Of a stretch of DNA of 64,000 nucleotides, positions 1-64,000 are shown piece by piece. A model generated the notes under the pieces. It did not search any database and was not told the origin of the DNA. It was given only the letters and a program-made list of their open reading frames with translations. The translations under genes and the position numbers were made by a program. Origin of the DNA: Acetatifactor sp. (GTDB lineage Bacteria > Bacillota > Clostridia > Lachnospirales > Lachnospiraceae); the NCBI GenBank assembly GCA_045615205.1, contig JAZLEI010000021.1, forward strand, positions 13,511 to 77,510. Reading direction: 5' to 3'. The first letter of the stretch is position 1, and each line of letters opens with the position of its first letter.

Positions 1-723
1 GCTTATGCAATTGAACAGAGCCGTAATGCAGCAGAGAGTATGGCTGATTTAACCAAGGAATCCATTGAAGTGGCTATGGAGCTGCTTACGAATTATGACG
101 AAGCAAAGGCGCAAAGAGTTGTCGATTTGGAGGATGAAATCGACCAGTTTGAAGACCAGATAGGTTCTTATCTGGTAAAGATGAGTTCTAAGAATCTTTC
201 AACAGAAGACAGTCATACGGCATCTGTGATTTTGCATTGTATAGGGGATTTTGAACGTATTTCCGATCATGCCAGAAATATCAAGGAGGCTGCACAGGAA
301 ATGTACGAGAAGCAGCTGGAATTCTCGGAAAAAGCAAGAGAAGAGTTGGAAGTATTCAAACGAGCAGTGCATGATATTTTAGAAATGAGTATTCGAAGCT
401 TCAAGGAGCAGGATTTGAACCTGGCAAAGCAGGTAGAACCGCTGGAAGAAGTAATTGATAAGCTGAATCTGGATATCAAACAGAGACATGTCAAGAGACT
501 GCGTAAGGGTAAATGTACCATTGAACTGGGATTTGTACTTTCTGATATTACCACGAACTTTGAAAGAATTTCTGATCATTGTTCTAATGTGGCAGTGTGT
601 CTGTTAGAGGTAAGCGAGGATGAGTTTGATACCCATGCTTATGTGAATGAATTGAAGAAGGATGATAATATCGACTTTAGAAGCAAGGTGTTAGCTTACG
701 AGCAGCGTTATGAGCTCCCATAA
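1..723 (+). CDS. Na/Pi-cotransporter-family protein, C-terminal PhoU-like domains (5' end outside window)
   Basis: Frame of ORF 40..723 stays open back to nt 1. Two PhoU-type repeats each carry the FERISDH motif (GDFERISDHARN, TNFERISDHCSN). Confidence 0.7.
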   Translation, partial: AYAIEQSRNAAESMADLTKESIEVAMELLTNYDEAKAQRVVDLEDEIDQFEDQIGSYLVKMSSKNLSTEDSHTASVILHCIGDFERISDHARNIKEAAQEMYEKQLEFSEKAREELEVFKRAVHDILEMSIRSFKEQDLNLAKQVEPLEEVIDKLNLDIKQRHVKRLRKGKCTIELGFVLSDITTNFERISDHCSNVAVCLLEVSEDEFDTHAYVNELKKDDNIDFRSKVLAYEQRYELP

Positions 724-758
724 ACAGTAGTGGTGAAGTGATATAAGGGGAAATAGAA

Positions 759-1445
759 ATGGCTTTGATTTATGTGGTAGAGGATGACAAGAGTATTCAA
801 GAAATAGAAACTTTTGCACTATCCAGTACCGGCTATCAAACAGAAGGATTTGATAACGCAACAGCCTTTTATGCAGCAATGGATAGGGAAAAACCCAGTC
901 TGATACTATTGGATATTATGTTGCCGGATGAGGATGGTTTGTCGGTATTAAAGAAGCTGCGTCAACAGAAGGAAACACAGAATATACCGGTGATTATGGT
1001 GACAGCCAAGACCACGGAAATCGATAAAGTAAAAGGATTGGATGCCGGGGCGGACGATTATATGACCAAGCCCTTTGGTGTGATGGAATTGATTTCCAGA
1101 GTGAAGGCAGTGCTTCGCAGAACCAAACAAGAGGATCGTGAGCCCATATTGAAGGTGGGAAAAATTTGTCTGGATAGCCACAAGCATTTGGTACAAGTAG
1201 ATGGCGAGAGTTGTGACCTGACTTACAAAGAATATGAGCTTTTGAAGTTGCTTATGGCAAATGTGGGTATTGCAACTACCCGTCAGGAGATTTTGGACAA
1301 GGTTTGGGGAACGGATTTTGAAGGGGAATCCAGAACGTTGGACATGCACATTAAGACACTGCGTCAGAAGCTGAAGGATGAGGGCACGCGTATAAAAACG
1401 GTCCGTAATGTAGGATATATGATGAATTATGAAGAAGAAAATTAA
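759..1445 (+). CDS. OmpR/PhoB-family response regulator
   Basis: Receiver domain (LILLDIMLPDEDG, TKPF) plus winged-helix output domain (YKEYELLKLL, RTLDMHI, VRNVGY). Lies between a PhoU-domain gene and a histidine kinase. Confidence 0.9.
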   Translation: MALIYVVEDDKSIQEIETFALSSTGYQTEGFDNATAFYAAMDREKPSLILLDIMLPDEDGLSVLKKLRQQKETQNIPVIMVTAKTTEIDKVKGLDAGADDYMTKPFGVMELISRVKAVLRRTKQEDREPILKVGKICLDSHKHLVQVDGESCDLTYKEYELLKLLMANVGIATTRQEILDKVWGTDFEGESRTLDMHIKTLRQKLKDEGTRIKTVRNVGYMMNYEEEN

Positions 1446-2760
1446 CATTCGAATTGTATCTTTGGCATTGGTCGCTATTTTGGCGACCATGTTTTTTGTA
1501 CTAATTACTTTTAATGAAATATATGGTCAACAAATGATGGCTGATTTGCGACTGTATAGTAAATTTTTGCAAAGCTATGAAAGCATGGATGAGGTGGCCA
1601 GAGTAGCGACCCATATGGAAGCCGATGAGTTACGAATCACAATACTAAATGAGCAGGGGCAAGTGTTGTTGGATAGTCATTCTGATGTGACAGGTATGGA
1701 TAATCATGCCAATCGACCGGAAATCGTAGAAGCCATGGAAAAGGGCGAGGGTGAAGCAGTACGGCGTTCGGATACCTTGGATAAGAGTACTTATTATTAT
1801 GCTGTAAAGAGAGCGGATGGCAGTATCTGGAGAGTGTCCAGAGATGCCAATAGTATTTTTCGTTTTATTGCCATGGTATTTCCCAGTCTGGTGGTGATTA
1901 TCGGTGCATTATTTGTGATGTCTCTGGTGGTAGCACATTTGTTGACAAAGAATCTGGTAAGACCTATTGAGCAGTTGGCAGAGAATTTGGAGGAATGTGA
2001 AGCGGTAGAGTATTATGAGGAACTGGAGCCTTTTATAAAGATGATACAGGAGCAGCATGCGGACATTTTGAAAAATGCCAAGATGAGACAGGAATTCACC
2101 GCAAATGTTACCCATGAGCTGAAAACGCCGTTGACTTCTATTTCCGGCTATGCAGAACTGATTGAAACCGGTATGGCTTCGGAAAAGGATGTGACACGTT
2201 TCGCACAGGGAATTCGGACCAATTCCAATCGATTATTATCTCTGATTAATGACATTCTGCGTTTGTCGGAGCTGGATTCCGCAGAGGCAGAGATGGAGAA
2301 GACACAGGTAAATCTATATCAGTTGGCAGAAACCTGTGTGGAAATGCTGGATCACAGTGCCCAAAAGCATAAAGTAACATTGGAGTTAGAAGGAGAGAAT
2401 GCTTGGATAAGCGGCAATGCTATGATGCTGGATGAGCTTTTGTATAATCTGTGTGATAATGCCATACGTTACAATAAGGAAAACGGAATAGTAACGATAA
2501 AGGTGAGTTGCGAGACGGAGGGTGTTGTTCTTTTGGTAAGAGATACAGGAATAGGTATTCCAAAGGAGCATCAGGAACGTATTTTTGAACGCTTTTACCG
2601 GGTGGATAAGAGCCATTCCAAGTCTACAGGAGGTACCGGTTTGGGACTGGCTATTGTGAAGCATATTGTAGCAAAGCACGATGCCTGTTTGGAGCTTATG
2701 AGTGAGAGTGGGGAGGGAACCACTATGAAGGTTACCTTTCCGATAGAAAAGAATAGCTAG
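1429..2760 (+). CDS. Sensor histidine kinase (PhoR-like)
   Basis: N-terminal TM segments, H-box HELKTPLTSISGY, N-box LLYNLCDNAIRY, G-boxes DTGIGI and GGTGLGLAIV. Overlaps the upstream regulator by 17 nt. Confidence 0.9.
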   Translation: MKKKINIRIVSLALVAILATMFFVLITFNEIYGQQMMADLRLYSKFLQSYESMDEVARVATHMEADELRITILNEQGQVLLDSHSDVTGMDNHANRPEIVEAMEKGEGEAVRRSDTLDKSTYYYAVKRADGSIWRVSRDANSIFRFIAMVFPSLVVIIGALFVMSLVVAHLLTKNLVRPIEQLAENLEECEAVEYYEELEPFIKMIQEQHADILKNAKMRQEFTANVTHELKTPLTSISGYAELIETGMASEKDVTRFAQGIRTNSNRLLSLINDILRLSELDSAEAEMEKTQVNLYQLAETCVEMLDHSAQKHKVTLELEGENAWISGNAMMLDELLYNLCDNAIRYNKENGIVTIKVSCETEGVVLLVRDTGIGIPKEHQERIFERFYRVDKSHSKSTGGTGLGLAIVKHIVAKHDACLELMSESGEGTTMKVTFPIEKNS

Positions 2761-2778
2761 AGGATTAGGAAAGAAAAG

Positions 2779-2813
2779 AACGCCGAAGGTTTGTAGTATG
2801 TACCTTCGGCGTT
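2779..2813. terminator. Bidirectional hairpin between convergent genes
   Basis: 12-bp perfect stem AACGCCGAAGGT / ACCTTCGGCGTT with an 11-nt loop, between the kinase stop and the minus-strand CNNM gene stop. Confidence 0.7.
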
Positions 2814-2825
2814 TATACGTTATAT

Positions 2826-4145
2826 TTAATTGGTTTTCTCTTCAGAGGGCGTTTCCTCTCCAGATGCCTCCTCTTTATGCTCCGTATCCTCATGGGCAGG
2901 CTCAGGCAGTGTCATTTGAACCTTTTGAATTCGGTTCTGATCGATATCTACAACTGTCAAAATAATACCATTGTCCAAAGAAACTTCTTCGTTTTCCTCC
3001 GGTAAACGGTCTAAGTTCTCGATGATGATACCACCGATAGAGTCGTAATCCTCTGAGTCTAGGGTGGTTCCCAATGCATCGTTGATATCAGCCAGTTTCA
3101 TGCTGCCTTCTACCAGATAAGTGCGTTCGTCGATTTCCTGAATAAATTCTGCTTCGTCGGCATCGTATTCGTCACGAATTTCACCAACAATCTCTTCCAG
3201 CAAGTCCTCTAGGGTAATCATACCGATAGTAGCACCATATTCGTTTAATACGAAAGCTACATTATTGGTTTTCTCGCGCATTTCCAACATAAGGTCAGCA
3301 GTCTTTTTGAATTCATAGGTATAATGTGCTTTTCTTAAAATGTTGCGAACTGAGAAATTTTCTGTGTTCGGAGTAAGTAAGAAGTCCTTTACATTAATCA
3401 AGCCAATGATATTATCCTTATCATCTTCATAAACAGGAAGACGGGTATACATGGAATCCTTAAATACAGAGAATACCTTCTCATAACTTGCGTTTACATT
3501 GACGGAAACCATATTGATACGGGGAATCATAATATCCTTTGCCACAGCATCGGAAAAATCGAATACATTATAAATGATTTCACGTTCTTCTGTTTCAATA
3601 ACACCGTCTTCGTGGCTGACATCCACATAGGTCTTTAACTCCCCCTCTGTCATGGTGCTGACCTTTTGATTCGGGTCAATATGCATTAATTTCAGAATTG
3701 CTTTTGACAGAACATCTACAATAATAATAACCGGTGTAAGGACCTGCATCAGAAAATAAATAATACCGCTGTATGTAAGGGCAATGCCTTCGTTGGAAAT
3801 CTTGGCCCAAGTCTTGGGAACGATTTCACCGAACAGAAGAACTACAATGGTAAGAATACCGGTTGCAACTCCGACTACCAGATTGATACGGATTGCAAGT
3901 GTTGTAGCCAGTGCTGATGCACCAATATTTACAATATTGTTACCGATTAAGATAGTACTGATCATCTTGCTGTAATTGTCCAGAATTTTGTTCACTCTGG
4001 CAGCTTTTTTGTTACCTTCCTCTTCTAAGGCACGCATTTTTACGCGATTCACCGTGCTAAACGCTGTTTCTGCGGAAGAGAAGAACGCAGATAATAAAAC
4101 AAGAATTACAAGTACAATAAGTTGTATGACACCCGAGGCATCCAT
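2826..4145 (-). CDS. CNNM/TlyC-family protein (DUF21 membrane domain + CBS pair + CorC_HlyC)
   Basis: Multi-TM N-terminus, CBS-pair region and C-terminal LLEEIVGEIRDEYD motif. Start set at ATG 4145 (MDASGV...), which has AAGGAG upstream. Confidence 0.85.
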   Translation of the reverse strand: MDASGVIQLIVLVILVLLSAFFSSAETAFSTVNRVKMRALEEEGNKKAARVNKILDNYSKMISTILIGNNIVNIGASALATTLAIRINLVVGVATGILTIVVLLFGEIVPKTWAKISNEGIALTYSGIIYFLMQVLTPVIIIVDVLSKAILKLMHIDPNQKVSTMTEGELKTYVDVSHEDGVIETEEREIIYNVFDFSDAVAKDIMIPRINMVSVNVNASYEKVFSVFKDSMYTRLPVYEDDKDNIIGLINVKDFLLTPNTENFSVRNILRKAHYTYEFKKTADLMLEMREKTNNVAFVLNEYGATIGMITLEDLLEEIVGEIRDEYDADEAEFIQEIDERTYLVEGSMKLADINDALGTTLDSEDYDSIGGIIIENLDRLPEENEEVSLDNGIILTVVDIDQNRIQKVQMTLPEPAHEDTEHKEEASGEETPSEEKTN

Positions 4146-4284
4146 GAAAAAAACCACTCCTTTATTAATATATTTTGCATAAAATAATATAACAAAAATC
4201 ATAGAATTGTCAAGTAATGGGAAGCTGTTGAATATATTTTAATATACTTTGGGGGATTTCAAATGTATGAGAGGAGGAAAAAGA

Positions 4285-4668
4285 TTGAAAAAAATCATAC
4301 GCAGACAAGAAAACGGTATCCCTTGGGGCAGCTTGTTAATATATCTTTTCTGTACCTTTGTGGTGACTGCTTTGATTCTGTTATTATTAGCCATGCTACT
4401 TTATAAGATGAATGTGTCCCGGGAGGTTATTTCCGGTGGGATAATAGTGACGTATGCATTGTCCTGCTTTCTGGGCGGCTTTTTGGCTGGAAAAAGAATG
4501 AAGGAGAAGCGTTTTTTGTGGGGACTTGGAATGGGAGTTGCTTATTTTGTCATACTGTTGATTGTATCAATTGTAGCAAATGGTTCCTTTAAGGAGGTGA
4601 CAGATTCTTTATTTACCACCTTGATTTTATGCGTGGGAGGTGGTATGCTTGGAGGGATGTTAAGTTAA
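4285..4668 (+). CDS. Small polytopic membrane protein (TIGR04086-like; tentative)
   Basis: Several hydrophobic helices and a Gly-rich C-terminus (GGGMLGGMLS). Start set at TTG 4285, 7 nt after GAGGAGG. Confidence 0.55.
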   Translation: MKKIIRRQENGIPWGSLLIYLFCTFVVTALILLLLAMLLYKMNVSREVISGGIIVTYALSCFLGGFLAGKRMKEKRFLWGLGMGVAYFVILLIVSIVANGSFKEVTDSLFTTLILCVGGGMLGGMLS

Positions 4669-4712
4669 CAGACAGTTTTTTTCAAAAAAGTCTTTTAAAA
4701 TTTAACTACATA

Positions 4713-4721
4713 TGTTATAAT
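4713..4721 (+). promoter_or_regulatory. Extended -10 element (TGtTATAAT) upstream of the SCIFF peptide gene
   Basis: TGnTATAAT match about 50 nt upstream of the peptide start. The -35 region is weak. Confidence 0.4.
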
Positions 4722-4771
4722 GCAATATATTCTTGTAATTATGTGATTTAAGAATCTAAGGAGGCTATAAT

Positions 4772-4915
4772 ATGAAGCACATTAAGACTTTGACAACCAG
4801 AGATTTAAAGGAATCTATGAAAAAGGGTGGCTGGGGCGAGTGCCAGACTTCTTGCCAGTCAGCATGCAAGACTTCTTGTACTGTAGGCAATCAGAGTTGC
4901 GAAAAGATTAAATAG
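4772..4915 (+). CDS. scfA: SCIFF six-cysteine peptide precursor (47 aa), not in the ORF track
   Basis: Translation is MKHIKTLTTRDLKESMKKGGWGECQTSCQSACKTSCTVGNQSCEKIK. GGAGG lies 7 nt upstream. Six Cys sit in the C-terminal half, and a radical-SAM/SPASM gene follows directly. Confidence 0.9.
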   Translation: MKHIKTLTTRDLKESMKKGGWGECQTSCQSACKTSCTVGNQSCEKIK

Positions 4916-4934
4916 TCGAAATATTACGACCTAT

Positions 4935-4963
4935 GTAAGCAGCGATTTCAAGTCGCTGCTTAC
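4935..4963 (+). terminator. Hairpin between peptide and maturase genes (probable partial terminator/attenuator)
   Basis: 11-bp perfect stem GTAAGCAGCGA / TCGCTGCTTAC with a 7-nt loop and no strong T-tract. Confidence 0.5.
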
Positions 4964-5000
4964 TATGCGTTTAAGGAAGAAAGGGAATTAGGGTAAAAAA

Positions 5001-6392
5001 GTGATTCATCAATATAAAAGCAATGGGTTAAATATTGTTATGGATATAAACAGCGGTTCTGTACATGTAGTGGATGATATTGTCTACGAAATGATACCGC
5101 TTGTGGAGCCTTTGGTAAGTGAGGGGATTAAGGATGCAGATACTATTAAAGCAGCAGTTTTGAATCTGGCAGACCTGCCTTATCCGGAAGCGGAAATAAC
5201 AGAAGCAGTAGATGAGGTGCTGGAGCTGGAACAGATGGGACAGCTTTTCATGCCGGATGTTTATGAAAATTATATCTTTGATTTTAAGAATAGAGAGACA
5301 GTTGTAAAAGCTTTGTGTCTACATATTGCACATGATTGTAATCTGGCATGTCAGTATTGCTTTGCGGAAGAAGGTGAGTATCATGGCAGACGAGCTTTGA
5401 TGAGCTTCGAGGTAGGCAAAAAGGCATTGGATTTTCTGGTGGCTCATTCCGGCAGCCGTGTGAATTTGGAGGTAGACTTCTTCGGTGGGGAGCCTTTGAT
5501 GAATTGGCAGGTAGTAAAGGATTTGGTGGCTTACGGCAGAAGCTTGGAGGAGCCGAATAACAAGAAGTTCCGATTCACACTGACCACCAATGGTGTATTA
5601 TTAAATGATGATATTTTAGAATTTGCCAATCAGGAAATGTCAAATATTGTTCTGAGCATTGACGGACGTAAGGAAGTGCACGATAAGATGCGTCCTTTCC
5701 GTGGAGGACAGGGAAGCTATGATTTGATTGTACCGAAGTTTCAGAAGGTGGCAGAAAGTCGAGACCAGATGAATTATTATGTACGAGGTACTTTTACGCA
5801 CCACAATCTGGACTTTGCAGAGGATGTTCTGCATCTTGCAGATTTGGGCTTTCAGCAGATTTCCGTGGAGCCGGTAGTGGCTGCCCCGGAAGACGATTAT
5901 GCTATTCGTGAAGAAGATCTCCCTTATTTAAAAGAAGAGTATGACAGATTGGCAAAGGCTATTTTGGAGAGAAGGAAGAAGGGACAGAAATTTAATTTCT
6001 TCCACTTTATGATAGACTTGCAGGGCGGACCTTGTGTGGCGAAGAGATTATCTGGCTGCGGTTCCGGAACAGAATACTTAGCGGTTACTCCGTGGGGCGA
6101 TTTTTACCCTTGCCACCAGTTTGTAGGACAGGAGAAATTCCTCATGGGTAACGTGGATACCGGTATTACCAATACTGATATTCAGAATGAGTTTAAGTGT
6201 TGTAATGTATATGCCAAGGAAGCATGTAAGAAATGCTTTGCAAAATTCTATTGTAGTGGCGGATGTGCAGCCAATGCTTACAATTTCACCAATTCCATTA
6301 ATGGTACCTATGATGTGGGATGTGAATTACAGAGAAAGCGTGTAGAATGTGCAATTATGATTAAGGCAGCAGAAATGATGGAAGAGGAATAA
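5001..6392 (+). CDS. scfB: Radical SAM/SPASM thioether-forming SCIFF peptide maturase
   Basis: CX3CX2C motif CNLACQYC. C-terminal SPASM-type Cys clusters (CGSGTEY...PCHQF, CKKCFAKFYCSGGC). Adjacent to the SCIFF peptide. Confidence 0.9.
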   Translation: MIHQYKSNGLNIVMDINSGSVHVVDDIVYEMIPLVEPLVSEGIKDADTIKAAVLNLADLPYPEAEITEAVDEVLELEQMGQLFMPDVYENYIFDFKNRETVVKALCLHIAHDCNLACQYCFAEEGEYHGRRALMSFEVGKKALDFLVAHSGSRVNLEVDFFGGEPLMNWQVVKDLVAYGRSLEEPNNKKFRFTLTTNGVLLNDDILEFANQEMSNIVLSIDGRKEVHDKMRPFRGGQGSYDLIVPKFQKVAESRDQMNYYVRGTFTHHNLDFAEDVLHLADLGFQQISVEPVVAAPEDDYAIREEDLPYLKEEYDRLAKAILERRKKGQKFNFFHFMIDLQGGPCVAKRLSGCGSGTEYLAVTPWGDFYPCHQFVGQEKFLMGNVDTGITNTDIQNEFKCCNVYAKEACKKCFAKFYCSGGCAANAYNFTNSINGTYDVGCELQRKRVECAIMIKAAEMMEEE

Positions 6393-6409
6393 GCTGTTGT
6401 TTTGATTAG

Positions 6410-8689
6410 ATGGAGGTTATTAAGATGAAGAAAAGTAAGGCGATCGTTGTATTAATCGCGATGATACTGATACTGGTCGGTATTGGCTATGTAGATATCT
6501 GGGGAATTGACGGCAAAGGAAAAGGTAGTGCCTCTGATATTAAGCTGGGTTTGGATTTGGCCGGTGGTGTTAGTATTACATATCAGGTAGTAGGCGAAGA
6601 AGAGCCGGATGCTGTCGATATGAGTGACACCATAGGTAAGCTGCAGAAGCGTGTGGAAAAGTACAGTACAGAAGCGATTGTTTATCAGGAGGGTACCAAT
6701 CGTATCAATATTGAAATCCCGGGCGTTTCAGATGCCAATGCGATATTACAGGAATTGGGTAAGCCGGGTACTTTGTATTTTATTGCAGAGACCGGTTCTG
6801 ACGGAACAGCCAACTATTCCATTAAGCTGATGCAGGGTGAAGACGGTGCCGTGGCTTATGAATATACCTTGGACAAGACTATCGAAGAACTGGAAGCAGA
6901 TGGTTCTATTAAGCTGGTAGGTACTGATGTAGCAGATGCACAGGCAGGTGGTTATCAGGATAGTATGGGGAATCAGCAGATTGTTGTAGAGCTAACCATG
7001 ACTGAAGAGGGAAAACATAAGTTTGCAGAAGCTACAGAAGCTGCTTTTAAGCGTGGAGAAACCTTAGGTATTTATTATGATGGACAGTTTGTCAGTGTGC
7101 CTACAGTTAATGTGGTAATCACAGATGGTGCGGCTATTATTGAAGGACAGACCAGCTTTGAAGAAGCAGAGAAGTTAGCATCTACCATTCGTATCGGTGG
7201 TTTGAAGCTGGAGTTGGAAGAATTACACTCTAAGGTGGTTGGTGCACAGTTGGGTGTAGAGGCTATTGAAACCAGTTTAAAGGCTGGTGCCATCGGTTTT
7301 GTGATTGTAGTGATATTTATGATTGCAGTGTATTTTATTGCCGGTTTGGCTTCTGCTATTGCGCTGGCATTGTATGTGGTGTTGGTCGTATTGTTATTGG
7401 TAGGCTTCGATTTGACACTTACTCTTTCCGGTGTGGCAGGTATTATTCTTTCCATCGGTATGGCCGTGGATGCAAACGTTATTATTTTTGCACGTATTCG
7501 TGAAGAAATTGCAGCTGGTATCAGCGTGAGAACTTCCATTAAGACCGGTTTTGAAAAGGCTTTGTCTGCGATTGTAGATGGTAATATTACGACCTTGATT
7601 GCGGCAGCAGTGTTGTTGTTCTTAGGACCCGGTACCGTAAAGGGTTTTGCACAGACATTGGCACTTGGTATTGTGTTGTCTATGTTTACAGCATTGGTAA
7701 TTACAAAGCTGTTAATCAATGCTTTTTACGGATTGGGATTCCGTGAGGCCAAGTGGTACGGTGTAGCAAAGGAACACAAGACGATTGATTTCTTAAGTAA
7801 GAAGCATTTGTTCTTCGGTGTATCCATTGCCTTGGTAGTGGCAGGCTTCGTGGTAATGGGCATTTATAAGGTGAATACAGGAGATATATTAAATTTCAGT
7901 TTGGAATTTAAGGGTGGTACCGCAACCACAGTTACCTTTAATGAAAGCAAGACCTTGGAAGCGGTCAATGCAGAAATCGTACCGTTGGTAGAAGATATTA
8001 CCGGCAGTGCGGTACAGATTCAAACGGTGCAGAATTCCAATGAAGTTATTTTTAAGACTACGACCCTGAATGTAGAACAGCGTGAAGCTTTAGACCAGAT
8101 GTTTATGACAGAGTTTGGTGTAGGTCAGGAAATGATTACTTCCGAAACTATCAGCTCCACTATCAGTGATGAAATGAAGTCTGATACCATTATTGCAGTG
8201 GCAGTAGCCATTGTATGTATGCTTCTGTATATTCGTATTCGTTTCAGTGATATCCGTTTCGGTATCAGTAGTGTGGTTGCATTGATGCATGATGTGTTGA
8301 TTGTATTGGCATTCTATGCAGTGGCAAGAGTTTCCGTAAGCAATACCTTTATAGCCTGTATGTTGACCATTGTGGGTTATTCCATCAATGCAACTATTGT
8401 AATATTTGACCGTATTCGTGAGAATATGGCAGTGATGACCAGAAACGAAACCTTAAAGGATGCAGTGAATAAGAGTATTACCCAGACCTTATCCAGAAGT
8501 ATTTTTACTTCCCTGACTACCTTTGTCATGGTAGCGGCATTGTATGTATTGGGTGTTACCAGTATTCGTGAATTTGCACTTCCTTTGATGGTAGGTATTC
8601 TCTGTGGTACGTATTCATCTATCTGTATCGCTGGTGCATTGTGGCATGTGCTTCGTATGAAGTTCCCGCCGAAGGTAAGTGAAGAATAG
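6410..8689 (+). CDS. secDF: Protein translocase subunit SecDF (fused)
   Basis: One ORF with a SecD-like half (LGLDLAGGVS, large periplasmic-type loop) and a SecF-like half, each with a 6-TM-type hydrophobic block. Confidence 0.9.
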   Translation: MEVIKMKKSKAIVVLIAMILILVGIGYVDIWGIDGKGKGSASDIKLGLDLAGGVSITYQVVGEEEPDAVDMSDTIGKLQKRVEKYSTEAIVYQEGTNRINIEIPGVSDANAILQELGKPGTLYFIAETGSDGTANYSIKLMQGEDGAVAYEYTLDKTIEELEADGSIKLVGTDVADAQAGGYQDSMGNQQIVVELTMTEEGKHKFAEATEAAFKRGETLGIYYDGQFVSVPTVNVVITDGAAIIEGQTSFEEAEKLASTIRIGGLKLELEELHSKVVGAQLGVEAIETSLKAGAIGFVIVVIFMIAVYFIAGLASAIALALYVVLVVLLLVGFDLTLTLSGVAGIILSIGMAVDANVIIFARIREEIAAGISVRTSIKTGFEKALSAIVDGNITTLIAAAVLLFLGPGTVKGFAQTLALGIVLSMFTALVITKLLINAFYGLGFREAKWYGVAKEHKTIDFLSKKHLFFGVSIALVVAGFVVMGIYKVNTGDILNFSLEFKGGTATTVTFNESKTLEAVNAEIVPLVEDITGSAVQIQTVQNSNEVIFKTTTLNVEQREALDQMFMTEFGVGQEMITSETISSTISDEMKSDTIIAVAVAIVCMLLYIRIRFSDIRFGISSVVALMHDVLIVLAFYAVARVSVSNTFIACMLTIVGYSINATIVIFDRIRENMAVMTRNETLKDAVNKSITQTLSRSIFTSLTTFVMVAALYVLGVTSIREFALPLMVGILCGTYSSICIAGALWHVLRMKFPPKVSEE

Positions 8690-8698
8690 AGATTATCC

Positions 8699-8733
8699 GA
8701 AAGGACTGTTGAAGCATCGACAGTCCTTTCTTT
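8699..8733 (+). terminator. Intrinsic terminator after secDF
   Basis: Stem GAAAGGACTGT / ACAGTCCTTTC followed by TTT. Confidence 0.65.
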
Positions 8734-8752
8734 GAAATAGGGTGAAGAAATA

Positions 8753-10525
8753 ATGGAAAAGTGGTTGGTGGCTGCCAAAAAGGCGGATTTTAAAAAGTGG
8801 AGTGAGGAGTTTCGGATTGATCCGGTATTGGCACGTATTATTCGAAATCGTGACATTACAGAGGAAAACGAAGTACAGAAATTCCTCTATGGGACTCTGG
8901 CAGATTGTCATTCTCCCTGGCTACTTCATGGAATGGAACAGGGAATTACCATAACACAGGAAAAGATACAGAGTGGTGCATATATTCGTGTGATTGGAGA
9001 TTATGATGTGGATGGTATCTGTTCCTCCTATATTCTGACCAGTGGTTTAAAGGCACTGGGAGCGAAGGTGGACACAGCCATTCCTCATAGAATGAAAGAT
9101 GGATATGGCTTAAATGAGCATTTGATTTTGGAGGCTCATGAAGCCGGGGTAGACTGTATTATTACCTGCGACAATGGTATTGCAGCGAAGGAACAGGTAG
9201 CACAGGCCAATGAATTAGGGATGTGTGTGATTATTACAGATCATCATGAGGTACCTTTTGAGGAAAAAGAAGGAAAAAGACAGGAAATCATGCCGGATGC
9301 GGATGTGATTATAGACCCGAAGCAGGAGAGCTGTTCCTATCCTTTTAAGAATATCTGTGGAGCGGTAGTTGCGTATAAATTCATACAGGCATTGTGTGAA
9401 AAAACTGCTTATGACGATGTACAGAAGCTGTTGGAGGAGTTGTTACCTTTTGCGGCAATGGCCACTGTATGTGATGTGATGGAGCTAAAGGATGAGAACC
9501 GCATCATCGTAAAAGAAGGTCTGAAGCTGATGCAGAGCTCCTCGAATTATGGTTTGAAAGCATTATTTGAGGTGAATGAGTTAAATGCTGCAACAGCCAG
9601 TGCCTATCATTTGGGTTTTGTAATCGGACCCTGTCTGAATGCAACAGGACGTTTGGATACTGCCCTACGGGCATTGGAGCTGTTACAGAGTACTTCTAAA
9701 GCAGAGGCTATGACAGCTGCAACGCAGCTGAAGGAGTTAAATGAAAGTCGTAAGAATATGACCTTGCAAGGGGTGGAGGAGGCTTTGGAACAAATTCGTC
9801 AGGAAGAACTGGATAAGTCCTCTGTTATGGTGGTGTATCTGCCTACAGTACATGAAAGTCTGGCAGGTATTATAGCAGGGCGTATTCGGGAGAAATACCA
9901 TCATCCGGTTTTTGTTCTGACGGATGGGGAAGAAGGAATTAAAGGTTCCGGTCGTTCCATTGATGCCTATCATATGTATGATTCCATGGTGAAGAACAAG
10001 GAGTTTTTCAGTAAATTCGGCGGACATAAGCTGGCAGCAGGATTGTCCTTGAAAGATAATGATGTAGCGGCTTTTCGGAAGGCATTAAATGAAAAGGCAA
10101 AGCTTCAAGAAGAGGATTTCATCCCACAGATACATATCGATGTGCCAATGCCTATGGAATATGCTTCTTTGCAGTTAGCTAAGGAAATCGCACTGTTGGA
10201 ACCCTTTGGGGTAGGAAATCCTAAGCCTTTGTTTGCACAGAAAGGGATTCGTCTGATAGGTGCCAGAAGAATTGGTGCCAATGGGAATTATGCGAAGTTT
10301 CTGGTGGAAATCCCGGCAGAAGGATATGAAAAAACAGCAGATTTGATGTACTTTGGGGATGTGGATACTTTTTGTGGCTTTTTGGATGAGAAGTATGGTG
10401 CAGGCAGCGCAGAAAGTCTGTTTCACGGAAAAGGAAGTTATCAGATATCAGCAACCTATCAGATAGGAATCAATGTTTATCGTGGCAGAGAAAGCCTGCA
10501 GTTTATTATGCAGAATTATTGTTAA
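8753..10525 (+). CDS. recJ: Single-stranded-DNA-specific exonuclease RecJ
   Basis: DHH-family motifs DYDVDG, ITCDNG, ITDHHE and DHHA1-type FGGHKLAAG. Confidence 0.9.
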   Translation: MEKWLVAAKKADFKKWSEEFRIDPVLARIIRNRDITEENEVQKFLYGTLADCHSPWLLHGMEQGITITQEKIQSGAYIRVIGDYDVDGICSSYILTSGLKALGAKVDTAIPHRMKDGYGLNEHLILEAHEAGVDCIITCDNGIAAKEQVAQANELGMCVIITDHHEVPFEEKEGKRQEIMPDADVIIDPKQESCSYPFKNICGAVVAYKFIQALCEKTAYDDVQKLLEELLPFAAMATVCDVMELKDENRIIVKEGLKLMQSSSNYGLKALFEVNELNAATASAYHLGFVIGPCLNATGRLDTALRALELLQSTSKAEAMTAATQLKELNESRKNMTLQGVEEALEQIRQEELDKSSVMVVYLPTVHESLAGIIAGRIREKYHHPVFVLTDGEEGIKGSGRSIDAYHMYDSMVKNKEFFSKFGGHKLAAGLSLKDNDVAAFRKALNEKAKLQEEDFIPQIHIDVPMPMEYASLQLAKEIALLEPFGVGNPKPLFAQKGIRLIGARRIGANGNYAKFLVEIPAEGYEKTADLMYFGDVDTFCGFLDEKYGAGSAESLFHGKGSYQISATYQIGINVYRGRESLQFIMQNYC

Positions 10526-10537
10526 GAGGTGAAAGGG

Positions 10538-11452
10538 ATGATTTTGACAGTTACATTGAACCCGGCAGTGGATAAAACCTGTTCCATACAGGAATTGCTT
10601 TTGGGGCAAGTGAATCGCTTGAAGCATACGCAGAGCATTGCCGGCGGTAAGGGCGTGAATGTAACAAGGGTATTACGACAGTTTGATTATCCGGTAACAG
10701 CTATGGGATTTTTGGGTGGATATAGCGGTAAAATGATTGAAGATACCCTGAAGAATATGGGAGTAAATTGTTGTTTCACATGGATAGGACAGGAAACTCG
10801 AGTGAGTACCAATATACTGGCAGCAGATGGCTGTGTTACGGAAATTTTAGAACCCGGACCAAGGATTTCCGAAGAGGAGTTGAAGTCCTTTTTGGCGGAA
10901 TACAGAAAACAATTGTCCTTTTGTGAATGGATTGTAATATCCGGAAGTATTCCTACAGGAGTTCCGGCGGATATTTATTTGATTATGATACGGATAGCAA
11001 ATGAACAGGGTAAAAAGGTGCTGTTGGATACCTCAGGAGAGAGTTTGCGTCTGGCGGTGGAGGCAGGTCCTTATCTGGTGAAGCCGAATCAAAAAGAACT
11101 GGAAAACTTAGTGGGAAGAAAATTGGAAACCATGGAAGAAATACAGGCACAAGCAGAGAGACTGTTGAAAAATGGAATAGAAAAGGTAGTAGTTTCTCTG
11201 GGACAAAAGGGACTTTTGTATGCGGATGCCTTAGGCACTATATTACAAAAGGCTTATCCGGTGACTGCTGTGAATACGGTAGCTTGTGGGGACACGGTAG
11301 TGGCATCCTATTGTATGAGTGAAATATCCGGTATCAGTAGAGAAATAGCGGTTCGAAATGCCGTAGCCATGGCAGCGGCAAATGCTACCACAGAAGTGAG
11401 TGCCCACATTCCAATAGAGGTTTATGAGGAAATGAAAGAAAAGGTTTTCTAA
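10538..11452 (+). CDS. PfkB-family hexose-phosphate kinase (1-phosphofructokinase/tagatose-6-P kinase type)
   Basis: N-terminal TLNPAVD, GGKGVNV and C-terminal GDTVVA motifs. Start moved from GTG 10529 to ATG 10538. Confidence 0.8.
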   Translation: MILTVTLNPAVDKTCSIQELLLGQVNRLKHTQSIAGGKGVNVTRVLRQFDYPVTAMGFLGGYSGKMIEDTLKNMGVNCCFTWIGQETRVSTNILAADGCVTEILEPGPRISEEELKSFLAEYRKQLSFCEWIVISGSIPTGVPADIYLIMIRIANEQGKKVLLDTSGESLRLAVEAGPYLVKPNQKELENLVGRKLETMEEIQAQAERLLKNGIEKVVVSLGQKGLLYADALGTILQKAYPVTAVNTVACGDTVVASYCMSEISGISREIAVRNAVAMAAANATTEVSAHIPIEVYEEMKEKVF

Positions 11453-11472
11453 AATTAATAGTTTTCTCATAG

Positions 11473-11493
11473 TTTGGACACAATTTGGACACA
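11473..11493 (+). repeat. Tandem direct repeat TTTGGACACA x2 (11-nt period)
   Basis: Identical 10-mers at 11473-11482 and 11484-11493 in the PfkB-murE intergenic region. Confidence 0.8.
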
Positions 11494-11560
11494 TTTTCCG
11501 TGTATGATATATCACAGATAGTTAATTAAACTATCTCCCCCCCTCATAAGAAAATCACGA

Positions 11561-11588
11561 GAAGGCTCCGATGTATGTCGGAGCCTTC
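11561..11588 (+). terminator. Hairpin terminator in the PfkB-murE spacer
   Basis: 10-bp perfect stem GAAGGCTCCG / CGGAGCCTTC with an 8-nt loop, followed by TTGTGGT (weak U-tract). Confidence 0.55.
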
Positions 11589-11725
11589 TTGTGGTATGTG
11601 GAAGAATTCTGCAGTTTTTGCAATGGATTATAGCAGAAAATACATTTACATATGGAGAAGGATAATTTATAGTAGTATTAGGAGTTTTGCATAATAGTGA
11701 TTGCAAGCGAAAGGATAGAGAAGCT

Positions 11726-13189
11726 ATGATAGAACTAAAAATGTTATTGGAAAGAATAGAATATGAATGCATTCAGGGAAGTATTGAGGTTGAGGTATCT
11801 GAGGTGGTTTATGACTCAAGAAAGGTCAGTGAAGATTGCCTGTTTTTATGTATAGAAGGTGCGAATTTTGATGGACATGATTATGCATTAGAGGTGGCAA
11901 AAAAGGCTCGTGTGCTGGTGGTATCAAAAGAGGTTCCCGGATTGGAACAGTCGGATGTCACTGTTATCAAGGTGGAAAATACCAGATATGCCATGGCTTT
12001 TATTTCTGCGGCATATTTTGGCTATCCTGCAGAAAAGCTGAAGGTTATCGGGGTGACCGGTACCAAAGGAAAGACTACAACTACCTATCTGGTAAAATCT
12101 ATTTTAGAGAATGCCGGCTACAAGGTAGGTTTGGTAGGAACCATTGAGGTAATTATTGGAGAAGAGCATATTCATGCAGTGAATACCACGCCGGAGTCTT
12201 ATGTGTTGCAGTCTTACTTTGCACAAATGGTGGAGGCAGGATTGGATGCTGTAGTAATGGAGGTTTCTTCACAAGGGTTGATGTTACATCGTACCCAGGG
12301 CTTTGTGTTTGACTTTGGTATCTTTACGAATCTGGAGCCGGATCACATCGGTCCGAATGAGCATGAGAGCTTTGAGGATTATATGCGTTGTAAGGGATTG
12401 CTGTTCCGTCAATGTAAAGTGGGTATTGTAAACAGTGATGATTCTCACTGGGAGCAGGTAGTGGCAGGGCATACCTGTCAGTTGGAGCGTTTCGGCATGA
12501 ATGAAACGTCAGATTTACGGGCAGAGAATTTGCAACTGGTACGCAAACCGGGCATACTGGGAGTTTCCTTTGCTGTAAAGGGATTATTAGACTTTGAAGT
12601 AGAGGTCAGTACACCGGGACGCTTTAGCGTATATAATGCACTGACGGCGATTGCTATATGCAGACATTTTCAGGTACAGACAGAGGATATTAGGAAGGCA
12701 CTGAGTGAAGCCAAGGTAAAAGGTCGTATTGAGCCGGTAAAGGTATCTGATGAGTTTACCCTGTTAATTGATTATGCACACAATGCCATGAGTTTGGAGA
12801 GTCTTTTGAGTACCTTAAAGGAATATCAGCCTCATCGCTTGGTATGTTTGTTTGGATGCGGCGGCAATCGTTCTAAGTTGCGCCGTTATGAGATGGGAGA
12901 AATTAGCGGGAAGCTGGCTGATTTGACCATTATTACCTCGGATAATCCCAGATTCGAGGAACCGCAGGATATTATTGAAGATATCAAAATTGGTATTGGT
13001 AAGACAAAAGGCCGTTATGTAGAAATTTGTGACCGAAAGGAAGCAATTCGTTATGCCATTGAAAAGGGAGAAGTAGGAGATATTATCGTTCTGGCCGGTA
13101 AGGGACATGAGGATTATCAGGAGATTAAGGGCGTGAAATACCCTATGGATGAGAGAGATTTAATCGCAGATATTCTGGCAGGACGATAA
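11726..13189 (+). CDS. murE: UDP-N-acetylmuramoyl-L-alanyl-D-glutamate--2,6-diaminopimelate ligase
   Basis: Mur-ligase P-loop GVTGTKGKTTT, DAP-type DNPR motif (ITSDNPRFE) and GKGHE. Start at ATG 11726 with AAGGA upstream. Confidence 0.9.
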   Translation: MIELKMLLERIEYECIQGSIEVEVSEVVYDSRKVSEDCLFLCIEGANFDGHDYALEVAKKARVLVVSKEVPGLEQSDVTVIKVENTRYAMAFISAAYFGYPAEKLKVIGVTGTKGKTTTTYLVKSILENAGYKVGLVGTIEVIIGEEHIHAVNTTPESYVLQSYFAQMVEAGLDAVVMEVSSQGLMLHRTQGFVFDFGIFTNLEPDHIGPNEHESFEDYMRCKGLLFRQCKVGIVNSDDSHWEQVVAGHTCQLERFGMNETSDLRAENLQLVRKPGILGVSFAVKGLLDFEVEVSTPGRFSVYNALTAIAICRHFQVQTEDIRKALSEAKVKGRIEPVKVSDEFTLLIDYAHNAMSLESLLSTLKEYQPHRLVCLFGCGGNRSKLRRYEMGEISGKLADLTIITSDNPRFEEPQDIIEDIKIGIGKTKGRYVEICDRKEAIRYAIEKGEVGDIIVLAGKGHEDYQEIKGVKYPMDERDLIADILAGR

Positions 13190-13301
13190 TGTAAAGATAG
13201 AAGGCATTAGCAACGTGGTTTGTCAGGCAAATTGTATAGAGGAATGAAATGTGGAGGGGAGGCAGCTGAGTGAATGCTGCCTGCGAAGAGGAGTAAAACA
13301 T

Positions 13302-15575
13302 TTGAAGGAACGATATGCAGATATAATCGTAAATATATCTCACGAAAACGTAGACCGGGCTTTTCAGTATGTGCTACCGGAAAGACTGTGGGATGTGGTA
13401 GAAGTAGGTAGTTGTGTCCAAATACCCTTTGGAGCAGGAAATCGTCTCATAAAAGGTTATGTAGTCGGTATTGGGGAGAAGTGCAATTACGACAGAGAGA
13501 AGCTCAAGGAAGTGCATTCTCTGGTAGAAGCGGGGGTGGGTGTGGAAAATGCCCAGATGGCACTGGCAGCATGGATACGCAGGAATTATGGCGGAACCAT
13601 GATACAGGCATTGAAAACTGTATTGCCGGTGAAAAAAACAGTAAAATCCATAGAACATAAAAAGGTGCTTCTTTCCGCCAGTCGGGAAGAAGCTATTGCT
13701 GTGCTTGGAGAAAGCCAGAGAAAGAAGAATGGAGCTGCCCGTGCCAGATTACTGCAGGAGTTGTTAAAGGAAGAGGAACTTCCTTATGAATTAATTACCG
13801 GAAAGTTGATGGTATCCGATGCCGTAGTAAAAGGACTGGTGAGGAACGGAATCATTCGAATAGAGAAAAGTACCGGATATCGAAACCCGGTTAAAAAAAT
13901 GGAAGCAGCTTTGGAACGGAAGAAGTTAAGTGAAGAGCAGGAAGGGATTGTGAGAGACTTTCTGGCAGATTATGATCAGGATATCCGTCAGACCTATTTG
14001 CTTCATGGAATTACGGGAAGTGGTAAGACGGAAGTGTATATTCGTCTGATAGAGGAAGTGGTGGACAGAGGGAAGCAGGCAATCGTACTGATACCGGAAA
14101 TTGCCCTGACTTATCAGACACTGATGCGTTTTTATAGGCATTTTGGGGAACGGGTGAGTGTGTTGAATTCTGCCCTGTCAGCCGGAGAGAAATATGATCA
14201 GTGTGAAAGAGCTAAGCATGGTGAAATAGATGTAATCATCGGTCCCCGTTCTGCATTGTTTACCCCGTTTCCCAAGTTGGGGTTGATTGTGATGGATGAG
14301 GAACATGAGAGCAGCTACAAGAGTGAAGGTACGCCAAAGTATCATGCCAGAGAAACGGCACAGGCTTTGGCAAAAATGCAGCATGCCAGTATTGTATTGG
14401 GTTCAGCCACACCTTCCATGGAAGCATACTATAGAGCTGAAAAGAAGGAATATCAGTTGTTTCGTCTGACGGAAAGACTGACGGGTGGTACCTTGCCTAC
14501 GGTATATACTGTAGATTTGAGGGAAGAATTAAAGCAGGGAAATCGTACCATATTTAGTCGGAAATTACAGGAATTGTTAGAAGACAGGTTGAAAAAGGGA
14601 CAACAGAGTATGCTCTTTATCAATCGTAGGGGGCTGGCAGGATTTGTATCCTGTAGAGCCTGTGGTCATGTCATGAAATGTCCGCACTGTGATGTGTCTC
14701 TGTCAGAGCATCAGGGAGGCAGACTGGTTTGTCACTACTGCGGATATGAAATGGTCAAGGTAACCAATTGTCCGGAATGTGGTTCCAAATACATTTCCGG
14801 CTTCCGTGCAGGAACCCAACAGATAGAGGAAAAGTTAAGAGAGTTGTATCCTCAAATGCGTATTTTGCGTATGGATGCAGACACTACAAAAACCAAGGAC
14901 AGCTATGAAAAGATACTGTCAGCCTTTGGAAATGGAGAGGCAGATGTGCTGGTAGGAACCCAGATGATTGTGAAGGGACATGATTTCCCCAGTGTGACTT
15001 TGGTGGGAGTGCTGGCAGCCGATATGTCCCTTTCTGTAGGAGACTATCGGGCAGCTGAGAGAACTTTCCAGTTGATTACTCAGGCAGCAGGACGTGCAGG
15101 GCGCGGAGAATTGCCCGGAGAAGTGGTGGTTCAGACTTATCAGCCAGAGCATTACGCTATTGTACATGCAGCCGCACAGGACTATCAGTCCTTTTATGAA
15201 GAGGAAATTTTGTATCGTGATCTGATGCAGTACCCTCCGGTGGCACATATGCTGGCAGTACAGGTTTATGCCATGGAGGAGAAAAAGGGTTCAGATATAG
15301 CTACTGTGCTGGCAGAGTACACCAAATCCGTGGCAGCAGCATGGGAACAGCAAAGAATGACACCAAAGAAGCTGACGGATAGCTTACAGGTAATCGGTCC
15401 TGCTCCTGCCGGTATCGGCAAAATAAACGATATCTATCGCTTTGTATTCTACATAAAGCATGGGGAATATGAGAAACTGATAGAGGTGAAGGACTTGTTA
15501 GAGCAAAAAAGCAAAATACTGGATTGTCATCAAATAAATATCCAGTTTGACTTTGACCCCATAAATACGTTATAA
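13302..15575 (+). CDS. priA: Primosomal protein N' (replication restart helicase PriA)
   Basis: Walker A GITGSGKT, MDEEHE box, zinc-binding clusters CRACGHVMKCPHC and CHYCG...CPECG. TTG 13302 chosen because GAGGAG lies 9 nt upstream; the ORF is open from 13251. Confidence 0.9.
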   Translation: MKERYADIIVNISHENVDRAFQYVLPERLWDVVEVGSCVQIPFGAGNRLIKGYVVGIGEKCNYDREKLKEVHSLVEAGVGVENAQMALAAWIRRNYGGTMIQALKTVLPVKKTVKSIEHKKVLLSASREEAIAVLGESQRKKNGAARARLLQELLKEEELPYELITGKLMVSDAVVKGLVRNGIIRIEKSTGYRNPVKKMEAALERKKLSEEQEGIVRDFLADYDQDIRQTYLLHGITGSGKTEVYIRLIEEVVDRGKQAIVLIPEIALTYQTLMRFYRHFGERVSVLNSALSAGEKYDQCERAKHGEIDVIIGPRSALFTPFPKLGLIVMDEEHESSYKSEGTPKYHARETAQALAKMQHASIVLGSATPSMEAYYRAEKKEYQLFRLTERLTGGTLPTVYTVDLREELKQGNRTIFSRKLQELLEDRLKKGQQSMLFINRRGLAGFVSCRACGHVMKCPHCDVSLSEHQGGRLVCHYCGYEMVKVTNCPECGSKYISGFRAGTQQIEEKLRELYPQMRILRMDADTTKTKDSYEKILSAFGNGEADVLVGTQMIVKGHDFPSVTLVGVLAADMSLSVGDYRAAERTFQLITQAAGRAGRGELPGEVVVQTYQPEHYAIVHAAAQDYQSFYEEEILYRDLMQYPPVAHMLAVQVYAMEEKKGSDIATVLAEYTKSVAAAWEQQRMTPKKLTDSLQVIGPAPAGIGKINDIYRFVFYIKHGEYEKLIEVKDLLEQKSKILDCHQINIQFDFDPINTL

Positions 15576-15588
15576 TGATATGATATCA

Positions 15589-15715
15589 TTCGGGACAGCA
15601 GAATAAAGAAAAAACAGACCGTGCAAGCTCGCTTGCTAAGGGCTGTGTTTTCTTTATTCTATTGTACGAAGTAACAAAGCTCGAAAAGCCGTAGGATTTT
15701 CGAGCCTGTCCCGAA
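15589..15715 (+). repeat. Nested inverted repeats predicting a three-way-junction RNA/DNA structure (unknown function)
   Basis: Outer 10-bp stem TTCGGGACAG (15589-15598) / CTGTCCCGAA (15706-15715). It encloses a long hairpin (15601-15659, 12-bp base GAATAAAGAAAA/TTTTCTTTATTC plus an apical GCAAGC/GCTTGC stem) and a 9-bp hairpin GCTCGAAAA/TTTTCGAGC (15679-15705). Confidence 0.6.
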
Positions 15716-15804
15716 GGGGTGCGGGGATACCCGAATGGGTGCGGGGAGAGCCCCAATAAACACAGTACAAAACATGGGAGAATAAATAATAAGGAGAAAA
15801 GAAA

Positions 15805-16293
15805 ATGGCACTTCGTAACATACGAGTAATGGGAGATGAAGTATTAACGAAAAAATGCAAAGAGGTAACGGAGATGACACCTCGTATCAAAATGCTGATA
15901 GAGGATATGCTGGATACCATGTATGATGCCAATGGTGTGGGTTTGGCTGCACCTCAGGTAGGCATTTTGAAACGTATTGTAGTGATTGATGTCCATGGGG
16001 ATGAACCCTATATCTTAATCAATCCGAAGATCATAGAAACCAGTGGAGAACAGGTGGGTCAGGAAGGTTGCCTGAGTGTACCCGGCAGATCCGGTCAGGT
16101 TACCAGACCTAACTATGTAAAGGCAGAAGCACTGGATGTGAATATGCAGCCCTTTGTATTAGAAGGAACAGAGCTTTTGGCAAGAGCTATCTGTCATGAG
16201 CTGGAGCATTTGGATGGACATCTCTATGTAGAAAAGGTAGAGGGTGAATTGCAGATTGTGAATTATGATGATGTGGAAGAAATCATTGACTAA
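15805..16293 (+). CDS. def: Peptide deformylase
   Basis: Motifs GVGLAAPQ, EGCLS and HELEH. Confidence 0.95.
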   Translation: MALRNIRVMGDEVLTKKCKEVTEMTPRIKMLIEDMLDTMYDANGVGLAAPQVGILKRIVVIDVHGDEPYILINPKIIETSGEQVGQEGCLSVPGRSGQVTRPNYVKAEALDVNMQPFVLEGTELLARAICHELEHLDGHLYVEKVEGELQIVNYDDVEEIID

Positions 16294-16335
16294 TACTTAA
16301 GGGATGGAGCATTTGGACAGAACGGAGGTATGTAG

Positions 16336-17274
16336 ATGAAAATAGTATTTATGGGTACTCCTGATTTTGCGGCAGGAGCCTTGGAAGCGTTGATAAAGGC
16401 AGGACATGAGATTACAGCAGTGGTAACCCAGCCGGATAAGGCAAAGGGAAGAAGCGGACAACTGCAATATCCACCGGTGAAGGAATGTGCAGTGGCACAT
16501 AATATTCCGGTCATGCAGCCGGTGAAAATCAAAACCCCGGAAGCAATCGCACAGCTGAAGCAGTATGAGGCAGATGTTTATGTAGTGGCGGCATTTGGGC
16601 AGATTTTGTCTCAGGAGATTTTGGATATACCTAAGTTTGGCAGCTTGAACATTCATGCTTCTTTACTTCCCAAATACAGAGGTGCTTCCCCTATACAGCA
16701 TGTCATTATCGACGGGGAAGAAGAAACCGGTGTAACCATTATGCAAATGGATGCAGGTGTGGATACCGGGGATATGCTTTACAAGAAGAGTATTGTCATT
16801 GAAGACAATGACACTTACGAAACCTTACATGATAAGCTCATGGTATTGGGAGGCGAAGCGATTGTGGAAGCATTGCCGCTCATAGAAGAGGGGATACTGA
16901 TACCTGAGAAGCAACAGGATGAGCAAAGCTGTCATGCGGGAATGATTCGTAAGGAAATGGGTAATATAGATTTTAACAGACCGGCTGTGGAAATTCACAG
17001 ATTAATCAGAGGTTTGACGCCTTGGCCATCTGCTTATACTTTTTATAAGGGAAAGCAAATGAAGGTCTGGGAGGTTACGATAGAGGACAGCACCGTAAAT
17101 GCTATACCGGGAACGGTAACAGAGGTGACAAAAAATACCATTAAGGTGGCCTGCAGTGAAGGACTGTTATGTATTATGAGTCTGCAGCTGGAAGGGAAAA
17201 AAAGAATGAGCACACATGATTTTCTATTGGGTGTTAAGATACAACCGGGAGAATGCTTTACCAAGGAGCGTTAA
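16336..17274 (+). CDS. fmt: Methionyl-tRNA formyltransferase
   Basis: Formyltransferase core (HASLLPKYRG) plus the Fmt C-terminal domain. Follows def. Confidence 0.95.
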   Translation: MKIVFMGTPDFAAGALEALIKAGHEITAVVTQPDKAKGRSGQLQYPPVKECAVAHNIPVMQPVKIKTPEAIAQLKQYEADVYVVAAFGQILSQEILDIPKFGSLNIHASLLPKYRGASPIQHVIIDGEEETGVTIMQMDAGVDTGDMLYKKSIVIEDNDTYETLHDKLMVLGGEAIVEALPLIEEGILIPEKQQDEQSCHAGMIRKEMGNIDFNRPAVEIHRLIRGLTPWPSAYTFYKGKQMKVWEVTIEDSTVNAIPGTVTEVTKNTIKVACSEGLLCIMSLQLEGKKRMSTHDFLLGVKIQPGECFTKER

Positions 17275-17308
17275 GAACGTTAAGAATAGAAAATGACGGA
17301 GGTGCTGC

Positions 17309-18037
17309 ATGAAGCAATTACTGATTGGTTATGGATATTATGGTTTTTATTTTGACTGGACTTATTTGCTGGTTTTATTGGGTGCTATCATCTGTATGAT
17401 GGCCAGTGCCAAGGTGAACAGTACCATGAGAAAGTATCACTTGGAGAAAAATGGAGCAGGCATTACCGGAGAGGAATGTGCCCGTCGAATTTTGAATAAT
17501 GAAGGTCTGTATAACGTAAAGGTAGAGTGTTTAAGCAGTAGTAGCGGAGACCATTATGACCCAAGAACCAATACCGTAAGGTTGTCTCAGGAAAATTATA
17601 ATCAGGCTACCATTACCGCAGTAGGAGTAGCGGCACATGAATGCGGACATGCCATACAGCATGCCAAAGGATATGCACCGCTATCTTGGCGTACTGCATT
17701 GGTACCGGTGGTAAATATCGGAAGCAGTTTAGGATTTCCTATTATTTTAATAGGTGTATTATTAAGCTGGAATCAAACCTTGATACAAATCGGAATTTGG
17801 GCCTTTTCCCTGTCAGTGCTGTTTCAATTGGTAACATTGCCGGTGGAATTCAATGCTTCGTCCAGGGCTGTTGCAAAGTTGGAACAGTTCGGAATACTAA
17901 CCACGCAGGAAAATCAAGGCTGTAAAAAGGTGTTGCGGGCAGCGGCATATACCTATGTGGCAGCAGCGGCAGCCTCTATATTACAATTATTACGTTTGAT
18001 ATTATTGTTTGGCGGTAACCGAAGAAGAAGGGATTAA
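17309..18037 (+). CDS. Membrane zinc metallopeptidase (Zn_peptidase_2-like)
   Basis: HExxH motif (AAHECGHAIQH) flanked by TM helices. Confidence 0.8.
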   Translation: MKQLLIGYGYYGFYFDWTYLLVLLGAIICMMASAKVNSTMRKYHLEKNGAGITGEECARRILNNEGLYNVKVECLSSSSGDHYDPRTNTVRLSQENYNQATITAVGVAAHECGHAIQHAKGYAPLSWRTALVPVVNIGSSLGFPIILIGVLLSWNQTLIQIGIWAFSLSVLFQLVTLPVEFNASSRAVAKLEQFGILTTQENQGCKKVLRAAAYTYVAAAAASILQLLRLILLFGGNRRRRD

Positions 18038-18062
18038 GGGACAGAAAGGCTGGATACTGTTT

Positions 18063-19364
18063 ATGGCAGATAACGCAAGGGAAATCGTATTGGACACCCT
18101 GCTGGAAATAGAGAGAAATAAAGTGTATTCCAATCAACTGGTTAAAGCAGTTTTGGATAAGTATGATTACTTGGAGAGTCAGGACAAGCGTTTCATAAAA
18201 CGTTTGACAGAGGGATGTATTGAGAGAAGAATAGAATTGGACTATTACCTGAATCAATACGCATCCGTTCCGGTAAATAAGATGAAACCTCTTATACGCT
18301 GTTTGATGCGGATGGGGGTATATCAGATTTTATATATGGATAGCATTCCGGATGCTGCAGCCTGCAATGAAGCAGTGAAGCTGGCGGTGAAGCGAAAGTT
18401 TGTAAATTTGAAAGGCTTTGTAAACGGAGTACTGCGAAAGATTGCTTCTAATAAAGATAGTTTGCCTTTGCCAGATGCAGAGAAGGAACCTTTGCAGTAT
18501 TTATCCGTAGAATATTCCATGCCGGAATGGATTGTGGAAATGTGGCTACAGGAGTATGGGAAGGATGATACGCAGACTATTTTAGAAGGACTTTCTGTTA
18601 TACATCCTGTGAGTGTCCGTTTCCGTACGGATTTGACAGTGGCAGAAAGAGCGACTTATATTCAGGCTTGGGAGCAAATGGGTGCAGTGGTGCAGGAGAG
18701 CACGTTGTTACCTTATGTGTATACTTTGACAGGTGTAGACGGTATCAGTAGTTTGAAGGGTTTTGAGGAAGGTGTCTTTACGGTACAGGATGCAAGCTCT
18801 GCTTGGAGTGTGGAAGCAGCTAAAATAAAAGTTACGGATATTTGTATGGATATCTGTGCTGCACCGGGTGGTAAGACTATGCTGGCAGCAGAGAAGGTTG
18901 CTCAGGTGCTTTCCAGAGATGTGTCAGAGTATAAGGTAGAACTGATACAGGAAAATTGCAGACGTATGCAGATAGAAGAGAAAGTAATCACTGAAGTCTG
19001 GGATGCTACAGTATATGATACAAAGAAGCAGGAATATGCAGATGTGGTACTGATGGATGTGCCTTGCTCCGGTTTGGGTGTAATGGGTAAGAAGCGTGAT
19101 ATTAAATATCATGTAACACCTCAGAGTTTGGAGAGTTTGACACAGCTGCAAAAGCAGATTGTGGAAAGTAGTTGGCAATACGTGAAAAAGGGAGGTATCC
19201 TGCTTTACAGTACCTGTACTATTCATAAAAAAGAGAATCAGGATATGGTAAAGTGGATTTGTGAGAACTTTCCTTTTGATTTAGAGGAAGACAGACAGTT
19301 TTTGCCGGGTTTTGATCAGGCGGATGGTTTTTATTATGCGAGACTTCGCAGAAGAACAGAGTAG
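18063..19364 (+). CDS. rsmB: 16S rRNA (cytosine967-C5)-methyltransferase
   Basis: NusB-like N-domain, SAM site DICAAPGGKT, catalytic Cys motifs DVPCSGLG and YSTCTI. Start set at ATG 18063 (MADNAREIV). Confidence 0.85.
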   Translation: MADNAREIVLDTLLEIERNKVYSNQLVKAVLDKYDYLESQDKRFIKRLTEGCIERRIELDYYLNQYASVPVNKMKPLIRCLMRMGVYQILYMDSIPDAAACNEAVKLAVKRKFVNLKGFVNGVLRKIASNKDSLPLPDAEKEPLQYLSVEYSMPEWIVEMWLQEYGKDDTQTILEGLSVIHPVSVRFRTDLTVAERATYIQAWEQMGAVVQESTLLPYVYTLTGVDGISSLKGFEEGVFTVQDASSAWSVEAAKIKVTDICMDICAAPGGKTMLAAEKVAQVLSRDVSEYKVELIQENCRRMQIEEKVITEVWDATVYDTKKQEYADVVLMDVPCSGLGVMGKKRDIKYHVTPQSLESLTQLQKQIVESSWQYVKKGGILLYSTCTIHKKENQDMVKWICENFPFDLEEDRQFLPGFDQADGFYYARLRRRTE

Positions 19365-19428
19365 TAACAGGCAGATGTATGATGCCGAAGAGCGATAGGA
19401 AATGCTCGGAGGAATACAGGGAGTAAAA

Positions 19429-20493
19429 ATGGATTTATATAATATAGACGGAAAAACAGATATCAAGTCCTTGCGTCTGGAGGAACTGAAGACAGAGTTT
19501 GCTGAGCTTGGAGAAAAAGCATTTCGTGCCAAGCAGACCTATGAATGGATGCATCAGAAGTTAGTGAGAGGCTTTGATGATATGACCAATCTTTCCAAGG
19601 ATTTCAGGGAAAAGTGCAAGGAAAGATATTTCTTTACGGCACTGGAGATTTTGCAGGTACAGGAGTCAAAGTTGGATGGTACCAGAAAGTACTTGTTTCG
19701 ATTACATGACGGCAATGTGGTAGAAAGTGTTTGGATGAAATATAAGCACGGAAACAGTGTGTGTATTTCCTCTCAGGTGGGATGTCGTATGGGCTGTAAA
19801 TTCTGTGCTTCCACTTTGGATGGATTAGCCAGAAATCTGATGCCCTCGGAAATGTTGGAACAAATATATGCCATCAGTGTACATACGGGGGAGAGAGTAT
19901 CCAATGTAGTAGTCATGGGTTCCGGAGAACCGATGGACAATTATGACAATTTATTGCAGTTTTTGAAGCTTCTTACAGATGAAAATGGCTTGCATATCAG
20001 CGCAAGAAATGTTACAGTATCTACTTGTGGTATAGTTCCCAATATGCGCAGACTGGCAAAGGAGCATTTGCAGATTACACTGGCTCTGTCTTTGCATGCC
20101 ACTACGGATGAGAAGCGGAAAAAACTCATGCCTATTGCCAATAAATATTCTATCGAAGAATTGATGGAGGCCTGTGCGTATTATTTTGAACAGACAGGCA
20201 GACGTATTACCTTTGAATATAGTTTGGTAGGCGGTGTGAATGATACAAAAGAGGATGCAGAGGAATTGATTGCTTTGGCAGCTCCGCTAAACTGCCATAT
20301 TAATCTGATACCGGTAAATCCGATTAAAGAAAGGGATTTTGTGCAATCAGATACCACACATATTCAGGCATTTAAGAACAGACTAGAAAGAAATAGGCTC
20401 AATGTTACCATAAGAAGAGAAATGGGAAGGGATATTGACGGCGCTTGCGGTCAGTTGAGACGTTCCTATATGGAGAGCCGTGACGAGCAGTAG
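19429..20493 (+). CDS. rlmN: 23S rRNA/tRNA (adenine-C2)-methyltransferase RlmN
   Basis: Radical SAM motif CRMGCKFC, GSGEP, C-terminal CGQL. Start at ATG 19429 after AGGGAG. Confidence 0.95.
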   Translation: MDLYNIDGKTDIKSLRLEELKTEFAELGEKAFRAKQTYEWMHQKLVRGFDDMTNLSKDFREKCKERYFFTALEILQVQESKLDGTRKYLFRLHDGNVVESVWMKYKHGNSVCISSQVGCRMGCKFCASTLDGLARNLMPSEMLEQIYAISVHTGERVSNVVVMGSGEPMDNYDNLLQFLKLLTDENGLHISARNVTVSTCGIVPNMRRLAKEHLQITLALSLHATTDEKRKKLMPIANKYSIEELMEACAYYFEQTGRRITFEYSLVGGVNDTKEDAEELIALAAPLNCHINLIPVNPIKERDFVQSDTTHIQAFKNRLERNRLNVTIRREMGRDIDGACGQLRRSYMESRDEQ

Positions 20494-20508
20494 CAGGAGG
20501 ACCAGAAG

Positions 20509-21240
20509 TTGTTAAAGACGTTTTCCATTACAGATGTAGGGATGGTACGAAAGATTAATCAGGATTATGTATATACCTCAGAAAAGCCTTTGGGAAATCT
20601 GCCCAATTTATTTTTGGTGGCAGATGGTATGGGCGGACATAAGGCAGGGGATTATGCATCCCGTTGTGCGGTTGAAACCATTTGCGAGGTGGTTGAAAAG
20701 TCCTTGGAAAAGGAACCGGTGATTATTTTACAAAAGGCAATTGAAGCTGCCAATGAACAGATTTATCAAATGTCAAAGGTAGATGAAAAATATGAGGGTA
20801 TGGGAACCACGGTTGTGGCGGCTGCGTTGTTTGGAAACAGTTTGCAGGTTGCCAATGTGGGGGATAGCAGACTGTATGTAGTAGGTAATACCATAAAGCA
20901 AATTACCAGAGACCATTCCTGGGTGGCAGAAATGGTGCGTTTGGGTGAGATGGACAGTGATATGGCAAAGAACCATGCCAAGAAGAATATTATTACCAGA
21001 GCCGTAGGAGCCGGTCAAAAGATAGAAATTGATTTTTTCTCGCTGGATTTGGCAGAAGGAGAAAGTGTACTGATGTGTTCGGATGGATTGACGAATATGT
21101 TAGAGGATGAAGAGATACGAATGATTATGCAAGGTCAGCGAGATGTTGTGGAAAGGGTACAAGCACTGGTGGAGGAAGCAAACAAGCGCGGAGGAATGGA
21201 TAATATATCCGTAGTTTTGATTGAGGCGATAACACAGTAA
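20509..21240 (+). CDS. prpC: PP2C-family Ser/Thr phosphatase
   Basis: Motifs ADGMGGH, GDSRLY and SDGLTN. Directly precedes the PASTA kinase. TTG start after GGAGGA. Confidence 0.9.
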   Translation: MLKTFSITDVGMVRKINQDYVYTSEKPLGNLPNLFLVADGMGGHKAGDYASRCAVETICEVVEKSLEKEPVIILQKAIEAANEQIYQMSKVDEKYEGMGTTVVAAALFGNSLQVANVGDSRLYVVGNTIKQITRDHSWVAEMVRLGEMDSDMAKNHAKKNIITRAVGAGQKIEIDFFSLDLAEGESVLMCSDGLTNMLEDEEIRMIMQGQRDVVERVQALVEEANKRGGMDNISVVLIEAITQ

Positions 21241-21246
21241 CAGGGA

Positions 21247-23412
21247 ATGGAGAGTAGTATGATAAAAAACGGGATGATAATTGGAGACCGTTACGAGATT
21301 TTAGATAAAATCGGAACGGGCGGTATGTCAGATGTTTATAAAGCAAAATGTCATAAGCTGAACCGTTTTGTGGCTGTGAAGGTGTTAAAGCAGGAGTTCA
21401 GTGAAAATGCAAATTTTGTTTCAAAGTTTCGGATTGAGGCACAGGCGGCAGCAGGTCTGATGCATCCGAATATTGTAAATGTGTACGATGTAGGGGAAGA
21501 AAACGGAATTTACTATATTGTAATGGAATTAGTTGAAGGAATTACCCTCAAAAAGTATATTGAAAAAAAGGTGATTTTGACCTATAAGGAAGCAGTAAGT
21601 ATTGCCATACAGATAAGTATGGGGATTGAGGCTGCACATAACAATCACATTATTCATAGAGATATTAAGCCACAGAATATTATTATTTCTAAGGATGGCA
21701 AGGTAAAGGTAACCGATTTCGGTATTGCGAAGGCAGCTACCAGCAATACCATTACTTCCAATGTAATGGGGTCTGTGCATTATACCTCACCGGAGCAGGC
21801 GAGAGGTGGATACAGTGATGAAAAGAGTGATGTGTATTCTTTAGGAATCACCATGTTCGAGATGCTGACCGGACGGGTGCCTTTTAATGGGGAGACTACA
21901 GTGGCCATCGCTATCAAACATATTCAGGAAGAAATGATACCACTGCGGGAAATCGTTGCAGATGTACCTGCCAGTGTTGAGAGTATTGTTTTGAAATGCT
22001 GTCAGAAATCACCGGACAGAAGATATCAGAATATGCAGGAACTGATTAGTGACCTGAAGCAATCGTTGATGAATCCGGAGGTGGATTTTGTAGTAACACA
22101 GAATCCGGATATGGAGGGCGGTACCCGTACGGTTTCGGAAGAAGAAAGAGAACTGATTAAGCGTGGTACTATGAGTCACGAGACCTATGAAGAACCGATC
22201 ATGCGCTTGAAACCACAAAAGGGAAAGGCACCAAAGGGAAGAAGTTATCAGTCCCATATAATGGATATGGAGGATGATTTCGAGGATGAAGATCCCAGAA
22301 TGGAAAGAGTGACGACGGCTCTTGCTATTATAGCGGGAATTATTATTTGCATCATTATATTAGTGTTATTGGGTAAGATTTTCGGTTTTTTCAATAGTAA
22401 TAATACCGGAAATAAAATTGATTCTACTGAAAATGTAACAGCCAGTCCGGAACCGATTATTCAGGGGGATGATTTACAGGAAGAGAACCGGATGATAGAG
22501 GTCAGCGGCTGGAAGTTTGAGGATGCGAAAAGTGCATTGGAGCGTATGGACCTGGTGGTGGAAGCCGCTTATGTGGAATCAGCCAATTATGCAGAAGGTA
22601 CTGTTGTGAGTGCCAGCATCGTAGAAGGAGAACTTGTAGAGGCCGGGAAGACTGTAGTTTTGACAGTCAGTTCCGGTGTCAAAGGTGTGAGAGTGCCGGA
22701 CGTGAGAAAGGATACCTATGAGGTGGCCTATTCTGAGCTGAAGAATGCAGGGTTTAAAGTCAAACGTGTAGAAGCTTATTCTGATAATGTGACAAAGGGA
22801 AAAGTCATGAGTCAGAAACCGGGAGCCGGAGAAACGGTGCCAAAAGGCAGTGAAATAACAGTTACTGTGAGTATCGGAAAAGAAGGCAGTCAGAAGGAAG
22901 TGCCTAATGTATTGGGACAGGATGAGATGACTGCAACTGCAAAGATTGTAGAAGCAGGATTTTATGTAAAGGCTACTTCATATGCATATAATAGTCAGTA
23001 TCCAGAAGGACAGGTTTGTTTCCAAAGCTATTCTCAGGGAACCTATTTGGAAGCCGGGAAAGGAATTGAAATTATCGTCAGTAAAGGTCCCGCAGGTGCT
23101 ACCTATAAATGCAACACCGGAATTGAAGCACCTACTCTGGCAGAAGCACCGGATTATGTAGTGGGTACAGAGGTGAGACTGACCATGGTTTCGGATGATG
23201 GTAAGATTATATTTGATACTACTACCACAGCGTTCCCATTGGCAGCGAATCATTATGGTATTACTGCGTCTGCAGGAACCATTATGTTTTCTTACACAGT
23301 GATGGTAGGTGGTTATACCACAACCGACCCAATCAGCGGAGCTACGGTAAATGTGCCGGGAACACCTGAAGTAAGAACATTTGAACGAAGAATTGAATTT
23401 GTAAAGGAATAA
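21247..23412 (+). CDS. prkC: Ser/Thr protein kinase with extracellular PASTA repeats
   Basis: Motifs GTGGMSDVY, VAVK, HRDIKPQN, DFG and SPEQ. A single TM helix is followed by repeated PASTA-like modules. Confidence 0.9.
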   Translation: MESSMIKNGMIIGDRYEILDKIGTGGMSDVYKAKCHKLNRFVAVKVLKQEFSENANFVSKFRIEAQAAAGLMHPNIVNVYDVGEENGIYYIVMELVEGITLKKYIEKKVILTYKEAVSIAIQISMGIEAAHNNHIIHRDIKPQNIIISKDGKVKVTDFGIAKAATSNTITSNVMGSVHYTSPEQARGGYSDEKSDVYSLGITMFEMLTGRVPFNGETTVAIAIKHIQEEMIPLREIVADVPASVESIVLKCCQKSPDRRYQNMQELISDLKQSLMNPEVDFVVTQNPDMEGGTRTVSEEERELIKRGTMSHETYEEPIMRLKPQKGKAPKGRSYQSHIMDMEDDFEDEDPRMERVTTALAIIAGIIICIIILVLLGKIFGFFNSNNTGNKIDSTENVTASPEPIIQGDDLQEENRMIEVSGWKFEDAKSALERMDLVVEAAYVESANYAEGTVVSASIVEGELVEAGKTVVLTVSSGVKGVRVPDVRKDTYEVAYSELKNAGFKVKRVEAYSDNVTKGKVMSQKPGAGETVPKGSEITVTVSIGKEGSQKEVPNVLGQDEMTATAKIVEAGFYVKATSYAYNSQYPEGQVCFQSYSQGTYLEAGKGIEIIVSKGPAGATYKCNTGIEAPTLAEAPDYVVGTEVRLTMVSDDGKIIFDTTTTAFPLAANHYGITASAGTIMFSYTVMVGGYTTTDPISGATVNVPGTPEVRTFERRIEFVKE

Positions 23413-23420
23413 TCATAAGG

Positions 23421-24308
23421 ATGAAGAGCATGCAGGGAAAAATCATAAAGGGTATTGCCGGATTTTATTATGTGCATATTCCGGGCAAGGGTGTTTATGA
23501 ATGCAAAGCTAAGGGTGTATTTCGAAAAGACAAACAAAAACCCCTGGTAGGGGATGATGTGGAAATACAGATTTTGAAGGAAGAGGAAAGGAAGGGCAAT
23601 ATCGAGGCAATTTTGCCGAGAAAGAGTGAATTGATCCGCCCGGCGGTGGCGAATATCGATCAGGCATTGGTGATTTTTTCTATTGTGAAGCCTCAGCCGA
23701 ACTTTAATCTGTTAGATCGCTTTTTGATTATGATGGAGCAGCAGGGAATTCCCTGTATCATTTGCTTTAATAAGGCAGATATTGATGAAGACAACGAAGG
23801 AAAGGCTTATGAGGCAATTTATCAGGCCTGCGGATATCAGACACTGAAAATCAGTGCCAGACAAAGGCAGGGAGTAGAGGCTGTGAAGCAGCTTCTTTAT
23901 GGTAAAACCACTACGGTGGCAGGACCAAGCGGGGTTGGAAAGTCTTCTTTGGTGAATGAACTGCAGAGTGGTGTGCAGATGGAAACCGGAGATATCAGTA
24001 CTAAGATAGAACGAGGAAAGCATACCACCAGGCATTCAGAGTTGATAGCCATCGGTGAGGAGACTTATATTCTGGATACGCCGGGCTTTAGTTCCTTAGG
24101 GCTTTTTGATATGGAGAAGGAGGACTTGGCAGGTTACTATCCGGAGTTCGCAAAGCATGAATGTTACTGCAAATTCGGTGGTTGTGCCCACATCAGTGAG
24201 CCGGTCTGCGGTATCAAAGAAGCCGTATCAGATGGGGAAATTAGTGCTTTACGTTATGAGAATTATAAGCTATTATATGAAGAGTTGAAGGAAAGAAAGA
24301 AATATTAA
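23421..24308 (+). CDS. rsgA: Ribosome small-subunit-dependent GTPase A
   Basis: Circularly permuted GTPase (NKAD, GPSGVGKSS, DTPG) and a C-terminal zinc knuckle CKFGGCAHISEPVC. Confidence 0.9.
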   Translation: MKSMQGKIIKGIAGFYYVHIPGKGVYECKAKGVFRKDKQKPLVGDDVEIQILKEEERKGNIEAILPRKSELIRPAVANIDQALVIFSIVKPQPNFNLLDRFLIMMEQQGIPCIICFNKADIDEDNEGKAYEAIYQACGYQTLKISARQRQGVEAVKQLLYGKTTTVAGPSGVGKSSLVNELQSGVQMETGDISTKIERGKHTTRHSELIAIGEETYILDTPGFSSLGLFDMEKEDLAGYYPEFAKHECYCKFGGCAHISEPVCGIKEAVSDGEISALRYENYKLLYEELKERKKY

Positions 24309-24326
24309 CATAAACGGAGGATGATT

Positions 24327-25424
24327 ATGAAACTGGGAATCGTAGGTTTACCCAATGTGGGAAAAAGTACATTATTTAATTCATTGACCAAGGCAGGTGC
24401 AGAGTCTGCGAACTATCCATTCTGTACCATTGACCCGAATATCGGTATCGTAGCAGTGCCGGACGAAAGATTGAAGCTGCTTAGTGATATGTATCAGTCC
24501 AAGAAAGTAACACCGGCTGTGATTGAATTCGTAGATATTGCAGGTCTGGTAAAGGGGGCATCCAAGGGAGAAGGTCTGGGTAACCAGTTCTTGAGTAATA
24601 TTCGTGAAGTGGATGCCATCGTACATGTGGTACGTTGCTTCGAGGATACCAATGTTATCCATGTAGATGGTAATATTAATCCTATGAGAGATATTGAAAC
24701 CATTAACTTTGAATTAATCTTCTCTGATTTAGAGATATTGGAGAGAAGATATGCAAAGGTTGCCAAGCAGGCGAGAATGGATAAGACCCTGGCAAAAGAA
24801 GTAACTTTAATTGAGAAGCTGAAGGATCATTTGGAAAGTGGTAAGATGGCTAAGAGCCTGGAAACAGAGGATGAAGACGAAGCAGAAATTCTTCGCTCTT
24901 ATAATCTGTTGACCTATAAGCCGGTGATTTATGCGGCGAATGTGGCAGAGGATGAACTGGCTAACGATGGTGCAGACAATGCCGGAGTACAGACGGTAAG
25001 AGAGTTTGCAGCAACAGAGGGTAGCGAAGTATTTGTCATCTGTGCGCAGATTGAGCAGGAGATTTCTGAACTGGATGATGATGAAAAAGCGATGTTCTTA
25101 GAGGATTTGGGACTGGAAGAGTCCGGTCTGGAGAAGATGATTAAGGCCAGCTACAAGCTGCTTGGTCTCATGAGCTTTTTGACAGCAGGAGAGGATGAAA
25201 CCCGCGCATGGACTATTAAGATAGGTACCAAGGCTCCTCAGGCAGCAGGTAAAATTCATTCTGACTTTGAAAGAGGATTTATTAAAGCTGAGGTAGTAAA
25301 TTACAAGGACTTGCTGGAGCAGGGGTCCCTGGCTGCTGCCAGAGAAAAAGGTCTGGTAGGTATGGAAGGCAAGGAATATGTGGTAAAGGATGGCGATGTC
25401 ATTCTGTTCCGTTTTAATGTATAG
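24327..25424 (+). CDS. ychF: Ribosome-binding ATPase YchF
   Basis: P-loop GLPNVGKST, NxxE-type G4 region, TGS-like C-terminus. ATG 24327 lies 6 nt after GGAGG. Confidence 0.95.
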
Positions 25425-25510
25425 GTATAAAGGTATCATCCTTATCCGGCGGTAATTGACAGATGTTGACGACAACGGAAGCATTGCATAAGGATGCGGA
25501 AAGGAAATGT

Positions 25511-26401
25511 ATGCAAGATGTAATGAATTCTACAGATATAGCTTTTCCTAATCTGGGAATATATCTGGAAAATGTGCCTAAGGGCTTTTATATTGGTGGC
25601 TTTTATATTGCCTTGTACGGACTGATCATTGGTATCGGTGTGATGGCAGGCATTGCCATGGCAGCGCATGCGGCGAAGGTGTCGGGAAAGAACCCGGATG
25701 ATATTTGGGACTTTGCCATCTATGCAGTGATTTTTTCCGTGCTGGGAGCCCGTATTTATTATGTAATATTCTCCTGGGACAGCTATAAAAATGATTTGTT
25801 AAGTGTTTTCAATCTCCGACAGGGTGGGCTGGCGATTTATGGTGCAGTCATCGGGGCCTTCGTCACCTTGTTTGTGTATAGTAGGTTAAAAAAGAAAAGT
25901 CCCTTCTGGATAGGAGATTGTGGTGTAATGGGCCTGATTTTGGGACAAATCATCGGAAGATGGGGCAATTTCTTCAATCGAGAGGTGTTTGGAGAATATA
26001 CGGACAATTTGTTTGCTATGCGTATTCCGGTAAGTGCCGTTCGAGACAGAAGTGACATTACCGCTAATATAGAGGCACATATGACGGCAAATGTGAACTA
26101 TATTCAGGTACACCCTACCTTTTTATATGAAAGTGGGTTGAATTTGTTGCTTTTGATTTTCATGTTGATTTATCAGAAGCATAAGAAGTTTCAGGGAGAA
26201 ATTTGTTTGTTGTATCTGGGAGGATATGGTATCATCCGCTTCTTTGTGGAGGGGATTCGAACGGACCAGCTGAAATTTGCAGGAACCAATATAGCAGTAT
26301 CCCAGATGCTGGGCTTGATTATGTTCGTAACAGCCATGGCAGCGGATGTGGGTATTCGGATTTGTTTAAATAAGAGAAAAAAGAGTAAAATCAATAATTA
26401 G
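25511..26401 (+). CDS. lgt: Prolipoprotein diacylglyceryl transferase
   Basis: Polytopic membrane protein with the GRWGNFFNRE motif. Start is uncertain (25463, 25511 or 25523). Confidence 0.85.
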   Translation: MQDVMNSTDIAFPNLGIYLENVPKGFYIGGFYIALYGLIIGIGVMAGIAMAAHAAKVSGKNPDDIWDFAIYAVIFSVLGARIYYVIFSWDSYKNDLLSVFNLRQGGLAIYGAVIGAFVTLFVYSRLKKKSPFWIGDCGVMGLILGQIIGRWGNFFNREVFGEYTDNLFAMRIPVSAVRDRSDITANIEAHMTANVNYIQVHPTFLYESGLNLLLLIFMLIYQKHKKFQGEICLLYLGGYGIIRFFVEGIRTDQLKFAGTNIAVSQMLGLIMFVTAMAADVGIRICLNKRKKSKINN

Positions 26402-26439
26402 TGGTGGAAATACAACCCACCACAAGATGTGGGAAAGTG

Positions 26440-26474
26440 ACGCTTCGTCGAAAGACGAGGCGTTATTTTTTTTT
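26440..26474 (+). terminator. Intrinsic terminator after lgt
   Basis: Stem ACGCTTCGTC / GACGAGGCGT (one G-U pair), GAAA loop, then TATTTTTTTTT. Confidence 0.8.
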
Positions 26475-26504
26475 AGAATTTGTTAAGAAATGCTATAAAT
26501 TCTA

Positions 26505-26533
26505 TTGCAAAAAGTGATTTTTTAGTATAGAAT
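26505..26533 (+). promoter_or_regulatory. Candidate sigmaA promoter of the mraZ (dcw) operon
   Basis: TTGCAA - 17 nt - TAGAAT, about 100 nt upstream of mraZ. Confidence 0.5.
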
Positions 26534-26534
26534 T

Positions 26535-26589
26535 GTGTTATCTAGTGGGAAAAAAGGACAAAAAGTGCAATTTGGTGTTAAAAAGTGGT
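26535..26589 (+). promoter_or_regulatory. Phased GTG-box array (candidate MraZ operator)
   Basis: GTGTT, GTGGG, GTGCA, GTGTT and GTGGT start at 26535, 26545, 26565, 26575 and 26585, an exact 10-nt phase. Several are preceded by AAAA. The array lies immediately downstream of the candidate -10. Confidence 0.55.
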
Positions 26590-26630
26590 AAATCAACTTT
26601 TTGCTTTACTCCCGAAGGTGGTGATTGCAG

Positions 26631-27065
26631 ATGTTTGAAGGTCAATACAATCATACAATTGATGTGAAAGGCAGGTTGAGTATTCCCGCAAAATTCAGAG
26701 AACAGTTAGGCGATGAATTTTATGTAACAAGAGGAATGGATGGCTGCTTATTTGTGTATGACAATGAAAACTGGATTGCCTTTGAAAAAAGTCTGATGTC
26801 ACTTCCGAAATTTAACAGTAAGGATCTTAGAAACCTGAGACGTATCTTTATTTCCGGTGCTGCCTGCGTAGAGGTGGACAAGCAGGGACGTATCCTAATA
26901 CCGGCGGCACTTCGCGAGAGTGCAGGTCTGGAAAAGGATGTTGTACTGGCAGGTGTAGGTGACTGTATTGAAATCTGGAGTCAGGAGAGATGGGATGGCT
27001 TGGATTTGAATACGGACAACGATAATATTTCGGATGCAATGGAACGTCTGGGTATCACAATGTAA
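26631..27065 (+). CDS. mraZ: Transcriptional regulator MraZ
   Basis: Two SpoVT/AbrB-type repeats with DxxGRxxxP (DVKGRLSIPAKFR, DKQGRILIPAALR). Confidence 0.9.
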   Translation: MFEGQYNHTIDVKGRLSIPAKFREQLGDEFYVTRGMDGCLFVYDNENWIAFEKSLMSLPKFNSKDLRNLRRIFISGAACVEVDKQGRILIPAALRESAGLEKDVVLAGVGDCIEIWSQERWDGLDLNTDNDNISDAMERLGITM

Positions 27066-27074
27066 GGAGAAGAC

Positions 27075-28004
27075 ATGGAGTTTAATCACTATTCCGTTCT
27101 GTTAGAGGAAACCATTGAAAATTTGAATATAAAGCCGGATGGTATCTATGTAGACGGAACATTGGGTGGTGGCGGACATGCCTTTGAGGTGTGTAAAAAG
27201 CTGACGAATGGTCACTTCTATGGAATTGACCAGGATGATGCCGCAATCGCTGCAGCGGGTGAGAGACTGGCCGTGTATGGAGATAAAGTAACCATAATCC
27301 GTAACAATTACTGTAATGCAAAGGTAGCTTTGCTGGAACAGGGAATAGAAAAAGTAGACGGTATTGTGCTGGATTTAGGAGTTTCTTCCTATCAGTTAGA
27401 TACGAAAGAACGTGGTTTTTCCTATCGCTTTGATGCAGATTTGGATATGAGAATGGACCGCAGACAGAGCCTGACAGCCAAGGATATTGTAAACGGTTAT
27501 TCCGAGATGGAGCTGTTTCGTATCATAAGAGACTATGGTGAAGATAATTTTGCCAAGAACATTGCCAAGCATATTGTTAAGGCAAGACAGGGGAAAGAGA
27601 TACAGACTACCGGAGAGTTGAATGAAATCATCAAAGCAGCTATACCGGCGAAGATGCGACAGAATGGCCATCCTTCTAAGAAAACCTTTCAAGCAATCCG
27701 CATTGAGTGTAATCGTGAACTGGAAGTGTTGAAAAATGCATTGGATGATTTAATAGACCTATTGAATCCGGGAGGAAGACTTTGTATTATCACATTCCAT
27801 TCCCTGGAAGACAGAATTGTAAAAACAGCTTTTAAAAATAAAGAAAACCCTTGTATTTGCCCACCGGAATTCCCTGTATGTGTATGTGGTAAGGTTCCTG
27901 AGGGAAAAGTGGTTACCAAGAAGCCCATCCTTCCGAGTGAGGAGGAGTTGGAGGTCAATAGTCGTTCCAAGAGTGCGAAGCTGAGGGTTTTTGAGAAGAA
28001 ATAA
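27075..28004 (+). CDS. rsmH: 16S rRNA (cytosine1402-N4)-methyltransferase
   Basis: Motifs GGGGHA, DLGVSS and ITFHSLEDR. Confidence 0.95.
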
Positions 28005-28023
28005 GTATTGAGAGGAAGTAGTA

Positions 28024-28509
28024 ATGGCACGCAGAAATGAAATGCAAACGCGCAGAACCAATAGAAGTAAATATGAAAATAACGCATATGTATATGGAAA
28101 TACCGTCAGAAAGGTAGAACCGCAAAGAAGAATTGAGGAGCAACAGCCCAAGAAGCTGAGCCGTCAGACCAGAAAGAACAGAGAAAAGGCAAAGCATATG
28201 AGTTTGGGCTATATTGTTTTTCTGGTAGCAGCTTTTTCAGTGGCAGGTATGATTTTGATTAATTATATTAAGCTGAATGCAGAGATTATTACCTTGAACG
28301 AGTATATTGCCGGTCAGGAAAAGACTTTGAATGAAATGCGTATTGATAATGCGGAAGCAAAGACCAGAATTGATAGCTCAATTGATTACGAAGAGATTAA
28401 GAGGGTTGCTATTCAAGAATTGGGCATGACATACCCGGTAGAAGGTCAGATTGTGGCCTATGAGGGTGTGGCTTATGACTATGTTCGTAAGGTGGCAGAT
28501 AGTAACTAA
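28024..28509 (+). CDS. FtsL-like cell-division protein
   Basis: Basic N-terminus, single TM helix and coiled-coil segment. Occupies the canonical position between rsmH and a class B PBP. Confidence 0.6.
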   Translation: MARRNEMQTRRTNRSKYENNAYVYGNTVRKVEPQRRIEEQQPKKLSRQTRKNREKAKHMSLGYIVFLVAAFSVAGMILINYIKLNAEIITLNEYIAGQEKTLNEMRIDNAEAKTRIDSSIDYEEIKRVAIQELGMTYPVEGQIVAYEGVAYDYVRKVADSN

Positions 28510-28517
28510 GGTCTGGA

Positions 28518-30749
28518 GTGAAAAACGTGAGTAAGCAGAGAAGGAATGTACCTGTAAAGCAGGCAAAAAAGCAGGAAGAAAAGAAAGCAAAGAAAGAAAA
28601 AAGATTTGAGATTTACATGCAGAAGAAGCTGGCAGTACTATACATATTAGTACTGTTGGCTTTTGTGGGGTTAGGCATTCGACTGATTTGGATTACCAGA
28701 GAAGACGGTACCCGCTATAATAAAGAAATTTTGAAGCAACAGAAGTATGACAGTACTACCTTGCCATATAAGCGAGGAGATATTGTAGATGCGAAGGGAA
28801 CGACACTGGCAGTTAGTGAGAAGTTTTATAATCTGGTTATTGATGCCACTGTAATTAATTATCGGGAAGATTATTTTGAACCTACCATGAAAGCTTTGGA
28901 GCAGGCATTCCCGGAGTTGGATATGCAGGCGATCAGAAGTCATGTAAAGACGAATACAGGATCGGCGTATTATGTTCCGTTGAAGCTACTTACTTATGAA
29001 CAGAAGGAAAATTTTGAAAGCATACAGAAAGCTATGACTGAGCAGGATATGAATAAGAGGAATCTGGTGCGTGGCGTTTGGTTTGAAGATGAGTATAAGA
29101 GAATTTATCCTTTTGGAAAACTGGCGTGTGATGTAATCGGTTTTACCGGTAAAGATAATGCAGGTAGCTACGGATTGGAAGAGGCTTACAATGATATTCT
29201 GAATGGTACCACCGGCAGAGAATATGGTTATTTGGGAGATGATTCTACTCTGGAAAGAACCATTAAGCCGGCAGTGGATGGTTATACTATTCACAGTACC
29301 ATTGACATTAATATTCAGTCTGTAGTAGAAAAATATTTGTATAAGTTCAATGAAGAAAATAAGAATGCAGTACGGCAGGGAAATGGCGCGGAGAATGTAG
29401 GTTGCATCATCATGGAGGTGGATACCGGCAGGATTTTGGCGATGGCCAGTTATCCGAACTTTGACCTGAACAATACCAAGGATCCGGCTGCATTAGTGGG
29501 TAATGTATTGGTAGATGAGACCGGAAAGAAGACCAAGCAGTACATTACACAGGAAATGGCTGATGAGATGGTGGCTGCAGAGGATGACACTTTGTTCTAT
29601 CAGAATTTGAATTACCTGTGGAAGAATTTCTGCATTTCCGATACTTATGAGCCAGGTTCCACTGCAAAGCCCTTTACAGTAGCTACGGCACTGGAAACGG
29701 GTGCTATTACCGGTAATGAGGTGTATCAGTGTAATGGCAAATTACATATTGGCGGACATGATATTAATTGTCATGTGCGTTCCGGAGAAGGAGCAGTATC
29801 CGTACAGAATTCTGTGGCGTGGTCTTGTAACGTGGCAATGATGCACATGGGACAGGCTATCGGAAAGACGAATTTTGCAAAGTTTCAGCAGATTTTTAAT
29901 TTTGGTTTAAAGACCAATGTGGATTTGGCGGGAGAAGCCAGAACGGTAGGTCTTCTTTATGATGAAAATATGGGCGATGCAGATTTGGCAACCAATACTT
30001 TTGGTCAGAACTTCAATGTAACTATGATTCAGATGATTACCGGATTTTGTTCTTTGATTAATGGCGGTAATTATTATGAGCCTCATATGGTGGACAAGAT
30101 TACGGATGCTAATGGAGCAGTCGTAAAGAATATCGAACCCAGAGTGTTGAAGCAGACAGTATCTGAGGCAACTTCAGAGAAAATTAGACAGTATTGTCGT
30201 GCTGTGGTTATGCCTGAGGGTGGTACACAGAGGACAGGAAAGACGGCAAGGCCTGCAGGCTATGCTATCGGTGGTAAGACCGGTACGGCACAGACATTGC
30301 CTCGTGGAAATAAAGAGTATGTAGTTTCCTTTATGGGCTATGCACCGGCAGATGACCCGCAGATAGCGATTTATGTAGTGGTAGACAGAGCAAATGCACA
30401 AAAACAGGATAATGCCAGATTTGCGACAGGTATCGTACGTAATGTTTTGACTGAGGTATTGCCATATCTGAATATTTATATGACAGAGGAATTGTCTGAG
30501 GCAGAGGTGGCAGAACTGGAGACCTTGAGACTGGAAAATACTTATGGCAGAGATGATACTTTGGAGCAGGAGGCTGCGGATCAGGTAGGAGAAGATACAA
30601 CAGTGGAGACACCTGTGACAGAAGCTCCGTTTAAGCGATATGAAGTGGATATTGCAACGGGTTATCTGATTGACCCTGAAACCGGGGATTTGCTGGATCC
30701 TGATACAGGAGAACCAGTATATGGAAGCATTCCTTCTATTAGCTGGTAA
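28518..30749 (+). CDS. Class B penicillin-binding protein (transpeptidase)
   Basis: TM anchor and PBP dimerisation region. Motifs SxxK (STAK), SxN (SCN) and KTG (KTGTA). Long acidic C-terminal tail. Confidence 0.9.
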   Translation: MKNVSKQRRNVPVKQAKKQEEKKAKKEKRFEIYMQKKLAVLYILVLLAFVGLGIRLIWITREDGTRYNKEILKQQKYDSTTLPYKRGDIVDAKGTTLAVSEKFYNLVIDATVINYREDYFEPTMKALEQAFPELDMQAIRSHVKTNTGSAYYVPLKLLTYEQKENFESIQKAMTEQDMNKRNLVRGVWFEDEYKRIYPFGKLACDVIGFTGKDNAGSYGLEEAYNDILNGTTGREYGYLGDDSTLERTIKPAVDGYTIHSTIDINIQSVVEKYLYKFNEENKNAVRQGNGAENVGCIIMEVDTGRILAMASYPNFDLNNTKDPAALVGNVLVDETGKKTKQYITQEMADEMVAAEDDTLFYQNLNYLWKNFCISDTYEPGSTAKPFTVATALETGAITGNEVYQCNGKLHIGGHDINCHVRSGEGAVSVQNSVAWSCNVAMMHMGQAIGKTNFAKFQQIFNFGLKTNVDLAGEARTVGLLYDENMGDADLATNTFGQNFNVTMIQMITGFCSLINGGNYYEPHMVDKITDANGAVVKNIEPRVLKQTVSEATSEKIRQYCRAVVMPEGGTQRTGKTARPAGYAIGGKTGTAQTLPRGNKEYVVSFMGYAPADDPQIAIYVVVDRANAQKQDNARFATGIVRNVLTEVLPYLNIYMTEELSEAEVAELETLRLENTYGRDDTLEQEAADQVGEDTTVETPVTEAPFKRYEVDIATGYLIDPETGDLLDPDTGEPVYGSIPSISW

Positions 30750-30830
30750 GAAACTTAAGGTAGAATGAATAACCTCATAATTGTGGGAATAAAGTGTAAT
30801 AACAGCTTTCACAGTTTATGAGGTTTTGTT

Positions 30831-32573
30831 TTGCAGAATACAATAAATCGATTTGCGAACCGCAAGAAGGTTCTGGTTATTTTCTTAGGATGCGTTCTTT
30901 TATTGGTACTATTGTTTGTGAGACTGGTGTATCTGATGGTGTGGCGTTCCGATTATTACGCGCAAAAGGCAGTAGAACTTCACGAAAGAGAACGCAGTAT
31001 CAAGGCTGCCAGAGGGCAGATCGTAGATTGTAACGGAACTGTGATTGCAGATAATAAAACAGTGTGTACCATTTCCGTAATACATAATCAGATCGAAGAG
31101 CCGGAGAAGGTCATCGCAGTATTGTCAGAGGTTTTGGATATTCCCGAGGAAACTGTACGCAAACGTGTGGAAAAATACAGCTCCATTGAACGCATTAAGA
31201 GCAATGTCAGTAAGGAGCTGGGGGATGTGATTCGAGAATATAATCTGGCAGGTGTAAAAGTAGATGAGGATTATAAGCGTTATTATCCTTATGGAGATTT
31301 GGCCAGCAAGGTTATGGGCTTCACGGGAAGTGATAATCAGGGGATTATCGGACTGGAGGTTATCTACGAGGAATATTTAAAGGGCGAATCCGGTACCATT
31401 CTGACCATGACGGACGCCAGAGGCATCGAGGTAGAAGAAGCCGGGGAAAGAAGACTGGAACCTGTGGATGGAAATACCCTGCATTTGAGTTTGGATGTAA
31501 ATATACAGTCTTATGCTCAGCAACTGGCAGAGCAGGCTATGTTGGCGAAGCAGGCACAGAGTGTTTCCATTATTGTGATGAACCCTCAGAATGGTGAAAT
31601 CATGGCCATGGTAAATGTGCCGGAGTTTGATTTGAATGCTCCCTATGAATTGCCGGAAGGAACAGATGCGGGGATTAGTAGTCAGGAGCGGCAGAATTTA
31701 TTGAATCGAATCTGGAGAAATGGTTGTATTAATGATACTTATGAACCGGGATCTACTTTTAAGATTGTAACAGCGGCTGCCGGTTTGGAAGCAGGAGTGG
31801 TGAATAAGGAAAGTCGTTTCAGTTGTCCGGGATTTATTATTGTGGAGGATCGCAAAATCCGTTGTCACAAGACAGGCGGACATGGTGGACAGAATTTCGT
31901 ACAGGCCACCATGGCTTCGTGTAATCCAGCCTTTGTCAGCTTGGGGATGTCACTGGGAGTGGAACGGTTTTACCACTATTTTGAGCAGTTCGGGTTACTG
32001 AATAAGACCGGAATAGACCTTCCGGGAGAGGCAGGAACTATTATGCATCAGCCGGAAAAAATGGGTGGTGTAGAGTTGGCAACAGTATCCTTTGGACAGT
32101 CCTTTCAGATTACACCCATACAACTGATTACCACAGCATCTTCTATTATCAACGGAGGCAACCGTATCACTCCGCACTTTGGAGTAAAGGTAACGGATGC
32201 AGAGGGAAATACAGTAGAAAACTTTGAGTATGAGGTGCAGGAAGGAATTGTATCGACAGAAACCTCTGAAACCATGCGGTATATCTTGGAAATGGTTGTG
32301 GCAGAGGGCGGTGGTAAAAATGGGCAGGTGGAAGGTGTTCGAGTGGGTGGTAAGACGGCTACCAGTCAGACGCTGCCTCGTTCTGACAGGCAGTATATCT
32401 CTTCCTTTCTGGGTTTTGCTCCGGCAGATAATCCACAGGTAATCGCAGTAGCAATTATCAATCGACCACAGGGAACCTACTATGGAGGACAGATAGCAGC
32501 CCCAATTGTAAGACAGTTATTTGAAAATATTCTTCCTTATTTGGGAATTATGGATTATAATGAACAAGAATGA
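30831..32573 (+). CDS. Class B penicillin-binding protein (SpoVD/FtsI-like)
   Basis: TM anchor, STFK, SCN, and KTA(T) in place of KTG. Second PBP in the dcw cluster. TTG start. Confidence 0.9.
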   Translation: MQNTINRFANRKKVLVIFLGCVLLLVLLFVRLVYLMVWRSDYYAQKAVELHERERSIKAARGQIVDCNGTVIADNKTVCTISVIHNQIEEPEKVIAVLSEVLDIPEETVRKRVEKYSSIERIKSNVSKELGDVIREYNLAGVKVDEDYKRYYPYGDLASKVMGFTGSDNQGIIGLEVIYEEYLKGESGTILTMTDARGIEVEEAGERRLEPVDGNTLHLSLDVNIQSYAQQLAEQAMLAKQAQSVSIIVMNPQNGEIMAMVNVPEFDLNAPYELPEGTDAGISSQERQNLLNRIWRNGCINDTYEPGSTFKIVTAAAGLEAGVVNKESRFSCPGFIIVEDRKIRCHKTGGHGGQNFVQATMASCNPAFVSLGMSLGVERFYHYFEQFGLLNKTGIDLPGEAGTIMHQPEKMGGVELATVSFGQSFQITPIQLITTASSIINGGNRITPHFGVKVTDAEGNTVENFEYEVQEGIVSTETSETMRYILEMVVAEGGGKNGQVEGVRVGGKTATSQTLPRSDRQYISSFLGFAPADNPQVIAVAIINRPQGTYYGGQIAAPIVRQLFENILPYLGIMDYNEQE

Positions 32574-32672
32574 GTTCGTATAGTTCCCAAAAGACTGGGA
32601 AGAACGAAAGAAGAAATAAAAATAGAATAGGAATAAAAATAGAAAGTGCCACAAGGCATGAAAGGAGAAATT

Positions 32673-34034
32673 ATGTTAAAAGGACAAAGATGTCTGGTGG
32701 TAGGCTCCGGAATAAGCGGTGTAGGTGCCATGACATTATTACATAAAATGAATGCAGAGATTCGATTGTTTGATGAGAAGCTTTCCGTGGAGGAATTAGA
32801 GAATAAGGTTCCCACTGGCGTGGCTGCACAGTGCTACAGCAAGGAACTGCCACTGGATATTATGGAGAACTTGGATATAGCGGTTCTCAGTCCGGGAGTT
32901 CCTACCGATATTCCCATGGTGAAGCAGCTGAGGGAGTTGGGGGTAAAGATTATCGGAGAGATTGAGCTGGGCTATCTGGCAGAACAGGGAAGAGTGGTTG
33001 CCATTACCGGTACCAACGGAAAGACTACCACGACTACTTTGGTGGGTGATATTATGAAGGCGCACTTTGGGGAAGAGAAGACCTTTGTGGTAGGAAACAT
33101 CGGCAATCCCTACACCTTAGAGGCTATGAAAACCCAGGCGAATACGGTGACCGTGGGAGAAATCAGCAGCTTCCAGTTGGAAACCGTGGAAACATTTCAT
33201 CCGGTAGTATCGGCTATTTTAAATGTGACGCCGGATCATTTGAACAGACATTACACGATGGATGCTTATGCAGGAGCGAAAGAGAACATCGCAGCGAAGC
33301 AGACAAAGGATAATATTTGTGTCTTGAACTATGAAAATGAATATACCAGAGCCTTTGGAGAAAGATGTCCTGCCAAGGTGGTTTATTTTTCTTCTGTCAG
33401 AGAATTGGAGAATGGTTTGTTTTTGCATGGGGAAGAGATTTGTCAGGCTATGGACGGAGAGGTAAACAGTCTGTTGAATATCCACAGGGATATGAATTTA
33501 GTAGGAATTTGTAATGTGGAAAATGTAATGGCAGCGATAGCTATCGCACAGGGCATGCAGATACCCATGAGTACTATTTTATCTGTTATCAAGCAGTTCA
33601 AAGCAGTGGAGCATCGTATTGAATTCGTGGCAACGAAGGGTGGCGTGGATTATTATAATGACTCCAAAGGTACTAATCCGGATGCTGCTATTCAGGGTAT
33701 AAAGGCTATGAGCAAGCCCACTATTTTGATTGGCGGAGGCTATGATAAGCAGAATGAATATGATGAGTGGATTGAATGCTTCGGAGATAAGGTGAAGTGG
33801 CTGGTACTGATTGGTCAGACCAGGGAAAAGATTGCAGAATGTGCCAGAAAGCACGGCTTTGAACGGATTAAGATGGCAGATACCTTTGAGGAATGCTTGG
33901 CACTTTGTACGGAACTGGCTGAGAGCGGAGATGCTGTGTTATTGTCTCCGGCATGTGCGAGCTGGGGAATGTTTCCCAATTATGAAGTAAGAGGAAAACT
34001 ATTTAAGGATTATGTGAATAATCTGAAAGAATAA
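32673..34034 (+). CDS. murD: UDP-N-acetylmuramoylalanine--D-glutamate ligase
   Basis: N-terminal GSGISG fold and Mur-ligase P-loop GTNGKTTTT. ATG 32673 follows AAAGGAG. Confidence 0.9.
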   Translation: MLKGQRCLVVGSGISGVGAMTLLHKMNAEIRLFDEKLSVEELENKVPTGVAAQCYSKELPLDIMENLDIAVLSPGVPTDIPMVKQLRELGVKIIGEIELGYLAEQGRVVAITGTNGKTTTTTLVGDIMKAHFGEEKTFVVGNIGNPYTLEAMKTQANTVTVGEISSFQLETVETFHPVVSAILNVTPDHLNRHYTMDAYAGAKENIAAKQTKDNICVLNYENEYTRAFGERCPAKVVYFSSVRELENGLFLHGEEICQAMDGEVNSLLNIHRDMNLVGICNVENVMAAIAIAQGMQIPMSTILSVIKQFKAVEHRIEFVATKGGVDYYNDSKGTNPDAAIQGIKAMSKPTILIGGGYDKQNEYDEWIECFGDKVKWLVLIGQTREKIAECARKHGFERIKMADTFEECLALCTELAESGDAVLLSPACASWGMFPNYEVRGKLFKDYVNNLKE

Positions 34035-34048
34035 GGATTTGATGGTTT

Positions 34049-35209
34049 ATGACGAATGCAAAAAAAAGAAAAAAGGAACAGACGGAGTATTATTTTGATT
34101 ATACCATGCTGTTCATTGTATTGTTTTTAATGGGCTTTGGTTTGATTATGATTTATTCCGTAAGCTCCTATGAGGCTCATGCAGATTATGGAGATGCTGC
34201 CTACTTTTTGAAAAAGCAGCTGTTTTCCAGTGTGGTTGGTCTGGTGGCGATGATGTTTGTGGCGAATATTCCTTATCCGGTTTGGAGAAGGTTTGCCGGA
34301 CTTGGATATATTGTTGCGGCATTTTTAGTGTTTTTGGTGCCTTTTGTAGGTGTGGAATCCCATGGTGCAAAACGTTGGCTTCCCATACCCGGTATCGGAT
34401 TGACCATACAGCCGGCAGAGGTGGCAAAGCTTTGTATGATATTATTTCTAGCACATTTGGTTTGCTTGATGGGAAGGAGTATCCAAAAGCTGCGGGGAAT
34501 GATATTCCTGATTATTACAGCTTTGCCCATGGTAATTATGGTGTGGCAGCTGACGGATAATCTGAGTTCCGCTATTATTATTCTGGGAATTTCAGTGTTT
34601 ATGATATTTGTGGCAAGTCCCGACTATAAGGGTTTCTTTGTTATAGGTGCATTGGGAACCGCAGGGGTTGCCGGGTTGGTATATTATATCTCGCAGCTAA
34701 CCATGGATGAAGGGATGAACTTCCGTTTCAAACGAATTCTGACCTGGTTAAATCCGGAAGCTTATGCGGATGATACCGGTTTCCAGACCTTGCAGGCATT
34801 GTATGCAATCGGTTCCGGTGGTGTGCTGGGAAAGGGCTTAGGGCAGAGTATGCAAAAGCTGGGCTTTATCCCAGAGGCACAGAATGATATGATATTCTCT
34901 ATTATTTGTGAGGAATTGGGATTGTTTGGAGCTATTGCCATCATTCTCATGTTTATTCTTTTGTTATGGAGAATGATGATTATTGCCAATAACGCACCGG
35001 ATTTGTTTGGTTCTTTGCTGGTAGTAGGCGTCATGGGACACATTGCGATTCAGGTGATTTTGAATATTGCGGTAGTAACCAATACCATACCCAATACCGG
35101 TATTTCCTTACCGTTTATCAGCTATGGCGGTACCTCTGTACTGTTTTTGATGATAGAGATTGGTTTGGTTTTGAATGTAGCAAAGCGAATTCAGTTAAAG
35201 GAAATTTAA
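34049..35209 (+). CDS. ftsW: SEDS-family peptidoglycan polymerase FtsW/SpoVE
   Basis: About 10 TM helices, conserved PEAQNDMIFS block, dcw position after murD. Confidence 0.9.
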   Translation: MTNAKKRKKEQTEYYFDYTMLFIVLFLMGFGLIMIYSVSSYEAHADYGDAAYFLKKQLFSSVVGLVAMMFVANIPYPVWRRFAGLGYIVAAFLVFLVPFVGVESHGAKRWLPIPGIGLTIQPAEVAKLCMILFLAHLVCLMGRSIQKLRGMIFLIITALPMVIMVWQLTDNLSSAIIILGISVFMIFVASPDYKGFFVIGALGTAGVAGLVYYISQLTMDEGMNFRFKRILTWLNPEAYADDTGFQTLQALYAIGSGGVLGKGLGQSMQKLGFIPEAQNDMIFSIICEELGLFGAIAIILMFILLLWRMMIIANNAPDLFGSLLVVGVMGHIAIQVILNIAVVTNTIPNTGISLPFISYGGTSVLFLMIEIGLVLNVAKRIQLKEI

Positions 35210-35288
35210 TTGTCCATGGACAAAGTACTGTCGGGTAAAGTGACACATATAATAGGATATATCTGAAATTCGAAAGGATTTGGGAGGT

Positions 35289-36545
35289 ATGGATACGATA
35301 TGTGTTCATGGTGGTGTGAGCTTGCAGGGAAAGGTGAGAATCCAAGGCTCTAAAAATGCCGCCTTACCTATATTGGCAGCTACTTTACTGACGAAGGGTG
35401 AAAATACCATATATAATTGTCCCAAAATCAGTGATATATTTCAGATGCAACAGCTTTTGAAAAGTATTGGCTGTATTGTGAAAATACGTTCCGACTGTGT
35501 TTGTGTGGATGCCACAAAGATTTCTGTGCAACGTATGCCGGCAGAAGCAGTGCAGGGAATGCGCTCTTCGGTGTGTATGCTGGGAGCATTGCTCAGCAGA
35601 TGTCATGAGGTAGTGATGGAATCGCCGGGAGGCTGTGTGATTGGAGCTCGTCCTATCGATATGCATATTCGTGCCTTGGAACAGATGGGGGCTGAATTTC
35701 GAATTGTGGACGGATTGATTTATGCAAAAGTGAATGGTAGAATGCATGGAGCAGATATCCATTTTGAAAAGGGCAGTGTAGGAGCAACGGAAAATGTAAT
35801 CTTAGCAGCTGTTTTGGCAGAGGGTATTACTTGTATTCATGGTGCAGCAAAGGAACCGGAGGTGACGGCACTTTGTGAATATCTGCAAAGGTGCGGTGCA
35901 CGAATACAGGGAATCGGAAGCAATTGCCTGAAGGTTATAGGCGTGGATGTGCTGCAGGGGGATTGCTATCATATTCCGGCAGATCGAATTGTAGCAGGAA
36001 CCTATTTATTTGCAGCATTAGCAACAGGCGGCAGCGTGTGGTTAGAGGATGCACCCTGCTCTCAATTACAGGCAGTTTTTCGAATTGCAGAGGAAATGGG
36101 GGCGGTTTGTCAGACTACATCCAATGGGGTATATGTGCAGGCCCCGGGATATCTGCGACCGGTAAGGCTCATTCAAACAGAAGAATATCCGGGCTTTCCT
36201 ACGGACTTGCAATCTATGGCTGTGGTGACAGCTTTGAATGCAAAAGGAAGCAGTGTTATTGAAGAGAATATTTTCGAGAACCGTTTTCACGTGATAGAAC
36301 CGCTTCGTACCATGGGTGCAGATTTGGAAATATTGGATGCCAAAAGAGTACGAGTGAATGGAGTAAGTGCTCTGCATGGAGAGACCGTAGAAGCAAAAGA
36401 GCTTCGGGGAGGCGCTGCATTGGTGATTGCAGGACTTCTGGCGGAAGGCGTTACGACGGTGAGGGGAAACAGATATATCCAAAGAGGTTATGAGAATATC
36501 TGCAAGGATTTGAGAGAGTTAGGAGCGAGAGTGGTAAGTGTATAA
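35289..36545 (+). CDS. murA: UDP-N-acetylglucosamine 1-carboxyvinyltransferase
   Basis: N-terminus GGVSLQGKVRIQGSKNAALP and catalytic-loop PGGCVIGARPID. ATG 35289 lies 9 nt after AAAGGA. Confidence 0.9.
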   Translation: MDTICVHGGVSLQGKVRIQGSKNAALPILAATLLTKGENTIYNCPKISDIFQMQQLLKSIGCIVKIRSDCVCVDATKISVQRMPAEAVQGMRSSVCMLGALLSRCHEVVMESPGGCVIGARPIDMHIRALEQMGAEFRIVDGLIYAKVNGRMHGADIHFEKGSVGATENVILAAVLAEGITCIHGAAKEPEVTALCEYLQRCGARIQGIGSNCLKVIGVDVLQGDCYHIPADRIVAGTYLFAALATGGSVWLEDAPCSQLQAVFRIAEEMGAVCQTTSNGVYVQAPGYLRPVRLIQTEEYPGFPTDLQSMAVVTALNAKGSSVIEENIFENRFHVIEPLRTMGADLEILDAKRVRVNGVSALHGETVEAKELRGGAALVIAGLLAEGVTTVRGNRYIQRGYENICKDLRELGARVVSV

Positions 36546-37278
36546 AAAACGAAGAAAAAGATGGGGAGGAGTACTGATAATATTGCTGTTAATAGCAGCA
36601 GTTCTAGGTGTGATTTATTATATTATCAGTACTTATTCCATTAAAAATGTATATGTGGAAGGAAATGTTCATTACACAGAGGACGAAATAAAGGATATTG
36701 TAATGGAAGGCCCTTTGGGGAATAATTCCTTGTATTTGTCCATGAAATACAGCAATAAGGGTGTGGAAAATATCCCTTTTGTAGATGTAATGGATGTAGT
36801 GGTAGTGTCGCCGGATACTATAAAAATCGTAGTGTATGAAAAAGCTCTGGCAGGGTATATAGAGTTTATGGACAGCTATATGTATTTTGACAGGGACGGT
36901 TATATGGTAGAAACCTCCAATGTAAAAACCTTGGGAGTGCCCCAGATAGCGGGATTGCAGTTTGAGCATGTGATGCTGGGAGAAAAGATACCCTTAGAGG
37001 ATGATAGTGTATTCGAAAGTATTATGAATATCACGAATCTGTTGGACAAGTACGAGTTGTTGGTGGACAAGATTTACTTTCAGGCGGATATGGATATTAT
37101 TCTGTATTTTGAAGATGTGAGAGTGAATTTGGGCAAAGGAAACAGCTTGGAAGAAAAGCTCATGGTATTGCCAACCTTTTTGGCAAATCTGGAAGGTAAG
37201 AAAGGTGTATTGCACATGGAAGACTATACAGAGGACGGAGGGATGACGGTTTTTGATGTAGATAAAACAGAAGAATAA
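36538..37278 (+). CDS. ftsQ: Cell-division protein FtsQ/DivIB
   Basis: Basic N-terminus, one TM helix and a POTRA-like region. Positioned just upstream of ftsZ. Confidence 0.7.
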   Translation: MYKKRRKRWGGVLIILLLIAAVLGVIYYIISTYSIKNVYVEGNVHYTEDEIKDIVMEGPLGNNSLYLSMKYSNKGVENIPFVDVMDVVVVSPDTIKIVVYEKALAGYIEFMDSYMYFDRDGYMVETSNVKTLGVPQIAGLQFEHVMLGEKIPLEDDSVFESIMNITNLLDKYELLVDKIYFQADMDIILYFEDVRVNLGKGNSLEEKLMVLPTFLANLEGKKGVLHMEDYTEDGGMTVFDVDKTEE

Positions 37279-37379
37279 AAATATTTTTCAATTTCCACAA
37301 AAAAGAGGTTGATTAATTTAAGAAATAATTATATGATAAACTATATGGAATTTATTCGGAATAGAAGGAGGACAAACCC

Positions 37380-38555
37380 TTGCTCGAAGTGAAGACAAAT
37401 GACGCGCAGGCAGCCGCAAAGATTATTGTAGTTGGTGTAGGCGGTGCCGGAAATAATGCTGTAAATAGAATGGTGGATGAAAGAATAGATGGTGTGGAGT
37501 TTATCGGTGTGAATACTGATAAGCAGGCACTTCAGTTATGTAAGGCTCCTAAGCTGATTCAGATTGGTGAGAAGCTGACCAAGGGACTTGGTGCAGGTGC
37601 AAAGCCTGAAATCGGCGAGAAGGCTGCAGAAGAGAGTACAGAAGAAATTCAGGAAGCATTAAAGGGTGCGGATATGGTATTCGTTACCTGCGGTATGGGT
37701 GGCGGAACCGGCACCGGTGCTGCTCCCGTTGTAGCAAAAATCGCAAAAGAAATGGATATTTTGACAGTAGGTGTCGTAACAAAGCCTTTCCGTTTTGAGG
37801 CAAAGACCCGTATGCAGAATGCTTTGGGCGGTATCAGCAAAATCAAGGAATTTGTAGATACCTTAATCGTAATCCCGAATGACAAGCTGTTGGAAATCGT
37901 TGATCGCAGAACGACTATGCCGGAAGCTTTGAAGAAGGCTGATGAAGTGTTACAGCAGTCCGTACAGGGTATTACTGATTTGATTAACAGACCTGCCATC
38001 ATTAATCTGGACTTCGCAGACGTTCAGACTGTAATGAAGGATAAGGGTATTGCACATATTGGTATTGGTGAAGGTAAGGGTGATGATAAGGCTTTGGAAG
38101 CTGTGAAGATGGCAGTAGAGTCACCATTATTGGAAACTACTATTTCCGGTGCTACAGATGTGATTGTAAACGTATCTGGTGATATTACTTTAGCAGATGC
38201 ATCCGATGCAGTAAGCTATGTTCAGGAGCTGTGTGGAGATGAGGTAAATATTATCTTTGGTGCATTGTACGATTCTAACAAGAATGGTAATTGTACCATT
38301 ACTGTTATTGCAACCGGTATTGAGGATTCTGCAAATGCAGCTGCTCAGAGCAGATTGGGTGGCGGATTTACTTACAAGACTCCTACCGCAACACCGGGAT
38401 TTGGTACCACTGTAACCCCTAGTGTAAAGCCTATTACTCCGGTTCCTGTTGCTCCGGTAGAGCCTGTTGTAGGAATTAACAAGCCGGTAGATATTCAGAG
38501 TACTGTAAAGGCAAAAACCTTGAATATTCCTGATTTCCTGACCAGAAAGCAGTAA
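37380..38555 (+). CDS. ftsZ: Cell-division GTPase FtsZ
   Basis: Tubulin signature [11 protein letters not shown] and NTD motif. TTG start 7 nt after GGAGGA. Confidence 0.97.
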
Positions 38556-38593
38556 ATAGGAAATGATATCATAATTTCATAGAATGTTAAGTG

Positions 38594-38636
38594 ACAGCCA
38601 TACTTGTAAGGGTATGGCTGTTTTTGTCGTTTTTTT
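38594..38636 (+). terminator. Intrinsic terminator after ftsZ
   Basis: Stem ACAGCCATAC / GTATGGCTGT followed by TTTTGTCGTTTTTTT. Confidence 0.85.
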
Positions 38637-38667
38637 CAGACAAGTATTAAAAAGCCGCTTTGCGTTT

Positions 38668-38700
38668 TTGACAAAATTCCTAAGGGAATATGAGTATAAT
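38668..38700 (+). promoter_or_regulatory. Candidate spoIIG-type promoter with over-long spacer
   Basis: Perfect TTGACA (38668-38673) and perfect TATAAT (38695-38700) separated by 21 nt, about 35 nt upstream of spoIIGA. Confidence 0.5.
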
Positions 38701-38735
38701 AAGGTTGTTTGGAGGCTTGATTAAGGAGGTGGAAA

Positions 38736-39533
38736 ATGTATTATGAAATCTATGCAGACAGCCTCTTTTTCTTGCAGTTTGTTTTGAACTTATATGTGCT
38801 GGGGGCTGTAAATCATATGTATTATCACGGGGCATCCGGTAAGCGTATTGTTTTGGGAGCAGTTTTGGGAGCAGTTATTTATATACTTCCCTTTTGTTTC
38901 CCTATCAAGCTGATGTATGGAATGATTTTGGGTTTTTGCCTGTCAATGCTGGGGATGAGTTGGATTACCTTTCGGGTGGTGGAGTGGAGACGGTTAAGCG
39001 GAGTGTTGGAAAAAATGCTGTTGACTACTTTGTTGATGGGGAGCTTATTAATCTTTGTGCTTAAGATGTTGCCGCCCGGACAGGAGAGTTGTTTGGGCGT
39101 GATGGGGGTATTGCTTATGGGGGCAGTTTGTTATGGAGTGGTCCGCAGACTGACAGGGCACAGAGAGGAAGAGAAGCCTTTTTGTAAGGTCTATCTGCAG
39201 GAAGAGAATGCATGTCTGGAGGTGAATGCACTTTTGGATACCGGAAACAGCCTCGTAGAACCCATCAGTGGAAAGCCGGTTGCTGTGTTATCGGAGAGCA
39301 TGTTTCAGAAATTGTATTCTGCCAAGGAACCGCAGGGCTATCGGGTAATACCCTATCGAAGTGTAGGAAAGCAAAAAGGGATACTGGATGCATATCTACT
39401 AAAAGGCATAATCATAGAATATCAGGGAGTAAAAAAGGAGTGCAAAGAGGTGTATGTGGCAAGGAGTAAGGAATTGCTTGCAGAAGCCGGTGATTACCAG
39501 ATGGTTTTGAACCCCAGAGTATTGAAGGAATAG
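38736..39533 (+). CDS. spoIIGA: Sigma-E processing peptidase SpoIIGA
   Basis: Five N-terminal TM helices and aspartic-protease motif LLDTGN. Immediately precedes sigE. Confidence 0.85.
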   Translation: MYYEIYADSLFFLQFVLNLYVLGAVNHMYYHGASGKRIVLGAVLGAVIYILPFCFPIKLMYGMILGFCLSMLGMSWITFRVVEWRRLSGVLEKMLLTTLLMGSLLIFVLKMLPPGQESCLGVMGVLLMGAVCYGVVRRLTGHREEEKPFCKVYLQEENACLEVNALLDTGNSLVEPISGKPVAVLSESMFQKLYSAKEPQGYRVIPYRSVGKQKGILDAYLLKGIIIEYQGVKKECKEVYVARSKELLAEAGDYQMVLNPRVLKE

Positions 39534-39545
39534 GGAGGTAAAAGG

Positions 39546-40292
39546 GTGATGATGTTACTGAAAATTATACTGCCGGGAGGCTTGCGTGGGAAACTGCAAA
39601 TCAGAGAGCGTTATTTCGATATCCGCAAGCAGGGAGATATTTTTTACATAGGCGGAACAGAGGTGCTTCCGCCGCCGCTTACAGGTGAACAGGAAAATCA
39701 GGTGTTGTTGAAACTGGGAACAGACCAGGAGGAAGAAGCCAAGGCTGTATTGATAGAGCATAATCTGCGATTGGTAGTGTATATTGCCAAAAAATTTGAT
39801 AATACAGGAGTGGGAATGGAGGACTTGATTTCCATTGGAACCATCGGCCTCATAAAAGCAATTAATACGTTTAATCCGGAGAAAAATATCAAGCTGGCAA
39901 CTTATGCTTCCCGTTGTATAGAGAATGAAATATTGATGTTCTTACGTCGAAACAGCAAGACCAGAATGGAGGTATCCATTGATGAACCCTTGAATGTGGA
40001 TTGGGATGGGAATGAGCTGCTTTTATCAGATATTTTGGGAACAGATGAGGATATTATTTATCGGGGCATTGAGGATGAGGTAGAACGCAGACTTTTGTTA
40101 AAGGCTGTGAATAAATTGTCGGAAAGAGAAAAGACTATTATACGGCTACGGTTTGGTCTGGGAACACCTGGTGGTACAGAGATGACCCAGAAAGAGGTGG
40201 CTACCCTATTGGGAATATCCCAGTCCTATATTTCCCGTTTGGAGAAAAAAATCATGAAACAATTGAAACGGGAGATGAGCAATGTGGTTTAA
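39546..40292 (+). CDS. sigE: Sporulation sigma factor E (pro-sigma-E)
   Basis: N-terminal pro-sequence, region 2 ([12 protein letters not shown]) and region 4 HTH ([22 protein letters not shown]). Confidence 0.9.
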
Positions 40293-40372
40293 TTCTTTCC
40301 TGACTTGCTCTTTTTCGGGAAATAGGGTATAGTATATACTATGTAATTCAGGAACAGAAAAGAGGAAGAATA

Positions 40373-40681
40373 GTGATTGTACGGGAAGATATATTATCTA
40401 TGGAATATTTGAAAAAGACAGAATATACCGGCTGTCATCAGGGAATGCGTTATCGCTTAGAGGGTGTTGCAACAGAAGAAGGAAAACAGTTGAAGGTCAC
40501 GGTATGGCCGGAGCCATTTAACTTTTTTACTACTCCTGAGGAGCAGAAGCAAAGTGCACTGTTTGGGTTTGATGAGGATGGCGTGGTGGATGCCATAGCC
40601 TGGATGAATAATCGATTGTTCGAAGACAAGGATAAATGGGAGCGTGCCGGGGAGAACTGGTCAAGCTATTCAGGAAGGTAA
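40373..40681 (+). CDS. Hypothetical protein (about 100 aa)
   Basis: ORF with coding-like composition. No motif recognised. Start uncertain (GTG 40373 or internal ATG). Confidence 0.45.
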   Translation: MIVREDILSMEYLKKTEYTGCHQGMRYRLEGVATEEGKQLKVTVWPEPFNFFTTPEEQKQSALFGFDEDGVVDAIAWMNNRLFEDKDKWERAGENWSSYSGR

Positions 40682-40684
40682 GAG

Positions 40685-41218
40685 ATGGGTAAGTACTTGG
40701 TGCAGGATTTGCTGGAAACCGTTCGCTTTGTTCCTTGGGGAATATTGGTTGCTTTTGGCGTATGGATTGTAGTACAGTTGATAAATGGATATCGAAGGAA
40801 GCAGGGAAAAGTACCCTGTAGAGTGGTGCCTGTAGTATGCTTTTTCTCATACTTAGGATTGTTGTTGATTATTACCTATTGGTCCAGGGAGCGTGGGGAG
40901 GTGTCCATAATCGATTGGCAGATAGGATCCACTCTTCGTATTAATAACAGAAACAATGCCCTTTGGATAGAAAATATTTTGTTGTTTGTACCCTATGGGT
41001 TTGGTTTCGCATGGTGTCGAAAGAAAAGGGAAGTATTTCTACAAGGGGTGTGTTTGGGGTTCTTTACCAGCTTGTGTATCGAGATACTGCAGTTGGTGAC
41101 CGGAAGAGGAGTATTTCAGATTGATGATATTATCACTAATACAGTTGGATGTATATTGGGTATACTTACGTTTCAGATACTGGCCAAGCTGCTTTCTAAA
41201 GTAGCTGAAAAGAAATAA
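40685..41218 (+). CDS. VanZ-like membrane protein
   Basis: Four to five TM helices with VanZ-type pattern (NILLFVPYGF, IEILQLVTGRGVFQIDDIITNT). Confidence 0.7.
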   Translation: MGKYLVQDLLETVRFVPWGILVAFGVWIVVQLINGYRRKQGKVPCRVVPVVCFFSYLGLLLIITYWSRERGEVSIIDWQIGSTLRINNRNNALWIENILLFVPYGFGFAWCRKKREVFLQGVCLGFFTSLCIEILQLVTGRGVFQIDDIITNTVGCILGILTFQILAKLLSKVAEKK

Positions 41219-41257
41219 ATGATACAATATGTACGCTGTTTTATAGTTAAATGAAAA

Positions 41258-41301
41258 CAAAAAGTTATGGTATAACTGATGCGGTATACCATAACTTTTT
41301 T
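41258..41301. terminator. Bidirectional terminator between the VanZ-like gene (+) and the RHH gene (-)
   Basis: About 15-bp stem AAAAGTTATGGTATA / TATACCATAACTTTT, flanked by A-run and T-run. Confidence 0.8.
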
Positions 41302-41315
41302 GTTTAAATTCTCAA

Positions 41316-41334
41316 AATCCGACAAATCGAAAAA
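41316..41334 (+). repeat. 19-nt motif AATCCGACnnATCGAAAAA, copy A
   Basis: 17 of 19 positions identical to copy B at 44121-44139, in the same orientation. Confidence 0.6.
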
Positions 41335-41347
41335 AATAATAATAAAA

Positions 41348-41530
41348 TTAGGTTATTATAGAGTCATCATTATCCTTTTGCCGTTGTTTTAGGGTTTCTA
41401 AGCCTAAACGAATCAAATCTAAGGTTGCCTGAGAACGGCTGTTGTATCGCATGTTAAAACGATAGTCATCAATTTCTTTTAATGTGTCTTCATCAACTGT
41501 AATACAGTAACGTGGTTTTGTTGTTGGCAT
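41348..41530 (-). CDS. Ribbon-helix-helix (CopG/Arc-like) protein, 60 aa
   Basis: Translation is MPTTKPRYCITVDEDTLKEIDDYRF...ATLDLIRLGLETL, a beta-strand/helix/helix pattern. GAGGTG lies 6 nt upstream of ATG 41530. The 128-aa track ORF is an upstream extension. Confidence 0.6.
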   Translation of the reverse strand: MPTTKPRYCITVDEDTLKEIDDYRFNMRYNSRSQATLDLIRLGLETLKQRQKDNDDSIIT

Positions 41531-41549
41531 ATTTTTCACCTCATTGTTT

Positions 41550-41578
41550 ATTATAACGTAGGTCGGCATGACTGTAAA
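41550..41578 (-). promoter_or_regulatory. Candidate sigmaA promoter for the minus-strand RHH gene
   Basis: On the minus strand: TTTACA (rc of 41573-41578) - 17 nt - TATAAT (rc of 41550-41555). Confidence 0.55.
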
Positions 41579-41597
41579 CAAAAAAATGAAAAACAAG

Positions 41598-41626
41598 TTG
41601 ACAAAGGTAATTGCTAAGAATATAAT
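41598..41626 (+). promoter_or_regulatory. Consensus sigmaA promoter for the small-protein operon
   Basis: Perfect TTGACA (41598-41603) - 17 nt - perfect TATAAT (41621-41626). Confidence 0.7.
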
Positions 41627-41635
41627 AAGCATAGA

Positions 41636-41652
41636 GTTCATCAGTGATGAAC
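41636..41652. promoter_or_regulatory. Perfect palindrome GTTCATCAgTGATGAAC (candidate operator)
   Basis: 8+1+8 perfect inverted repeat starting 10 nt downstream of the consensus -10. Confidence 0.55.
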
Positions 41653-41741
41653 CATTCAAAAAACAGTAATTGAATTTTATAAGATACAGGGGAAATGTGT
41701 AAGGGTGTGACATACTTCGGAAGAAAGGAGCCATAGATACG

Positions 41742-41903
41742 ATGAAAAAGATAATGGTGTCTTTGCCATTTGAATTGGAATGCGAGCTTGAAAAATTGAA
41801 AAGGGAACATTTCCATGATAAATCCTATGAAGAAATGTACAAAAGTATTATTCTGTTGGGGTTGGAAAAGTCTAAAGACACTATTGTACCAAGTGAACCA
41901 TAA
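41742..41903 (+). CDS. Small RHH-like protein, 53 aa (not in ORF track)
   Basis: Translation is MKKIMVSLPFELECELEKLKREHFHDKSYEEMYKSIILLGLEKSKDTIVPSEP. GAAAGGAG lies upstream. The C-terminal helix (ILLGLEK) resembles that of the divergent RHH (LIRLGLET). Confidence 0.5.
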   Translation: MKKIMVSLPFELECELEKLKREHFHDKSYEEMYKSIILLGLEKSKDTIVPSEP

Positions 41904-41933
41904 ATGTAATGAAAATACAAAGGAGGAAAAACA

Positions 41934-42215
41934 ATGTGCCCATACTTCTATAGTGCATACACAGGAAAAAAGCATGAGACACCACTACCATTGTGCAGGG
42001 CGAATAACATGGATACAATTACGGATTATAATGTGGAAAATGTATGCAAAAACAATTGTATGAGTTGTTATATATACCGACGGGAAAGTGGAGGTAAGCC
42101 ACCGGAGAGGATACCGCAATACAACAATAATGCTAAGTCTTCCGGAGGTTGTGGAACAGTGTTTGTAGTTTTGGGTATTATTGTCATTGTGACTAAGTGT
42201 CTTGGTCTATGGTAA
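41934..42215 (+). CDS. Cys-rich small protein with C-terminal TM helix, 93 aa
   Basis: AAAGGAGG lies 8 nt upstream. Seven Cys, including CKNNCMSC (CX3CX2C). Hydrophobic tail GCGTVFVVLGIIVIVTKCLGLW. Confidence 0.55.
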   Translation: MCPYFYSAYTGKKHETPLPLCRANNMDTITDYNVENVCKNNCMSCYIYRRESGGKPPERIPQYNNNAKSSGGCGTVFVVLGIIVIVTKCLGLW

Positions 42216-42279
42216 TGATGGCATTAATATAAAGGTGTAATGGAAATATCATAATATAAAAACAAAGGAGGAAATAATT

Positions 42280-42456
42280 ATGGCAACATCATGCCCAAAT
42301 TTAAGAGTAAAAACAGGAATTATGGTGACTTATAAGGATATCCATTGTGCCTGTACACAAAACAAAATTACGGGACAGTATATGCAAGCTACTTGCAAAG
42401 GTGATTACAAGCAGTGTAGTGCTTATAAAAAATATGGTATTGTAAATGGAAAATAG
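42280..42456 (+). CDS. Cys-rich small soluble protein, 58 aa (not in ORF track), paralogous to the N-domain of the 93-aa protein
   Basis: AAAGGAGG lies 8 nt upstream. Translation is MATSCPNLRVKTGIMVTYKDIHCACTQNKITGQYMQATCKGDYKQCSAYKKYGIVNGK. It shares the CP..TG..C..IT..Y..CK..C..Y spacing with the preceding ORF. Confidence 0.5.
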   Translation: MATSCPNLRVKTGIMVTYKDIHCACTQNKITGQYMQATCKGDYKQCSAYKKYGIVNGK

Positions 42457-42474
42457 TAGTAGAGAGGTACAATT

Positions 42475-42684
42475 ATGGCAGGAAAACCAAAGCATCAGGA
42501 TTTAATGAATGCAATAGATCGTATGGTTTCTAATGAACAGCCGTATCAAAAATCTGCACCTTCATATTCACAGCAGCCTTCATATCCTCAGAATTCTTCG
42601 CAGCGAAAAGGTGGTTTCTTTTCGGCAATAATCGGGGCTATACTGATGCTTGTATTTGCTTGGGCTGTTTTAAATTATACTTAA
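42475..42684 (+). CDS. Small protein with Q/S/P-rich linker and C-terminal TM helix, 69 aa
   Basis: AGAGAGG lies upstream. C-terminal FFSAIIGAILMLVFAWAVL. Last gene before the terminator. Confidence 0.5.
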   Translation: MAGKPKHQDLMNAIDRMVSNEQPYQKSAPSYSQQPSYPQNSSQRKGGFFSAIIGAILMLVFAWAVLNYT

Positions 42685-42700
42685 TTAGATAGTAGGACAG

Positions 42701-42739
42701 AAAAGTTATTGTAGTGACTAGGCTGCAATAACTTTTTTT
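42701..42739 (+). terminator. Intrinsic terminator after the small-protein operon
   Basis: Stem AAAAGTTATTGTAG / CTGCAATAACTTTT (one G-U pair) followed by a T-run. Confidence 0.8.
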
Positions 42740-42753
42740 ATAGTAGAGGTTTA

Positions 42754-44067
42754 ATGACTATGGGAATTCGTTCCTATATAATAAGATTAAAAATAATGAT
42801 TGCCGGTGGGATTGTTATGGGAGATGAGGTATTAGTGACAGAGACATTGAAAGCAAAACAGGGTATTTTGAATGAATTCCTAAGCGTGTTTGATAAGTTT
42901 GGAGCAGAGAAAAAGCATAAAGCAGACAGTACCTATGGATTCCTGTCAGATAACCTGTTGGTGCATAGTATAGTGGTATCACCTAATTTAAAAAGTGGCT
43001 TGTCGAGCTTGAAGACTTTTTTCGCTACGGAAGCAATGGAAATATACAAAGGTAAGCAATCGTCCAAGATATCCTATAAAAATATTCAGGAGCATTTGGA
43101 AGGCAGCAACAATAAAAAATATAGATTTTCCTATGAGGTATTAGAGAAAATCATGCAGAAAGAAATCAATAAAGATGCTTTTCTAAATGAAGCACGAATC
43201 ATGCGAAGTAACACGGACATGTGTGAAATGATAAAAGAGTATGATGATTGGCTGCCTTATATATTGTTGGATCAGCTTCGCAAAACTGCATGGGAAATGT
43301 TGGATAAATATAATCAGATTTGTATAGAGGCTGAGGAGGATACGGAAAATAGAAAAAAGCTGTTGTATTATCAATTTACGCAGGCAGTGGCCATGTTTGA
43401 AATGTTTATGATAGAGTACGTGAAGAAACCGCTTAGAAAATGTATCCAAAAGGAACTGGTGTTGATAGAGAAAATCAAGGAAACAGCGGAGAAGCTTAAG
43501 ATTTGGGAGGAGAGTATACAGGAAAAGGTTGTTAGGATTTCCGGGCAGATGGAAGACAAGTATCATATGGGAAGTGAGATACAACATGACGTAATGACGT
43601 TGGTGGCAGAATATAATCTATTTGTTTCAGAAAACATAGAGGAGTTGACAGGAAACACTAATAAGATTAGCATACTGCATTTAGTAGAGGCAGAATTTGG
43701 GGTAGAGCTATGTGCCATGCTTCATTTGCTGTTAGTATTGGAAGCAGTAAATGTATATGAAGAAAATATGGATTCGCCGCAGATAGGGGCGAATATGGAT
43801 TGTGCATTTATGGGAGATTATGATAAATTTTTTGTATCCTTTGGGCGTACGAATGAGAATAAGAGAGCAGATTATCGAAGAGTGAATACCTATTTAGATA
43901 ACCTTTTATCAGAATATGCAGGCAAACCATATGATGTTAAAAAAACGGTAATTGCTTTTTTACAAGAATTAAGTACAGTAAGGACGAGTGGTGAAACGGA
44001 GCAATTTTATGGATTTTTGTGTGCGTTAGCATATCCGGTATATCGAAAGCTTGGAGGAGAAATATGA
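42754..44067 (+). CDS. Hypothetical protein, up to 437 aa, predicted mostly helical, no recognised motif
   Basis: Long ORF with coding-like composition. The likely start is internal: ATG 42817 (MGDEVL) lies 8 nt after GGTGGG, and a TATAAT at 42777-42782 falls inside the first codons of the track ORF. Confidence 0.6.
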   Translation: MTMGIRSYIIRLKIMIAGGIVMGDEVLVTETLKAKQGILNEFLSVFDKFGAEKKHKADSTYGFLSDNLLVHSIVVSPNLKSGLSSLKTFFATEAMEIYKGKQSSKISYKNIQEHLEGSNNKKYRFSYEVLEKIMQKEINKDAFLNEARIMRSNTDMCEMIKEYDDWLPYILLDQLRKTAWEMLDKYNQICIEAEEDTENRKKLLYYQFTQAVAMFEMFMIEYVKKPLRKCIQKELVLIEKIKETAEKLKIWEESIQEKVVRISGQMEDKYHMGSEIQHDVMTLVAEYNLFVSENIEELTGNTNKISILHLVEAEFGVELCAMLHLLLVLEAVNVYEENMDSPQIGANMDCAFMGDYDKFFVSFGRTNENKRADYRRVNTYLDNLLSEYAGKPYDVKKTVIAFLQELSTVRTSGETEQFYGFLCALAYPVYRKLGGEI

Positions 44068-44114
44068 AAATAGTTCCAGCCCGGAAGGAAGAATGTGAAG
44101 ATTTTTAGAAGTTT

Positions 44115-44123
44115 TGATATAAT
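44115..44123 (+). promoter_or_regulatory. Extended -10 element TGaTATAAT
   Basis: TGnTATAAT match. Motif copy B begins inside it, and a strong terminator lies about 40 nt downstream. Confidence 0.35.
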
Positions 44124-44139
44124 CCGACCGATCGAAAAA
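44121..44139 (+). repeat. 19-nt motif AATCCGACnnATCGAAAAA, copy B
   Basis: 17 of 19 positions identical to copy A at 41316-41334. Confidence 0.6.
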
Positions 44140-44160
44140 TATTGATAAATGCAATGTGTT

Positions 44161-44207
44161 ATCGTAGAAACGCAAGGGAAACCGATGTGCTTCTACGATT
44201 TTTTTTT
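44161..44207 (+). terminator. Intrinsic terminator between the 437-aa and 529-aa genes
   Basis: Stem ATCGTAGAAaC / GcTTCTACGAT with a 17-nt loop, followed by 8 T. Confidence 0.75.
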
Positions 44208-44299
44208 GAGGAAAACATGTTTGGTGTCACAATCTATCGTTGGAATAAGAGTTATGGGGAAAGTGAGACGAATAAAATAAGTATGAGGAGGAAGTGTAA

Positions 44300-45889
44300 A
44301 TGTTAAAAGAGTGGTTCTTGGTAAGCAAACATGATGTACTAGGGGAGAAAAGGTATGCTCTGGCAGGGCTGATATATGGGAGCAGTGTTCTGGAGGATGG
44401 TGAATTTATTTCTACGCCTACGATTCAGAAGGCGATTGAGGACAAGGAGAAGGAGTGTATAGTGTTTTTGTCCGGAAATAGTCAATATATCTGCTATTGG
44501 AAAGATTGTGCATTTGAAAAAGGTGATACCGCAAGGTATCTGGAAGCTTTTTATGATTATAGGGAAAAGTATGTAGATCGTAAGCTATGGCAGTTACAGG
44601 ATAATAGTATATTGATACTGTTAAGCGGGGACTCTCCGAATTATTTTAAGCATGCCTTTTATAAAAGGCATGATGAATTGAGAAGAATAGAGGCGATGGA
44701 TGATATTAAGAGAGGCTATAAAATAATTTCCCCAGCACAGACCGAGGAGGAGAAAGAGGTAGTCATTGACCTTCGCTATTGTATTAGGGGGGAAAATGAA
44801 TTAAAGATGTTTTATGCTGATATACCGGAGGATATGGAGCTTTATGTGGAAAATCAGGGGAATGCACCATTGCATGTTGTCTGCGGTTTAGAAAGCTATA
44901 CGATAGAGGAAAAGGAGCGTGTTGCTATTTGTGTCAGAGATACTGCAGATTATATGGAATTTCTAAAAGATTGCGTGAATAGTACACAATTGCCAAGAAA
45001 GAAGGAACTCTTCAGTAAGGAAAAGGTATTTCAGGAAATGATGGAAGATGCACATAATGGTGTGAAAAAGAAGTACATGATTATTTTAGAAGGGGATGAT
45101 ATGAAAGAACTGCATTCGAAGGATGACAAAATAGTGGTATGTGCTTCCGGAGGGATTGCTTGCGCATTGTTGCTGGGAGAATATACATTGGCAAAGAAAC
45201 TGGCAGAGGCGGGGAGTGAGGTGCGTGTAGAGGAAACTATCAAGATAGTAATATATGATGATAAAAAAGGAAATATACAATACTCCTTGAATACACAATT
45301 GATGGAGTGTTTGGCAGATGATAAAGAGATGCCGGATGATGTATATGAAATTCTTTGGGGAAAAGCAAAAACTACGAATGCTCAGATGTTTAAAGGGATG
45401 TTGACATTAAAAATACGGTCTATGGTAGGCTGTAATAGCGAAATCATGTTATATAATGTCAAGCGTCTGCAAAAGGAATGGGAAGAAGCAGCTGATGAAT
45501 TGTTAAGGGCATGGATGAAATATTATTTTAATACTTATGCTGCAAACGAATATAGAATATGGGCAAAGGTATTTGAGGCCTTTCCGGATAAGCATCAACT
45601 TATCTTAGAGGAACTGCTGGCAAAGTATTTTAGTGTGAAGGGGATATATGGTATGGTATATCCTTCGGATGAGGGGCGTGTAAGGTTTTGTGCTTATTGG
45701 AAATTGTTTCAACACATTCTCGGTGAAGTGGCAAGGAAAAAATATGCTGTGTTCATGATACACTTCATGCTGAAAAGAGTATTCAGTATATCTGAAGAGA
45801 TGGAATGGTTTTGGGTACTGGTTCTGGCAGATATCAAGGATTTTGAAGATGAGGAAGTAGAGAAAAGAAATGAATGCGTACAGATGTAG
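44300..45889 (+). CDS. Hypothetical protein, 529 aa, no recognised motif
   Basis: GAGGAGG lies 8 nt upstream of ATG 44300. Long ORF with coding-like composition. Ends at TAG 45887-45889. Confidence 0.65.
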   Translation: MLKEWFLVSKHDVLGEKRYALAGLIYGSSVLEDGEFISTPTIQKAIEDKEKECIVFLSGNSQYICYWKDCAFEKGDTARYLEAFYDYREKYVDRKLWQLQDNSILILLSGDSPNYFKHAFYKRHDELRRIEAMDDIKRGYKIISPAQTEEEKEVVIDLRYCIRGENELKMFYADIPEDMELYVENQGNAPLHVVCGLESYTIEEKERVAICVRDTADYMEFLKDCVNSTQLPRKKELFSKEKVFQEMMEDAHNGVKKKYMIILEGDDMKELHSKDDKIVVCASGGIACALLLGEYTLAKKLAEAGSEVRVEETIKIVIYDDKKGNIQYSLNTQLMECLADDKEMPDDVYEILWGKAKTTNAQMFKGMLTLKIRSMVGCNSEIMLYNVKRLQKEWEEAADELLRAWMKYYFNTYAANEYRIWAKVFEAFPDKHQLILEELLAKYFSVKGIYGMVYPSDEGRVRFCAYWKLFQHILGEVARKKYAVFMIHFMLKRVFSISEEMEWFWVLVLADIKDFEDEEVEKRNECVQM

Positions 45890-46078
45890 CTGGATAAAAA
45901 GGTATTACGTCTGGGAAACTGGCTGAGAATATCATATACAGGATTTATCCCGGTACAATATTTGGATTATTATTTGCAGAAGCTGGAAGCGGAGAAGGAA
46001 CAGGATATCATTCCGGTATTTCGGGCGTTGAAGTATGGTATTTTGGCAGAAAGGGACAGAGCTATTGAAGAGACATAA
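45890..46078 (+). other. 62-codon open extension in frame with the 529-aa ORF after its TAG stop
   Basis: The same frame continues LDKKVLRLGNWLRISYTGFIPVQYLDYYLQKLEAEKEQDIIPVFRALKYGILAERDRAIEET to TAA 46076-46078. There is no convincing independent RBS or start. Confidence 0.35.
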
Positions 46079-46091
46079 CACTCTTCAATAG
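46062..46091. terminator. Hairpin between the convergent 529-aa(+extension) gene and sigG
   Basis: 11-bp perfect stem CTATTGAAGAG / CTCTTCAATAG with an 8-nt loop. Overlaps the TAA of the extension and lies 19 nt beyond the sigG stop. Confidence 0.6.
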
Positions 46092-46109
46092 CTCCGTCTT
46101 TATGTTGGG

Positions 46110-46889
46110 TTATGCGGATAGATAATTGCGCATCATTTTCAGGGCGTTCTTCTCCAGTCTGGAGACCTGTGCTTGGGAGATGCCGATGATATCTGCCACC
46201 TCCATCTGGGTCTTTCCTTCGAAAAAACGTAAATGGATAATGTCACGTTCCCTTTCGCCCAGACGTTTCAAGGCTTCGTTTAGGGATAGGTGTTCTACCC
46301 AGTTTTCTTCTTTGTTCTTTTTGTCGCTGATTTGATCCATCACATAGAGAGTATCGCCCGCATCGGTATAAATGGGTTCATAAAGACTCATAGGGTTTTG
46401 GATGGCGTCCATGGCATAAACAATATCTTCCTTGGAAATACCGATTTCTGTGGCGATTTCTTCTATGGTGGGCTCCTTTAAGTTTTTGCGAGTAAGGACC
46501 TCACGGGTATAGATGGCCTTGTAAGCAGTATCTTTTAAAGAACGGGAGACGCGGATGGAATTGTTGTCTCGCAGATAACGTCTGATTTCTCCGATAATCA
46601 TGGGTACGGCATAGGTGGAGAATTTGACGTTCAGGCTGGAATCAAAGTTGTCGATGGCTTTGATTAAGCCGATGCAGCCAATTTGAAACAAATCGTCTAC
46701 ATTTTCATTGCTGGAAGAGAAGCGTTTGATAATGCTTAAGACAAGTCTGAGATTTCCTTCAATATATCTTTCCCGAGCGGCAATGTCGCCTTCTTCAATC
46801 ATGGCGAATAATTTATCCTTTTCTTCTTGCTTTAATAGGGGGAGTTTGGCGGTATTCACGCCGCAGATTTCTACCTTACCTAATGACAT
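46110..46889 (-). CDS. sigG: Sporulation sigma factor G
   Basis: MSLGKVEICGVNTAKLPLL..., DDLFQIGCIGLIKAIDNFD, VKFSTYAVPMIIGEIRRYLRDNNSIRVSRS and GKTQMEVADIIGISQAQVSRLEK closely match my recollection of B. subtilis SigG. GGAGG lies upstream of ATG 46889. The 377-aa track ORF is an upstream extension. Confidence 0.95.
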   Translation of the reverse strand: MSLGKVEICGVNTAKLPLLKQEEKDKLFAMIEEGDIAARERYIEGNLRLVLSIIKRFSSSNENVDDLFQIGCIGLIKAIDNFDSSLNVKFSTYAVPMIIGEIRRYLRDNNSIRVSRSLKDTAYKAIYTREVLTRKNLKEPTIEEIATEIGISKEDIVYAMDAIQNPMSLYEPIYTDAGDTLYVMDQISDKKNKEENWVEHLSLNEALKRLGERERDIIHLRFFEGKTQMEVADIIGISQAQVSRLEKNALKMMRNYLSA

Positions 46890-46950
46890 GATGCTGGCCT
46901 CCTGAATAAGTAGTTGTCCGTTGAATGTTTCTCCTTGGTAAGTATAGGAA

Positions 46951-46980
46951 TAGTATGAGCCACCTTTTGAAAAGTTATTC
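46951..46980 (-). promoter_or_regulatory. Forespore-type (sigmaG/sigmaF-like) promoter upstream of sigG
   Basis: On the minus strand: GAATA (rc of 46976-46980) - 18 nt - CATACTA (rc of 46951-46957). This fits the B. subtilis sigmaG consensus GHATR-N18-CATXHTA. Confidence 0.55.
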
Positions 46981-47016
46981 ATATAATAATACAAAGTGGT
47001 AATGGGTGGATGAGCG

Positions 47017-47253
47017 ATGATCTTGTATTCGGATTTGAAAAATAAGGAAGTCATTAATATCAGAGATTGCAGGTGTTTGGGGAGGATAACCAACTTGGAA
47101 CTGGACGAGTGCAATGGTTGTATTTGTAAGATTTTTGTGAGTGATTGCAGAAGCTTTTTTAGTTTGTTTAAGACAGATACAGAAATTGCAATTCCTTTTA
47201 AGGATATCCGGCAAATCGGTCCTGATATAATATTGGTTGACATAAACTGCTAA
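47017..47253 (+). CDS. YlmC/YmxH-family PRC-barrel sporulation protein
   Basis: 78 aa. SDLKNKEVINIRDCRCLGRITNLELDECNGCICKIFV...IPFKDIRQIGPDIILV follows the YlmC/YmxH pattern. Confidence 0.85.
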   Translation: MILYSDLKNKEVINIRDCRCLGRITNLELDECNGCICKIFVSDCRSFFSLFKTDTEIAIPFKDIRQIGPDIILVDINC

Positions 47254-47343
47254 ATAATTTATAATATTTTCAAAATAGACAGAATTTTCTTACATTATCA
47301 ATTGAAGCAGCGTAAAGATGCGCAGATAGGAGCAAATGCATAT

Positions 47344-47793
47344 ATGAAATGTCCATTTTGTAATCATGAGAACACCAGAGTAATTGATTCCAGACCGGCA
47401 GAGGATAATAACTCCATCCGTCGTCGTCGTGTATGTGATGAGTGTGGGAAGCGTTTTACTACTTATGAAAAAATCGAGACCATTCCTTTGATTATTATTA
47501 AAAAGGATGATAATCGTGAGACTTATGACCGTTCCAAGATAGAAGCGGGAGTGTTACGTGCATGTCATAAGAGACCGGTGAGTGCACAGGCGATTACAAA
47601 TATTGTGGATGAAGTAGAAAACGAAATCTTCAACATGGAAGAGAAGGAAATCTCCAGCCAGATAATCGGTGAGCTGGTGATGAATAAATTAAAAGATTTG
47701 GATGCGGTTGCTTATGTACGTTTTGCATCTGTATATCGCGAATTTAAGGATGTAAATACTTTTATGGATGAGTTAAAAAAGGTATTGCAGTAG
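47344..47793 (+). CDS. nrdR: Transcriptional repressor NrdR
   Basis: Zinc ribbon MKCPFCNHENTRVIDSR...CDECGKRFTTYE plus an ATP-cone domain. Confidence 0.95.
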   Translation: MKCPFCNHENTRVIDSRPAEDNNSIRRRRVCDECGKRFTTYEKIETIPLIIIKKDDNRETYDRSKIEAGVLRACHKRPVSAQAITNIVDEVENEIFNMEEKEISSQIIGELVMNKLKDLDAVAYVRFASVYREFKDVNTFMDELKKVLQ

Positions 47794-47859
47794 AGACTGG
47801 CGGCAGGACAGATGTCCTGCCGTGTTTTTGAGAATTTTTCGAAAAGCGAGGAAGAGGAT

Positions 47860-48357
47860 ATGTTAAAAACATTTTATCCGGATAATGAAGTTGATTCTAC
47901 CTATGAAATTGATTTCGAAGCATTGTATGAGAAGGGATACCGTGGTATTATTTTTGATGTGGACAATACACTGGTGCCTCACGGAGCACCGGCTACTGAG
48001 CAGGCAAAGGCGTTTTTTGAGCGTTTGAGGGAGATTGGTTATGCGACCATGCTTTTGTCAAACAATAAAGAACCCAGGGTAAAAGGCTTTGCGGATAGTG
48101 TGGGTTCTCCCTATATTTTCAAGGCAAATAAGCCATCAAAAGCAGGTTATGAGAAAGCTATGGAGCAAATGGGTACCGTGAAGGAAACGACACTTTTCGT
48201 AGGGGATCAGCTTTTTACAGATGTTTGGGGAGCCAAGAGGACGGGGATTATGACGTATCTGGTAAAGCCCATTCATCCCAAGGAAGAAATTCAGATTGTG
48301 TTGAAACGCAGATTGGAATGGTTTGTATTGTATTTTTATCATAAGCAAAAGAAATAA
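47860..48357 (+). CDS. yqeG: YqeG-family HAD-IIIA phosphatase
   Basis: HAD motif I FDVDNTL, LSNN and GDQLFTD. Start set at ATG 47860. Confidence 0.8.
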   Translation: MLKTFYPDNEVDSTYEIDFEALYEKGYRGIIFDVDNTLVPHGAPATEQAKAFFERLREIGYATMLLSNNKEPRVKGFADSVGSPYIFKANKPSKAGYEKAMEQMGTVKETTLFVGDQLFTDVWGAKRTGIMTYLVKPIHPKEEIQIVLKRRLEWFVLYFYHKQKK

Positions 48358-48386
48358 GAAAACAGGAAAAAGGTGGCGACTGTAAA

Positions 48387-49253
48387 ATGGTTTATAATGG
48401 ACATACGAGGACCTGTGGACTGATAGGCAATCCGGTGGAGCATACCTTGTCTCCCTTGTTGCAGAATTATCTGGCAGAGGAAACCGGAACCAATATGGTA
48501 TATGTTCCGTTTCATGTGGAGGAAGGCAGAATCGGAGAGGCAGTCAAGGGAGCCTGGGCGCTAAACTTACTGGGCTGTAATGTGACGGTTCCTTATAAAA
48601 GTGATGTGCTTCCTTATGTGAAGGAGTTGGACGGGCTGGCTGAGAGGATTGGTGCCGTGAATACTCTGGTGCGTATGGAGGATGGTTTTAAGGGCTACAA
48701 TACGGATATGCCGGGGCTTTACCGTGCCATGCAAAGTGATGGTGTGGAAATAGTGGGCAGAGAATGTGTGATTTTAGGCGCCGGAGGAGTAGCCAGAGCA
48801 GTGGCTGTGATGCTTTTGGACAAAGGAGCTTCCAAGGTTTACATATTGAACAGAACGTTGCAAAAAGCAGTAGTAATCGCAGAAGAAGTAAATGAGATGG
48901 CAGGTTATGCTTTTGTGGAGGCAATGGCATTAATGGATTATGAGAAGCTGCCAAAACGACAATTCATAGTGATACAAGCTACTAATATAGGTATGCATCC
49001 CAAGGTGGATGAGGTGGTTATCTCGGATAAAGCCTTTTATGAAAGGGTGGAGGTTGGTTATGACTTGATCTTTAACCCGGGTAATACCCGTTTCATGCAA
49101 CTTACGGAAGCAGCCGGCGCAAGAGCCTATAACGGAGCGAAGATGCTGGTGTATCAGGGGATTATTGCTTTTGAACTTTGGAATAAACTATCGATTTCGG
49201 AAGAAACAGCAAAAATAGTATGTGATTTGGTGACAGAGGCGTTGAAGGTATGA
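48387..49253 (+). CDS. aroE: Shikimate dehydrogenase
   Basis: Motifs GNPVEHTLSP, NVTVPYK and GAGGVARAV. Confidence 0.9.
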   Translation: MVYNGHTRTCGLIGNPVEHTLSPLLQNYLAEETGTNMVYVPFHVEEGRIGEAVKGAWALNLLGCNVTVPYKSDVLPYVKELDGLAERIGAVNTLVRMEDGFKGYNTDMPGLYRAMQSDGVEIVGRECVILGAGGVARAVAVMLLDKGASKVYILNRTLQKAVVIAEEVNEMAGYAFVEAMALMDYEKLPKRQFIVIQATNIGMHPKVDEVVISDKAFYERVEVGYDLIFNPGNTRFMQLTEAAGARAYNGAKMLVYQGIIAFELWNKLSISEETAKIVCDLVTEALKV

Positions 49254-50209
49254 AAAAGAACAATATCGTATTAATTGGTTTTATGGGAAGCGGAAAAACA
49301 ACCATAGGTATTCGCTTATCCTATCGTATGCGCAGAGCGATAGAGGATACGGATAAATTGATTGAAAGAAGACTGGGAAAGCGTATTTCAGAGGTGTTTG
49401 CCCAGGAAGGAGAAGCTTTTTTTCGACTGCAGGAAACAGCTCTTTTGAAGGATCTAATAGAAAAGAGAAATCATCAGATTATTTCGGTAGGGGGCGGAAC
49501 TCCTGTCAGAGAGGAAAACAGAGAGCTACTGAAAAAGTTGGGCACAGTAGTGTATTTTCGTGCGAAACCGGAAACAATTTATGAAAGAGTAAAAGCGGAT
49601 ACGACACGACCTCTTTTGCAATGTGAGGATCCTTTGCAGAAAATCAGGGATTTGCTGCAACAGCGCAAAGAAGCCTACGAAAGCTGTGCCGATATTATCA
49701 TCGATGTGGATGGTTTGTCCATGGATGAGGTGGCAGAGCAGGTGATAAATGCAAGCTCAAAGGAAGGAAAGAGAAAAAAGAAACTGTTGGTGATTAATGG
49801 TCCGAATTTGAATTTTTTGGGCATTCGTGACAAGAATATCTACGGAGCACAGGATTATCAGTATTTGATGGACTTGATACAAAAGAAGGCAAAAGCAAGC
49901 GGATGTAAGATTGACTGCTTCCAGAGTAATTATGAAGGAGCGATTATTGACCGGATACAGGCTGCCTATTTTGATGGTACAGATGGAATTGTAATTAATC
50001 CGGGTGCTTATACTCATTATAGCTATGCGATCCATGATGCTTTAGAAACCATACGGGTACCAAAGGTAGAAATACATATTTCCAATATTCAGGAAAGAGA
50101 AGAGTTTCGTAAGATTTCCGTGACCGCACCGGCCTGTGATAAGCAGATCTATGGGCAGGGATTGGACGGATATTTGCAGGCAATTGACTTTATCTTGAAT
50201 AATTCGTAG
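49250..50209 (+). CDS. Bifunctional shikimate kinase / type II 3-dehydroquinate dehydratase (fusion)
   Basis: N-terminal AroK P-loop GFMGSGKTT and GGG motif. C-terminal AroQ motifs LVINGPNLNFLGIRDKNIYG and HISNIQEREEFR. Overlaps aroE by 4 nt. Confidence 0.85.
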   Translation: MKKNNIVLIGFMGSGKTTIGIRLSYRMRRAIEDTDKLIERRLGKRISEVFAQEGEAFFRLQETALLKDLIEKRNHQIISVGGGTPVREENRELLKKLGTVVYFRAKPETIYERVKADTTRPLLQCEDPLQKIRDLLQQRKEAYESCADIIIDVDGLSMDEVAEQVINASSKEGKRKKKLLVINGPNLNFLGIRDKNIYGAQDYQYLMDLIQKKAKASGCKIDCFQSNYEGAIIDRIQAAYFDGTDGIVINPGAYTHYSYAIHDALETIRVPKVEIHISNIQEREEFRKISVTAPACDKQIYGQGLDGYLQAIDFILNNS

Positions 50210-50299
50210 TTTTTTTTGAAAAAATAGTTGAAATATGATTGCTTTTAGTATAAACTAGAAAAGAATTATAACGTGATAAATATTTAGGAGGAATATACT

Positions 50300-50857
50300 A
50301 TGATTTCAGCAGGCGATTTCAGAAATGGTATTACTATTGAAATGGACAATGGTATTTACCAGATTATTGAATTCCAGCATGTTAAGCCGGGAAAGGGAGC
50401 AGCTTTCGTTAGAACCAAGCTGAAAAATATCGTTAACGGAGGCGTTATCGAAAAGAGTTTCAGACCTCAGGAGAAGTTCCCGCAGGCGCGTATTGATAGA
50501 AAAGATATGCAGTACTTGTATTCAGATGGTGATTTATATCACTTCATGGATGTTGAAAGCTATGACCAGATTGCACTCAACGATGAAACCGTTGGTGATG
50601 CATTGAAGTTCGTTAAGGAAAATGATATGTGTAAGGTTTGCTCACACAATGGCAATGTATTTGCCATTGAGCCTCCTTTGTTCGTAGAACTTGAGGTTAC
50701 TGAGACAGAACCCGGCTTTAAGGGAGATACCGCTACAGGTGCTTCTAAGCCTGCTACCGTAGAAACCGGTGCAACCGTATCTGTTCCTTTGTTCGTTGAA
50801 ATTGGTAACAAGATTAAGATTGATACCAGAACCGGCGAATATCTTTCAAGAGTTTAA
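50300..50857 (+). CDS. efp: Elongation factor P
   Basis: [19 protein letters not shown] loop and three OB-like domains. Confidence 0.97.
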
Positions 50858-50881
50858 TAGACTGCACTATTTATGCAAAGT

Positions 50882-50913
50882 AAGACAATGGCTTTATGTC
50901 ATTGTCTTTTTTT
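50882..50913 (+). terminator. Intrinsic terminator after efp
   Basis: Stem AAGACAATG / CATTGTCTT followed by TTTTT. It lies inside the first codons of track ORF 50873. Confidence 0.8.
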
Positions 50914-50953
50914 GCGCCAAAACATCGCAACATTAAATTATGGAGGGAAGTAT

Positions 50954-51847
50954 ATGAGTGAAGAAGCTATGGAAAAATTAATAGAAGAGCTGAAGGGAAG
51001 TTTGGGGGAAGACACCCAAATCATGCTTCGGGAAATACAAAAGAACAATGGTACACGGTATAAGGGATTAATTGTCAGAAGAGAAGATAGAAATATCGCA
51101 CCTACGATTTATATGGAACCCTTTCTGGATATGCTTCAGGAAGGAGAAAATATCCATGTGATTGCAGAACGTATTCTGCGGGTGTACCAAAATTGTGAGC
51201 TGAAAGGATCCGTGGATATGGACTTCTTTATGGACTTTGGGAAAGTAAAAGACCGGATTGTATATCGGCTGATAAATCGGGAGAGGAATAAGGAATTATT
51301 GCAGGATATTCCCTATATTCCCTTTCTGGATTTGGCCATTTGTTTTTATTATGCCTTTTATAGTGAGGAGTTGGGAGATGGTATGATTATGATACATAAC
51401 AGTCATATGGAAATGTGGAATACCAACCATCAGCAGTTGTTTAAGCTGGCCGGGGTAAATACGAAACGCTTGTTTCCGCCTATGGTGATTATGCTGGATA
51501 CCATAGTGCGGGAAATGGACGGGGATATGGTGGATGCCCGATGGCCGGATATGCCGGAACTTTATGTTCTGACCAATCACCAGAAAACGCAAGGTGCGGT
51601 AGCTTTGTTAGATGCAGAGCTTTTGGAAAATATGGGGAAAAAGATAAAGGGTAATTACTATATAATTCCCAGTTCTATTCATGAAGTCATTCTATTAAAG
51701 GATCAAGGCAGAGAAGAAGGGCGGTCACTGCATGATATGATAGTGGAGACCAATTCTTCGCAGCTTCTGGAGGAGGATATCCTTTCGGATTATCCCTATT
51801 ATTATAATATATCTGATAAAAAACTCTCACAAATTACATGCGTTTAA
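50954..51847 (+). CDS. Hypothetical protein, about 297 aa
   Basis: ATG 50954 follows GGAGGG, and the upstream part of the track ORF contains the efp terminator. No motif recognised with confidence. Confidence 0.5.
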   Translation: MSEEAMEKLIEELKGSLGEDTQIMLREIQKNNGTRYKGLIVRREDRNIAPTIYMEPFLDMLQEGENIHVIAERILRVYQNCELKGSVDMDFFMDFGKVKDRIVYRLINRERNKELLQDIPYIPFLDLAICFYYAFYSEELGDGMIMIHNSHMEMWNTNHQQLFKLAGVNTKRLFPPMVIMLDTIVREMDGDMVDARWPDMPELYVLTNHQKTQGAVALLDAELLENMGKKIKGNYYIIPSSIHEVILLKDQGREEGRSLHDMIVETNSSQLLEEDILSDYPYYYNISDKKLSQITCV

Positions 51848-51902
51848 GCTTAGAACTTTCATAAATTTTATAAAAAATTAGGACTTTTCCTAAAAAATCG
51901 TA

Positions 51903-51931
51903 TAGACATGGATTGCGATTTGTGGTAATAT
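51903..51931 (+). promoter_or_regulatory. Candidate promoter for the tRNA
   Basis: TAGACA - 17 nt - TAATAT, about 30 nt upstream of the tRNA 5' end. Confidence 0.35.
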
Positions 51932-51933
51932 AG

Positions 51934-52051
51934 TCGAAGTGATGTAACAATTTTGTAATATTTGCATCCGTAGTCTAATGGATAGAACGGAGGCCTCCGA
52001 CGCCTTTAATGCAGGTTCGATTCCTGTCGGATGCATTTTACATCACTTCGA
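51934..52051 (+). repeat. 13-bp perfect inverted repeat bracketing the tRNA
   Basis: TCGAAGTGATGTA (51934-51946) and its exact reverse complement TACATCACTTCGA (52039-52051). Confidence 0.85.
51964..52035 (+). tRNA. tRNA-Arg (anticodon CCG), 72 nt, no encoded CCA
   Basis: Manual cloverleaf: acceptor GCATCCG/CGGATGC; anticodon stem GAGGC/GCCTT with loop CT-CCG-AC; T-arm GCAGG-TTCGATT-CCTGT; D-loop AATGGATA. The D-stem has one C-A mismatch. Confidence 0.85.
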
Positions 52052-52082
52052 TGTAGTTCACATTTTGTAGAAAGGTTATTTT

Positions 52083-53348
52083 ATGATAAAGGAAAAGTTG
52101 AAGCTGGTTGGCGGTTTTCTGGCAAAAAACAGTAAGATAGCGTTGCCGATAGTACTGGTACTGTTGGTAGCTGTTGTGGTAGCAGTGGTATTGGGGGCAA
52201 ATGATGAAAGATTTCCGGATGATCCCTCTATAGCTGTGAATGTGAATTCCACAGAGGGTACTACAGCGGGTTCCGCAGAGGTTCAACCAACGGAAGAACC
52301 CAAGCAGGAAGAAACAAAACCGGAAGATTACGTGCTGGAGGTAAATGGTGATTTACGACCTCTTATGTGTACTTATTACAATGCATATGCATTGGGAGAT
52401 ATGGATACCATCCGAAGCGTGACTAATTATCTGGATGAAACAGAAGCTATTCGTATGCAGGCTATGAGCGAATATGTGGAAACCTATCCGGAGATTACTG
52501 TTTATTCCAAACCGGGACCTGTTGAGAATTCTTATTTGGCATATGTTTATTACAAAATGACAGTGACCAATTTCGAGGATGCGATGTCCGGAATGGAAAC
52601 CTTTTATGTTTGTACCAAAGAAGATGGTACCCTGTATTTGAATCAGGGTGATGTTTCAGACGAAGAACTGGAATATATACGTATTGTCAATTCACAGGAT
52701 GACGTAGTAGAACTGTATAATCGTGTCACTGTAGAGTGCAATGATACCTTTTTGAAGAATTCTGATTTGTTCTATTATGTGCAGGAGATTATGAATGATG
52801 TACAGAAAACAACCGGAGAGACTTTGGCTGCACAGATGGGGAGTAGTGCAGAGAACAGTGAAAGCAACGGTGAAGGTGAGGGAACTGTAGAAATCAATGC
52901 TTCTGAGGGTGAGGTCCCTGTTGCAACGGAGGTTCCGGCTGTTGTAGAACCTGCAGGTCCTATCTATGCAAAAGCAACCACTACTGTAAATGTGCGTGTT
53001 TCTGACAGTGAGCAGGCTGATAAAGCAGGCAAGGTGAGCGGAGGAACCAAGGTAGAGGTTCTGGCACAGCAGGTAAATGGCTGGACTAAAATCAAAGGCA
53101 AGGATATAGAGGGCTATATTAAGTCTGAATATTTACAGCTGATGAATACGGAAGCATTAACAGATGCTATCGGTACCGTAACCGCTTCTTCTAATGTGAA
53201 TGTACGTGCGTCTGCCAGTGAAGGTGCAAACAGACTGGGTGTCTTAGCCGGTGGAGAAAACGCTGAGCTGCTAGGCAGAGAAAATGGCTGGTGTAAGATT
53301 AATTACAATGGTCAGGTGGGTTATGTGAAAGAGGATTATGTGCAATAA
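52083..53348 (+). CDS. Membrane-anchored protein with two C-terminal bacterial SH3 domains
   Basis: N-terminal TM helix. Two SH3b-like modules (TVNVRVSDSEQ...NGWTKIK...GYIKSEYL and NVNVRASAS...NGWCKINYNGQVGYVKEDYV). Confidence 0.7.
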   Translation: MIKEKLKLVGGFLAKNSKIALPIVLVLLVAVVVAVVLGANDERFPDDPSIAVNVNSTEGTTAGSAEVQPTEEPKQEETKPEDYVLEVNGDLRPLMCTYYNAYALGDMDTIRSVTNYLDETEAIRMQAMSEYVETYPEITVYSKPGPVENSYLAYVYYKMTVTNFEDAMSGMETFYVCTKEDGTLYLNQGDVSDEELEYIRIVNSQDDVVELYNRVTVECNDTFLKNSDLFYYVQEIMNDVQKTTGETLAAQMGSSAENSESNGEGEGTVEINASEGEVPVATEVPAVVEPAGPIYAKATTTVNVRVSDSEQADKAGKVSGGTKVEVLAQQVNGWTKIKGKDIEGYIKSEYLQLMNTEALTDAIGTVTASSNVNVRASASEGANRLGVLAGGENAELLGRENGWCKINYNGQVGYVKEDYVQ

Positions 53349-53382
53349 TTATTCATAAAACAATTCAAATTGCGTATACTAA

Positions 53383-53410
53383 GGGTGCTATGAAAATAGC
53401 ATCCTTTTTT
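53383..53410 (+). terminator. Intrinsic terminator after the SH3b gene
   Basis: Stem GGGTGCTAT / ATAGCATCC, GAAA loop, TTTTTT. Confidence 0.8.
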
Positions 53411-53482
53411 GTGGTGTGAAATTCAGCGGACAAACAGTACTGCAACATCCAAAGAGGAGAGAAAAAGAAGGGATGTGAAGGA

Positions 53483-53914
53483 ATGCAGAAGCAGGAGATT
53501 AACATTTATAAGGAAATACAAAAAAATGCAGAAAAGGCAATGCGAACCATAGAAACATTGTCTGATAAGGTGCATAATGAACAACTGGCAATACAGATAT
53601 CCAAGCAATCCTTGAAATATGCGGAGATACGAAATCAGGCGTATGACAAATTACTGGAGGCTCATGCACAACCTTATCGAAGCAGCTATATGGAAAATCT
53701 GATGCTGAACGGAAGCATACAATATAATACGCTTCTGAATACCAGTACCAGCCGAATAGCAGAGCTAATGATTAAGGGCAGCAATGAAGGAGTACTGGAG
53801 ATGAATAAGGTGCTGAATCACAATGGCGGTGCAGGAGAGCAGGCCATTGGTCTGGCAAATAAATTGATTGATTTCGAAGAAAAGAACATAGCCGGAATGA
53901 GAATGTATCTATAG
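53483..53914 (+). CDS. Hypothetical helical protein, 143 aa
   Basis: ORF with an upstream purine-rich run (GAGGAGAG, about 20 nt from the ATG; spacing not verified as a good RBS). No motif recognised. Confidence 0.5.
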   Translation: MQKQEINIYKEIQKNAEKAMRTIETLSDKVHNEQLAIQISKQSLKYAEIRNQAYDKLLEAHAQPYRSSYMENLMLNGSIQYNTLLNTSTSRIAELMIKGSNEGVLEMNKVLNHNGGAGEQAIGLANKLIDFEEKNIAGMRMYL

Positions 53915-54067
53915 TGGGAAGGTGTTGTGCAATTTGCATAAAAAATTCCGAAAAACTTTTACGATTTACTGAGATAAAGTCAGTTGTGTAATTTTCGAAG
54001 ACATAATATAATAATTCTTGTGATAAAAAGCATACTTGTATACAATGTATGCGAGGTGGAAAATTAA

Positions 54068-55435
<1,368 letters not shown>

Positions 55436-55455
55436 AAAGATAGAGTGTGTCTTAG

Positions 55456-55489
55456 GGCGTCTGTACGAAAATGTGCAGGCGCCTTTTTT
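55456..55489 (+). terminator. Intrinsic terminator after gdhA
   Basis: Stem GGCGTCTGTAC / GTGCAGGCGCC (two G-U pairs) followed by TTTTTT. Confidence 0.8.
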
Positions 55490-55538
55490 AGAACAAATAC
55501 AAACTTAAAATTAAATGAGCAGATATCATAAAAAAACC

Positions 55539-55567
55539 TTGAAATATTTGGCAGATATTGCTATCAT
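55539..55567 (+). promoter_or_regulatory. Candidate promoter P1 (TTGAAA-17-TATCAT)
   Basis: CTTGAAA ... TATCATTA with a 17-nt spacer, upstream of the SHOCT/dynamin operon. Confidence 0.4.
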
Positions 55568-55584
55568 TAAAATATGTTATTGTC

Positions 55585-55613
55585 TTGAAAAAAGATGATT
55601 TTTTTGTTATCAT
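55585..55613 (+). promoter_or_regulatory. Candidate promoter P2 (TTGAAA-17-TATCAT), duplicate of P1
   Basis: Identical CTTGAAA and TATCATTA boxes with a 17-nt spacer, 46 nt downstream of P1. Confidence 0.4.
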
Positions 55614-55754
55614 TATAGCCAAAGACAGTACTTGCATGCTGAGGTTGCCGTTGGCAATCATGGGATGTGGAGTGATTTTTTTGTGTTTTATAAGTAAAAT
55701 AAGAGAAAATCCGGCTGCATAGAATAGTAGCAGGAATGAGAGGAGGCTAACTTT

Positions 55755-57392
55755 ATGGAAGGAACTCAAATTTTTACTTGTGTCCAGACTAATTCTGTAA
55801 GGAACCTGTTCAAAAAGGAAGAAGGAATGTTCCTGAAGGTAGAAGGAACTAAGATTTCCGGAAAAGGTAATATTTGTAATGCCGAAGGAAGAAATGGATA
55901 TCAGGATGAGTTTTCTTTTTCAATTCAGGAAATATCAGACATCAAGGAAGAAGATTATAATGGTGTGTCTGCATTGGCCTTTACCGCACAATTGAAAGGT
56001 TTGTATGGTAATAAGAAGGTAAAGATTTACATACCACAGCTGAAGCAACCTGCGGAAGCAATCAGTACCTTGAAGAAGTTGAAAGTAAGTGCCGGCGGAG
56101 AAGAGCCGAGTACACCTGCACCTACTAATCCGGTTCCGATTCCGGCAGTGGCACCTAAGGCGGCAGCACCTGCACCGAAGGAAGAAGCACCTGCACCGAA
56201 GGAAGAAGAGGCAACGAAGGAAGAAGCACCGAAAACCGTATATCGTCCGGTAGGAGAGGATTATCAGGGAGCACCTACACCAACACCTGTTGTAGAAAAA
56301 CCTGCACCGGAACCTGTTAAGGAACCCGAACCTGCACCTGTGCCGAAACCCGCACCGGTTGTGGAAGCACCTGCACCGGCAGTGGAAGAAGTTTCTGGTT
56401 CTGAAATGTCAGAGGAAGAATTCCAGAAGAGAATGGATAAGCTCAATGTATTAAAAGATTGTGGTTTGTTGGGAGAAAAGGAATTTACTGCTAAGAAGCT
56501 GGAATTGGTGAGCGAATACTTTGACTTGGGTGATTTTAACGAGCGTATCCAGAAGCTGATTGCGTTGAAGGATTGTGGTTTGTTGTCTGACAATGAGTTT
56601 GAACAGAATAGAATTGATGTAATCAAGGAATGTTGTGATTTGGATGTTCATGATATTCGTGAATATCGTCGTAATGTGCAGAAGTTGGCTTTCCTGGAAA
56701 TCGGTGAAGTAATTACTCCTGCAGAATATGCAAAGAGTAAGCAGAACTTAATCGATGATGTAGAGTTCAAGATTGAAGATGATAAGGAAGTATTCCAACG
56801 TAAATTGAAGAGATTGCCTGTATTGAAGGATTGTGCTTTGATTGAAGATGCTGAGTATGACAGCAAGGTGAGCGGTTTGGTGGAACTGCTTGAAGTGACC
56901 AAGAATGATTCCAGAGAATCCTTGGTGAATAAGCTTACCAAGTGGCCGTTGCTGGCACAGGAAAAATACATGACAGCTGATGAATTAAAGAACAAGCAGG
57001 ATGATTTAGTTGCTACCTATCTGGATGTTGTTTGGAAGACACCGGATGAGTTAAAGGCGATTATCAATCGTATGGGAGCACTGAGAGATGGTGAATGCTT
57101 GTCAGAAGCAGATTATCAGTCCCGACGTAGTACATTACTCCAGAATGTTGATGAAGTAGAAGAATATACCACCAGAATTGCTATGTACAAAATGCTTCCT
57201 CAGGTTGGATTTATTAGTAATGAGGAGTATGAGGCGTTGAAGCAGAAGTGTATTGATACAATATTTACTTCAAGTAATTCTGTAGCTGAGTTTAAGGAGA
57301 GAGCTAACCATTTGGTAGAACTCCATAAGGTTGGTATATTAACTACGGAAGAATTCAATGCATATAAGACCAAATTAATGAGTGAATTATAA
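55755..57392 (+). CDS. Protein with N-terminal globular domain, Pro/Ala/Glu-rich linker and eight tandem SHOCT-like repeats
   Basis: GAGAGGAGG RBS. Linker APAPKEEAPAPKEEE... Repeated modules of about 40 aa of the form hydrophobic-L(K/R)D-G-hydrophobic-(S/T)xxE(F/Y)xxxKxxL (e.g. LKDCGLLGEKEFTAKKLELV, LKDCGLLSDNEFEQNRIDVI, LHKVGILTTEEFNAYKTKLM). Confidence 0.7.
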   Translation: MEGTQIFTCVQTNSVRNLFKKEEGMFLKVEGTKISGKGNICNAEGRNGYQDEFSFSIQEISDIKEEDYNGVSALAFTAQLKGLYGNKKVKIYIPQLKQPAEAISTLKKLKVSAGGEEPSTPAPTNPVPIPAVAPKAAAPAPKEEAPAPKEEEATKEEAPKTVYRPVGEDYQGAPTPTPVVEKPAPEPVKEPEPAPVPKPAPVVEAPAPAVEEVSGSEMSEEEFQKRMDKLNVLKDCGLLGEKEFTAKKLELVSEYFDLGDFNERIQKLIALKDCGLLSDNEFEQNRIDVIKECCDLDVHDIREYRRNVQKLAFLEIGEVITPAEYAKSKQNLIDDVEFKIEDDKEVFQRKLKRLPVLKDCALIEDAEYDSKVSGLVELLEVTKNDSRESLVNKLTKWPLLAQEKYMTADELKNKQDDLVATYLDVVWKTPDELKAIINRMGALRDGECLSEADYQSRRSTLLQNVDEVEEYTTRIAMYKMLPQVGFISNEEYEALKQKCIDTIFTSSNSVAEFKERANHLVELHKVGILTTEEFNAYKTKLMSEL

Positions 57393-57438
57393 TTTGAGAG
57401 AATAAATGTGTTGTGAGCGACATTGGGAGGGAAGTATC

Positions 57439-59952
57439 ATGAAAGAATTGATGATAATGTATCATCCAGTGAAGAAGGAAATTCGCTTTTTAGCCAAGGT
57501 TAAGGGAGAGTTTATCGATGTTCCATATAAAATGTGTCCTAACCTTGTGAAGTATTCCCCTGAAAACGGAGAGTTTTTGTTGCAGAATCAGGGAAATCAG
57601 TTTTTTAATGATATATGGGAGCAGTTTTCCCGTGAAAAAATCAATCTGGTTTTCAAAGGAACCAAGGTTGACTATGAGGATTTTACGGAAAAGATAACAG
57701 AGTATAACAAGTCTGTAGGCGAGGATAGAATCCTAATTAAGGACTTTGTAGAGTTACCATCCGTAGATGAAATCTTTTCGCAGATTAATAAGTATTGTGA
57801 CGAGACGATTGCTCTTTTCGAAACAGAGCTTGAGGGTTCAGATGTTCAGGCGTTGTTCCAGAACCGTAAAGAAGAATTTGAAAAGAAGCGTAAGAAATTG
57901 AATTCCAGTGATATTAATTTATGTTTGGTTGGTACCTATAGTTCCGGTAAATCAACCTTTATCAATACCTTGATTGGTAAGAGAATTTTGCCGGAAAGTA
58001 TTAATTCCGAAACTGCCAAGATGTTCCGCATTCAGAATGATGAGGAACCTGCTGTATTGTTCAGTCTCAAGAAGAAAAATCTGAATGATAGTATTGAGGT
58101 GGCTATCATTTGGGATATTGAGAAGAAGCAGTTTGCTTTCACTTCAACTGGAAGCTGTGAGTATACCAGAAAACTTATTCAGAACGAAATTAATAATGCT
58201 TTGGTATTCCACTTGTTGCAGCATGAACAGTTGTATCAGATTTTGAAGTGTTTGAACAATGTACCGAATGTTCCTACGGAAGAGTGTGCGGAGTATATTG
58301 ATGGAATTATTGAAGTTCACTATCCGATACCTTTGGATCCGAATCTGAGCTTTACCTTTTATGATACACCGGGTACAGACAGTAACTCCAATGAGCATTT
58401 ATTGGTATTGCGTAAGGCATTGCATCAGCAGACCAACTCTATTTTGGTAATTCTTTATGAGCCTACCAAGATGGAAGGTACCGGTAACTCTATTCTTTAC
58501 AAGCTGATTAATTCTTCCAGAGAGAGTGCTGAAACAAAGGATAAGGTACATATTGACTTGAGCCGTTCTCTTCATATTATAAATCAGGCAGATACCAGAA
58601 GTCTTGCAGATTTGAATAATTTGCGTAACAAGAAGGTAGAGATTTCATTAAAGGAAACTGACAAGATTTATAATGAAGAAAACGAATATATTGATTTGTC
58701 AGAAGAAAGATTGTTTTTTGTATCTGCAAAGGCTGCATATATTGCAAAGGCTATTAAGAATAATGTGGATACAGAGGATGAGCGTTTGTGGTTGGCAAAC
58801 CATAGAAACGAAATCAATAATGTGCATGTAGAAGACCCATTGTTGTTAAAGAATGATAAGAGCGATATCGATACCGGTATGTTTTTCAAGCTTAACAAGA
58901 TGGCAAATGCAGATAATGAAACCAAGCAAATGCTTGCTGACTGTATGAAGGAACTGGAAAGCTGTGATGGCTCCGATGACAAGAGCTTAGCACCTATTTT
59001 ACATCGTATTTATGTAAATTCCGGTATGTATGCAGTAGAGCGTGAGATTATCAAATATGCACAGAAGTATGCCTTGGCAGTAAAAGCAAAGGGCTTATAC
59101 GATGGTATTTCCAGCGTCGTGAATTTTATTCGTGATGATTATGAAGCTATCGAAGCACAGGCATCCCTGTCAAAGCAACAGATTTCAGATAATATTGCTA
59201 CCATGAAGACCACTATGGTACAGGATATTGAGGCAGCATATGCCAGATATTTGTTTGAACTGGAGCCGGAAAACCTGGTGAATAAATTCGCAGAAGTAGA
59301 TGCACTGAAATCTATCGTTGACAGCCGTAAGGAACAGGCTGAGAAGATTGCAGATAAGATGAAGTGGATTGCTATTCGTCCGGAAGTATTCGAAGAGAAA
59401 AACAATATCATTTGTAATGAATTGAATCGTTTCTTATTAGAGATCGATGATTATTATAAGGAAGTCAGAGAGAGAATTCTGAAGCAGCAGATTGAAGAAT
59501 TGAGAGGTCTGTTGGTGAAGAAGATTACCGGGTACAAGGGAATTGACGAAGGTTTGGTTCGCAGAATCGCCAACGTATCAGATACCCAGGTACCACCATC
59601 TACCTTGGAAGCAATGAAGATGGATGAATACATTAACAAGCAGAAGGCAATCTTTATCTTCTCTACAAATGATAAGAAGTCATATAAGAATGATATTTGT
59701 GAGACTTTTGATAATACTACTAAACTGCAGTATGAATCCTATGTTGCTGAGATTATCGAGGTGGCAAGAACAAAGACCGCAGAGTTGATTCGGGAATTCA
59801 AGGAAAACATTGATATGATATCCAGCAATTTGGAATACCTTATTAATGATGAGAAGGAAGCAATTTCCAGACAGGCAAAAGCAAAGGCTGTATTGGATTT
59901 GGTAGAAAAGAGAGACAGGGAACTGAATCAGAAGATTTGGGGCAATATTTAA
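57439..59952 (+). CDS. Dynamin-family GTPase (bacterial dynamin-like protein)
   Basis: G1 GTYSSGKST, G3 DTPG, G4-like NQAD, then a long helical stalk-type C-terminus. About 165 aa precede the G domain. ATG 57439 follows GGGAGGG. Confidence 0.8.
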   Translation: MKELMIMYHPVKKEIRFLAKVKGEFIDVPYKMCPNLVKYSPENGEFLLQNQGNQFFNDIWEQFSREKINLVFKGTKVDYEDFTEKITEYNKSVGEDRILIKDFVELPSVDEIFSQINKYCDETIALFETELEGSDVQALFQNRKEEFEKKRKKLNSSDINLCLVGTYSSGKSTFINTLIGKRILPESINSETAKMFRIQNDEEPAVLFSLKKKNLNDSIEVAIIWDIEKKQFAFTSTGSCEYTRKLIQNEINNALVFHLLQHEQLYQILKCLNNVPNVPTEECAEYIDGIIEVHYPIPLDPNLSFTFYDTPGTDSNSNEHLLVLRKALHQQTNSILVILYEPTKMEGTGNSILYKLINSSRESAETKDKVHIDLSRSLHIINQADTRSLADLNNLRNKKVEISLKETDKIYNEENEYIDLSEERLFFVSAKAAYIAKAIKNNVDTEDERLWLANHRNEINNVHVEDPLLLKNDKSDIDTGMFFKLNKMANADNETKQMLADCMKELESCDGSDDKSLAPILHRIYVNSGMYAVEREIIKYAQKYALAVKAKGLYDGISSVVNFIRDDYEAIEAQASLSKQQISDNIATMKTTMVQDIEAAYARYLFELEPENLVNKFAEVDALKSIVDSRKEQAEKIADKMKWIAIRPEVFEEKNNIICNELNRFLLEIDDYYKEVRERILKQQIEELRGLLVKKITGYKGIDEGLVRRIANVSDTQVPPSTLEAMKMDEYINKQKAIFIFSTNDKKSYKNDICETFDNTTKLQYESYVAEIIEVARTKTAELIREFKENIDMISSNLEYLINDEKEAISRQAKAKAVLDLVEKRDRELNQKIWGNI

Positions 59953-59957
59953 AAATG

Positions 59958-59993
59958 AGCGTTGTTCTATAGTGATATGGAACAACGCTTTTT
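59958..59993 (+). terminator. Intrinsic terminator after the dynamin-like gene
   Basis: 10-bp perfect stem AGCGTTGTTC / GAACAACGCT followed by TTTT. Confidence 0.8.
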
Positions 59994-60063
59994 ATCTATC
60001 AAGGCTTTACCATTGAATAGATAGTATAATATAGCATAAATAAAGATAGGAGAAGGAACAGCA

Positions 60064-61023
60064 ATGATAACTACACCTTGTGATAAAAACGCAATACCGG
60101 AAGTACATCGGGTATTAGAATACTTAAACAGTATAGAAGGAAAGGCAATTATTACCGGACAGCATACCCAGTCCATGGGAATGGAAGAGGTGGAATGCAT
60201 TTTTCGGGAAACCGGGAAACTCCCGGCACTTTGTGGCTTTGAGCTATTAGCCTATTCCCCTAATATTAATTGGGTGGATGCTGATGCGGAATGTTTAACG
60301 GAAATAAAGGAAGCCTCAGGTACTTTGGCAAAAGCCTATGAATGGGCAGAGAAAAAGGGGCTGATTACATTAACCTGGCATTGGTTTTCCCCCTTGGGTG
60401 GCAGAGATAAATCCTTTTATACAGAAAGGACTGATTTCGATGCAGAGAAGGCTTTGTGCGAAGGAACATTAGAACATTTCGCTATGTGCCATGATTTGGA
60501 TATTATGGCAGAATTGCTTCGCGGTTTTCAGGAAAAACAGATTCCCATATTGTGGAGACCATTTCATGAGGCAGAAGGGCAGTGGTTTTGGTGGGGAGCA
60601 AAGGGAGCAGATGTGGCCAGACGCCTGTATCGCTTCATGTTCCATTACTTCACAGAAAAGCATCAGCTGCATAATTTGATTTGGGTGTGGAATTCCCCCT
60701 TGGAGGAAGGCTATGTGGGAGACGCGTACTGTGATATTATCACCAGAGACATGTATCCACCGGCACATGAGCATAGTGATTTCGCAGAAAAGTGGGAAGA
60801 GCTGACTAAGCTTACTCCTACCAAGAAAGGAATTGCCATAGGGGAAATTGGCGTGATACCATCCGGAGATGCTTTGGCGGAAGCCAAGGTGCCATGGCTT
60901 TGGTATATGACCTGGAGTCACGATTTTTGCCTGACAGAACGCTTTAATACTTGGGAAGAACTGAAAAAACTCTATGATCATCCATGGACAGTGACCTTGG
61001 ATACATTACCGGAATTATATTAA
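60064..61023 (+). CDS. Glycoside hydrolase family 26 (beta-mannanase-like), no signal peptide
   Basis: GH26-type blocks TLTWHWFSP and LWRPFHEAEGQWFWWG. Confidence 0.8.
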   Translation: MITTPCDKNAIPEVHRVLEYLNSIEGKAIITGQHTQSMGMEEVECIFRETGKLPALCGFELLAYSPNINWVDADAECLTEIKEASGTLAKAYEWAEKKGLITLTWHWFSPLGGRDKSFYTERTDFDAEKALCEGTLEHFAMCHDLDIMAELLRGFQEKQIPILWRPFHEAEGQWFWWGAKGADVARRLYRFMFHYFTEKHQLHNLIWVWNSPLEEGYVGDAYCDIITRDMYPPAHEHSDFAEKWEELTKLTPTKKGIAIGEIGVIPSGDALAEAKVPWLWYMTWSHDFCLTERFNTWEELKKLYDHPWTVTLDTLPELY

Positions 61024-61203
61024 GAATAAATGAATCACCCTTCTGCGTAAGGATATGTCTGTCGAAAGGATAGGTTGCATATCAAAAATGTGGGAGGGTG
61101 ATATTTTGTATAGTTGTTATTATTTGTGGTTTGTGTTAAAATAAATCCAAATGCAATGATTTTGAAGTGAAATGATAAAATACTGTTTGGAAGGATAATT
61201 GCC

Positions 61204-62775
61204 ATGAGATTGAGCGAATTGCTAAAGTTTAATGAAATTGTTATTCAGTGCCATGATAATCCGGATGCAGATGCTTTGGCCAGTGGATATGCCCTGTATA
61301 CTTATCTCGAAAGTAAGGGAAAGAAGGTTTCTCTTATATATGGTGGTAAGAACAGAATCCGAAAGAGTAACCTGGTGATTATGATTCAGGAATTGAAGAT
61401 ACCGGTGAAGTATTGTGAACGCATGCAGGCTCCGGAACTGTTGGTCACGGTGGATTGTCGTTATGGAGAGAGCAATGTAGAACGTTTCCCTGCCAGAGAT
61501 ATCGCAGTATTTGATCATCACAGAATAACAGGTCCTTTACCGCCTTTGGCTGATGTACGAAGCAATCTGGGTTCCTGTTCTACTCTGATGTGGCAGCTTT
61601 TAAAGGATGAGGGATATGATGTAAATTCCAATAAAAAGCTTGCTACCGCTTTGTATTATGGTTTGTATACGGATACCAACGAATTGACAGAAATCTCGCA
61701 TCCATTGGATATGGACCTTCGTGATGAGGCGGAATTCAATGCTACGCTGATAACCAGATTGCGTAATGCCAACTTGTCCTTGGAAGAGTTGGAAGTAGCT
61801 GGAGCTGCTTTACTTCGAAGTGATTATAACGATGACTATCGTTTTGCAGTGGTGAAGGCTGGCGAATGTGACCCGAATATTCTGGGTATCATCAGTGATT
61901 TGGTATTGGCGGTAGATTCCGTAGATACTTGTATGGTGTTTAATATTGTGAATGAGGATGTGAAAATATCTGTCAGAAGCTGCATTCGAGAGGTAAAGGC
62001 AAGTGAACTGGCTGCTGCGATTTGTGAAGGAGTTGGTGGTGGCGGAGGCCATTTTGTAAAGGCCGGAGGCAGAATCAAGATGGAACTCCTTACCAGGGAG
62101 TATATTAAATATTGTGAGAAATATCAGATAGCACCACGTTTGGAGCCTATTGATGATGGTACTACCATGCGCCCGTCTTCCTCAGGAGTAAAATTTTTCC
62201 TGGAAATGCGTATACGAGAGTATATGGATAACACCGATATTATCGATGTGGATGATTTGTTGATGGATGAGAGTAACATGAAGGATTATCTGTTGAAGCC
62301 GATCCCAATCGGATATGTTTTGTTGGATGAAGTGTTCCCTATTCATACCAAGGTGGTTATTCGTACCATACGGGGAGACTTGGAAATGGTAGTAGAAGAT
62401 GGTATGGTTCTTTATGTAGGCTTACAGAGTGAGATTTATGTGTCCAATTATGCTGAATTTGAGGAAAATTATCAGATACTGGAAGAGCCGTTCCGTTTGG
62501 AAATGACAGATTATATGCCGACTATCAAGACGGTGTCCGATGGAAGGGTATTGCAGTTGATGGATTATGCCGGAACTTGTATTTGTGAGAAGCCTATTTA
62601 TGTAAAGGCCAAATGTCTGGAGCGAAAGACCAAGCTCTTTACACAGTGGAATGATGAAAACTATATGACCGGTAAAGTAGGAGATTATTTGACGGTAAGA
62701 GGAGAAAAGGATGATGTCCTGACCATTATTGATGGGGAATTGTTTACCGGATATTATTGTGATATAAAGGAATAA
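61204..62775 (+). CDS. DHH-family phosphoesterase with uncharacterised C-terminal extension
   Basis: DHH motifs CHDNPDADALAS and VFDHH, DHHA1-like GGGGGH. About 190 additional C-terminal residues have no recognised motif. Confidence 0.75.
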   Translation: MRLSELLKFNEIVIQCHDNPDADALASGYALYTYLESKGKKVSLIYGGKNRIRKSNLVIMIQELKIPVKYCERMQAPELLVTVDCRYGESNVERFPARDIAVFDHHRITGPLPPLADVRSNLGSCSTLMWQLLKDEGYDVNSNKKLATALYYGLYTDTNELTEISHPLDMDLRDEAEFNATLITRLRNANLSLEELEVAGAALLRSDYNDDYRFAVVKAGECDPNILGIISDLVLAVDSVDTCMVFNIVNEDVKISVRSCIREVKASELAAAICEGVGGGGGHFVKAGGRIKMELLTREYIKYCEKYQIAPRLEPIDDGTTMRPSSSGVKFFLEMRIREYMDNTDIIDVDDLLMDESNMKDYLLKPIPIGYVLLDEVFPIHTKVVIRTIRGDLEMVVEDGMVLYVGLQSEIYVSNYAEFEENYQILEEPFRLEMTDYMPTIKTVSDGRVLQLMDYAGTCICEKPIYVKAKCLERKTKLFTQWNDENYMTGKVGDYLTVRGEKDDVLTIIDGELFTGYYCDIKE

Positions 62776-62783
62776 GAATTGGA

Positions 62784-63530
62784 ATGGCAGCAAAGAAAAC
62801 GAAAAAGATATACGCAGTAAAAACAGGATTGAAGACGGGACTTTTCACCACCTGGGAGGAGTGCAAAGCGGCAGTAGGCGGATACCCAAAGGCCGAATAC
62901 AAAGGATTTGAAAAGAAAAGTGATGCTTACGAGTATCTGGGTTTTTTAGAGGAAGCACAGGCGGAAAGAGCTGTAGAAGGACTGACTGAAACCGCAGAGT
63001 TAGAGGATGGCTGTGAGGTTTGTCCTCCGGTGGAAAATCCTACAGACGAGGAAATGGTGATTGCCTATGTGGATGGAAGCTATGAGCATTCTGTTCAAAA
63101 GTATGCTTTTGGCTGTGTGTTCTTGTTGCCGGGAGGAAAAGTGCTGACGGAGAACGGAAGCGGAAATAATCCGGACACTGCGAAGCTTCGAAATGTGAGC
63201 GGCGAGATGCTGGGAGCTATGTTCGCGGTACAGTTTGCCATGAAGAACGGTTATAAAAAGCTGGAAATCCGCTATGATTATGAAGGTGTGGAAAAGTGGG
63301 TAACCGGAGCATGGAAGAGCAAAACAGAGCTGACACAGAAGTATGCCCAGTCTATGCGTGGCTGGGGAACCAGAGTACAGCTTACCTTTACGAAAGTAAC
63401 TGCACATGCGAATGTTTATTACAATGAAATGGCAGACCGGTTGGCGAAGGCAGCATTGGTGGAGAAGGATGGCATACCGCCGGTACGGACCATAGAAGAA
63501 ATGGAGGCACTCCGTGACAAGACTGAATAA
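62784..63530 (+). CDS. rnhA: Ribonuclease H1 with N-terminal hybrid-binding (viroplasmin-like) domain
   Basis: N-terminal KIYAVKTGLKTGLFTTWEECKAAVGGYPKAEYKGFEKKSDAYEYL. RNase H core has AYVDGSY, GEMLGA and NEMADRLAK. Confidence 0.85.
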   Translation: MAAKKTKKIYAVKTGLKTGLFTTWEECKAAVGGYPKAEYKGFEKKSDAYEYLGFLEEAQAERAVEGLTETAELEDGCEVCPPVENPTDEEMVIAYVDGSYEHSVQKYAFGCVFLLPGGKVLTENGSGNNPDTAKLRNVSGEMLGAMFAVQFAMKNGYKKLEIRYDYEGVEKWVTGAWKSKTELTQKYAQSMRGWGTRVQLTFTKVTAHANVYYNEMADRLAKAALVEKDGIPPVRTIEEMEALRDKTE

Positions 63531-64000
63531 GTATTTAGCAGATTGTGGTGTTTGTTCCAGAAGAGAAGCGGATAAGCTGATAGAAGCCGGTAAGGTAACC
63601 GTAAACGGAGTGGTAGCCGGTATGGGGTGTCAGGTGGCGGAAACAGATACGGTGCAAGTGAATGGCAAGACTTTGCAGGGAAAAGCAAAAAGCGTCGTAT
63701 TGGCTTTTTATAAGCCGGTAGGTGTGACTTGTACTCAAAAGGATAAGCATGCGGAAAAAATCATAAATGATTATGTGAAGTATCCGGTGAGAGTGACCTA
63801 TGCAGGCCGGTTGGATAAGGATTCGGAAGGTCTGCTGTTACTGACCAATGACGGAACCCTCATAGATGCCATGATGCGAGGTGCCAATGGTCATGAAAAA
63901 GAATATGTGGTAAAGGTGAACAAGGAGATTACCAAGGAGTTCTTAAAACAGATGGCAGGCGGACTGTATTTGGAGGAACTGAAGGCAAAAACCAGACCCT
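63514..64000 (+). CDS. RsuA/RluB/RluF-family pseudouridine synthase (3' end outside window)
   Basis: GTG 63514. S4 domain (RLNKYLADCGVCSRREADKLIEAGKVTVNG) and catalytic motif AGRLDKDSEGLLLLTNDG. The ORF runs off the window and is not in the track. Confidence 0.8.
   Translation, partial: MTRLNKYLADCGVCSRREADKLIEAGKVTVNGVVAGMGCQVAETDTVQVNGKTLQGKAKSVVLAFYKPVGVTCTQKDKHAEKIINDYVKYPVRVTYAGRLDKDSEGLLLLTNDGTLIDAMMRGANGHEKEYVVKVNKEITKEFLKQMAGGLYLEELKAKTRP

Follow-up and report, generated by a model that had tools for sequence, protein, structure and literature searches.

What is the DNA that lies between the sporulation sigma factor genes sigE and sigG of a gut bacterium of the genus Acetatifactor (Lachnospiraceae), and can it work on its own? 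A preliminary description had read it as a self-contained accessory module, bounded by strong hairpins, that splits the sigE-sigG locus. We have analyzed a window of 64 kb, the whole stretch of DNA considered here, together with the equivalent site in relatives and with distant loci that contain related genes.

Foreign DNA between the VanZ-like gene and sigG

The identities of both sigma factors were confirmed, with profile matches above the cutoff for SigE (39546-40292, plus strand; 389 bits, cutoff 339) and SigG (46110-46889, minus strand; 443 bits, cutoff 372). In the flank YlmC/YmxH was also above its cutoff, and SpoIIGA matched its own family under the curated one (106.5 bits vs 209.55). 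A hypothetical gene (hyp102) and a VanZ-like gene (40685-41218, plus strand; Pfam VanZ 3e-20) follow sigE. Then come about 4.83 kb of foreign DNA (approximately 41219-46045) that end before sigG, with all eight open reading frames (ORFs) found where they had been described. The G+C content of this island is 36.4% (0.364) against 42.1% (0.421) outside it (z -4.3), lower than in all 198 windows of equal length, and its tetranucleotide distance ranks first, above all 99 comparison windows, so that no other part of the window deviates more. The low G+C, proposed before from hand counts as suggestive only, is thus significant.

Comparison of the sigE-sigG interval across relatives, one of the checks suggested earlier, gave a presence/absence pattern. 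One genome (L004) carries the island at 99.5% identity, and it is missing from the closest relative (L005, ca. 90% nucleotide identity on both flanks) and from two genomes that are less closely related (L006 and L008), always with syntenic flanks. Homology with L005 stops at 41176 and resumes at 46046, and in L006 and L008 sigG is found only 20–55 nt from the VanZ-like gene. Its unusual composition, together with its absence from close relatives in which the site is conserved, marks it as a horizontally acquired genomic island. The idea that it splits the sigma locus has to be abandoned. Every relative examined has the order sigE-hyp102-VanZ followed by an inverted sigG, so the hypothetical/VanZ pair and the inversion are ancestral to the lineage; all that the island occupies is the space between the convergent VanZ-like and sigG genes, and it leaves the sporulation sigma locus whole, with the gene order of the relatives. 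The skin element in sigK and its relatives are also foreign DNA in the neighborhood of a sporulation sigma factor gene, but the present island is intergenic, splits no gene, has no recombinase and gives no sign of developmental excision.

The two bounding hairpins are both real and strong, although only one of them is part of the island. The left one (41255-41305; about -21.8 / -22.4 kcal/mol, z about -7 (-6.7)) is missing from L005 and belongs to the island, where it is predicted to act as a bidirectional terminator for the VanZ-like gene (plus strand) and for the first island gene (minus strand). The right one (46052-46101; -28.7 kcal/mol, z -9.1) is the sigG terminator hairpin, a piece of conserved flank that lies outside the island, as shown by the point at which L005 homology resumes.

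How the island arrived has left few traces. As stated in the preliminary description, there is no integrase, transposase or phage structural gene among its ORFs, and the PHROGs searches also detected no replication or lysis genes; neither flanking direct repeats nor att-like repeats were found around it, and the sole tRNA is 6 kb away, at 51963. As to the insertion route, one can only guess at homologous recombination via the flanks with sigE and sigG, which are conserved. The content of the gap is variable in Acetatifactor-like Lachnospiraceae: nothing in L006 and L008, a GNAT-like ORF in L005, the present island, or a block of 17 kb in another Lachnospiraceae (L026, L027 and L028). In its foreign composition, presence/absence polymorphism and varied cargo at one site, the island resembles strain-specific genomic islands that occupy recombination hot spots between core genes, defence islands among them, from which it differs in having no mobility gene, no att repeats and no defence gene detected by PADLOC.

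Regulators and small proteins

Among the island proteins only one matches a known family. RHH-A (41348-41530, minus strand) is a ribbon-helix-helix (RHH) repressor of phage type, with 60 aa, recognized by its profile match to phrog_4738 ('transcriptional repressor', 1.4e-14); its similarity to the N-terminal RHH region of NikR (3e-6) is under the whole-protein cutoffs. It was described as one of two divergent RHH regulators and, for this minus-strand gene, the description stands. The other, the 53-aa protein (RHH-B) encoded by the first gene of the small-protein operon (41742-41903, plus strand), matches just a PHROG of unknown function (phrog_38821, 2.3e-6), with no match in Pfam, NCBIfam or PDB. 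An RHH fold is no more than plausible for it, and its similarity to a DUF6364-like RHH protein of a distant locus (L002) is weak (E 0.11).

Two sigma-70-type promoters stand back to back between these genes. The one predicted for RHH-A (41578-41550, minus strand) has TTTACA-17-TATAAT (11/12 consensus positions), and the one predicted for the operon (41598-41626, plus strand) has a perfect TTGACA-17-TATAAT (12/12). Ten nucleotides past the -10 box of the latter begins a perfect 8-1-8 palindrome, GTTCATCA-G-TGATGAAC (41636-41652), a candidate operator; the divergent promoters and the palindrome are all that points to this region as the target of repression by RHH-A. A terminator hairpin (42699-42738, plus strand; -19.1 kcal/mol, z -5.0) closes the operon. 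An accessory island of foreign composition with promoter-like and terminator-like signals of its own is supported.

The other products of the operon are p93 (41934-42215), p58 (42280-42456) and p69 (42475-42684), all on the plus strand. p93, which has a 98.9% identical copy in L004, combines a Cys-rich N-terminal part (including C-x3-C-x2-C) with a C-terminal hydrophobic helix; p69, whose N-terminal part is polar and holds a PSY(S/P)Q tandem repeat, ends in a transmembrane helix and produced only sub-threshold noise against Pfam. p58, small and Cys-rich, is homologous to an 87-aa protein that closes a cluster in a distant locus (L001; E 1.7e-8 to 1.7e-6, 35% identity), with both ends of the protein conserved. 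The proposal that p93 and p58 are paralogues has a weak basis in the proteins (E 0.06) and finds some support in a shared 23-nt upstream/Shine-Dalgarno block, 87% identical. As anticipated, profile searches gave no characterized family for these proteins or for the two large ones, p437 and p529: p93, p58, p69, p437 and p529 had nothing above threshold in Pfam, NCBIfam, PADLOC or PHROGs. No component of the PADLOC-DB 2.0 defence models was matched by any of nine proteins, and the expectation of a type II toxin-antitoxin pair, a toxin family directly 3' of the RHH gene, found no match in p93, p58 or p69.

The phage flavor of the regulators raises the question of a prophage or phage-satellite remnant, in which a lysogeny-switch region and some moron genes would have been left behind. 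RHH-A has the same size as gp47 of the Clostridioides phage phiCD27, a 'transcriptional repressor' with which it shares 62% identity over 47 residues and which lies in the phage regulatory region, amid anti-repressor genes and near repressor/integrase genes. The divergent promoter pair resembles a phage switch, the 53-aa protein has its PHROG match, and a standalone relative of the N-domain of p529 has ICE-like surroundings that include a VirD4/TraG coupling protein. Against this, RHH-A differs from the phage repressors in having no phage genes around it, the phage genes and att-like repeats searched for above are missing, and neither 50,697 phage records nor IMG/VR contain relatives of p437, p529 or p93. 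We regard a phage remnant as improbable.

The two large proteins and their probable parent cluster

The large proteins had been considered orphans. They contain no recognized motif, as stated before, but both have homologues, if rare ones. Proteins of the island appear on just 1–3 contigs among about 15 billion proteins. p437 (42754-44067, plus strand), the representative here of a family that we call FamB, has homologues of 34–49% identity in L001, L002, L019, L021 and L027 (n=3 in a word-indexed search). Because these start at the equivalent of 42817, this is probably the true start, giving 416 aa and leaving a promoter-like site (42754-42782) 5' of the gene. The protein is predicted to be all-alpha, with a long helical hairpin, and has neither fold nor sequence match in PDB.

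p529 (FamC; 44300-46078, plus strand) had been given as 529(+62) aa. It is a single gene of 592 codons with one in-frame TAG (45887-45889), located 62 codons before its end. The alignment with homologues of 569–615 aa is colinear through the TAG, up to 46039, and they have L, F or I at that position, so that a single TTG-to-TAG change would explain the stop. This genome uses TAG as an ordinary stop (it closes 11 of 50 ORFs); since one contig only carries the gene, a sequencing error could also account for it. The last 11 codons or so come from the conserved sigG terminator DNA. Exhaustive HMMER searches gave 36 matches to p529 besides itself, five of them full length. Structure prediction and Foldseek searches, recommended at the outset, produced a confident AlphaFold (AF2) model for p529 (pLDDT 88.6, pTM 0.83) and a poor one for p437 (pLDDT 55); neither matched in PDB. 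In the p529 model the N-domain (1-215) is rich in beta structure and the C-domain combines an alpha/beta part with helical repeats; Foldseek found no match at E<=1e-3 in PDB or BFVD.

This model bears on one further reading, that of a RiPP or bacteriocin-like cluster with the Cys-rich proteins as precursor peptides and p437 and p529 as novel proteins for their modification or export. The presence of several small ORFs, rich in Cys and with strong Shine-Dalgarno sequences, ahead of large proteins of no known family would fit, as would the conserved ends of p58. Nevertheless, radical-SAM, LanB/C/M, YcaO, peptidase and ABC-transporter signatures were not found, the beta-domain and helical repeats of the confident p529 model have no enzyme-like fold match, and in L001 the p58 homologue comes after ATPase genes instead of tailoring enzymes. 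This makes such a cluster very improbable indeed.

The ATPase genes of L001 are part of a recurrent arrangement. In at least five other loci (L001, L019, L020, L027 and L029; five contigs are a small and possibly biased sample) FamB and FamC genes adjoin a triad that encodes a SpoVK/CbbX-like AAA+ protein, a DUF2201 VWA protein and a MoxR-like AAA+ protein. They are accompanied by FamA, an alpha-solenoid protein paralogous to the C-domain of FamC (hhalign probability 98.2%); FamA, FamB and FamC have no Pfam or PDB match. Walker A/B and MIDAS motifs are intact in the triad proteins, and the VWA protein has a DxSGS motif and a metallopeptidase-like N-domain. The third ATPase is a single-domain protein of the SpoVK/CbbX/EccA class (closest to the SpoVK model, 3e-52, under the cutoff) with a novel N-domain of about 290 aa, and hhalign detected no AAA similarity in its N-terminal half. 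PADLOC saw only generic AAA similarity in these ATPases. The clusters sit by GH79/beta-galactosidase genes, plsX-acpP or dnaJ, or are headed by an RpoD-like sigma factor of their own, and the 17-kb block in the VanZ-sigG gap of L026-L028 is one of them, adjoining a gene of the FtsW/RodA/SpoVE family. In L002 FamB adjoins a minus-strand RHH gene that diverges from plus-strand genes, including one for a Cys-rich tail-anchored protein.

Another trace of the parent cluster may be a bipartite motif, RTCCGAC-N30-32-TAWnnTR, found 5' of FamB/FamC genes in L019 and L021. The island has two plus-strand copies. One (44123-44166) is about 135 nt 5' of the p529 start codon; the other (41318-41360) reaches into the 3' end of RHH-A, a gene of the opposite strand, and may be a vestigial cis-element from that cluster.

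A probable fragment of an undescribed system

The recurrence of a related cluster at the same site could mean that we are dealing with a lineage-specific sporulation locus, native to the sigE-sigG interval, expressed in sporulation and inherited vertically with some losses. The preliminary description would have taken the same block in all relatives, with core-like composition, as evidence of this kind, and L026-L028 do have a related, much larger cluster there, next to an FtsW/RodA/SpoVE-family gene. The similarity of the third ATPase to SpoVK would fit as well, all hosts appear to be spore-forming Clostridia, and Cys-rich small proteins are frequent in spore coats. On the other side, the nearest relative and two others lack the cluster, related clusters are at unrelated sites, and the composition is foreign. 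The clearest promoters of the island are of the sigma-A type, and 5' of p437 or p529 no full consensus for SigE, SigK, SigF or SigG turned up in regex scans. Moreover, FamB identity is 49% to L001, 41% to L002 (a locus of about 32% G+C) and just 34% to the site-sharing L027; that these similarities do not track genome relatedness points to a shared insertion hot spot, not to a conserved sporulation locus, which we consider a rather remote prospect.

There remains the module proposed at the beginning, a working system (anti-phage defence, toxin/immunity or abortive infection) in which an RHH switch would control small effector and immunity proteins of membrane or Cys-rich type, and p437 and p529 would act alone. 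Its consensus promoters, candidate operator and terminators speak for it, as do seven intact ORFs of eight, the low G+C and hot-spot position typical of defence islands, and the comparable divergent RHH/Cys-rich layout beside FamB in L002. Nonetheless, no effector, toxin or immunity family was matched (PADLOC, Pfam, NCBIfam), small proteins besides p58 have no detected relatives in the related loci, and FamC is truncated by the stop codon. The three ATPase/VWA genes normally linked to FamB and FamC are missing: no island ORF has an AAA match, and tblastn with the L001, L019 and L020 ATPases found no triad homologue anywhere in the 64-kb window. A self-contained island is, consequently, unlikely.

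We consider it more probable than not that the island was acquired horizontally and is what is left of an undescribed MoxR-VWA-AAA+ cluster after trimming, either decaying or reliant on a triad encoded elsewhere; the missing triad genes and the amber stop of FamC are the basis of this reading. The foreign DNA would have entered the terminator region that separates the convergent VanZ-like and sigG genes. It has two parts. In one, the phage-type RHH repressor diverges from a consensus-promoter operon for a small putative regulator and three Cys-rich or tail-anchored small proteins; the other consists of FamB and FamC, families that belong to the triad-linked cluster in other gut Firmicutes. Since p437 and the small genes are intact, with good promoters and Shine-Dalgarno sequences, the fragment may also work as it stands.

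The closest described analogue of the parent cluster is found in the MoxR-vWA-centric ternary conflict systems, above all their FtsH subtype (Kaur, Burroughs, Iyer & Aravind 2020, eLife 9:e52696; PMC7159879). These are composed of a MoxR AAA+ protein, a vWA protein with MIDAS, a third component, system-specific alpha-helical proteins and variable accessory genes; they have been described mainly outside Firmicutes, in actinobacteria, deltaproteobacteria and planctomycetes, and are experimentally untested (PMC7159879). The cluster in L001, L019, L020, L027 and L029 is alike in its MoxR-type AAA+, its vWA, a second classical-clade AAA+, alpha-helical proteins found nowhere else, variable accessory genes and mobile positions. 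It differs in that its third ATPase is single-domain and not the tandem FtsH type, in the DUF2201 type of its vWA, in having no recognized effector, Ubl system or EAD, and in its gut Clostridia hosts. The island shares the helical proteins (p437 and the C-domain of p529, to which FamA is homologous), whereas the window is devoid of all three core genes: there is no MoxR-class AAA+, no vWA co-chaperone with MIDAS and no third component (VMAP, iSTAND, tandem FtsH AAA+ or beta-propeller). By analogy with these systems and with MoxR-VWA pairs, the VWA protein of the parent cluster would bind a partner via its MIDAS site. The fast-evolving helical proteins A, B and C would serve as adaptors or sensors, in a complex that the two ATPases would build up or take apart. 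A role in conflict is an analogy and not a result, because an effector domain was recognized in no version.

More tentatively, it is possible that FamA, FamB and FamC are specificity or adaptor subunits of an undescribed multi-ATPase machine (SpoVK-like AAA+, DUF2201 VWA and MoxR-like AAA+) of gut Clostridia, perhaps with its own sigma factor and the bipartite motif as a shared promoter element. This would be a new class of conflict (anti-phage/anti-MGE) or sporulation-linked remodelling system that inserts repeatedly at VanZ-sigG, the island being a minimal form of it, governed by a phage-type RHH switch and served by a triad elsewhere in the genome.

For this genome the message is modest, as its copy is probably incomplete. 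Beyond it, we have identified three linked uncharacterized families, FamA, FamB and FamC, that mark a rare cluster of gut Lachnospiraceae with two AAA+ ATPases and a VWA protein, and the VanZ-sigG gap could be a landmark for accessory systems in these hard-to-culture bacteria.

A foreign block between the VanZ-like gene and sigG

In the dcw/sporulation region of the window, ftsZ (37380-38555), spoIIGA (38736-39533) and sigE (39546-40292; SigE equivalog, 389 bits for a cutoff of 339) are followed on the same plus strand by hyp102, coding for a conserved 102-aa protein (40373-40681), and by a VanZ-like gene (40685-41218; Pfam VanZ, 3e-20). The next conserved gene is sigG, on the minus strand (46110-46889; 443 bits, cutoff 372), and after it come ylmC/ymxH and then nrdR. 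Eight ORFs occupy the VanZ-sigG interval, as listed in the preliminary description. The low G+C of this island, first proposed from hand counts, is now on firmer ground: 0.364 against 0.421 outside (z -4.3), lower than in 198 of 198 same-size windows elsewhere in the stretch. The tetranucleotide distance was also the largest against 99 comparison windows, so that both measures of composition mark the island as foreign. The strong bounding hairpins were recovered as well (41255-41305, -21.8 kcal/mol, z -6.7; 46052-46101, -28.7 kcal/mol, z -9.1), with a third one at 42699-42738 (-19.1 kcal/mol, z -5.0). Rfam gave no match over 40200-47400, and a search for exact copies of the SigG sequence came back empty. 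The island has no integrase or transposase, in agreement with the preliminary description; repeat searches detected no direct repeat on its flanks, and the sole tRNA is 6 kb away.

Syntenic loci were drawn from the GTDB species representatives with the VanZ-like protein as query. One of them (L005, an Acetatifactor sp. MAG) has ca. 90% nucleotide identity to the window over 30688-41176 and 46046-55489, and in it some 570 nt, which include a weakly GNAT-like ORF, separate ftsZ-spoIIGA-sigE-hyp102-VanZ from inverted sigG-ylmC-nrdR. This ORF (L005 10532-11065, 167 aa) has a weak GNAT/RimI-like similarity, under the family cutoffs. Since L005 carries a different small insert there, the content of the site varies even at this level of nucleotide identity. 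In two more distant Lachnospiraceae MAGs (L006 and L008) the stop codons of VanZ and sigG are 20-55 nt apart. The same order in all three indicates that the hypothetical/VanZ pair followed by an inverted sigG is the normal arrangement of the lineage. The island does not split a sigE-sigG locus, as had been proposed; it merely occupies the gap between two convergent genes, VanZ and sigG.

The two junctions are different. At the right one, identity to L005 leaps to 0.94 at the sigG terminator. The left one is gradual, with a drop from 0.89 to 0.59 across VanZ (40700-41235) and a decay through its 3' half. At the protein level VanZ is 76% identical to that of L005, and SigE, Hyp102 and SigG 96-99%. 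Perhaps the 3' part of VanZ came in with the island. The same left junction was found, at 99.5% identity, in a 3.9-kb Logan contig (L004), and apart from it the island proteins appeared on just 1-3 contigs among ~15 billion proteins. Composition and absence from relatives thus bear out the existence of the island, which is a real, rare and horizontally acquired block.

Two large proteins and the cluster they belong to

Neither of the two large proteins of the island is the orphan that it had been taken for. For the 437-aa protein (p437, the island member of a family that we call FamB), a word-indexed search of 5.8 billion proteins retrieved three homologues at 41-49% identity, and further ones were found via gene context. 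The true start is probably at 42817, since the homologues begin there and a promoter-like site (42754-42782) then falls upstream of the gene. The family had no relatives in the GTDB species representatives, IMG/VR or JGI metagenomes, and its profile matched nothing among PDB sequences. AlphaFold predicts, at low confidence (pLDDT 55), an all-alpha protein that has a long helical hairpin. A likeness to Smc arms or to ClyA-family toxins was rejected, the Foldseek matches being generic coiled coils and helical hairpins (E>=0.28) to a low-confidence model and hence uninformative.

The 529-aa protein (p529, FamC) appeared unique in the word-indexed search. An exhaustive HMMER search of 1.84 billion representatives gave 37 matches, p529 itself and 36 relatives. 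Five of the 37 are full-length proteins (493-615 aa), about 25 are standalone proteins of 131-462 aa that cover just residues 1-215, and several of ~350 aa match residues 219-529 alone. The full-length homologues align colinearly across the TAG that closes p529 (45887-45889) and into the next 62 codons, to 46039. Opposite the TAG they have L, F or I, so that a single TTG-to-TAG change would explain the stop. The "529(+62)" pieces of the preliminary description keep their positions, but they belong to a single gene of 592 codons, interrupted by a premature stop or by a sequencing error. Recoding of the TAG was rejected, because this codon ends 11 of 50 long ORFs and is an ordinary stop in this genome. 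Past the TAG, the FamC ORF ends at a TAA (46076-46078) in the loop of the sigG terminator. The last ~11 codons and the stop codon are thus supplied by this conserved terminator, which puts the right edge of the insertion precisely where the FamC gene stops.

The AlphaFold model of p529, built on the 37-sequence alignment, reached a pLDDT of 88.6 and a pTM of 0.83 and combines a beta-rich N-domain with a C-region of alpha/beta structure and helical repeats. Foldseek gave nothing at E<=1e-3 in the PDB or BFVD, the best being weak ARM/ANK-like repeat matches. Pfam found no domain in any of the 37 family members, PDB sequence profile searches with the p529 family and with the N-domain family were empty, and p529 had no relative in phage or plasmid records. 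When all island ORFs and VanZ were searched against Pfam, NCBIfam, PADLOC and PHROGs, only VanZ, the minus-strand regulator (RHH-A) and one PHROG of undefined function came up. The original failure to recognise a motif in the two large proteins is therefore confirmed.

The N-domain of p529 is also found as a standalone family, mostly of ~220-330 aa (database proteins P0012-P0041; L025 9208-9891; L002 1410-2186 and 2978-3736). An alignment of 11 standalone members shows no variation at W, G, H, D, N, C, N, G and K and hardly any at a second C, within the motifs GH..L.D, NT.Y.C, QDS, RYFP, EN.G and GERK. Several of these residues are missing from the fused form in p529. The surroundings of one standalone member are ICE-like, and include ClpP and a VirD4/TraG coupling protein.

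In loci from other genomes, FamB and FamC are accompanied by FamA, an alpha-solenoid family homologous to the C-domain of FamC (hhalign probability 98.2%, E 5.5e-14), and by a triad formed by a SpoVK/CbbX-like AAA+ protein, a DUF2201 VWA protein and a MoxR-like AAA+ protein. L001 encodes a small TM protein, FamA (402 aa), FamB, the FamC C-domain (361 aa), the SpoVK/CbbX-like AAA+ (562 aa), the DUF2201_N/DUF2201 VWA protein, the MoxR-like AAA+ (391 aa), a 55-aa protein and a homologue of the 58-aa island protein (p58). The order is FamB, FamC (615 aa), FamA and the triad in L019, and a FamB remnant, FamC (585 aa) and the triad in L020. In L029 (GCA_965356575.1) an RpoD-like sigma factor is followed by FamA, the triad and the FamC C-domain. 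This sigma factor (6266-7123, 285 aa) has regions 1.2-4, and near the far end there is a weak match to an Rpn-family nuclease/transposase-like gene. L002, which is without the triad, has FamA, two standalone N-domain proteins (258 and 252 aa, placed in that family by hhalign at 96.9%), a calcineurin-like phosphoesterase, FamB and a 77-aa FamC remnant, then an RHH gene in the opposite orientation, a run of genes with a Cys-rich tail-anchored protein and a MoxR-like C-domain fragment. Single sequences of the other unassigned neighbours gave no hhalign probability above 40% against FamA, FamB, FamC or the N-domain family.

Both triad ATPases retain Walker A and B and the VWA protein retains the DxSGS MIDAS, and L027 alone has an intact HExxH in the metallopeptidase-like domain. 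The first ATPase is nearest to the SpoVK, CbbX and EccA models, all under their cutoffs, with no second AAA domain detectable in its N-terminal half. PADLOC on the related-locus proteins returned generic AAA similarities alone, a literature search on DUF2201 gave nothing useful, and IMG/VR held no close relative of the triad proteins. Distant pairs of DUF2201-VWA and MoxR-like genes, with 26-45% identity to those of the cluster, were seen on unannotated human-faecal contigs deposited as "UNVERIFIED Bacteriophage sp." (L030, MT835935.1, 2311-4498; L031, MT836813.1, 4059-6392), which have no SpoVK-like AAA+, FamA, FamB or FamC. Within the window, FamB, FamC and the p58 relative are present, and neither FamA nor the triad was found.

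Regulators, small proteins and candidate control sites

Two sigma-70-type promoters sit back to back in the left part of the island. A perfect TTGACA-17-TATAAT (41598-41626, plus strand) serves the small-gene operon and an 11/12 match (41578-41550, minus strand) serves the 60-aa RHH-A. A perfect 8-1-8 palindrome, GTTCATCA-G-TGATGAAC (41636-41652), begins 10 nt past the plus-strand -10 box and is likely an operator for one of the small regulators. RHH-A matches phrog_4738 (1.4e-14) and the RHH region of NikR (3e-6), and is 62% identical to gp47 of Clostridioides phage phiCD27, annotated as a "transcriptional repressor". There, gp47 is flanked by two annotated anti-repressor genes, with repressor, metalloprotease and integrase genes near. 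Judged by these similarities, RHH-A is a genuine phage-type ribbon-helix-helix repressor. RHH-B, the 53-aa product of the first operon gene, had a single match, to a PHROG of undefined function (2.3e-6), and no support in Pfam, NCBIfam or the PDB. Thus, of the two divergent RHH regulators first described, one stands and the fold of the other is plausible.

The remaining small proteins, of 93, 58 and 69 aa (p93, p58 and p69), had no family match in Pfam, NCBIfam, PADLOC or PHROGs, and phage records held no relatives of RHH-B or p93. The terminal helix described in p93 and p69 is there, an obvious hydrophobic one at the C-terminal end of both. p93 and p58 are cysteine-rich, and their proposed paralogy fared unevenly. 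The similarity between the proteins is marginal (E 0.06), and the 23-nt blocks that precede them (41907-41929 and 42252-42274), including the AGGAGG SD, are 87% identical, which gives some support to a tandem duplication and hints that the two genes are duplicates. The one clear relative of p58 is the 87-aa protein with which the L001 cluster ends (E 1.7e-8). In p69, an 18-nt tandem repeat (42559-42594) codes for PSYSQQ/PSYPQN in the polar N-terminal part.

The sequence AATCCGAC appears twice in the 64-kb window, both times inside the island and on the plus strand (41316 and 44121). It extends to the bipartite motif RTCCGAC-N30-32-TAWnnTR (41318-41360 and 44123-44166, plus strand), within the window likewise confined to the island. 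In other loci this motif is found again on the coding strand, in L019 upstream of FamB (1085-1128), in L021 upstream of FamC and FamB (2151-2194 and 4039-4083) and in L029 at one site (16934-16978). Genes in L027, L001 and L002 have similar boxes in front of them. Within the window the numbers give weak support (expectation 0.57; 10 of 100 shuffles reach two matches). The recurrence before homologous genes in independent loci suggests a candidate cluster-specific promoter or activator site. The left copy points into the 3' end of RHH-A, and insertion of the RHH/small-gene module between an old promoter and FamB would fit this position. The 22-nt direct repeat D8 was rejected as an att site: with both copies intra-island and the motif present before homologous genes in other loci, a regulatory role is more likely.

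An insertion hot spot and the affinities of the cluster

Among long contigs, the nearest relatives of the L001 VWA protein are on L026, L027 and L028, from a Lachnospiraceae whose SigE, SigG and VanZ are 85, 86 and 46% identical to those of the window. Here again a block, this time of 17 kb, lies between VanZ (L027 1227-1748) and an inverted sigG (L027 19004-19783, minus strand). It starts with MoxR/DUF58/transglutaminase genes, PadR, an FtsW/RodA/SpoVE-family gene and the triad, and continues with FamA, three unassigned proteins, FamB, a phosphoesterase and, immediately before sigG, a 98-aa protein. In L027 and L021 the cluster genes are lower in G+C than their flanks.

A related cluster at the same VanZ-sigG site goes part of the way towards the case that, by the preliminary description, would refute its reading: a block shared by all relatives, which would be a conserved sporulation locus. 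However, the nearest relative and two others (L005, L006 and L008) have no such genes, and related clusters are found at unrelated sites, beside GH79/beta-galactosidase genes, plsX-acpP and dnaJ. Besides, p437 is closer to FamB of L001 (49%) and of L002 (41%, a locus of ~32% G+C) than to that of L027 (34%), despite the shared site. Regex scans for the full SigE, SigK, SigF and SigG promoter consensus before p437 and p529 gave no match. The VanZ-sigG gap is, we conclude, a hot spot into which related cargo has been inserted repeatedly, and transfer may have proceeded via recombination through the highly conserved flanks.

For the MoxR-vWA-centric "ternary" conflict systems, it has been proposed that a large complex, whose assembly and disassembly are controlled, deploys an effector (Kaur et al., 2020, PMC7159879). 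We infer a resemblance of the parent cluster to these systems, especially to the FtsH subtype. By analogy, the VWA protein would use its MIDAS site to grip a partner, and FamA, FamB and FamC, fast-evolving helical proteins, would be adaptors or sensors in a complex remodelled by the two ATPases. The cluster differs substantially, in that its third ATPase is a single-domain protein of the SpoVK/CbbX class, its VWA protein is of the DUF2201 type, its hosts are gut Clostridia and it has no recognisable effector, the phosphoesterases of two loci perhaps excepted. The island itself shows none of the core features of membership, so we regard it as a trimmed fragment and not as a member of the system.

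Gene content points to the island being probably an incomplete copy of the larger cluster. The accessory module first envisaged holds as a foreign acquired block and probably not as a self-contained unit, with the triad missing from the window and FamC carrying a premature stop. Decay of the island is one possibility; another is joint action with a triad encoded at some other place in the genome, and a third is that the intact parts, i.e., the RHH switch, the small membrane/Cys-rich proteins and p437, have a function of their own. The larger parent cluster appears to be undescribed, with the MoxR-vWA ternary systems as the closest analogue on record. The copy in the window is likely a relic, yet through it three new protein families come into view, along with a confidently modelled structure unmatched by Foldseek and a hot spot for insertions beside sigG.

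Follow-up and report, generated by a model that had tools for sequence, protein, structure and literature searches.

The 64,000-nucleotide stretch of an Acetatifactor sp. chromosome examined in this study (contig JAZLEI010000021.1, positions 13,511 to 77,510; hereafter the window) contains two forward-strand genes that probably share one transcript: gene A (55755-57392), encoding a predicted cytoplasmic SHOCT-array protein of 545 aa, and gene B (57439-59952), encoding a solitary dynamin-like GTPase of 837 aa, each recognized as an open reading frame with a Pfam match (SHOCT and Dynamin_N, respectively). Their adjacency is restricted to a single small group of gut Lachnospiraceae, and the pair therefore most likely arose when two separate housekeeping genes were recently joined, rather than representing a conserved module for membrane surveillance or phage defense. 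We hold with moderate confidence that this joining into a bicistronic unit is specific to an Acetatifactor-like lineage and that the two genes are otherwise independent.

The intrinsic terminator of the upstream gene gdhA, identified by Pfam, forms the 5' boundary of the transcription unit (55454-55491, + strand; 13-bp stem at 55454-55485 followed by a U-run, -23 kcal/mol, z -5.3), and another intrinsic terminator closes it (59957-59995, + strand; 15-bp stem at 59957-59990 and a T-run, -21 kcal/mol, z -6.9). Both fold strongly, in agreement with an earlier note on the window that had placed terminators on either side. An in-frame ATG at 57406 would extend the gene B product to 848 aa (ORF 57406/57439-59952, + strand); the start is most likely the ATG at 57439, however, because the ribosome-binding site GGGAGGG precedes it and homologues are 835-842 aa long. 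The spacer between the genes is therefore 46 nt (57393-57438, + strand), matching the distance given in that note; it holds the ribosome-binding site of gene B, contains neither a terminator nor a promoter, and has no significant fold (z +0.7). Together, the short spacer and the strong flanking terminators argue for the bicistronic unit that had been described.

A sigma-A-type promoter detected by consensus scan lies upstream of gene A (55585-55613, + strand; TTGAAA-17-TATCAT with an extended -10 TG), with a second similar site at 55539-55567. Its -35 and extended -10 elements are conserved in all five tandem loci, and an equivalent promoter also precedes SHOCT-array genes in other genomic contexts. 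In non-tandem loci the gene for the dynamin-like protein (DLP) has its own near-perfect upstream promoter, TTGACA-17-TATAAT, which is missing from the 46-nt spacer of the window; where A and B are separate, each has a sigma-A-type promoter of its own. In the tandem subclade, gene B probably lost its own promoter and is now transcribed by read-through from that of gene A; a functional link could be either the cause or the consequence of their co-expression. A hairpin followed by a U-tract lies in the 5' UTR of gene A (55617-55690, + strand; -23.8 kcal/mol, z -2.45) and could serve as an attenuator or an mRNA-stabilizing stem. Equivalent leader hairpins were folded in loci L008 (z -4.7) and L007 (z -2.1), and a hairpin with a U-run was read, by eye only, upstream of SHOCT-array genes in the rng-rplU and topA contexts. 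No Rfam family matched the leader hairpin.

To assess conservation of the pairing, we compared 49 orthologous DLP loci, counted at species level, for which 2 kb or more of upstream sequence was available; the SHOCT gene lies in tandem with the DLP gene in two of these and divergently in one. Tandem pairs are limited to the window and to L007, L008, L009 and L010 (DLP identity at least 78%), where the spacers of L007-L010 measure 45-59 nt and the flanking genes vary (upstream gdhA, MCP or xerC; downstream GH26 or topA). Among sister lineages, A and B are divergent (L016), 3-7 kb apart (L001-4, L092-94, L101-105, L117-118), or 20 kb apart with a type IV pilus cluster between them (L005/L006). 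When DLP identity is 54-76%, a SHOCT-array gene is absent from the flanks (up to 10 kb) of most loci, even when searched with a family HMM; by eye, the DLP neighbors in these loci are deoD, udg, hisF, yaaT and holB. Elsewhere, SHOCT-array genes are mostly located either in the rng-rplU interval or immediately ahead of topA, with those at 38-46% identity lying between rng and rplU-rpmA-obg. Adjacency of A and B was therefore not conserved across the range of both families, and the co-occurrence check that the earlier note had proposed for its module returned no conserved association, which largely overturns that proposal. Neither family carries a functional link between A and B as a conserved trait, although functional coupling of the two is possible.

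The product of gene A exceeds the Pfam SHOCT cut-off (47.1 bits versus 27), with three stretches passing individually, and its homologues form 98 clusters, all from Lachnospiraceae. An AlphaFold2 (AF2) model (mean pLDDT 80) divides the protein into three parts. Residues 1-112 (55755-56090, + strand) are predicted to form a PH/PTB-like beta-sandwich of seven strands capped by a C-terminal helix (residues 99-112; pLDDT about 90). Foldseek matched this domain to SIN1 PH, Dok1 PTB and kindlin PH with probabilities of 0.97-1.0 and TM scores of 0.4-0.5 but weak E-values (0.02-0.1), and no Pfam model, including the bPH models, matched it. A disordered linker rich in Pro, Ala, Glu and Lys follows (residues 113-219, 56091-56411, + strand; pLDDT below 50); it varies in length and sequence among homologues, as seen in highly gapped alignment columns, and its DNA contains 21-nt repeats. 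The remainder (residues 220-545, 56412-57389, + strand) consists of eight mutually alignable SHOCT-like units of 37-43 aa, each conserved position by position over 40 homologues and modeled as a two-helix hairpin (16 helices in all, pLDDT about 90). The eight aligned units and eight modeled hairpins bear out the eightfold repeat reported from the letters alone, and Pfam found no GTPase domain in gene A, which, as had also been stated, is not a second dynamin. In the model the hairpins are predicted to stack into an alpha-solenoid, and Foldseek returned weak solenoid-type matches (importin, ARM) for this region. No transmembrane segment was found in gene A.

The repeat consensus, EEFxxRxxKLxxLxDxGxLxxxEYxxxK, is that of the SHOCT helix-hairpin (PF09851). 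Compared to other SHOCT proteins, gene A is distinguished by having eight copies that together make up a conserved predicted solenoid, preceded by a PH-like domain and a disordered linker; SHOCT usually occurs as a single C-terminal copy, with an eight-copy array reported only for a Naegleria protein (PMC3581485). SHOCT has been documented in combination with PH-like and SPFH domains (Eberhardt et al. 2013, PMC3581485) and is predicted to anchor domains at the inner membrane leaflet (PMC11237479). On the basis of this published prediction and the modeled fold, gene A would most likely be a sub-membrane scaffold or adaptor.

Gene B is a dynamin-like GTPase of the BDLP/mitofusin class. It exceeds the Pfam Dynamin_N cut-off (61.7 bits versus 27), and its homologues include more than 323 clusters annotated as "dynamin family protein" from Lachnospiraceae/Acetatifactor. 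The AF2 model (pLDDT 83) begins with a family-specific alpha/beta domain (residues 1-105, 57439-57753, + strand; pLDDT about 90) that carries the motifs YHPxxKE, LQxxGxxFF and TxxDYEDF, is retained across 34 relatives down to 23% identity, and has no Pfam model. The GTPase domain (residues about 158-460, 57910-58818, + strand) contains G1 (GTYSSGKS, residues 165-172, 57931-57954), G2 (T192), G3 (DTPG, 309-312, 58363-58374) and G4 (NQAD, 382-385, 58582-58593) in the numbering of the 837-aa product. Among aligned relatives, G165, G170, K171, S172, T192, D309, T310, P311 and G312 are invariant, and N382 and D385 nearly so. The dynamin G motifs that had been picked out by eye are thus confirmed, as is the segment of about 165 aa ahead of the G domain, since G1 begins at residue 165. 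The long helical C-terminal region is likewise present in the model as a neck and trunk (residues about 482-835, 58882-59943, + strand), with long helices at 545-607, 648-697, 746-795 and 799-834 and a further long helical region N-terminal to the G domain (109-154); in this predicted model the neck and trunk fold back against the G domain as in the dynamin superfamily, and Foldseek matches full-length SynDLP, BDLP, IniA and Cj-DLP. At the trunk tip, the model shows a basic and hydrophobic loop (KQKAIFIFS, residues about 728-740) that may act as a membrane paddle; its aromatic/hydrophobic pattern is retained across the aligned family. No transmembrane segment was detected in gene B (top 19-residue hydropathy below 1.0). 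Both proteins are probably membrane-peripheral; gene B would most likely attach to the inner surface of the cytoplasmic membrane by way of this loop and, by analogy with its family, could self-assemble in a GTP-dependent manner to tether, remodel or reseal membrane.

Foldseek matched gene B with a probability of 1.0 to SynDLP, BDLP, IniA, Cj-DLP1/2 and mitofusins, while its best sequence-profile matches were 5owv_C (1.7e-8) and 2j68 (5.4e-8). With the BDLP class (Nostoc BDLP, 2J68/2J69; C. jejuni DLP1/2, 5OWV; M. smegmatis IniA, 6J72) and the mitofusins it shares a dynamin-type G domain with G1-G4, preceded by N-terminal neck helices and followed by a long helical trunk. It differs from these proteins in sequence (about 12% identity), in its additional conserved 105-aa N-terminal alpha/beta domain, and in having only a short basic and aromatic tip loop in place of a transmembrane or long hydrophobic paddle. 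Unlike Cj-DLP1/2 and IniA/IniC, gene B has no adjoining second DLP gene: tblastn of the window matched only gene B, and no second DLP adjoins it in 55 orthologous loci. It has a single G domain without internal duplication, and the solitary state that the earlier note had recognized extends throughout the Lachnospiraceae orthologue group. The top structural match is SynDLP (Synechocystis Slr0869, 7ZW6; E 2.4e-12), another bacterial DLP that is solitary and needs no second DLP to work; however, it belongs to another phylum, has 12% identity, and lacks an equivalent of the N-terminal domain. B. subtilis DynA belongs to the same superfamily, and the NCBIfam DynA model weakly matches gene B around the P-loop, but DynA, at about 1190 aa, is a fusion with two heads, whereas gene B has one G domain, and neither NCBIfam equivalog was approached (DynA NF052648, 42.2 bits versus 1600; CrfC NF007368, 19 bits versus 1146). 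Clustering of gene B with the paired DynA/BDLP genes, which the earlier note had named as grounds against its own proposal, is ruled out because the family does not group with them, and no objection arises from that side.

There are several potential alternatives to recent joining. One, which we regard as unlikely, is that A and B form a true two-component membrane-remodeling module whose genes are not always adjacent, with gene A serving the DLP in trans as a membrane adaptor or as a scaffold for its assembly, in a role like that of the cis PH domain of eukaryotic dynamin or of the second DLP of paired bacterial systems. Co-transcription is likely in the window and four other species, and, counter to the joining view, the pair stayed together in the tandem subclade while both flanks changed, and the sister clade keeps A and B within 0.3-20 kb despite inversions. 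This sister-clade linkage exceeds the expectation for unrelated genes, yet all these genomes share topA-codY-flagellar synteny. Also consistent with a module, a single contig of GCA_054283005.1 carries both genes at unlinked positions, and P0210 and L018 probably represent one species that has both; the DLP lacks a transmembrane segment and offers no more than a short candidate paddle; and gene A combines a predicted PH-like fold with SHOCT, both of membrane-associated types. However, adjacency in only three of 49 orthologous loci, the separate promoters and housekeeping positions of the genes elsewhere, the far wider spread of the DLP family (893 matches versus 98 for the SHOCT-array family), and the quite different conserved partners of distant DLP relatives all argue against it. 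Both families appear to be limited to one and the same Lachnospiraceae group, as would be expected from either a common function or common ancestry. It is doubtful that, within the Acetatifactor subclade, the PH-like/eight-SHOCT protein became a dedicated trans-acting membrane adaptor for the solitary DLP; if it did, the pair would be a two-protein remodeling machine in which PH-type lipid binding comes from a separate co-transcribed polypeptide, and a SHOCT array would for the first time have a concrete function. A literature search found no paper linking SHOCT with dynamin, in keeping with the suggestion that a SHOCT-array partner had not been described.

It is improbable that both genes are type IV pilus accessory factors, acting for example in membrane remodeling or pilus-base scaffolding, that were kept after the window lineage lost or moved its pilus cluster. 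The DLP gene is immediately convergent to the last gene of that cluster in L001-5, L011, L012, L015, L016 and L092-94, and the SHOCT-array gene of GCA_054283005.1 heads the same cluster directly 5' of a PilT-like ATPase; the convergent orientation, however, precludes a shared transcript. In addition, no pilus genes lie near most DLP orthologues (54-73% identity) or the rng-rplU SHOCT genes, pilus query proteins have no homologue in the window by tblastn, and none was found among the 20 window genes scanned with Pfam.

The recent joining of housekeeping genes also agrees with the surroundings of the pair. Housekeeping genes make up its context in the window (gdhA, efp, shikimate genes, ftsZ, sigE), the genes flanking the pair being gdhA, efp, shikimate genes, GH26, DHH phosphoesterase and RNase H; no mobile-element or flanking repeats were found, the GC shift is small, and the pair does not lie in a variable defense island or mobile element. 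Both genes would be vertically inherited parts of an Acetatifactor-like Lachnospiraceae chromosome, with sigma-A-type promoters and cytoplasmic products. DLPs have been linked to phage resistance, and PADLOC-DB v2, whose models presumably include the Leo proteins (Eleos/Dynamins LeoA/B/C), was searched for a defense role; no family matched gene A or B at E up to 1. An anti-phage module akin to Eleos (LeoABC dynamins) or to the phage tolerance of the DynA type is very improbable: distant DLP relatives do occur in operons of the conflict type, where WYL regulators, HerA-like ATPases and nuclease toxins accompany them, but the pair has no PADLOC match, no LeoB or LeoC partner in a three-gene Leo layout, and no mobile-element signature or defense-island context. 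The DLP scores 42 bits with the DynA model against a cut-off of 1600, and its gene is a single, vertically inherited copy in a conserved housekeeping neighborhood, with orthologues 54-93% identical across many species and constitutive-type promoters. The distinct membrane-surveillance or defense module suggested in the earlier note is thus not supported, given adjacency in only three of 49 loci, the PADLOC result and the housekeeping context.

Distant relatives of gene B were observed in an operon encoding, in order, a WYL protein, the DLP, a transmembrane protein, a HerA-ATPase, a polymorphic nuclease toxin and its immunity protein, an arrangement that appears to be undescribed. The WYL-DLP-TM-HerA loci are L068, L074, L078, L081-L086 and L088. 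Their DLPs have the full-length gene B architecture, including the N-terminal YHPxxKE domain, at 25-34% identity, whereas the DLP of the window has none of these partners and belongs to a separate, solitary Lachnospiraceae clade. The UBA7480 genome carries both DLP types, one in the solitary clade (L039) and one in the operon (L078).

The SHOCT-array gene occupies positions 55755-57392 of the forward strand of the window and encodes 545 aa; the dynamin-like GTPase (DLP) gene follows on the same strand and ends at 59952, with candidate starts at 57406 and 57439. The ATG at 57439 is most likely the translation start, since a GGGAGGG ribosome-binding site lies immediately 5' of it and virtually all homologues are 835-842 aa long. 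This start leaves a 46-nt spacer between the two genes, which folds with structure no greater than chance. Hairpins followed by U-runs were found both upstream of the SHOCT-array gene (55454-55485; -23 kcal/mol, z -5.3) and downstream of the DLP gene (59957-59990; -21 kcal/mol, z -6.9), the latter also in a pattern scan. An Rfam scan of 55300-60200 yielded no relevant family, its miRNA match on the terminator being due to chance. Pfam scores are 47.1 bits for SHOCT in the first protein and 61.7 bits for Dynamin_N in the second, each with a cut-off of 27. The gene pair reported in the earlier note, a SHOCT protein and a dynamin-family GTPase encoded 46 nt apart between two terminators, was thus observed correctly in every particular.

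The same note suggested that the two genes may form a distinct membrane-surveillance or defence module. Scanning a single genome for each species yielded 80 DLP loci, which were searched for a SHOCT-array gene with tblastn and an HMM of the SHOCT-array family. Of the orthologous loci (DLP identity 54% or higher), 49 had 2 kb or more of upstream sequence and could be evaluated; the SHOCT-array gene was in tandem with the DLP in two of them (L009 and L010) and divergent from it in one, a distribution that largely refutes a conserved association. Two more tandem loci (L007 and L008) were obtained through exact-protein look-ups. DLP identity is at least 78% in all tandem loci, with spacers of 45-59 nt, and the flanks vary (gdhA, an MCP gene or a xerC-like gene upstream; GH26 or topA downstream). 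In the next clade (71-76% DLP identity), the arrangement of the two genes varies: they are divergent in L016, on opposite strands with 3-7 kb between them in L001-L004, L092-L094, L101-L105 and L117-L118, and at opposite ends of a type IV pilus cluster, 20 kb from each other, in L005/L006 (both on one contig of GCA_054283005.1). The remaining orthologous loci (54-73% identity) contained no SHOCT-array gene in the flanks searched (up to 10 kb); the genes next to them, judged by eye from representative sequences, have housekeeping functions and vary between loci (deoD, udg, hisF, yaaT and holB).

SHOCT-array genes themselves occupy three positions: between rng and rplU-rpmA-obg, directly upstream of topA-codY, and in tandem with the DLP. 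Those of the first position form the most diverse set (38-46% identity), and no DLP lies within 10 kb of them. In every context, a TTGAAA-17-TGnTATnAT promoter of its own precedes the SHOCT-array gene, and non-tandem DLP loci carry a near-perfect TTGACA-17-TATAAT promoter of their own 60-100 nt 5' of the DLP. The 46-nt spacer in the window is too short to hold a DLP promoter, and the sole internal promoter match for the DLP gene is weak (57312-57340). The region 5' of the SHOCT-array gene holds two near-identical promoter-like sites at a distance of 46 nt (55539-55567 and 55585-55613), each TTGAAA-17-TATCAT with an extended-10 TG; conservation across all five tandem loci is limited to the downstream site. 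Whatever the genomic context, the SHOCT-array leader also carries a hairpin and then a U-tract 30-50 nt past the promoter (55617-55690 in the window, L007:8142-8232, L008:8215-8300, and 5' of the SHOCT genes in L089, L092, L095 and L110). The leader sequence differs between clades with this layout retained; the hairpin matches no Rfam family and could be an attenuator or 5' stabiliser. In the sister clade (L001-L005, L011, L012, L015, L016 and L092-L094), the DLP is convergent to the last gene of the pilus cluster, which contains genes for prepilin peptidase, PilM-like and N-methyl pilin proteins and a pilin-like protein of 660-700 aa; in one of these genomes a SHOCT-array gene stands at the head of the cluster, adjoining a PilT-like ATPase.

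On balance, it is somewhat probable that the pair is a lineage-specific bicistron encoding two mutually independent proteins, both probably membrane-peripheral, since both genes are older than the pairing, vertically inherited, provided with their own sigma-A-type promoters and usually apart. The tandem arrangement is a derived state that arose in a rearrangement-prone neighbourhood beside topA and the type IV pilus cluster; it is confined to one Acetatifactor-like subclade, and the two genes are not established as a distinct modular system. A true partnership, with the SHOCT-array product as adaptor for the DLP, seems unlikely: the pair persisted while both flanks changed and the sister clade retained a loose linkage of both genes, but the shared synteny of related genomes accounts for the linkage equally well. 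Should the proteins nevertheless interact, they would represent a bacterial dynamin whose PH domain comes in trans from a second protein. An accessory role in type IV pili has little support and is improbable, and the window itself is without pilus genes. A defence role is more improbable still, with similarly little support and no PADLOC match to either protein. By itself, the pair carries little weight: its gene order is restricted to a lineage of gut Lachnospiraceae that are uncultured, and both proteins are from known superfamilies.

The window represents core chromosome, with murA, ftsZ, spoIIGA, sigE, nrdR, shikimate genes, efp and gdhA upstream of the pair and GH26, DHH phosphoesterase and RNase H genes downstream. 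GC content is slightly lower over the DLP (0.37 versus about 0.42); this dip is small and no mobile-element repeats were found flanking the pair, and a mobile-element or horizontal-transfer origin was rejected on these grounds. A xerC-like recombinase gene lies upstream in L007 only. Sporulation-specific expression, an idea raised by spoIIGA and sigE in the window, was rejected in view of the sigma-A-type promoters on both genes. Two ORFs upstream of the sigma-factor gene (42754-44067, 437 aa; 44300-45889, 529 aa) matched no Pfam family at E-values up to 0.001. Literature searches returned nothing pertinent linking SHOCT with dynamin, on dynamin-like proteins of Lachnospiraceae, or on BDLP in Clostridia sporulation.

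The AlphaFold2 model of the SHOCT-array protein, built on 40 homologues (mean pLDDT 80), comprises a head of a seven-stranded beta-sandwich with a capping helix (residues 1-112), a disordered linker (113-219; pLDDT below 50) and a repeat region of eight hairpins, or sixteen helices (220-545; pLDDT about 90). Foldseek matches were PH and PTB domains for the head (probability 0.97-1.0, with weak E-values) and alpha-solenoids for the repeat region. All eight units fit the SHOCT consensus EEFxxRxxKLxxLxDxGxLxxxEYxxxK, and each is conserved position by position across homologues. The linker is freely variable, both in length and in sequence; its DNA (56100-56400) consists of imperfect 21-nt repeats (7 aa, APAPKEE-like), and the differences in nearly every homologue suggest rapid expansion and contraction. 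The Pro/Ala-rich linker raised the idea of a secreted or surface protein, which was rejected because neither a signal peptide nor a transmembrane segment is present. As modelled, the PH-like and eight-SHOCT protein is an uncharacterised architecture built on a known domain. The original SHOCT paper tested oligomerisation, which was not supported, and remarked that SHOCT is found together with band-7 and bacterial PH domains (PMC3581485); a later comparative study predicted that SHOCT anchors domains at the inner membrane leaflet (PMC11237479). Published functions are predictions only (PMC3581485, PMC11237479), and the conserved, well-modelled solenoid with its PH-like head could offer a workable entry to SHOCT function.

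The DLP is a variant of a known superfamily, solitary and with an added N-terminal domain. Its G motifs (G1 GTYSSGKS, 165-172; G2 T192; G3 DTPG, 309-312; G4 NQAD, 382-385) are invariant or nearly so in 34 relatives. The AlphaFold2 model (pLDDT 83) places an alpha/beta domain at the N-terminus (residues 1-105), followed by a neck of two helices (109-154), the G domain and a long helical trunk (482-834). Foldseek recovered SynDLP, BDLP, IniA, C. jejuni DLP1/2, mitofusins, Drp1 and OPA1, each with probability 1.0, and a sequence-profile search recovered these proteins too. The N-terminal domain, for which Pfam has no model, is conserved in relatives as low as 23% identical and bears the motifs YHPxxKE, LQxxGxxFF and TxxDYEDF. 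The protein has no transmembrane segment, and a conserved basic-plus-aromatic loop at the trunk tip is a candidate paddle. NCBIfam gave only sub-threshold matches (DynA, CrfC and small GTPase), and the DLP scored far under the cut-offs of the DynA and CrfC models. It defines a widespread, uncharacterised subfamily, found both as a solitary housekeeping-type gene and within toxin-bearing operons.

An exhaustive search identified 893 relatives of the DLP (85 with E below 1e-30), many of them full-length at 27-44% identity; the distant ones occur in Lachnospiraceae, Oscillospiraceae, Eubacterium, Treponema and other Spirochaetia, Coriobacteriaceae and Xylanimicrobium, where they are part of a conserved operon. 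The operon order is WYL/WCX regulator, DLP, transmembrane protein (about 130-150 aa), DUF87/HerA-type ATPase (about 1050-1250 aa), toxin and immunity protein. The toxin has a variable C-terminal nuclease (LHH, Ntox15, colicin-DNase/WHH or GH-E), and the immunity protein matches it (SUKH or Tdi1). This conserved gene set indicates that the conserved partners of the subfamily, where any, are not SHOCT proteins. The operon is found at L068:1296-9606, L081:9935-17385, L084:9929-17083, L074:8983-17425 and L078:9014-16940, and in L082, L083 and L086, all outside the window. PADLOC recognises its WYL and HerA parts only, and no paper was found linking DLPs with polymorphic toxins, or dynamin with HerA and SUKH. 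The operon may represent a toxin-delivery or conflict system not yet described, and merits separate study. One genome, UBA7480, carries both DLP types, solitary (L039) and operon (L078). Operon-type DLPs are 25-34% identical to that of the window and share its N-terminal domain, and the operon spans several phyla. Acetatifactor genomes also carry a second DLP paralogue (L062-L077 and L087; 31-33% identical, with alignment limited to residues 4-613), often near genes judged by eye to encode a MoxR-like AAA ATPase and a VWA/metallopeptidase-like protein, with an opposite-strand permease gene in between.
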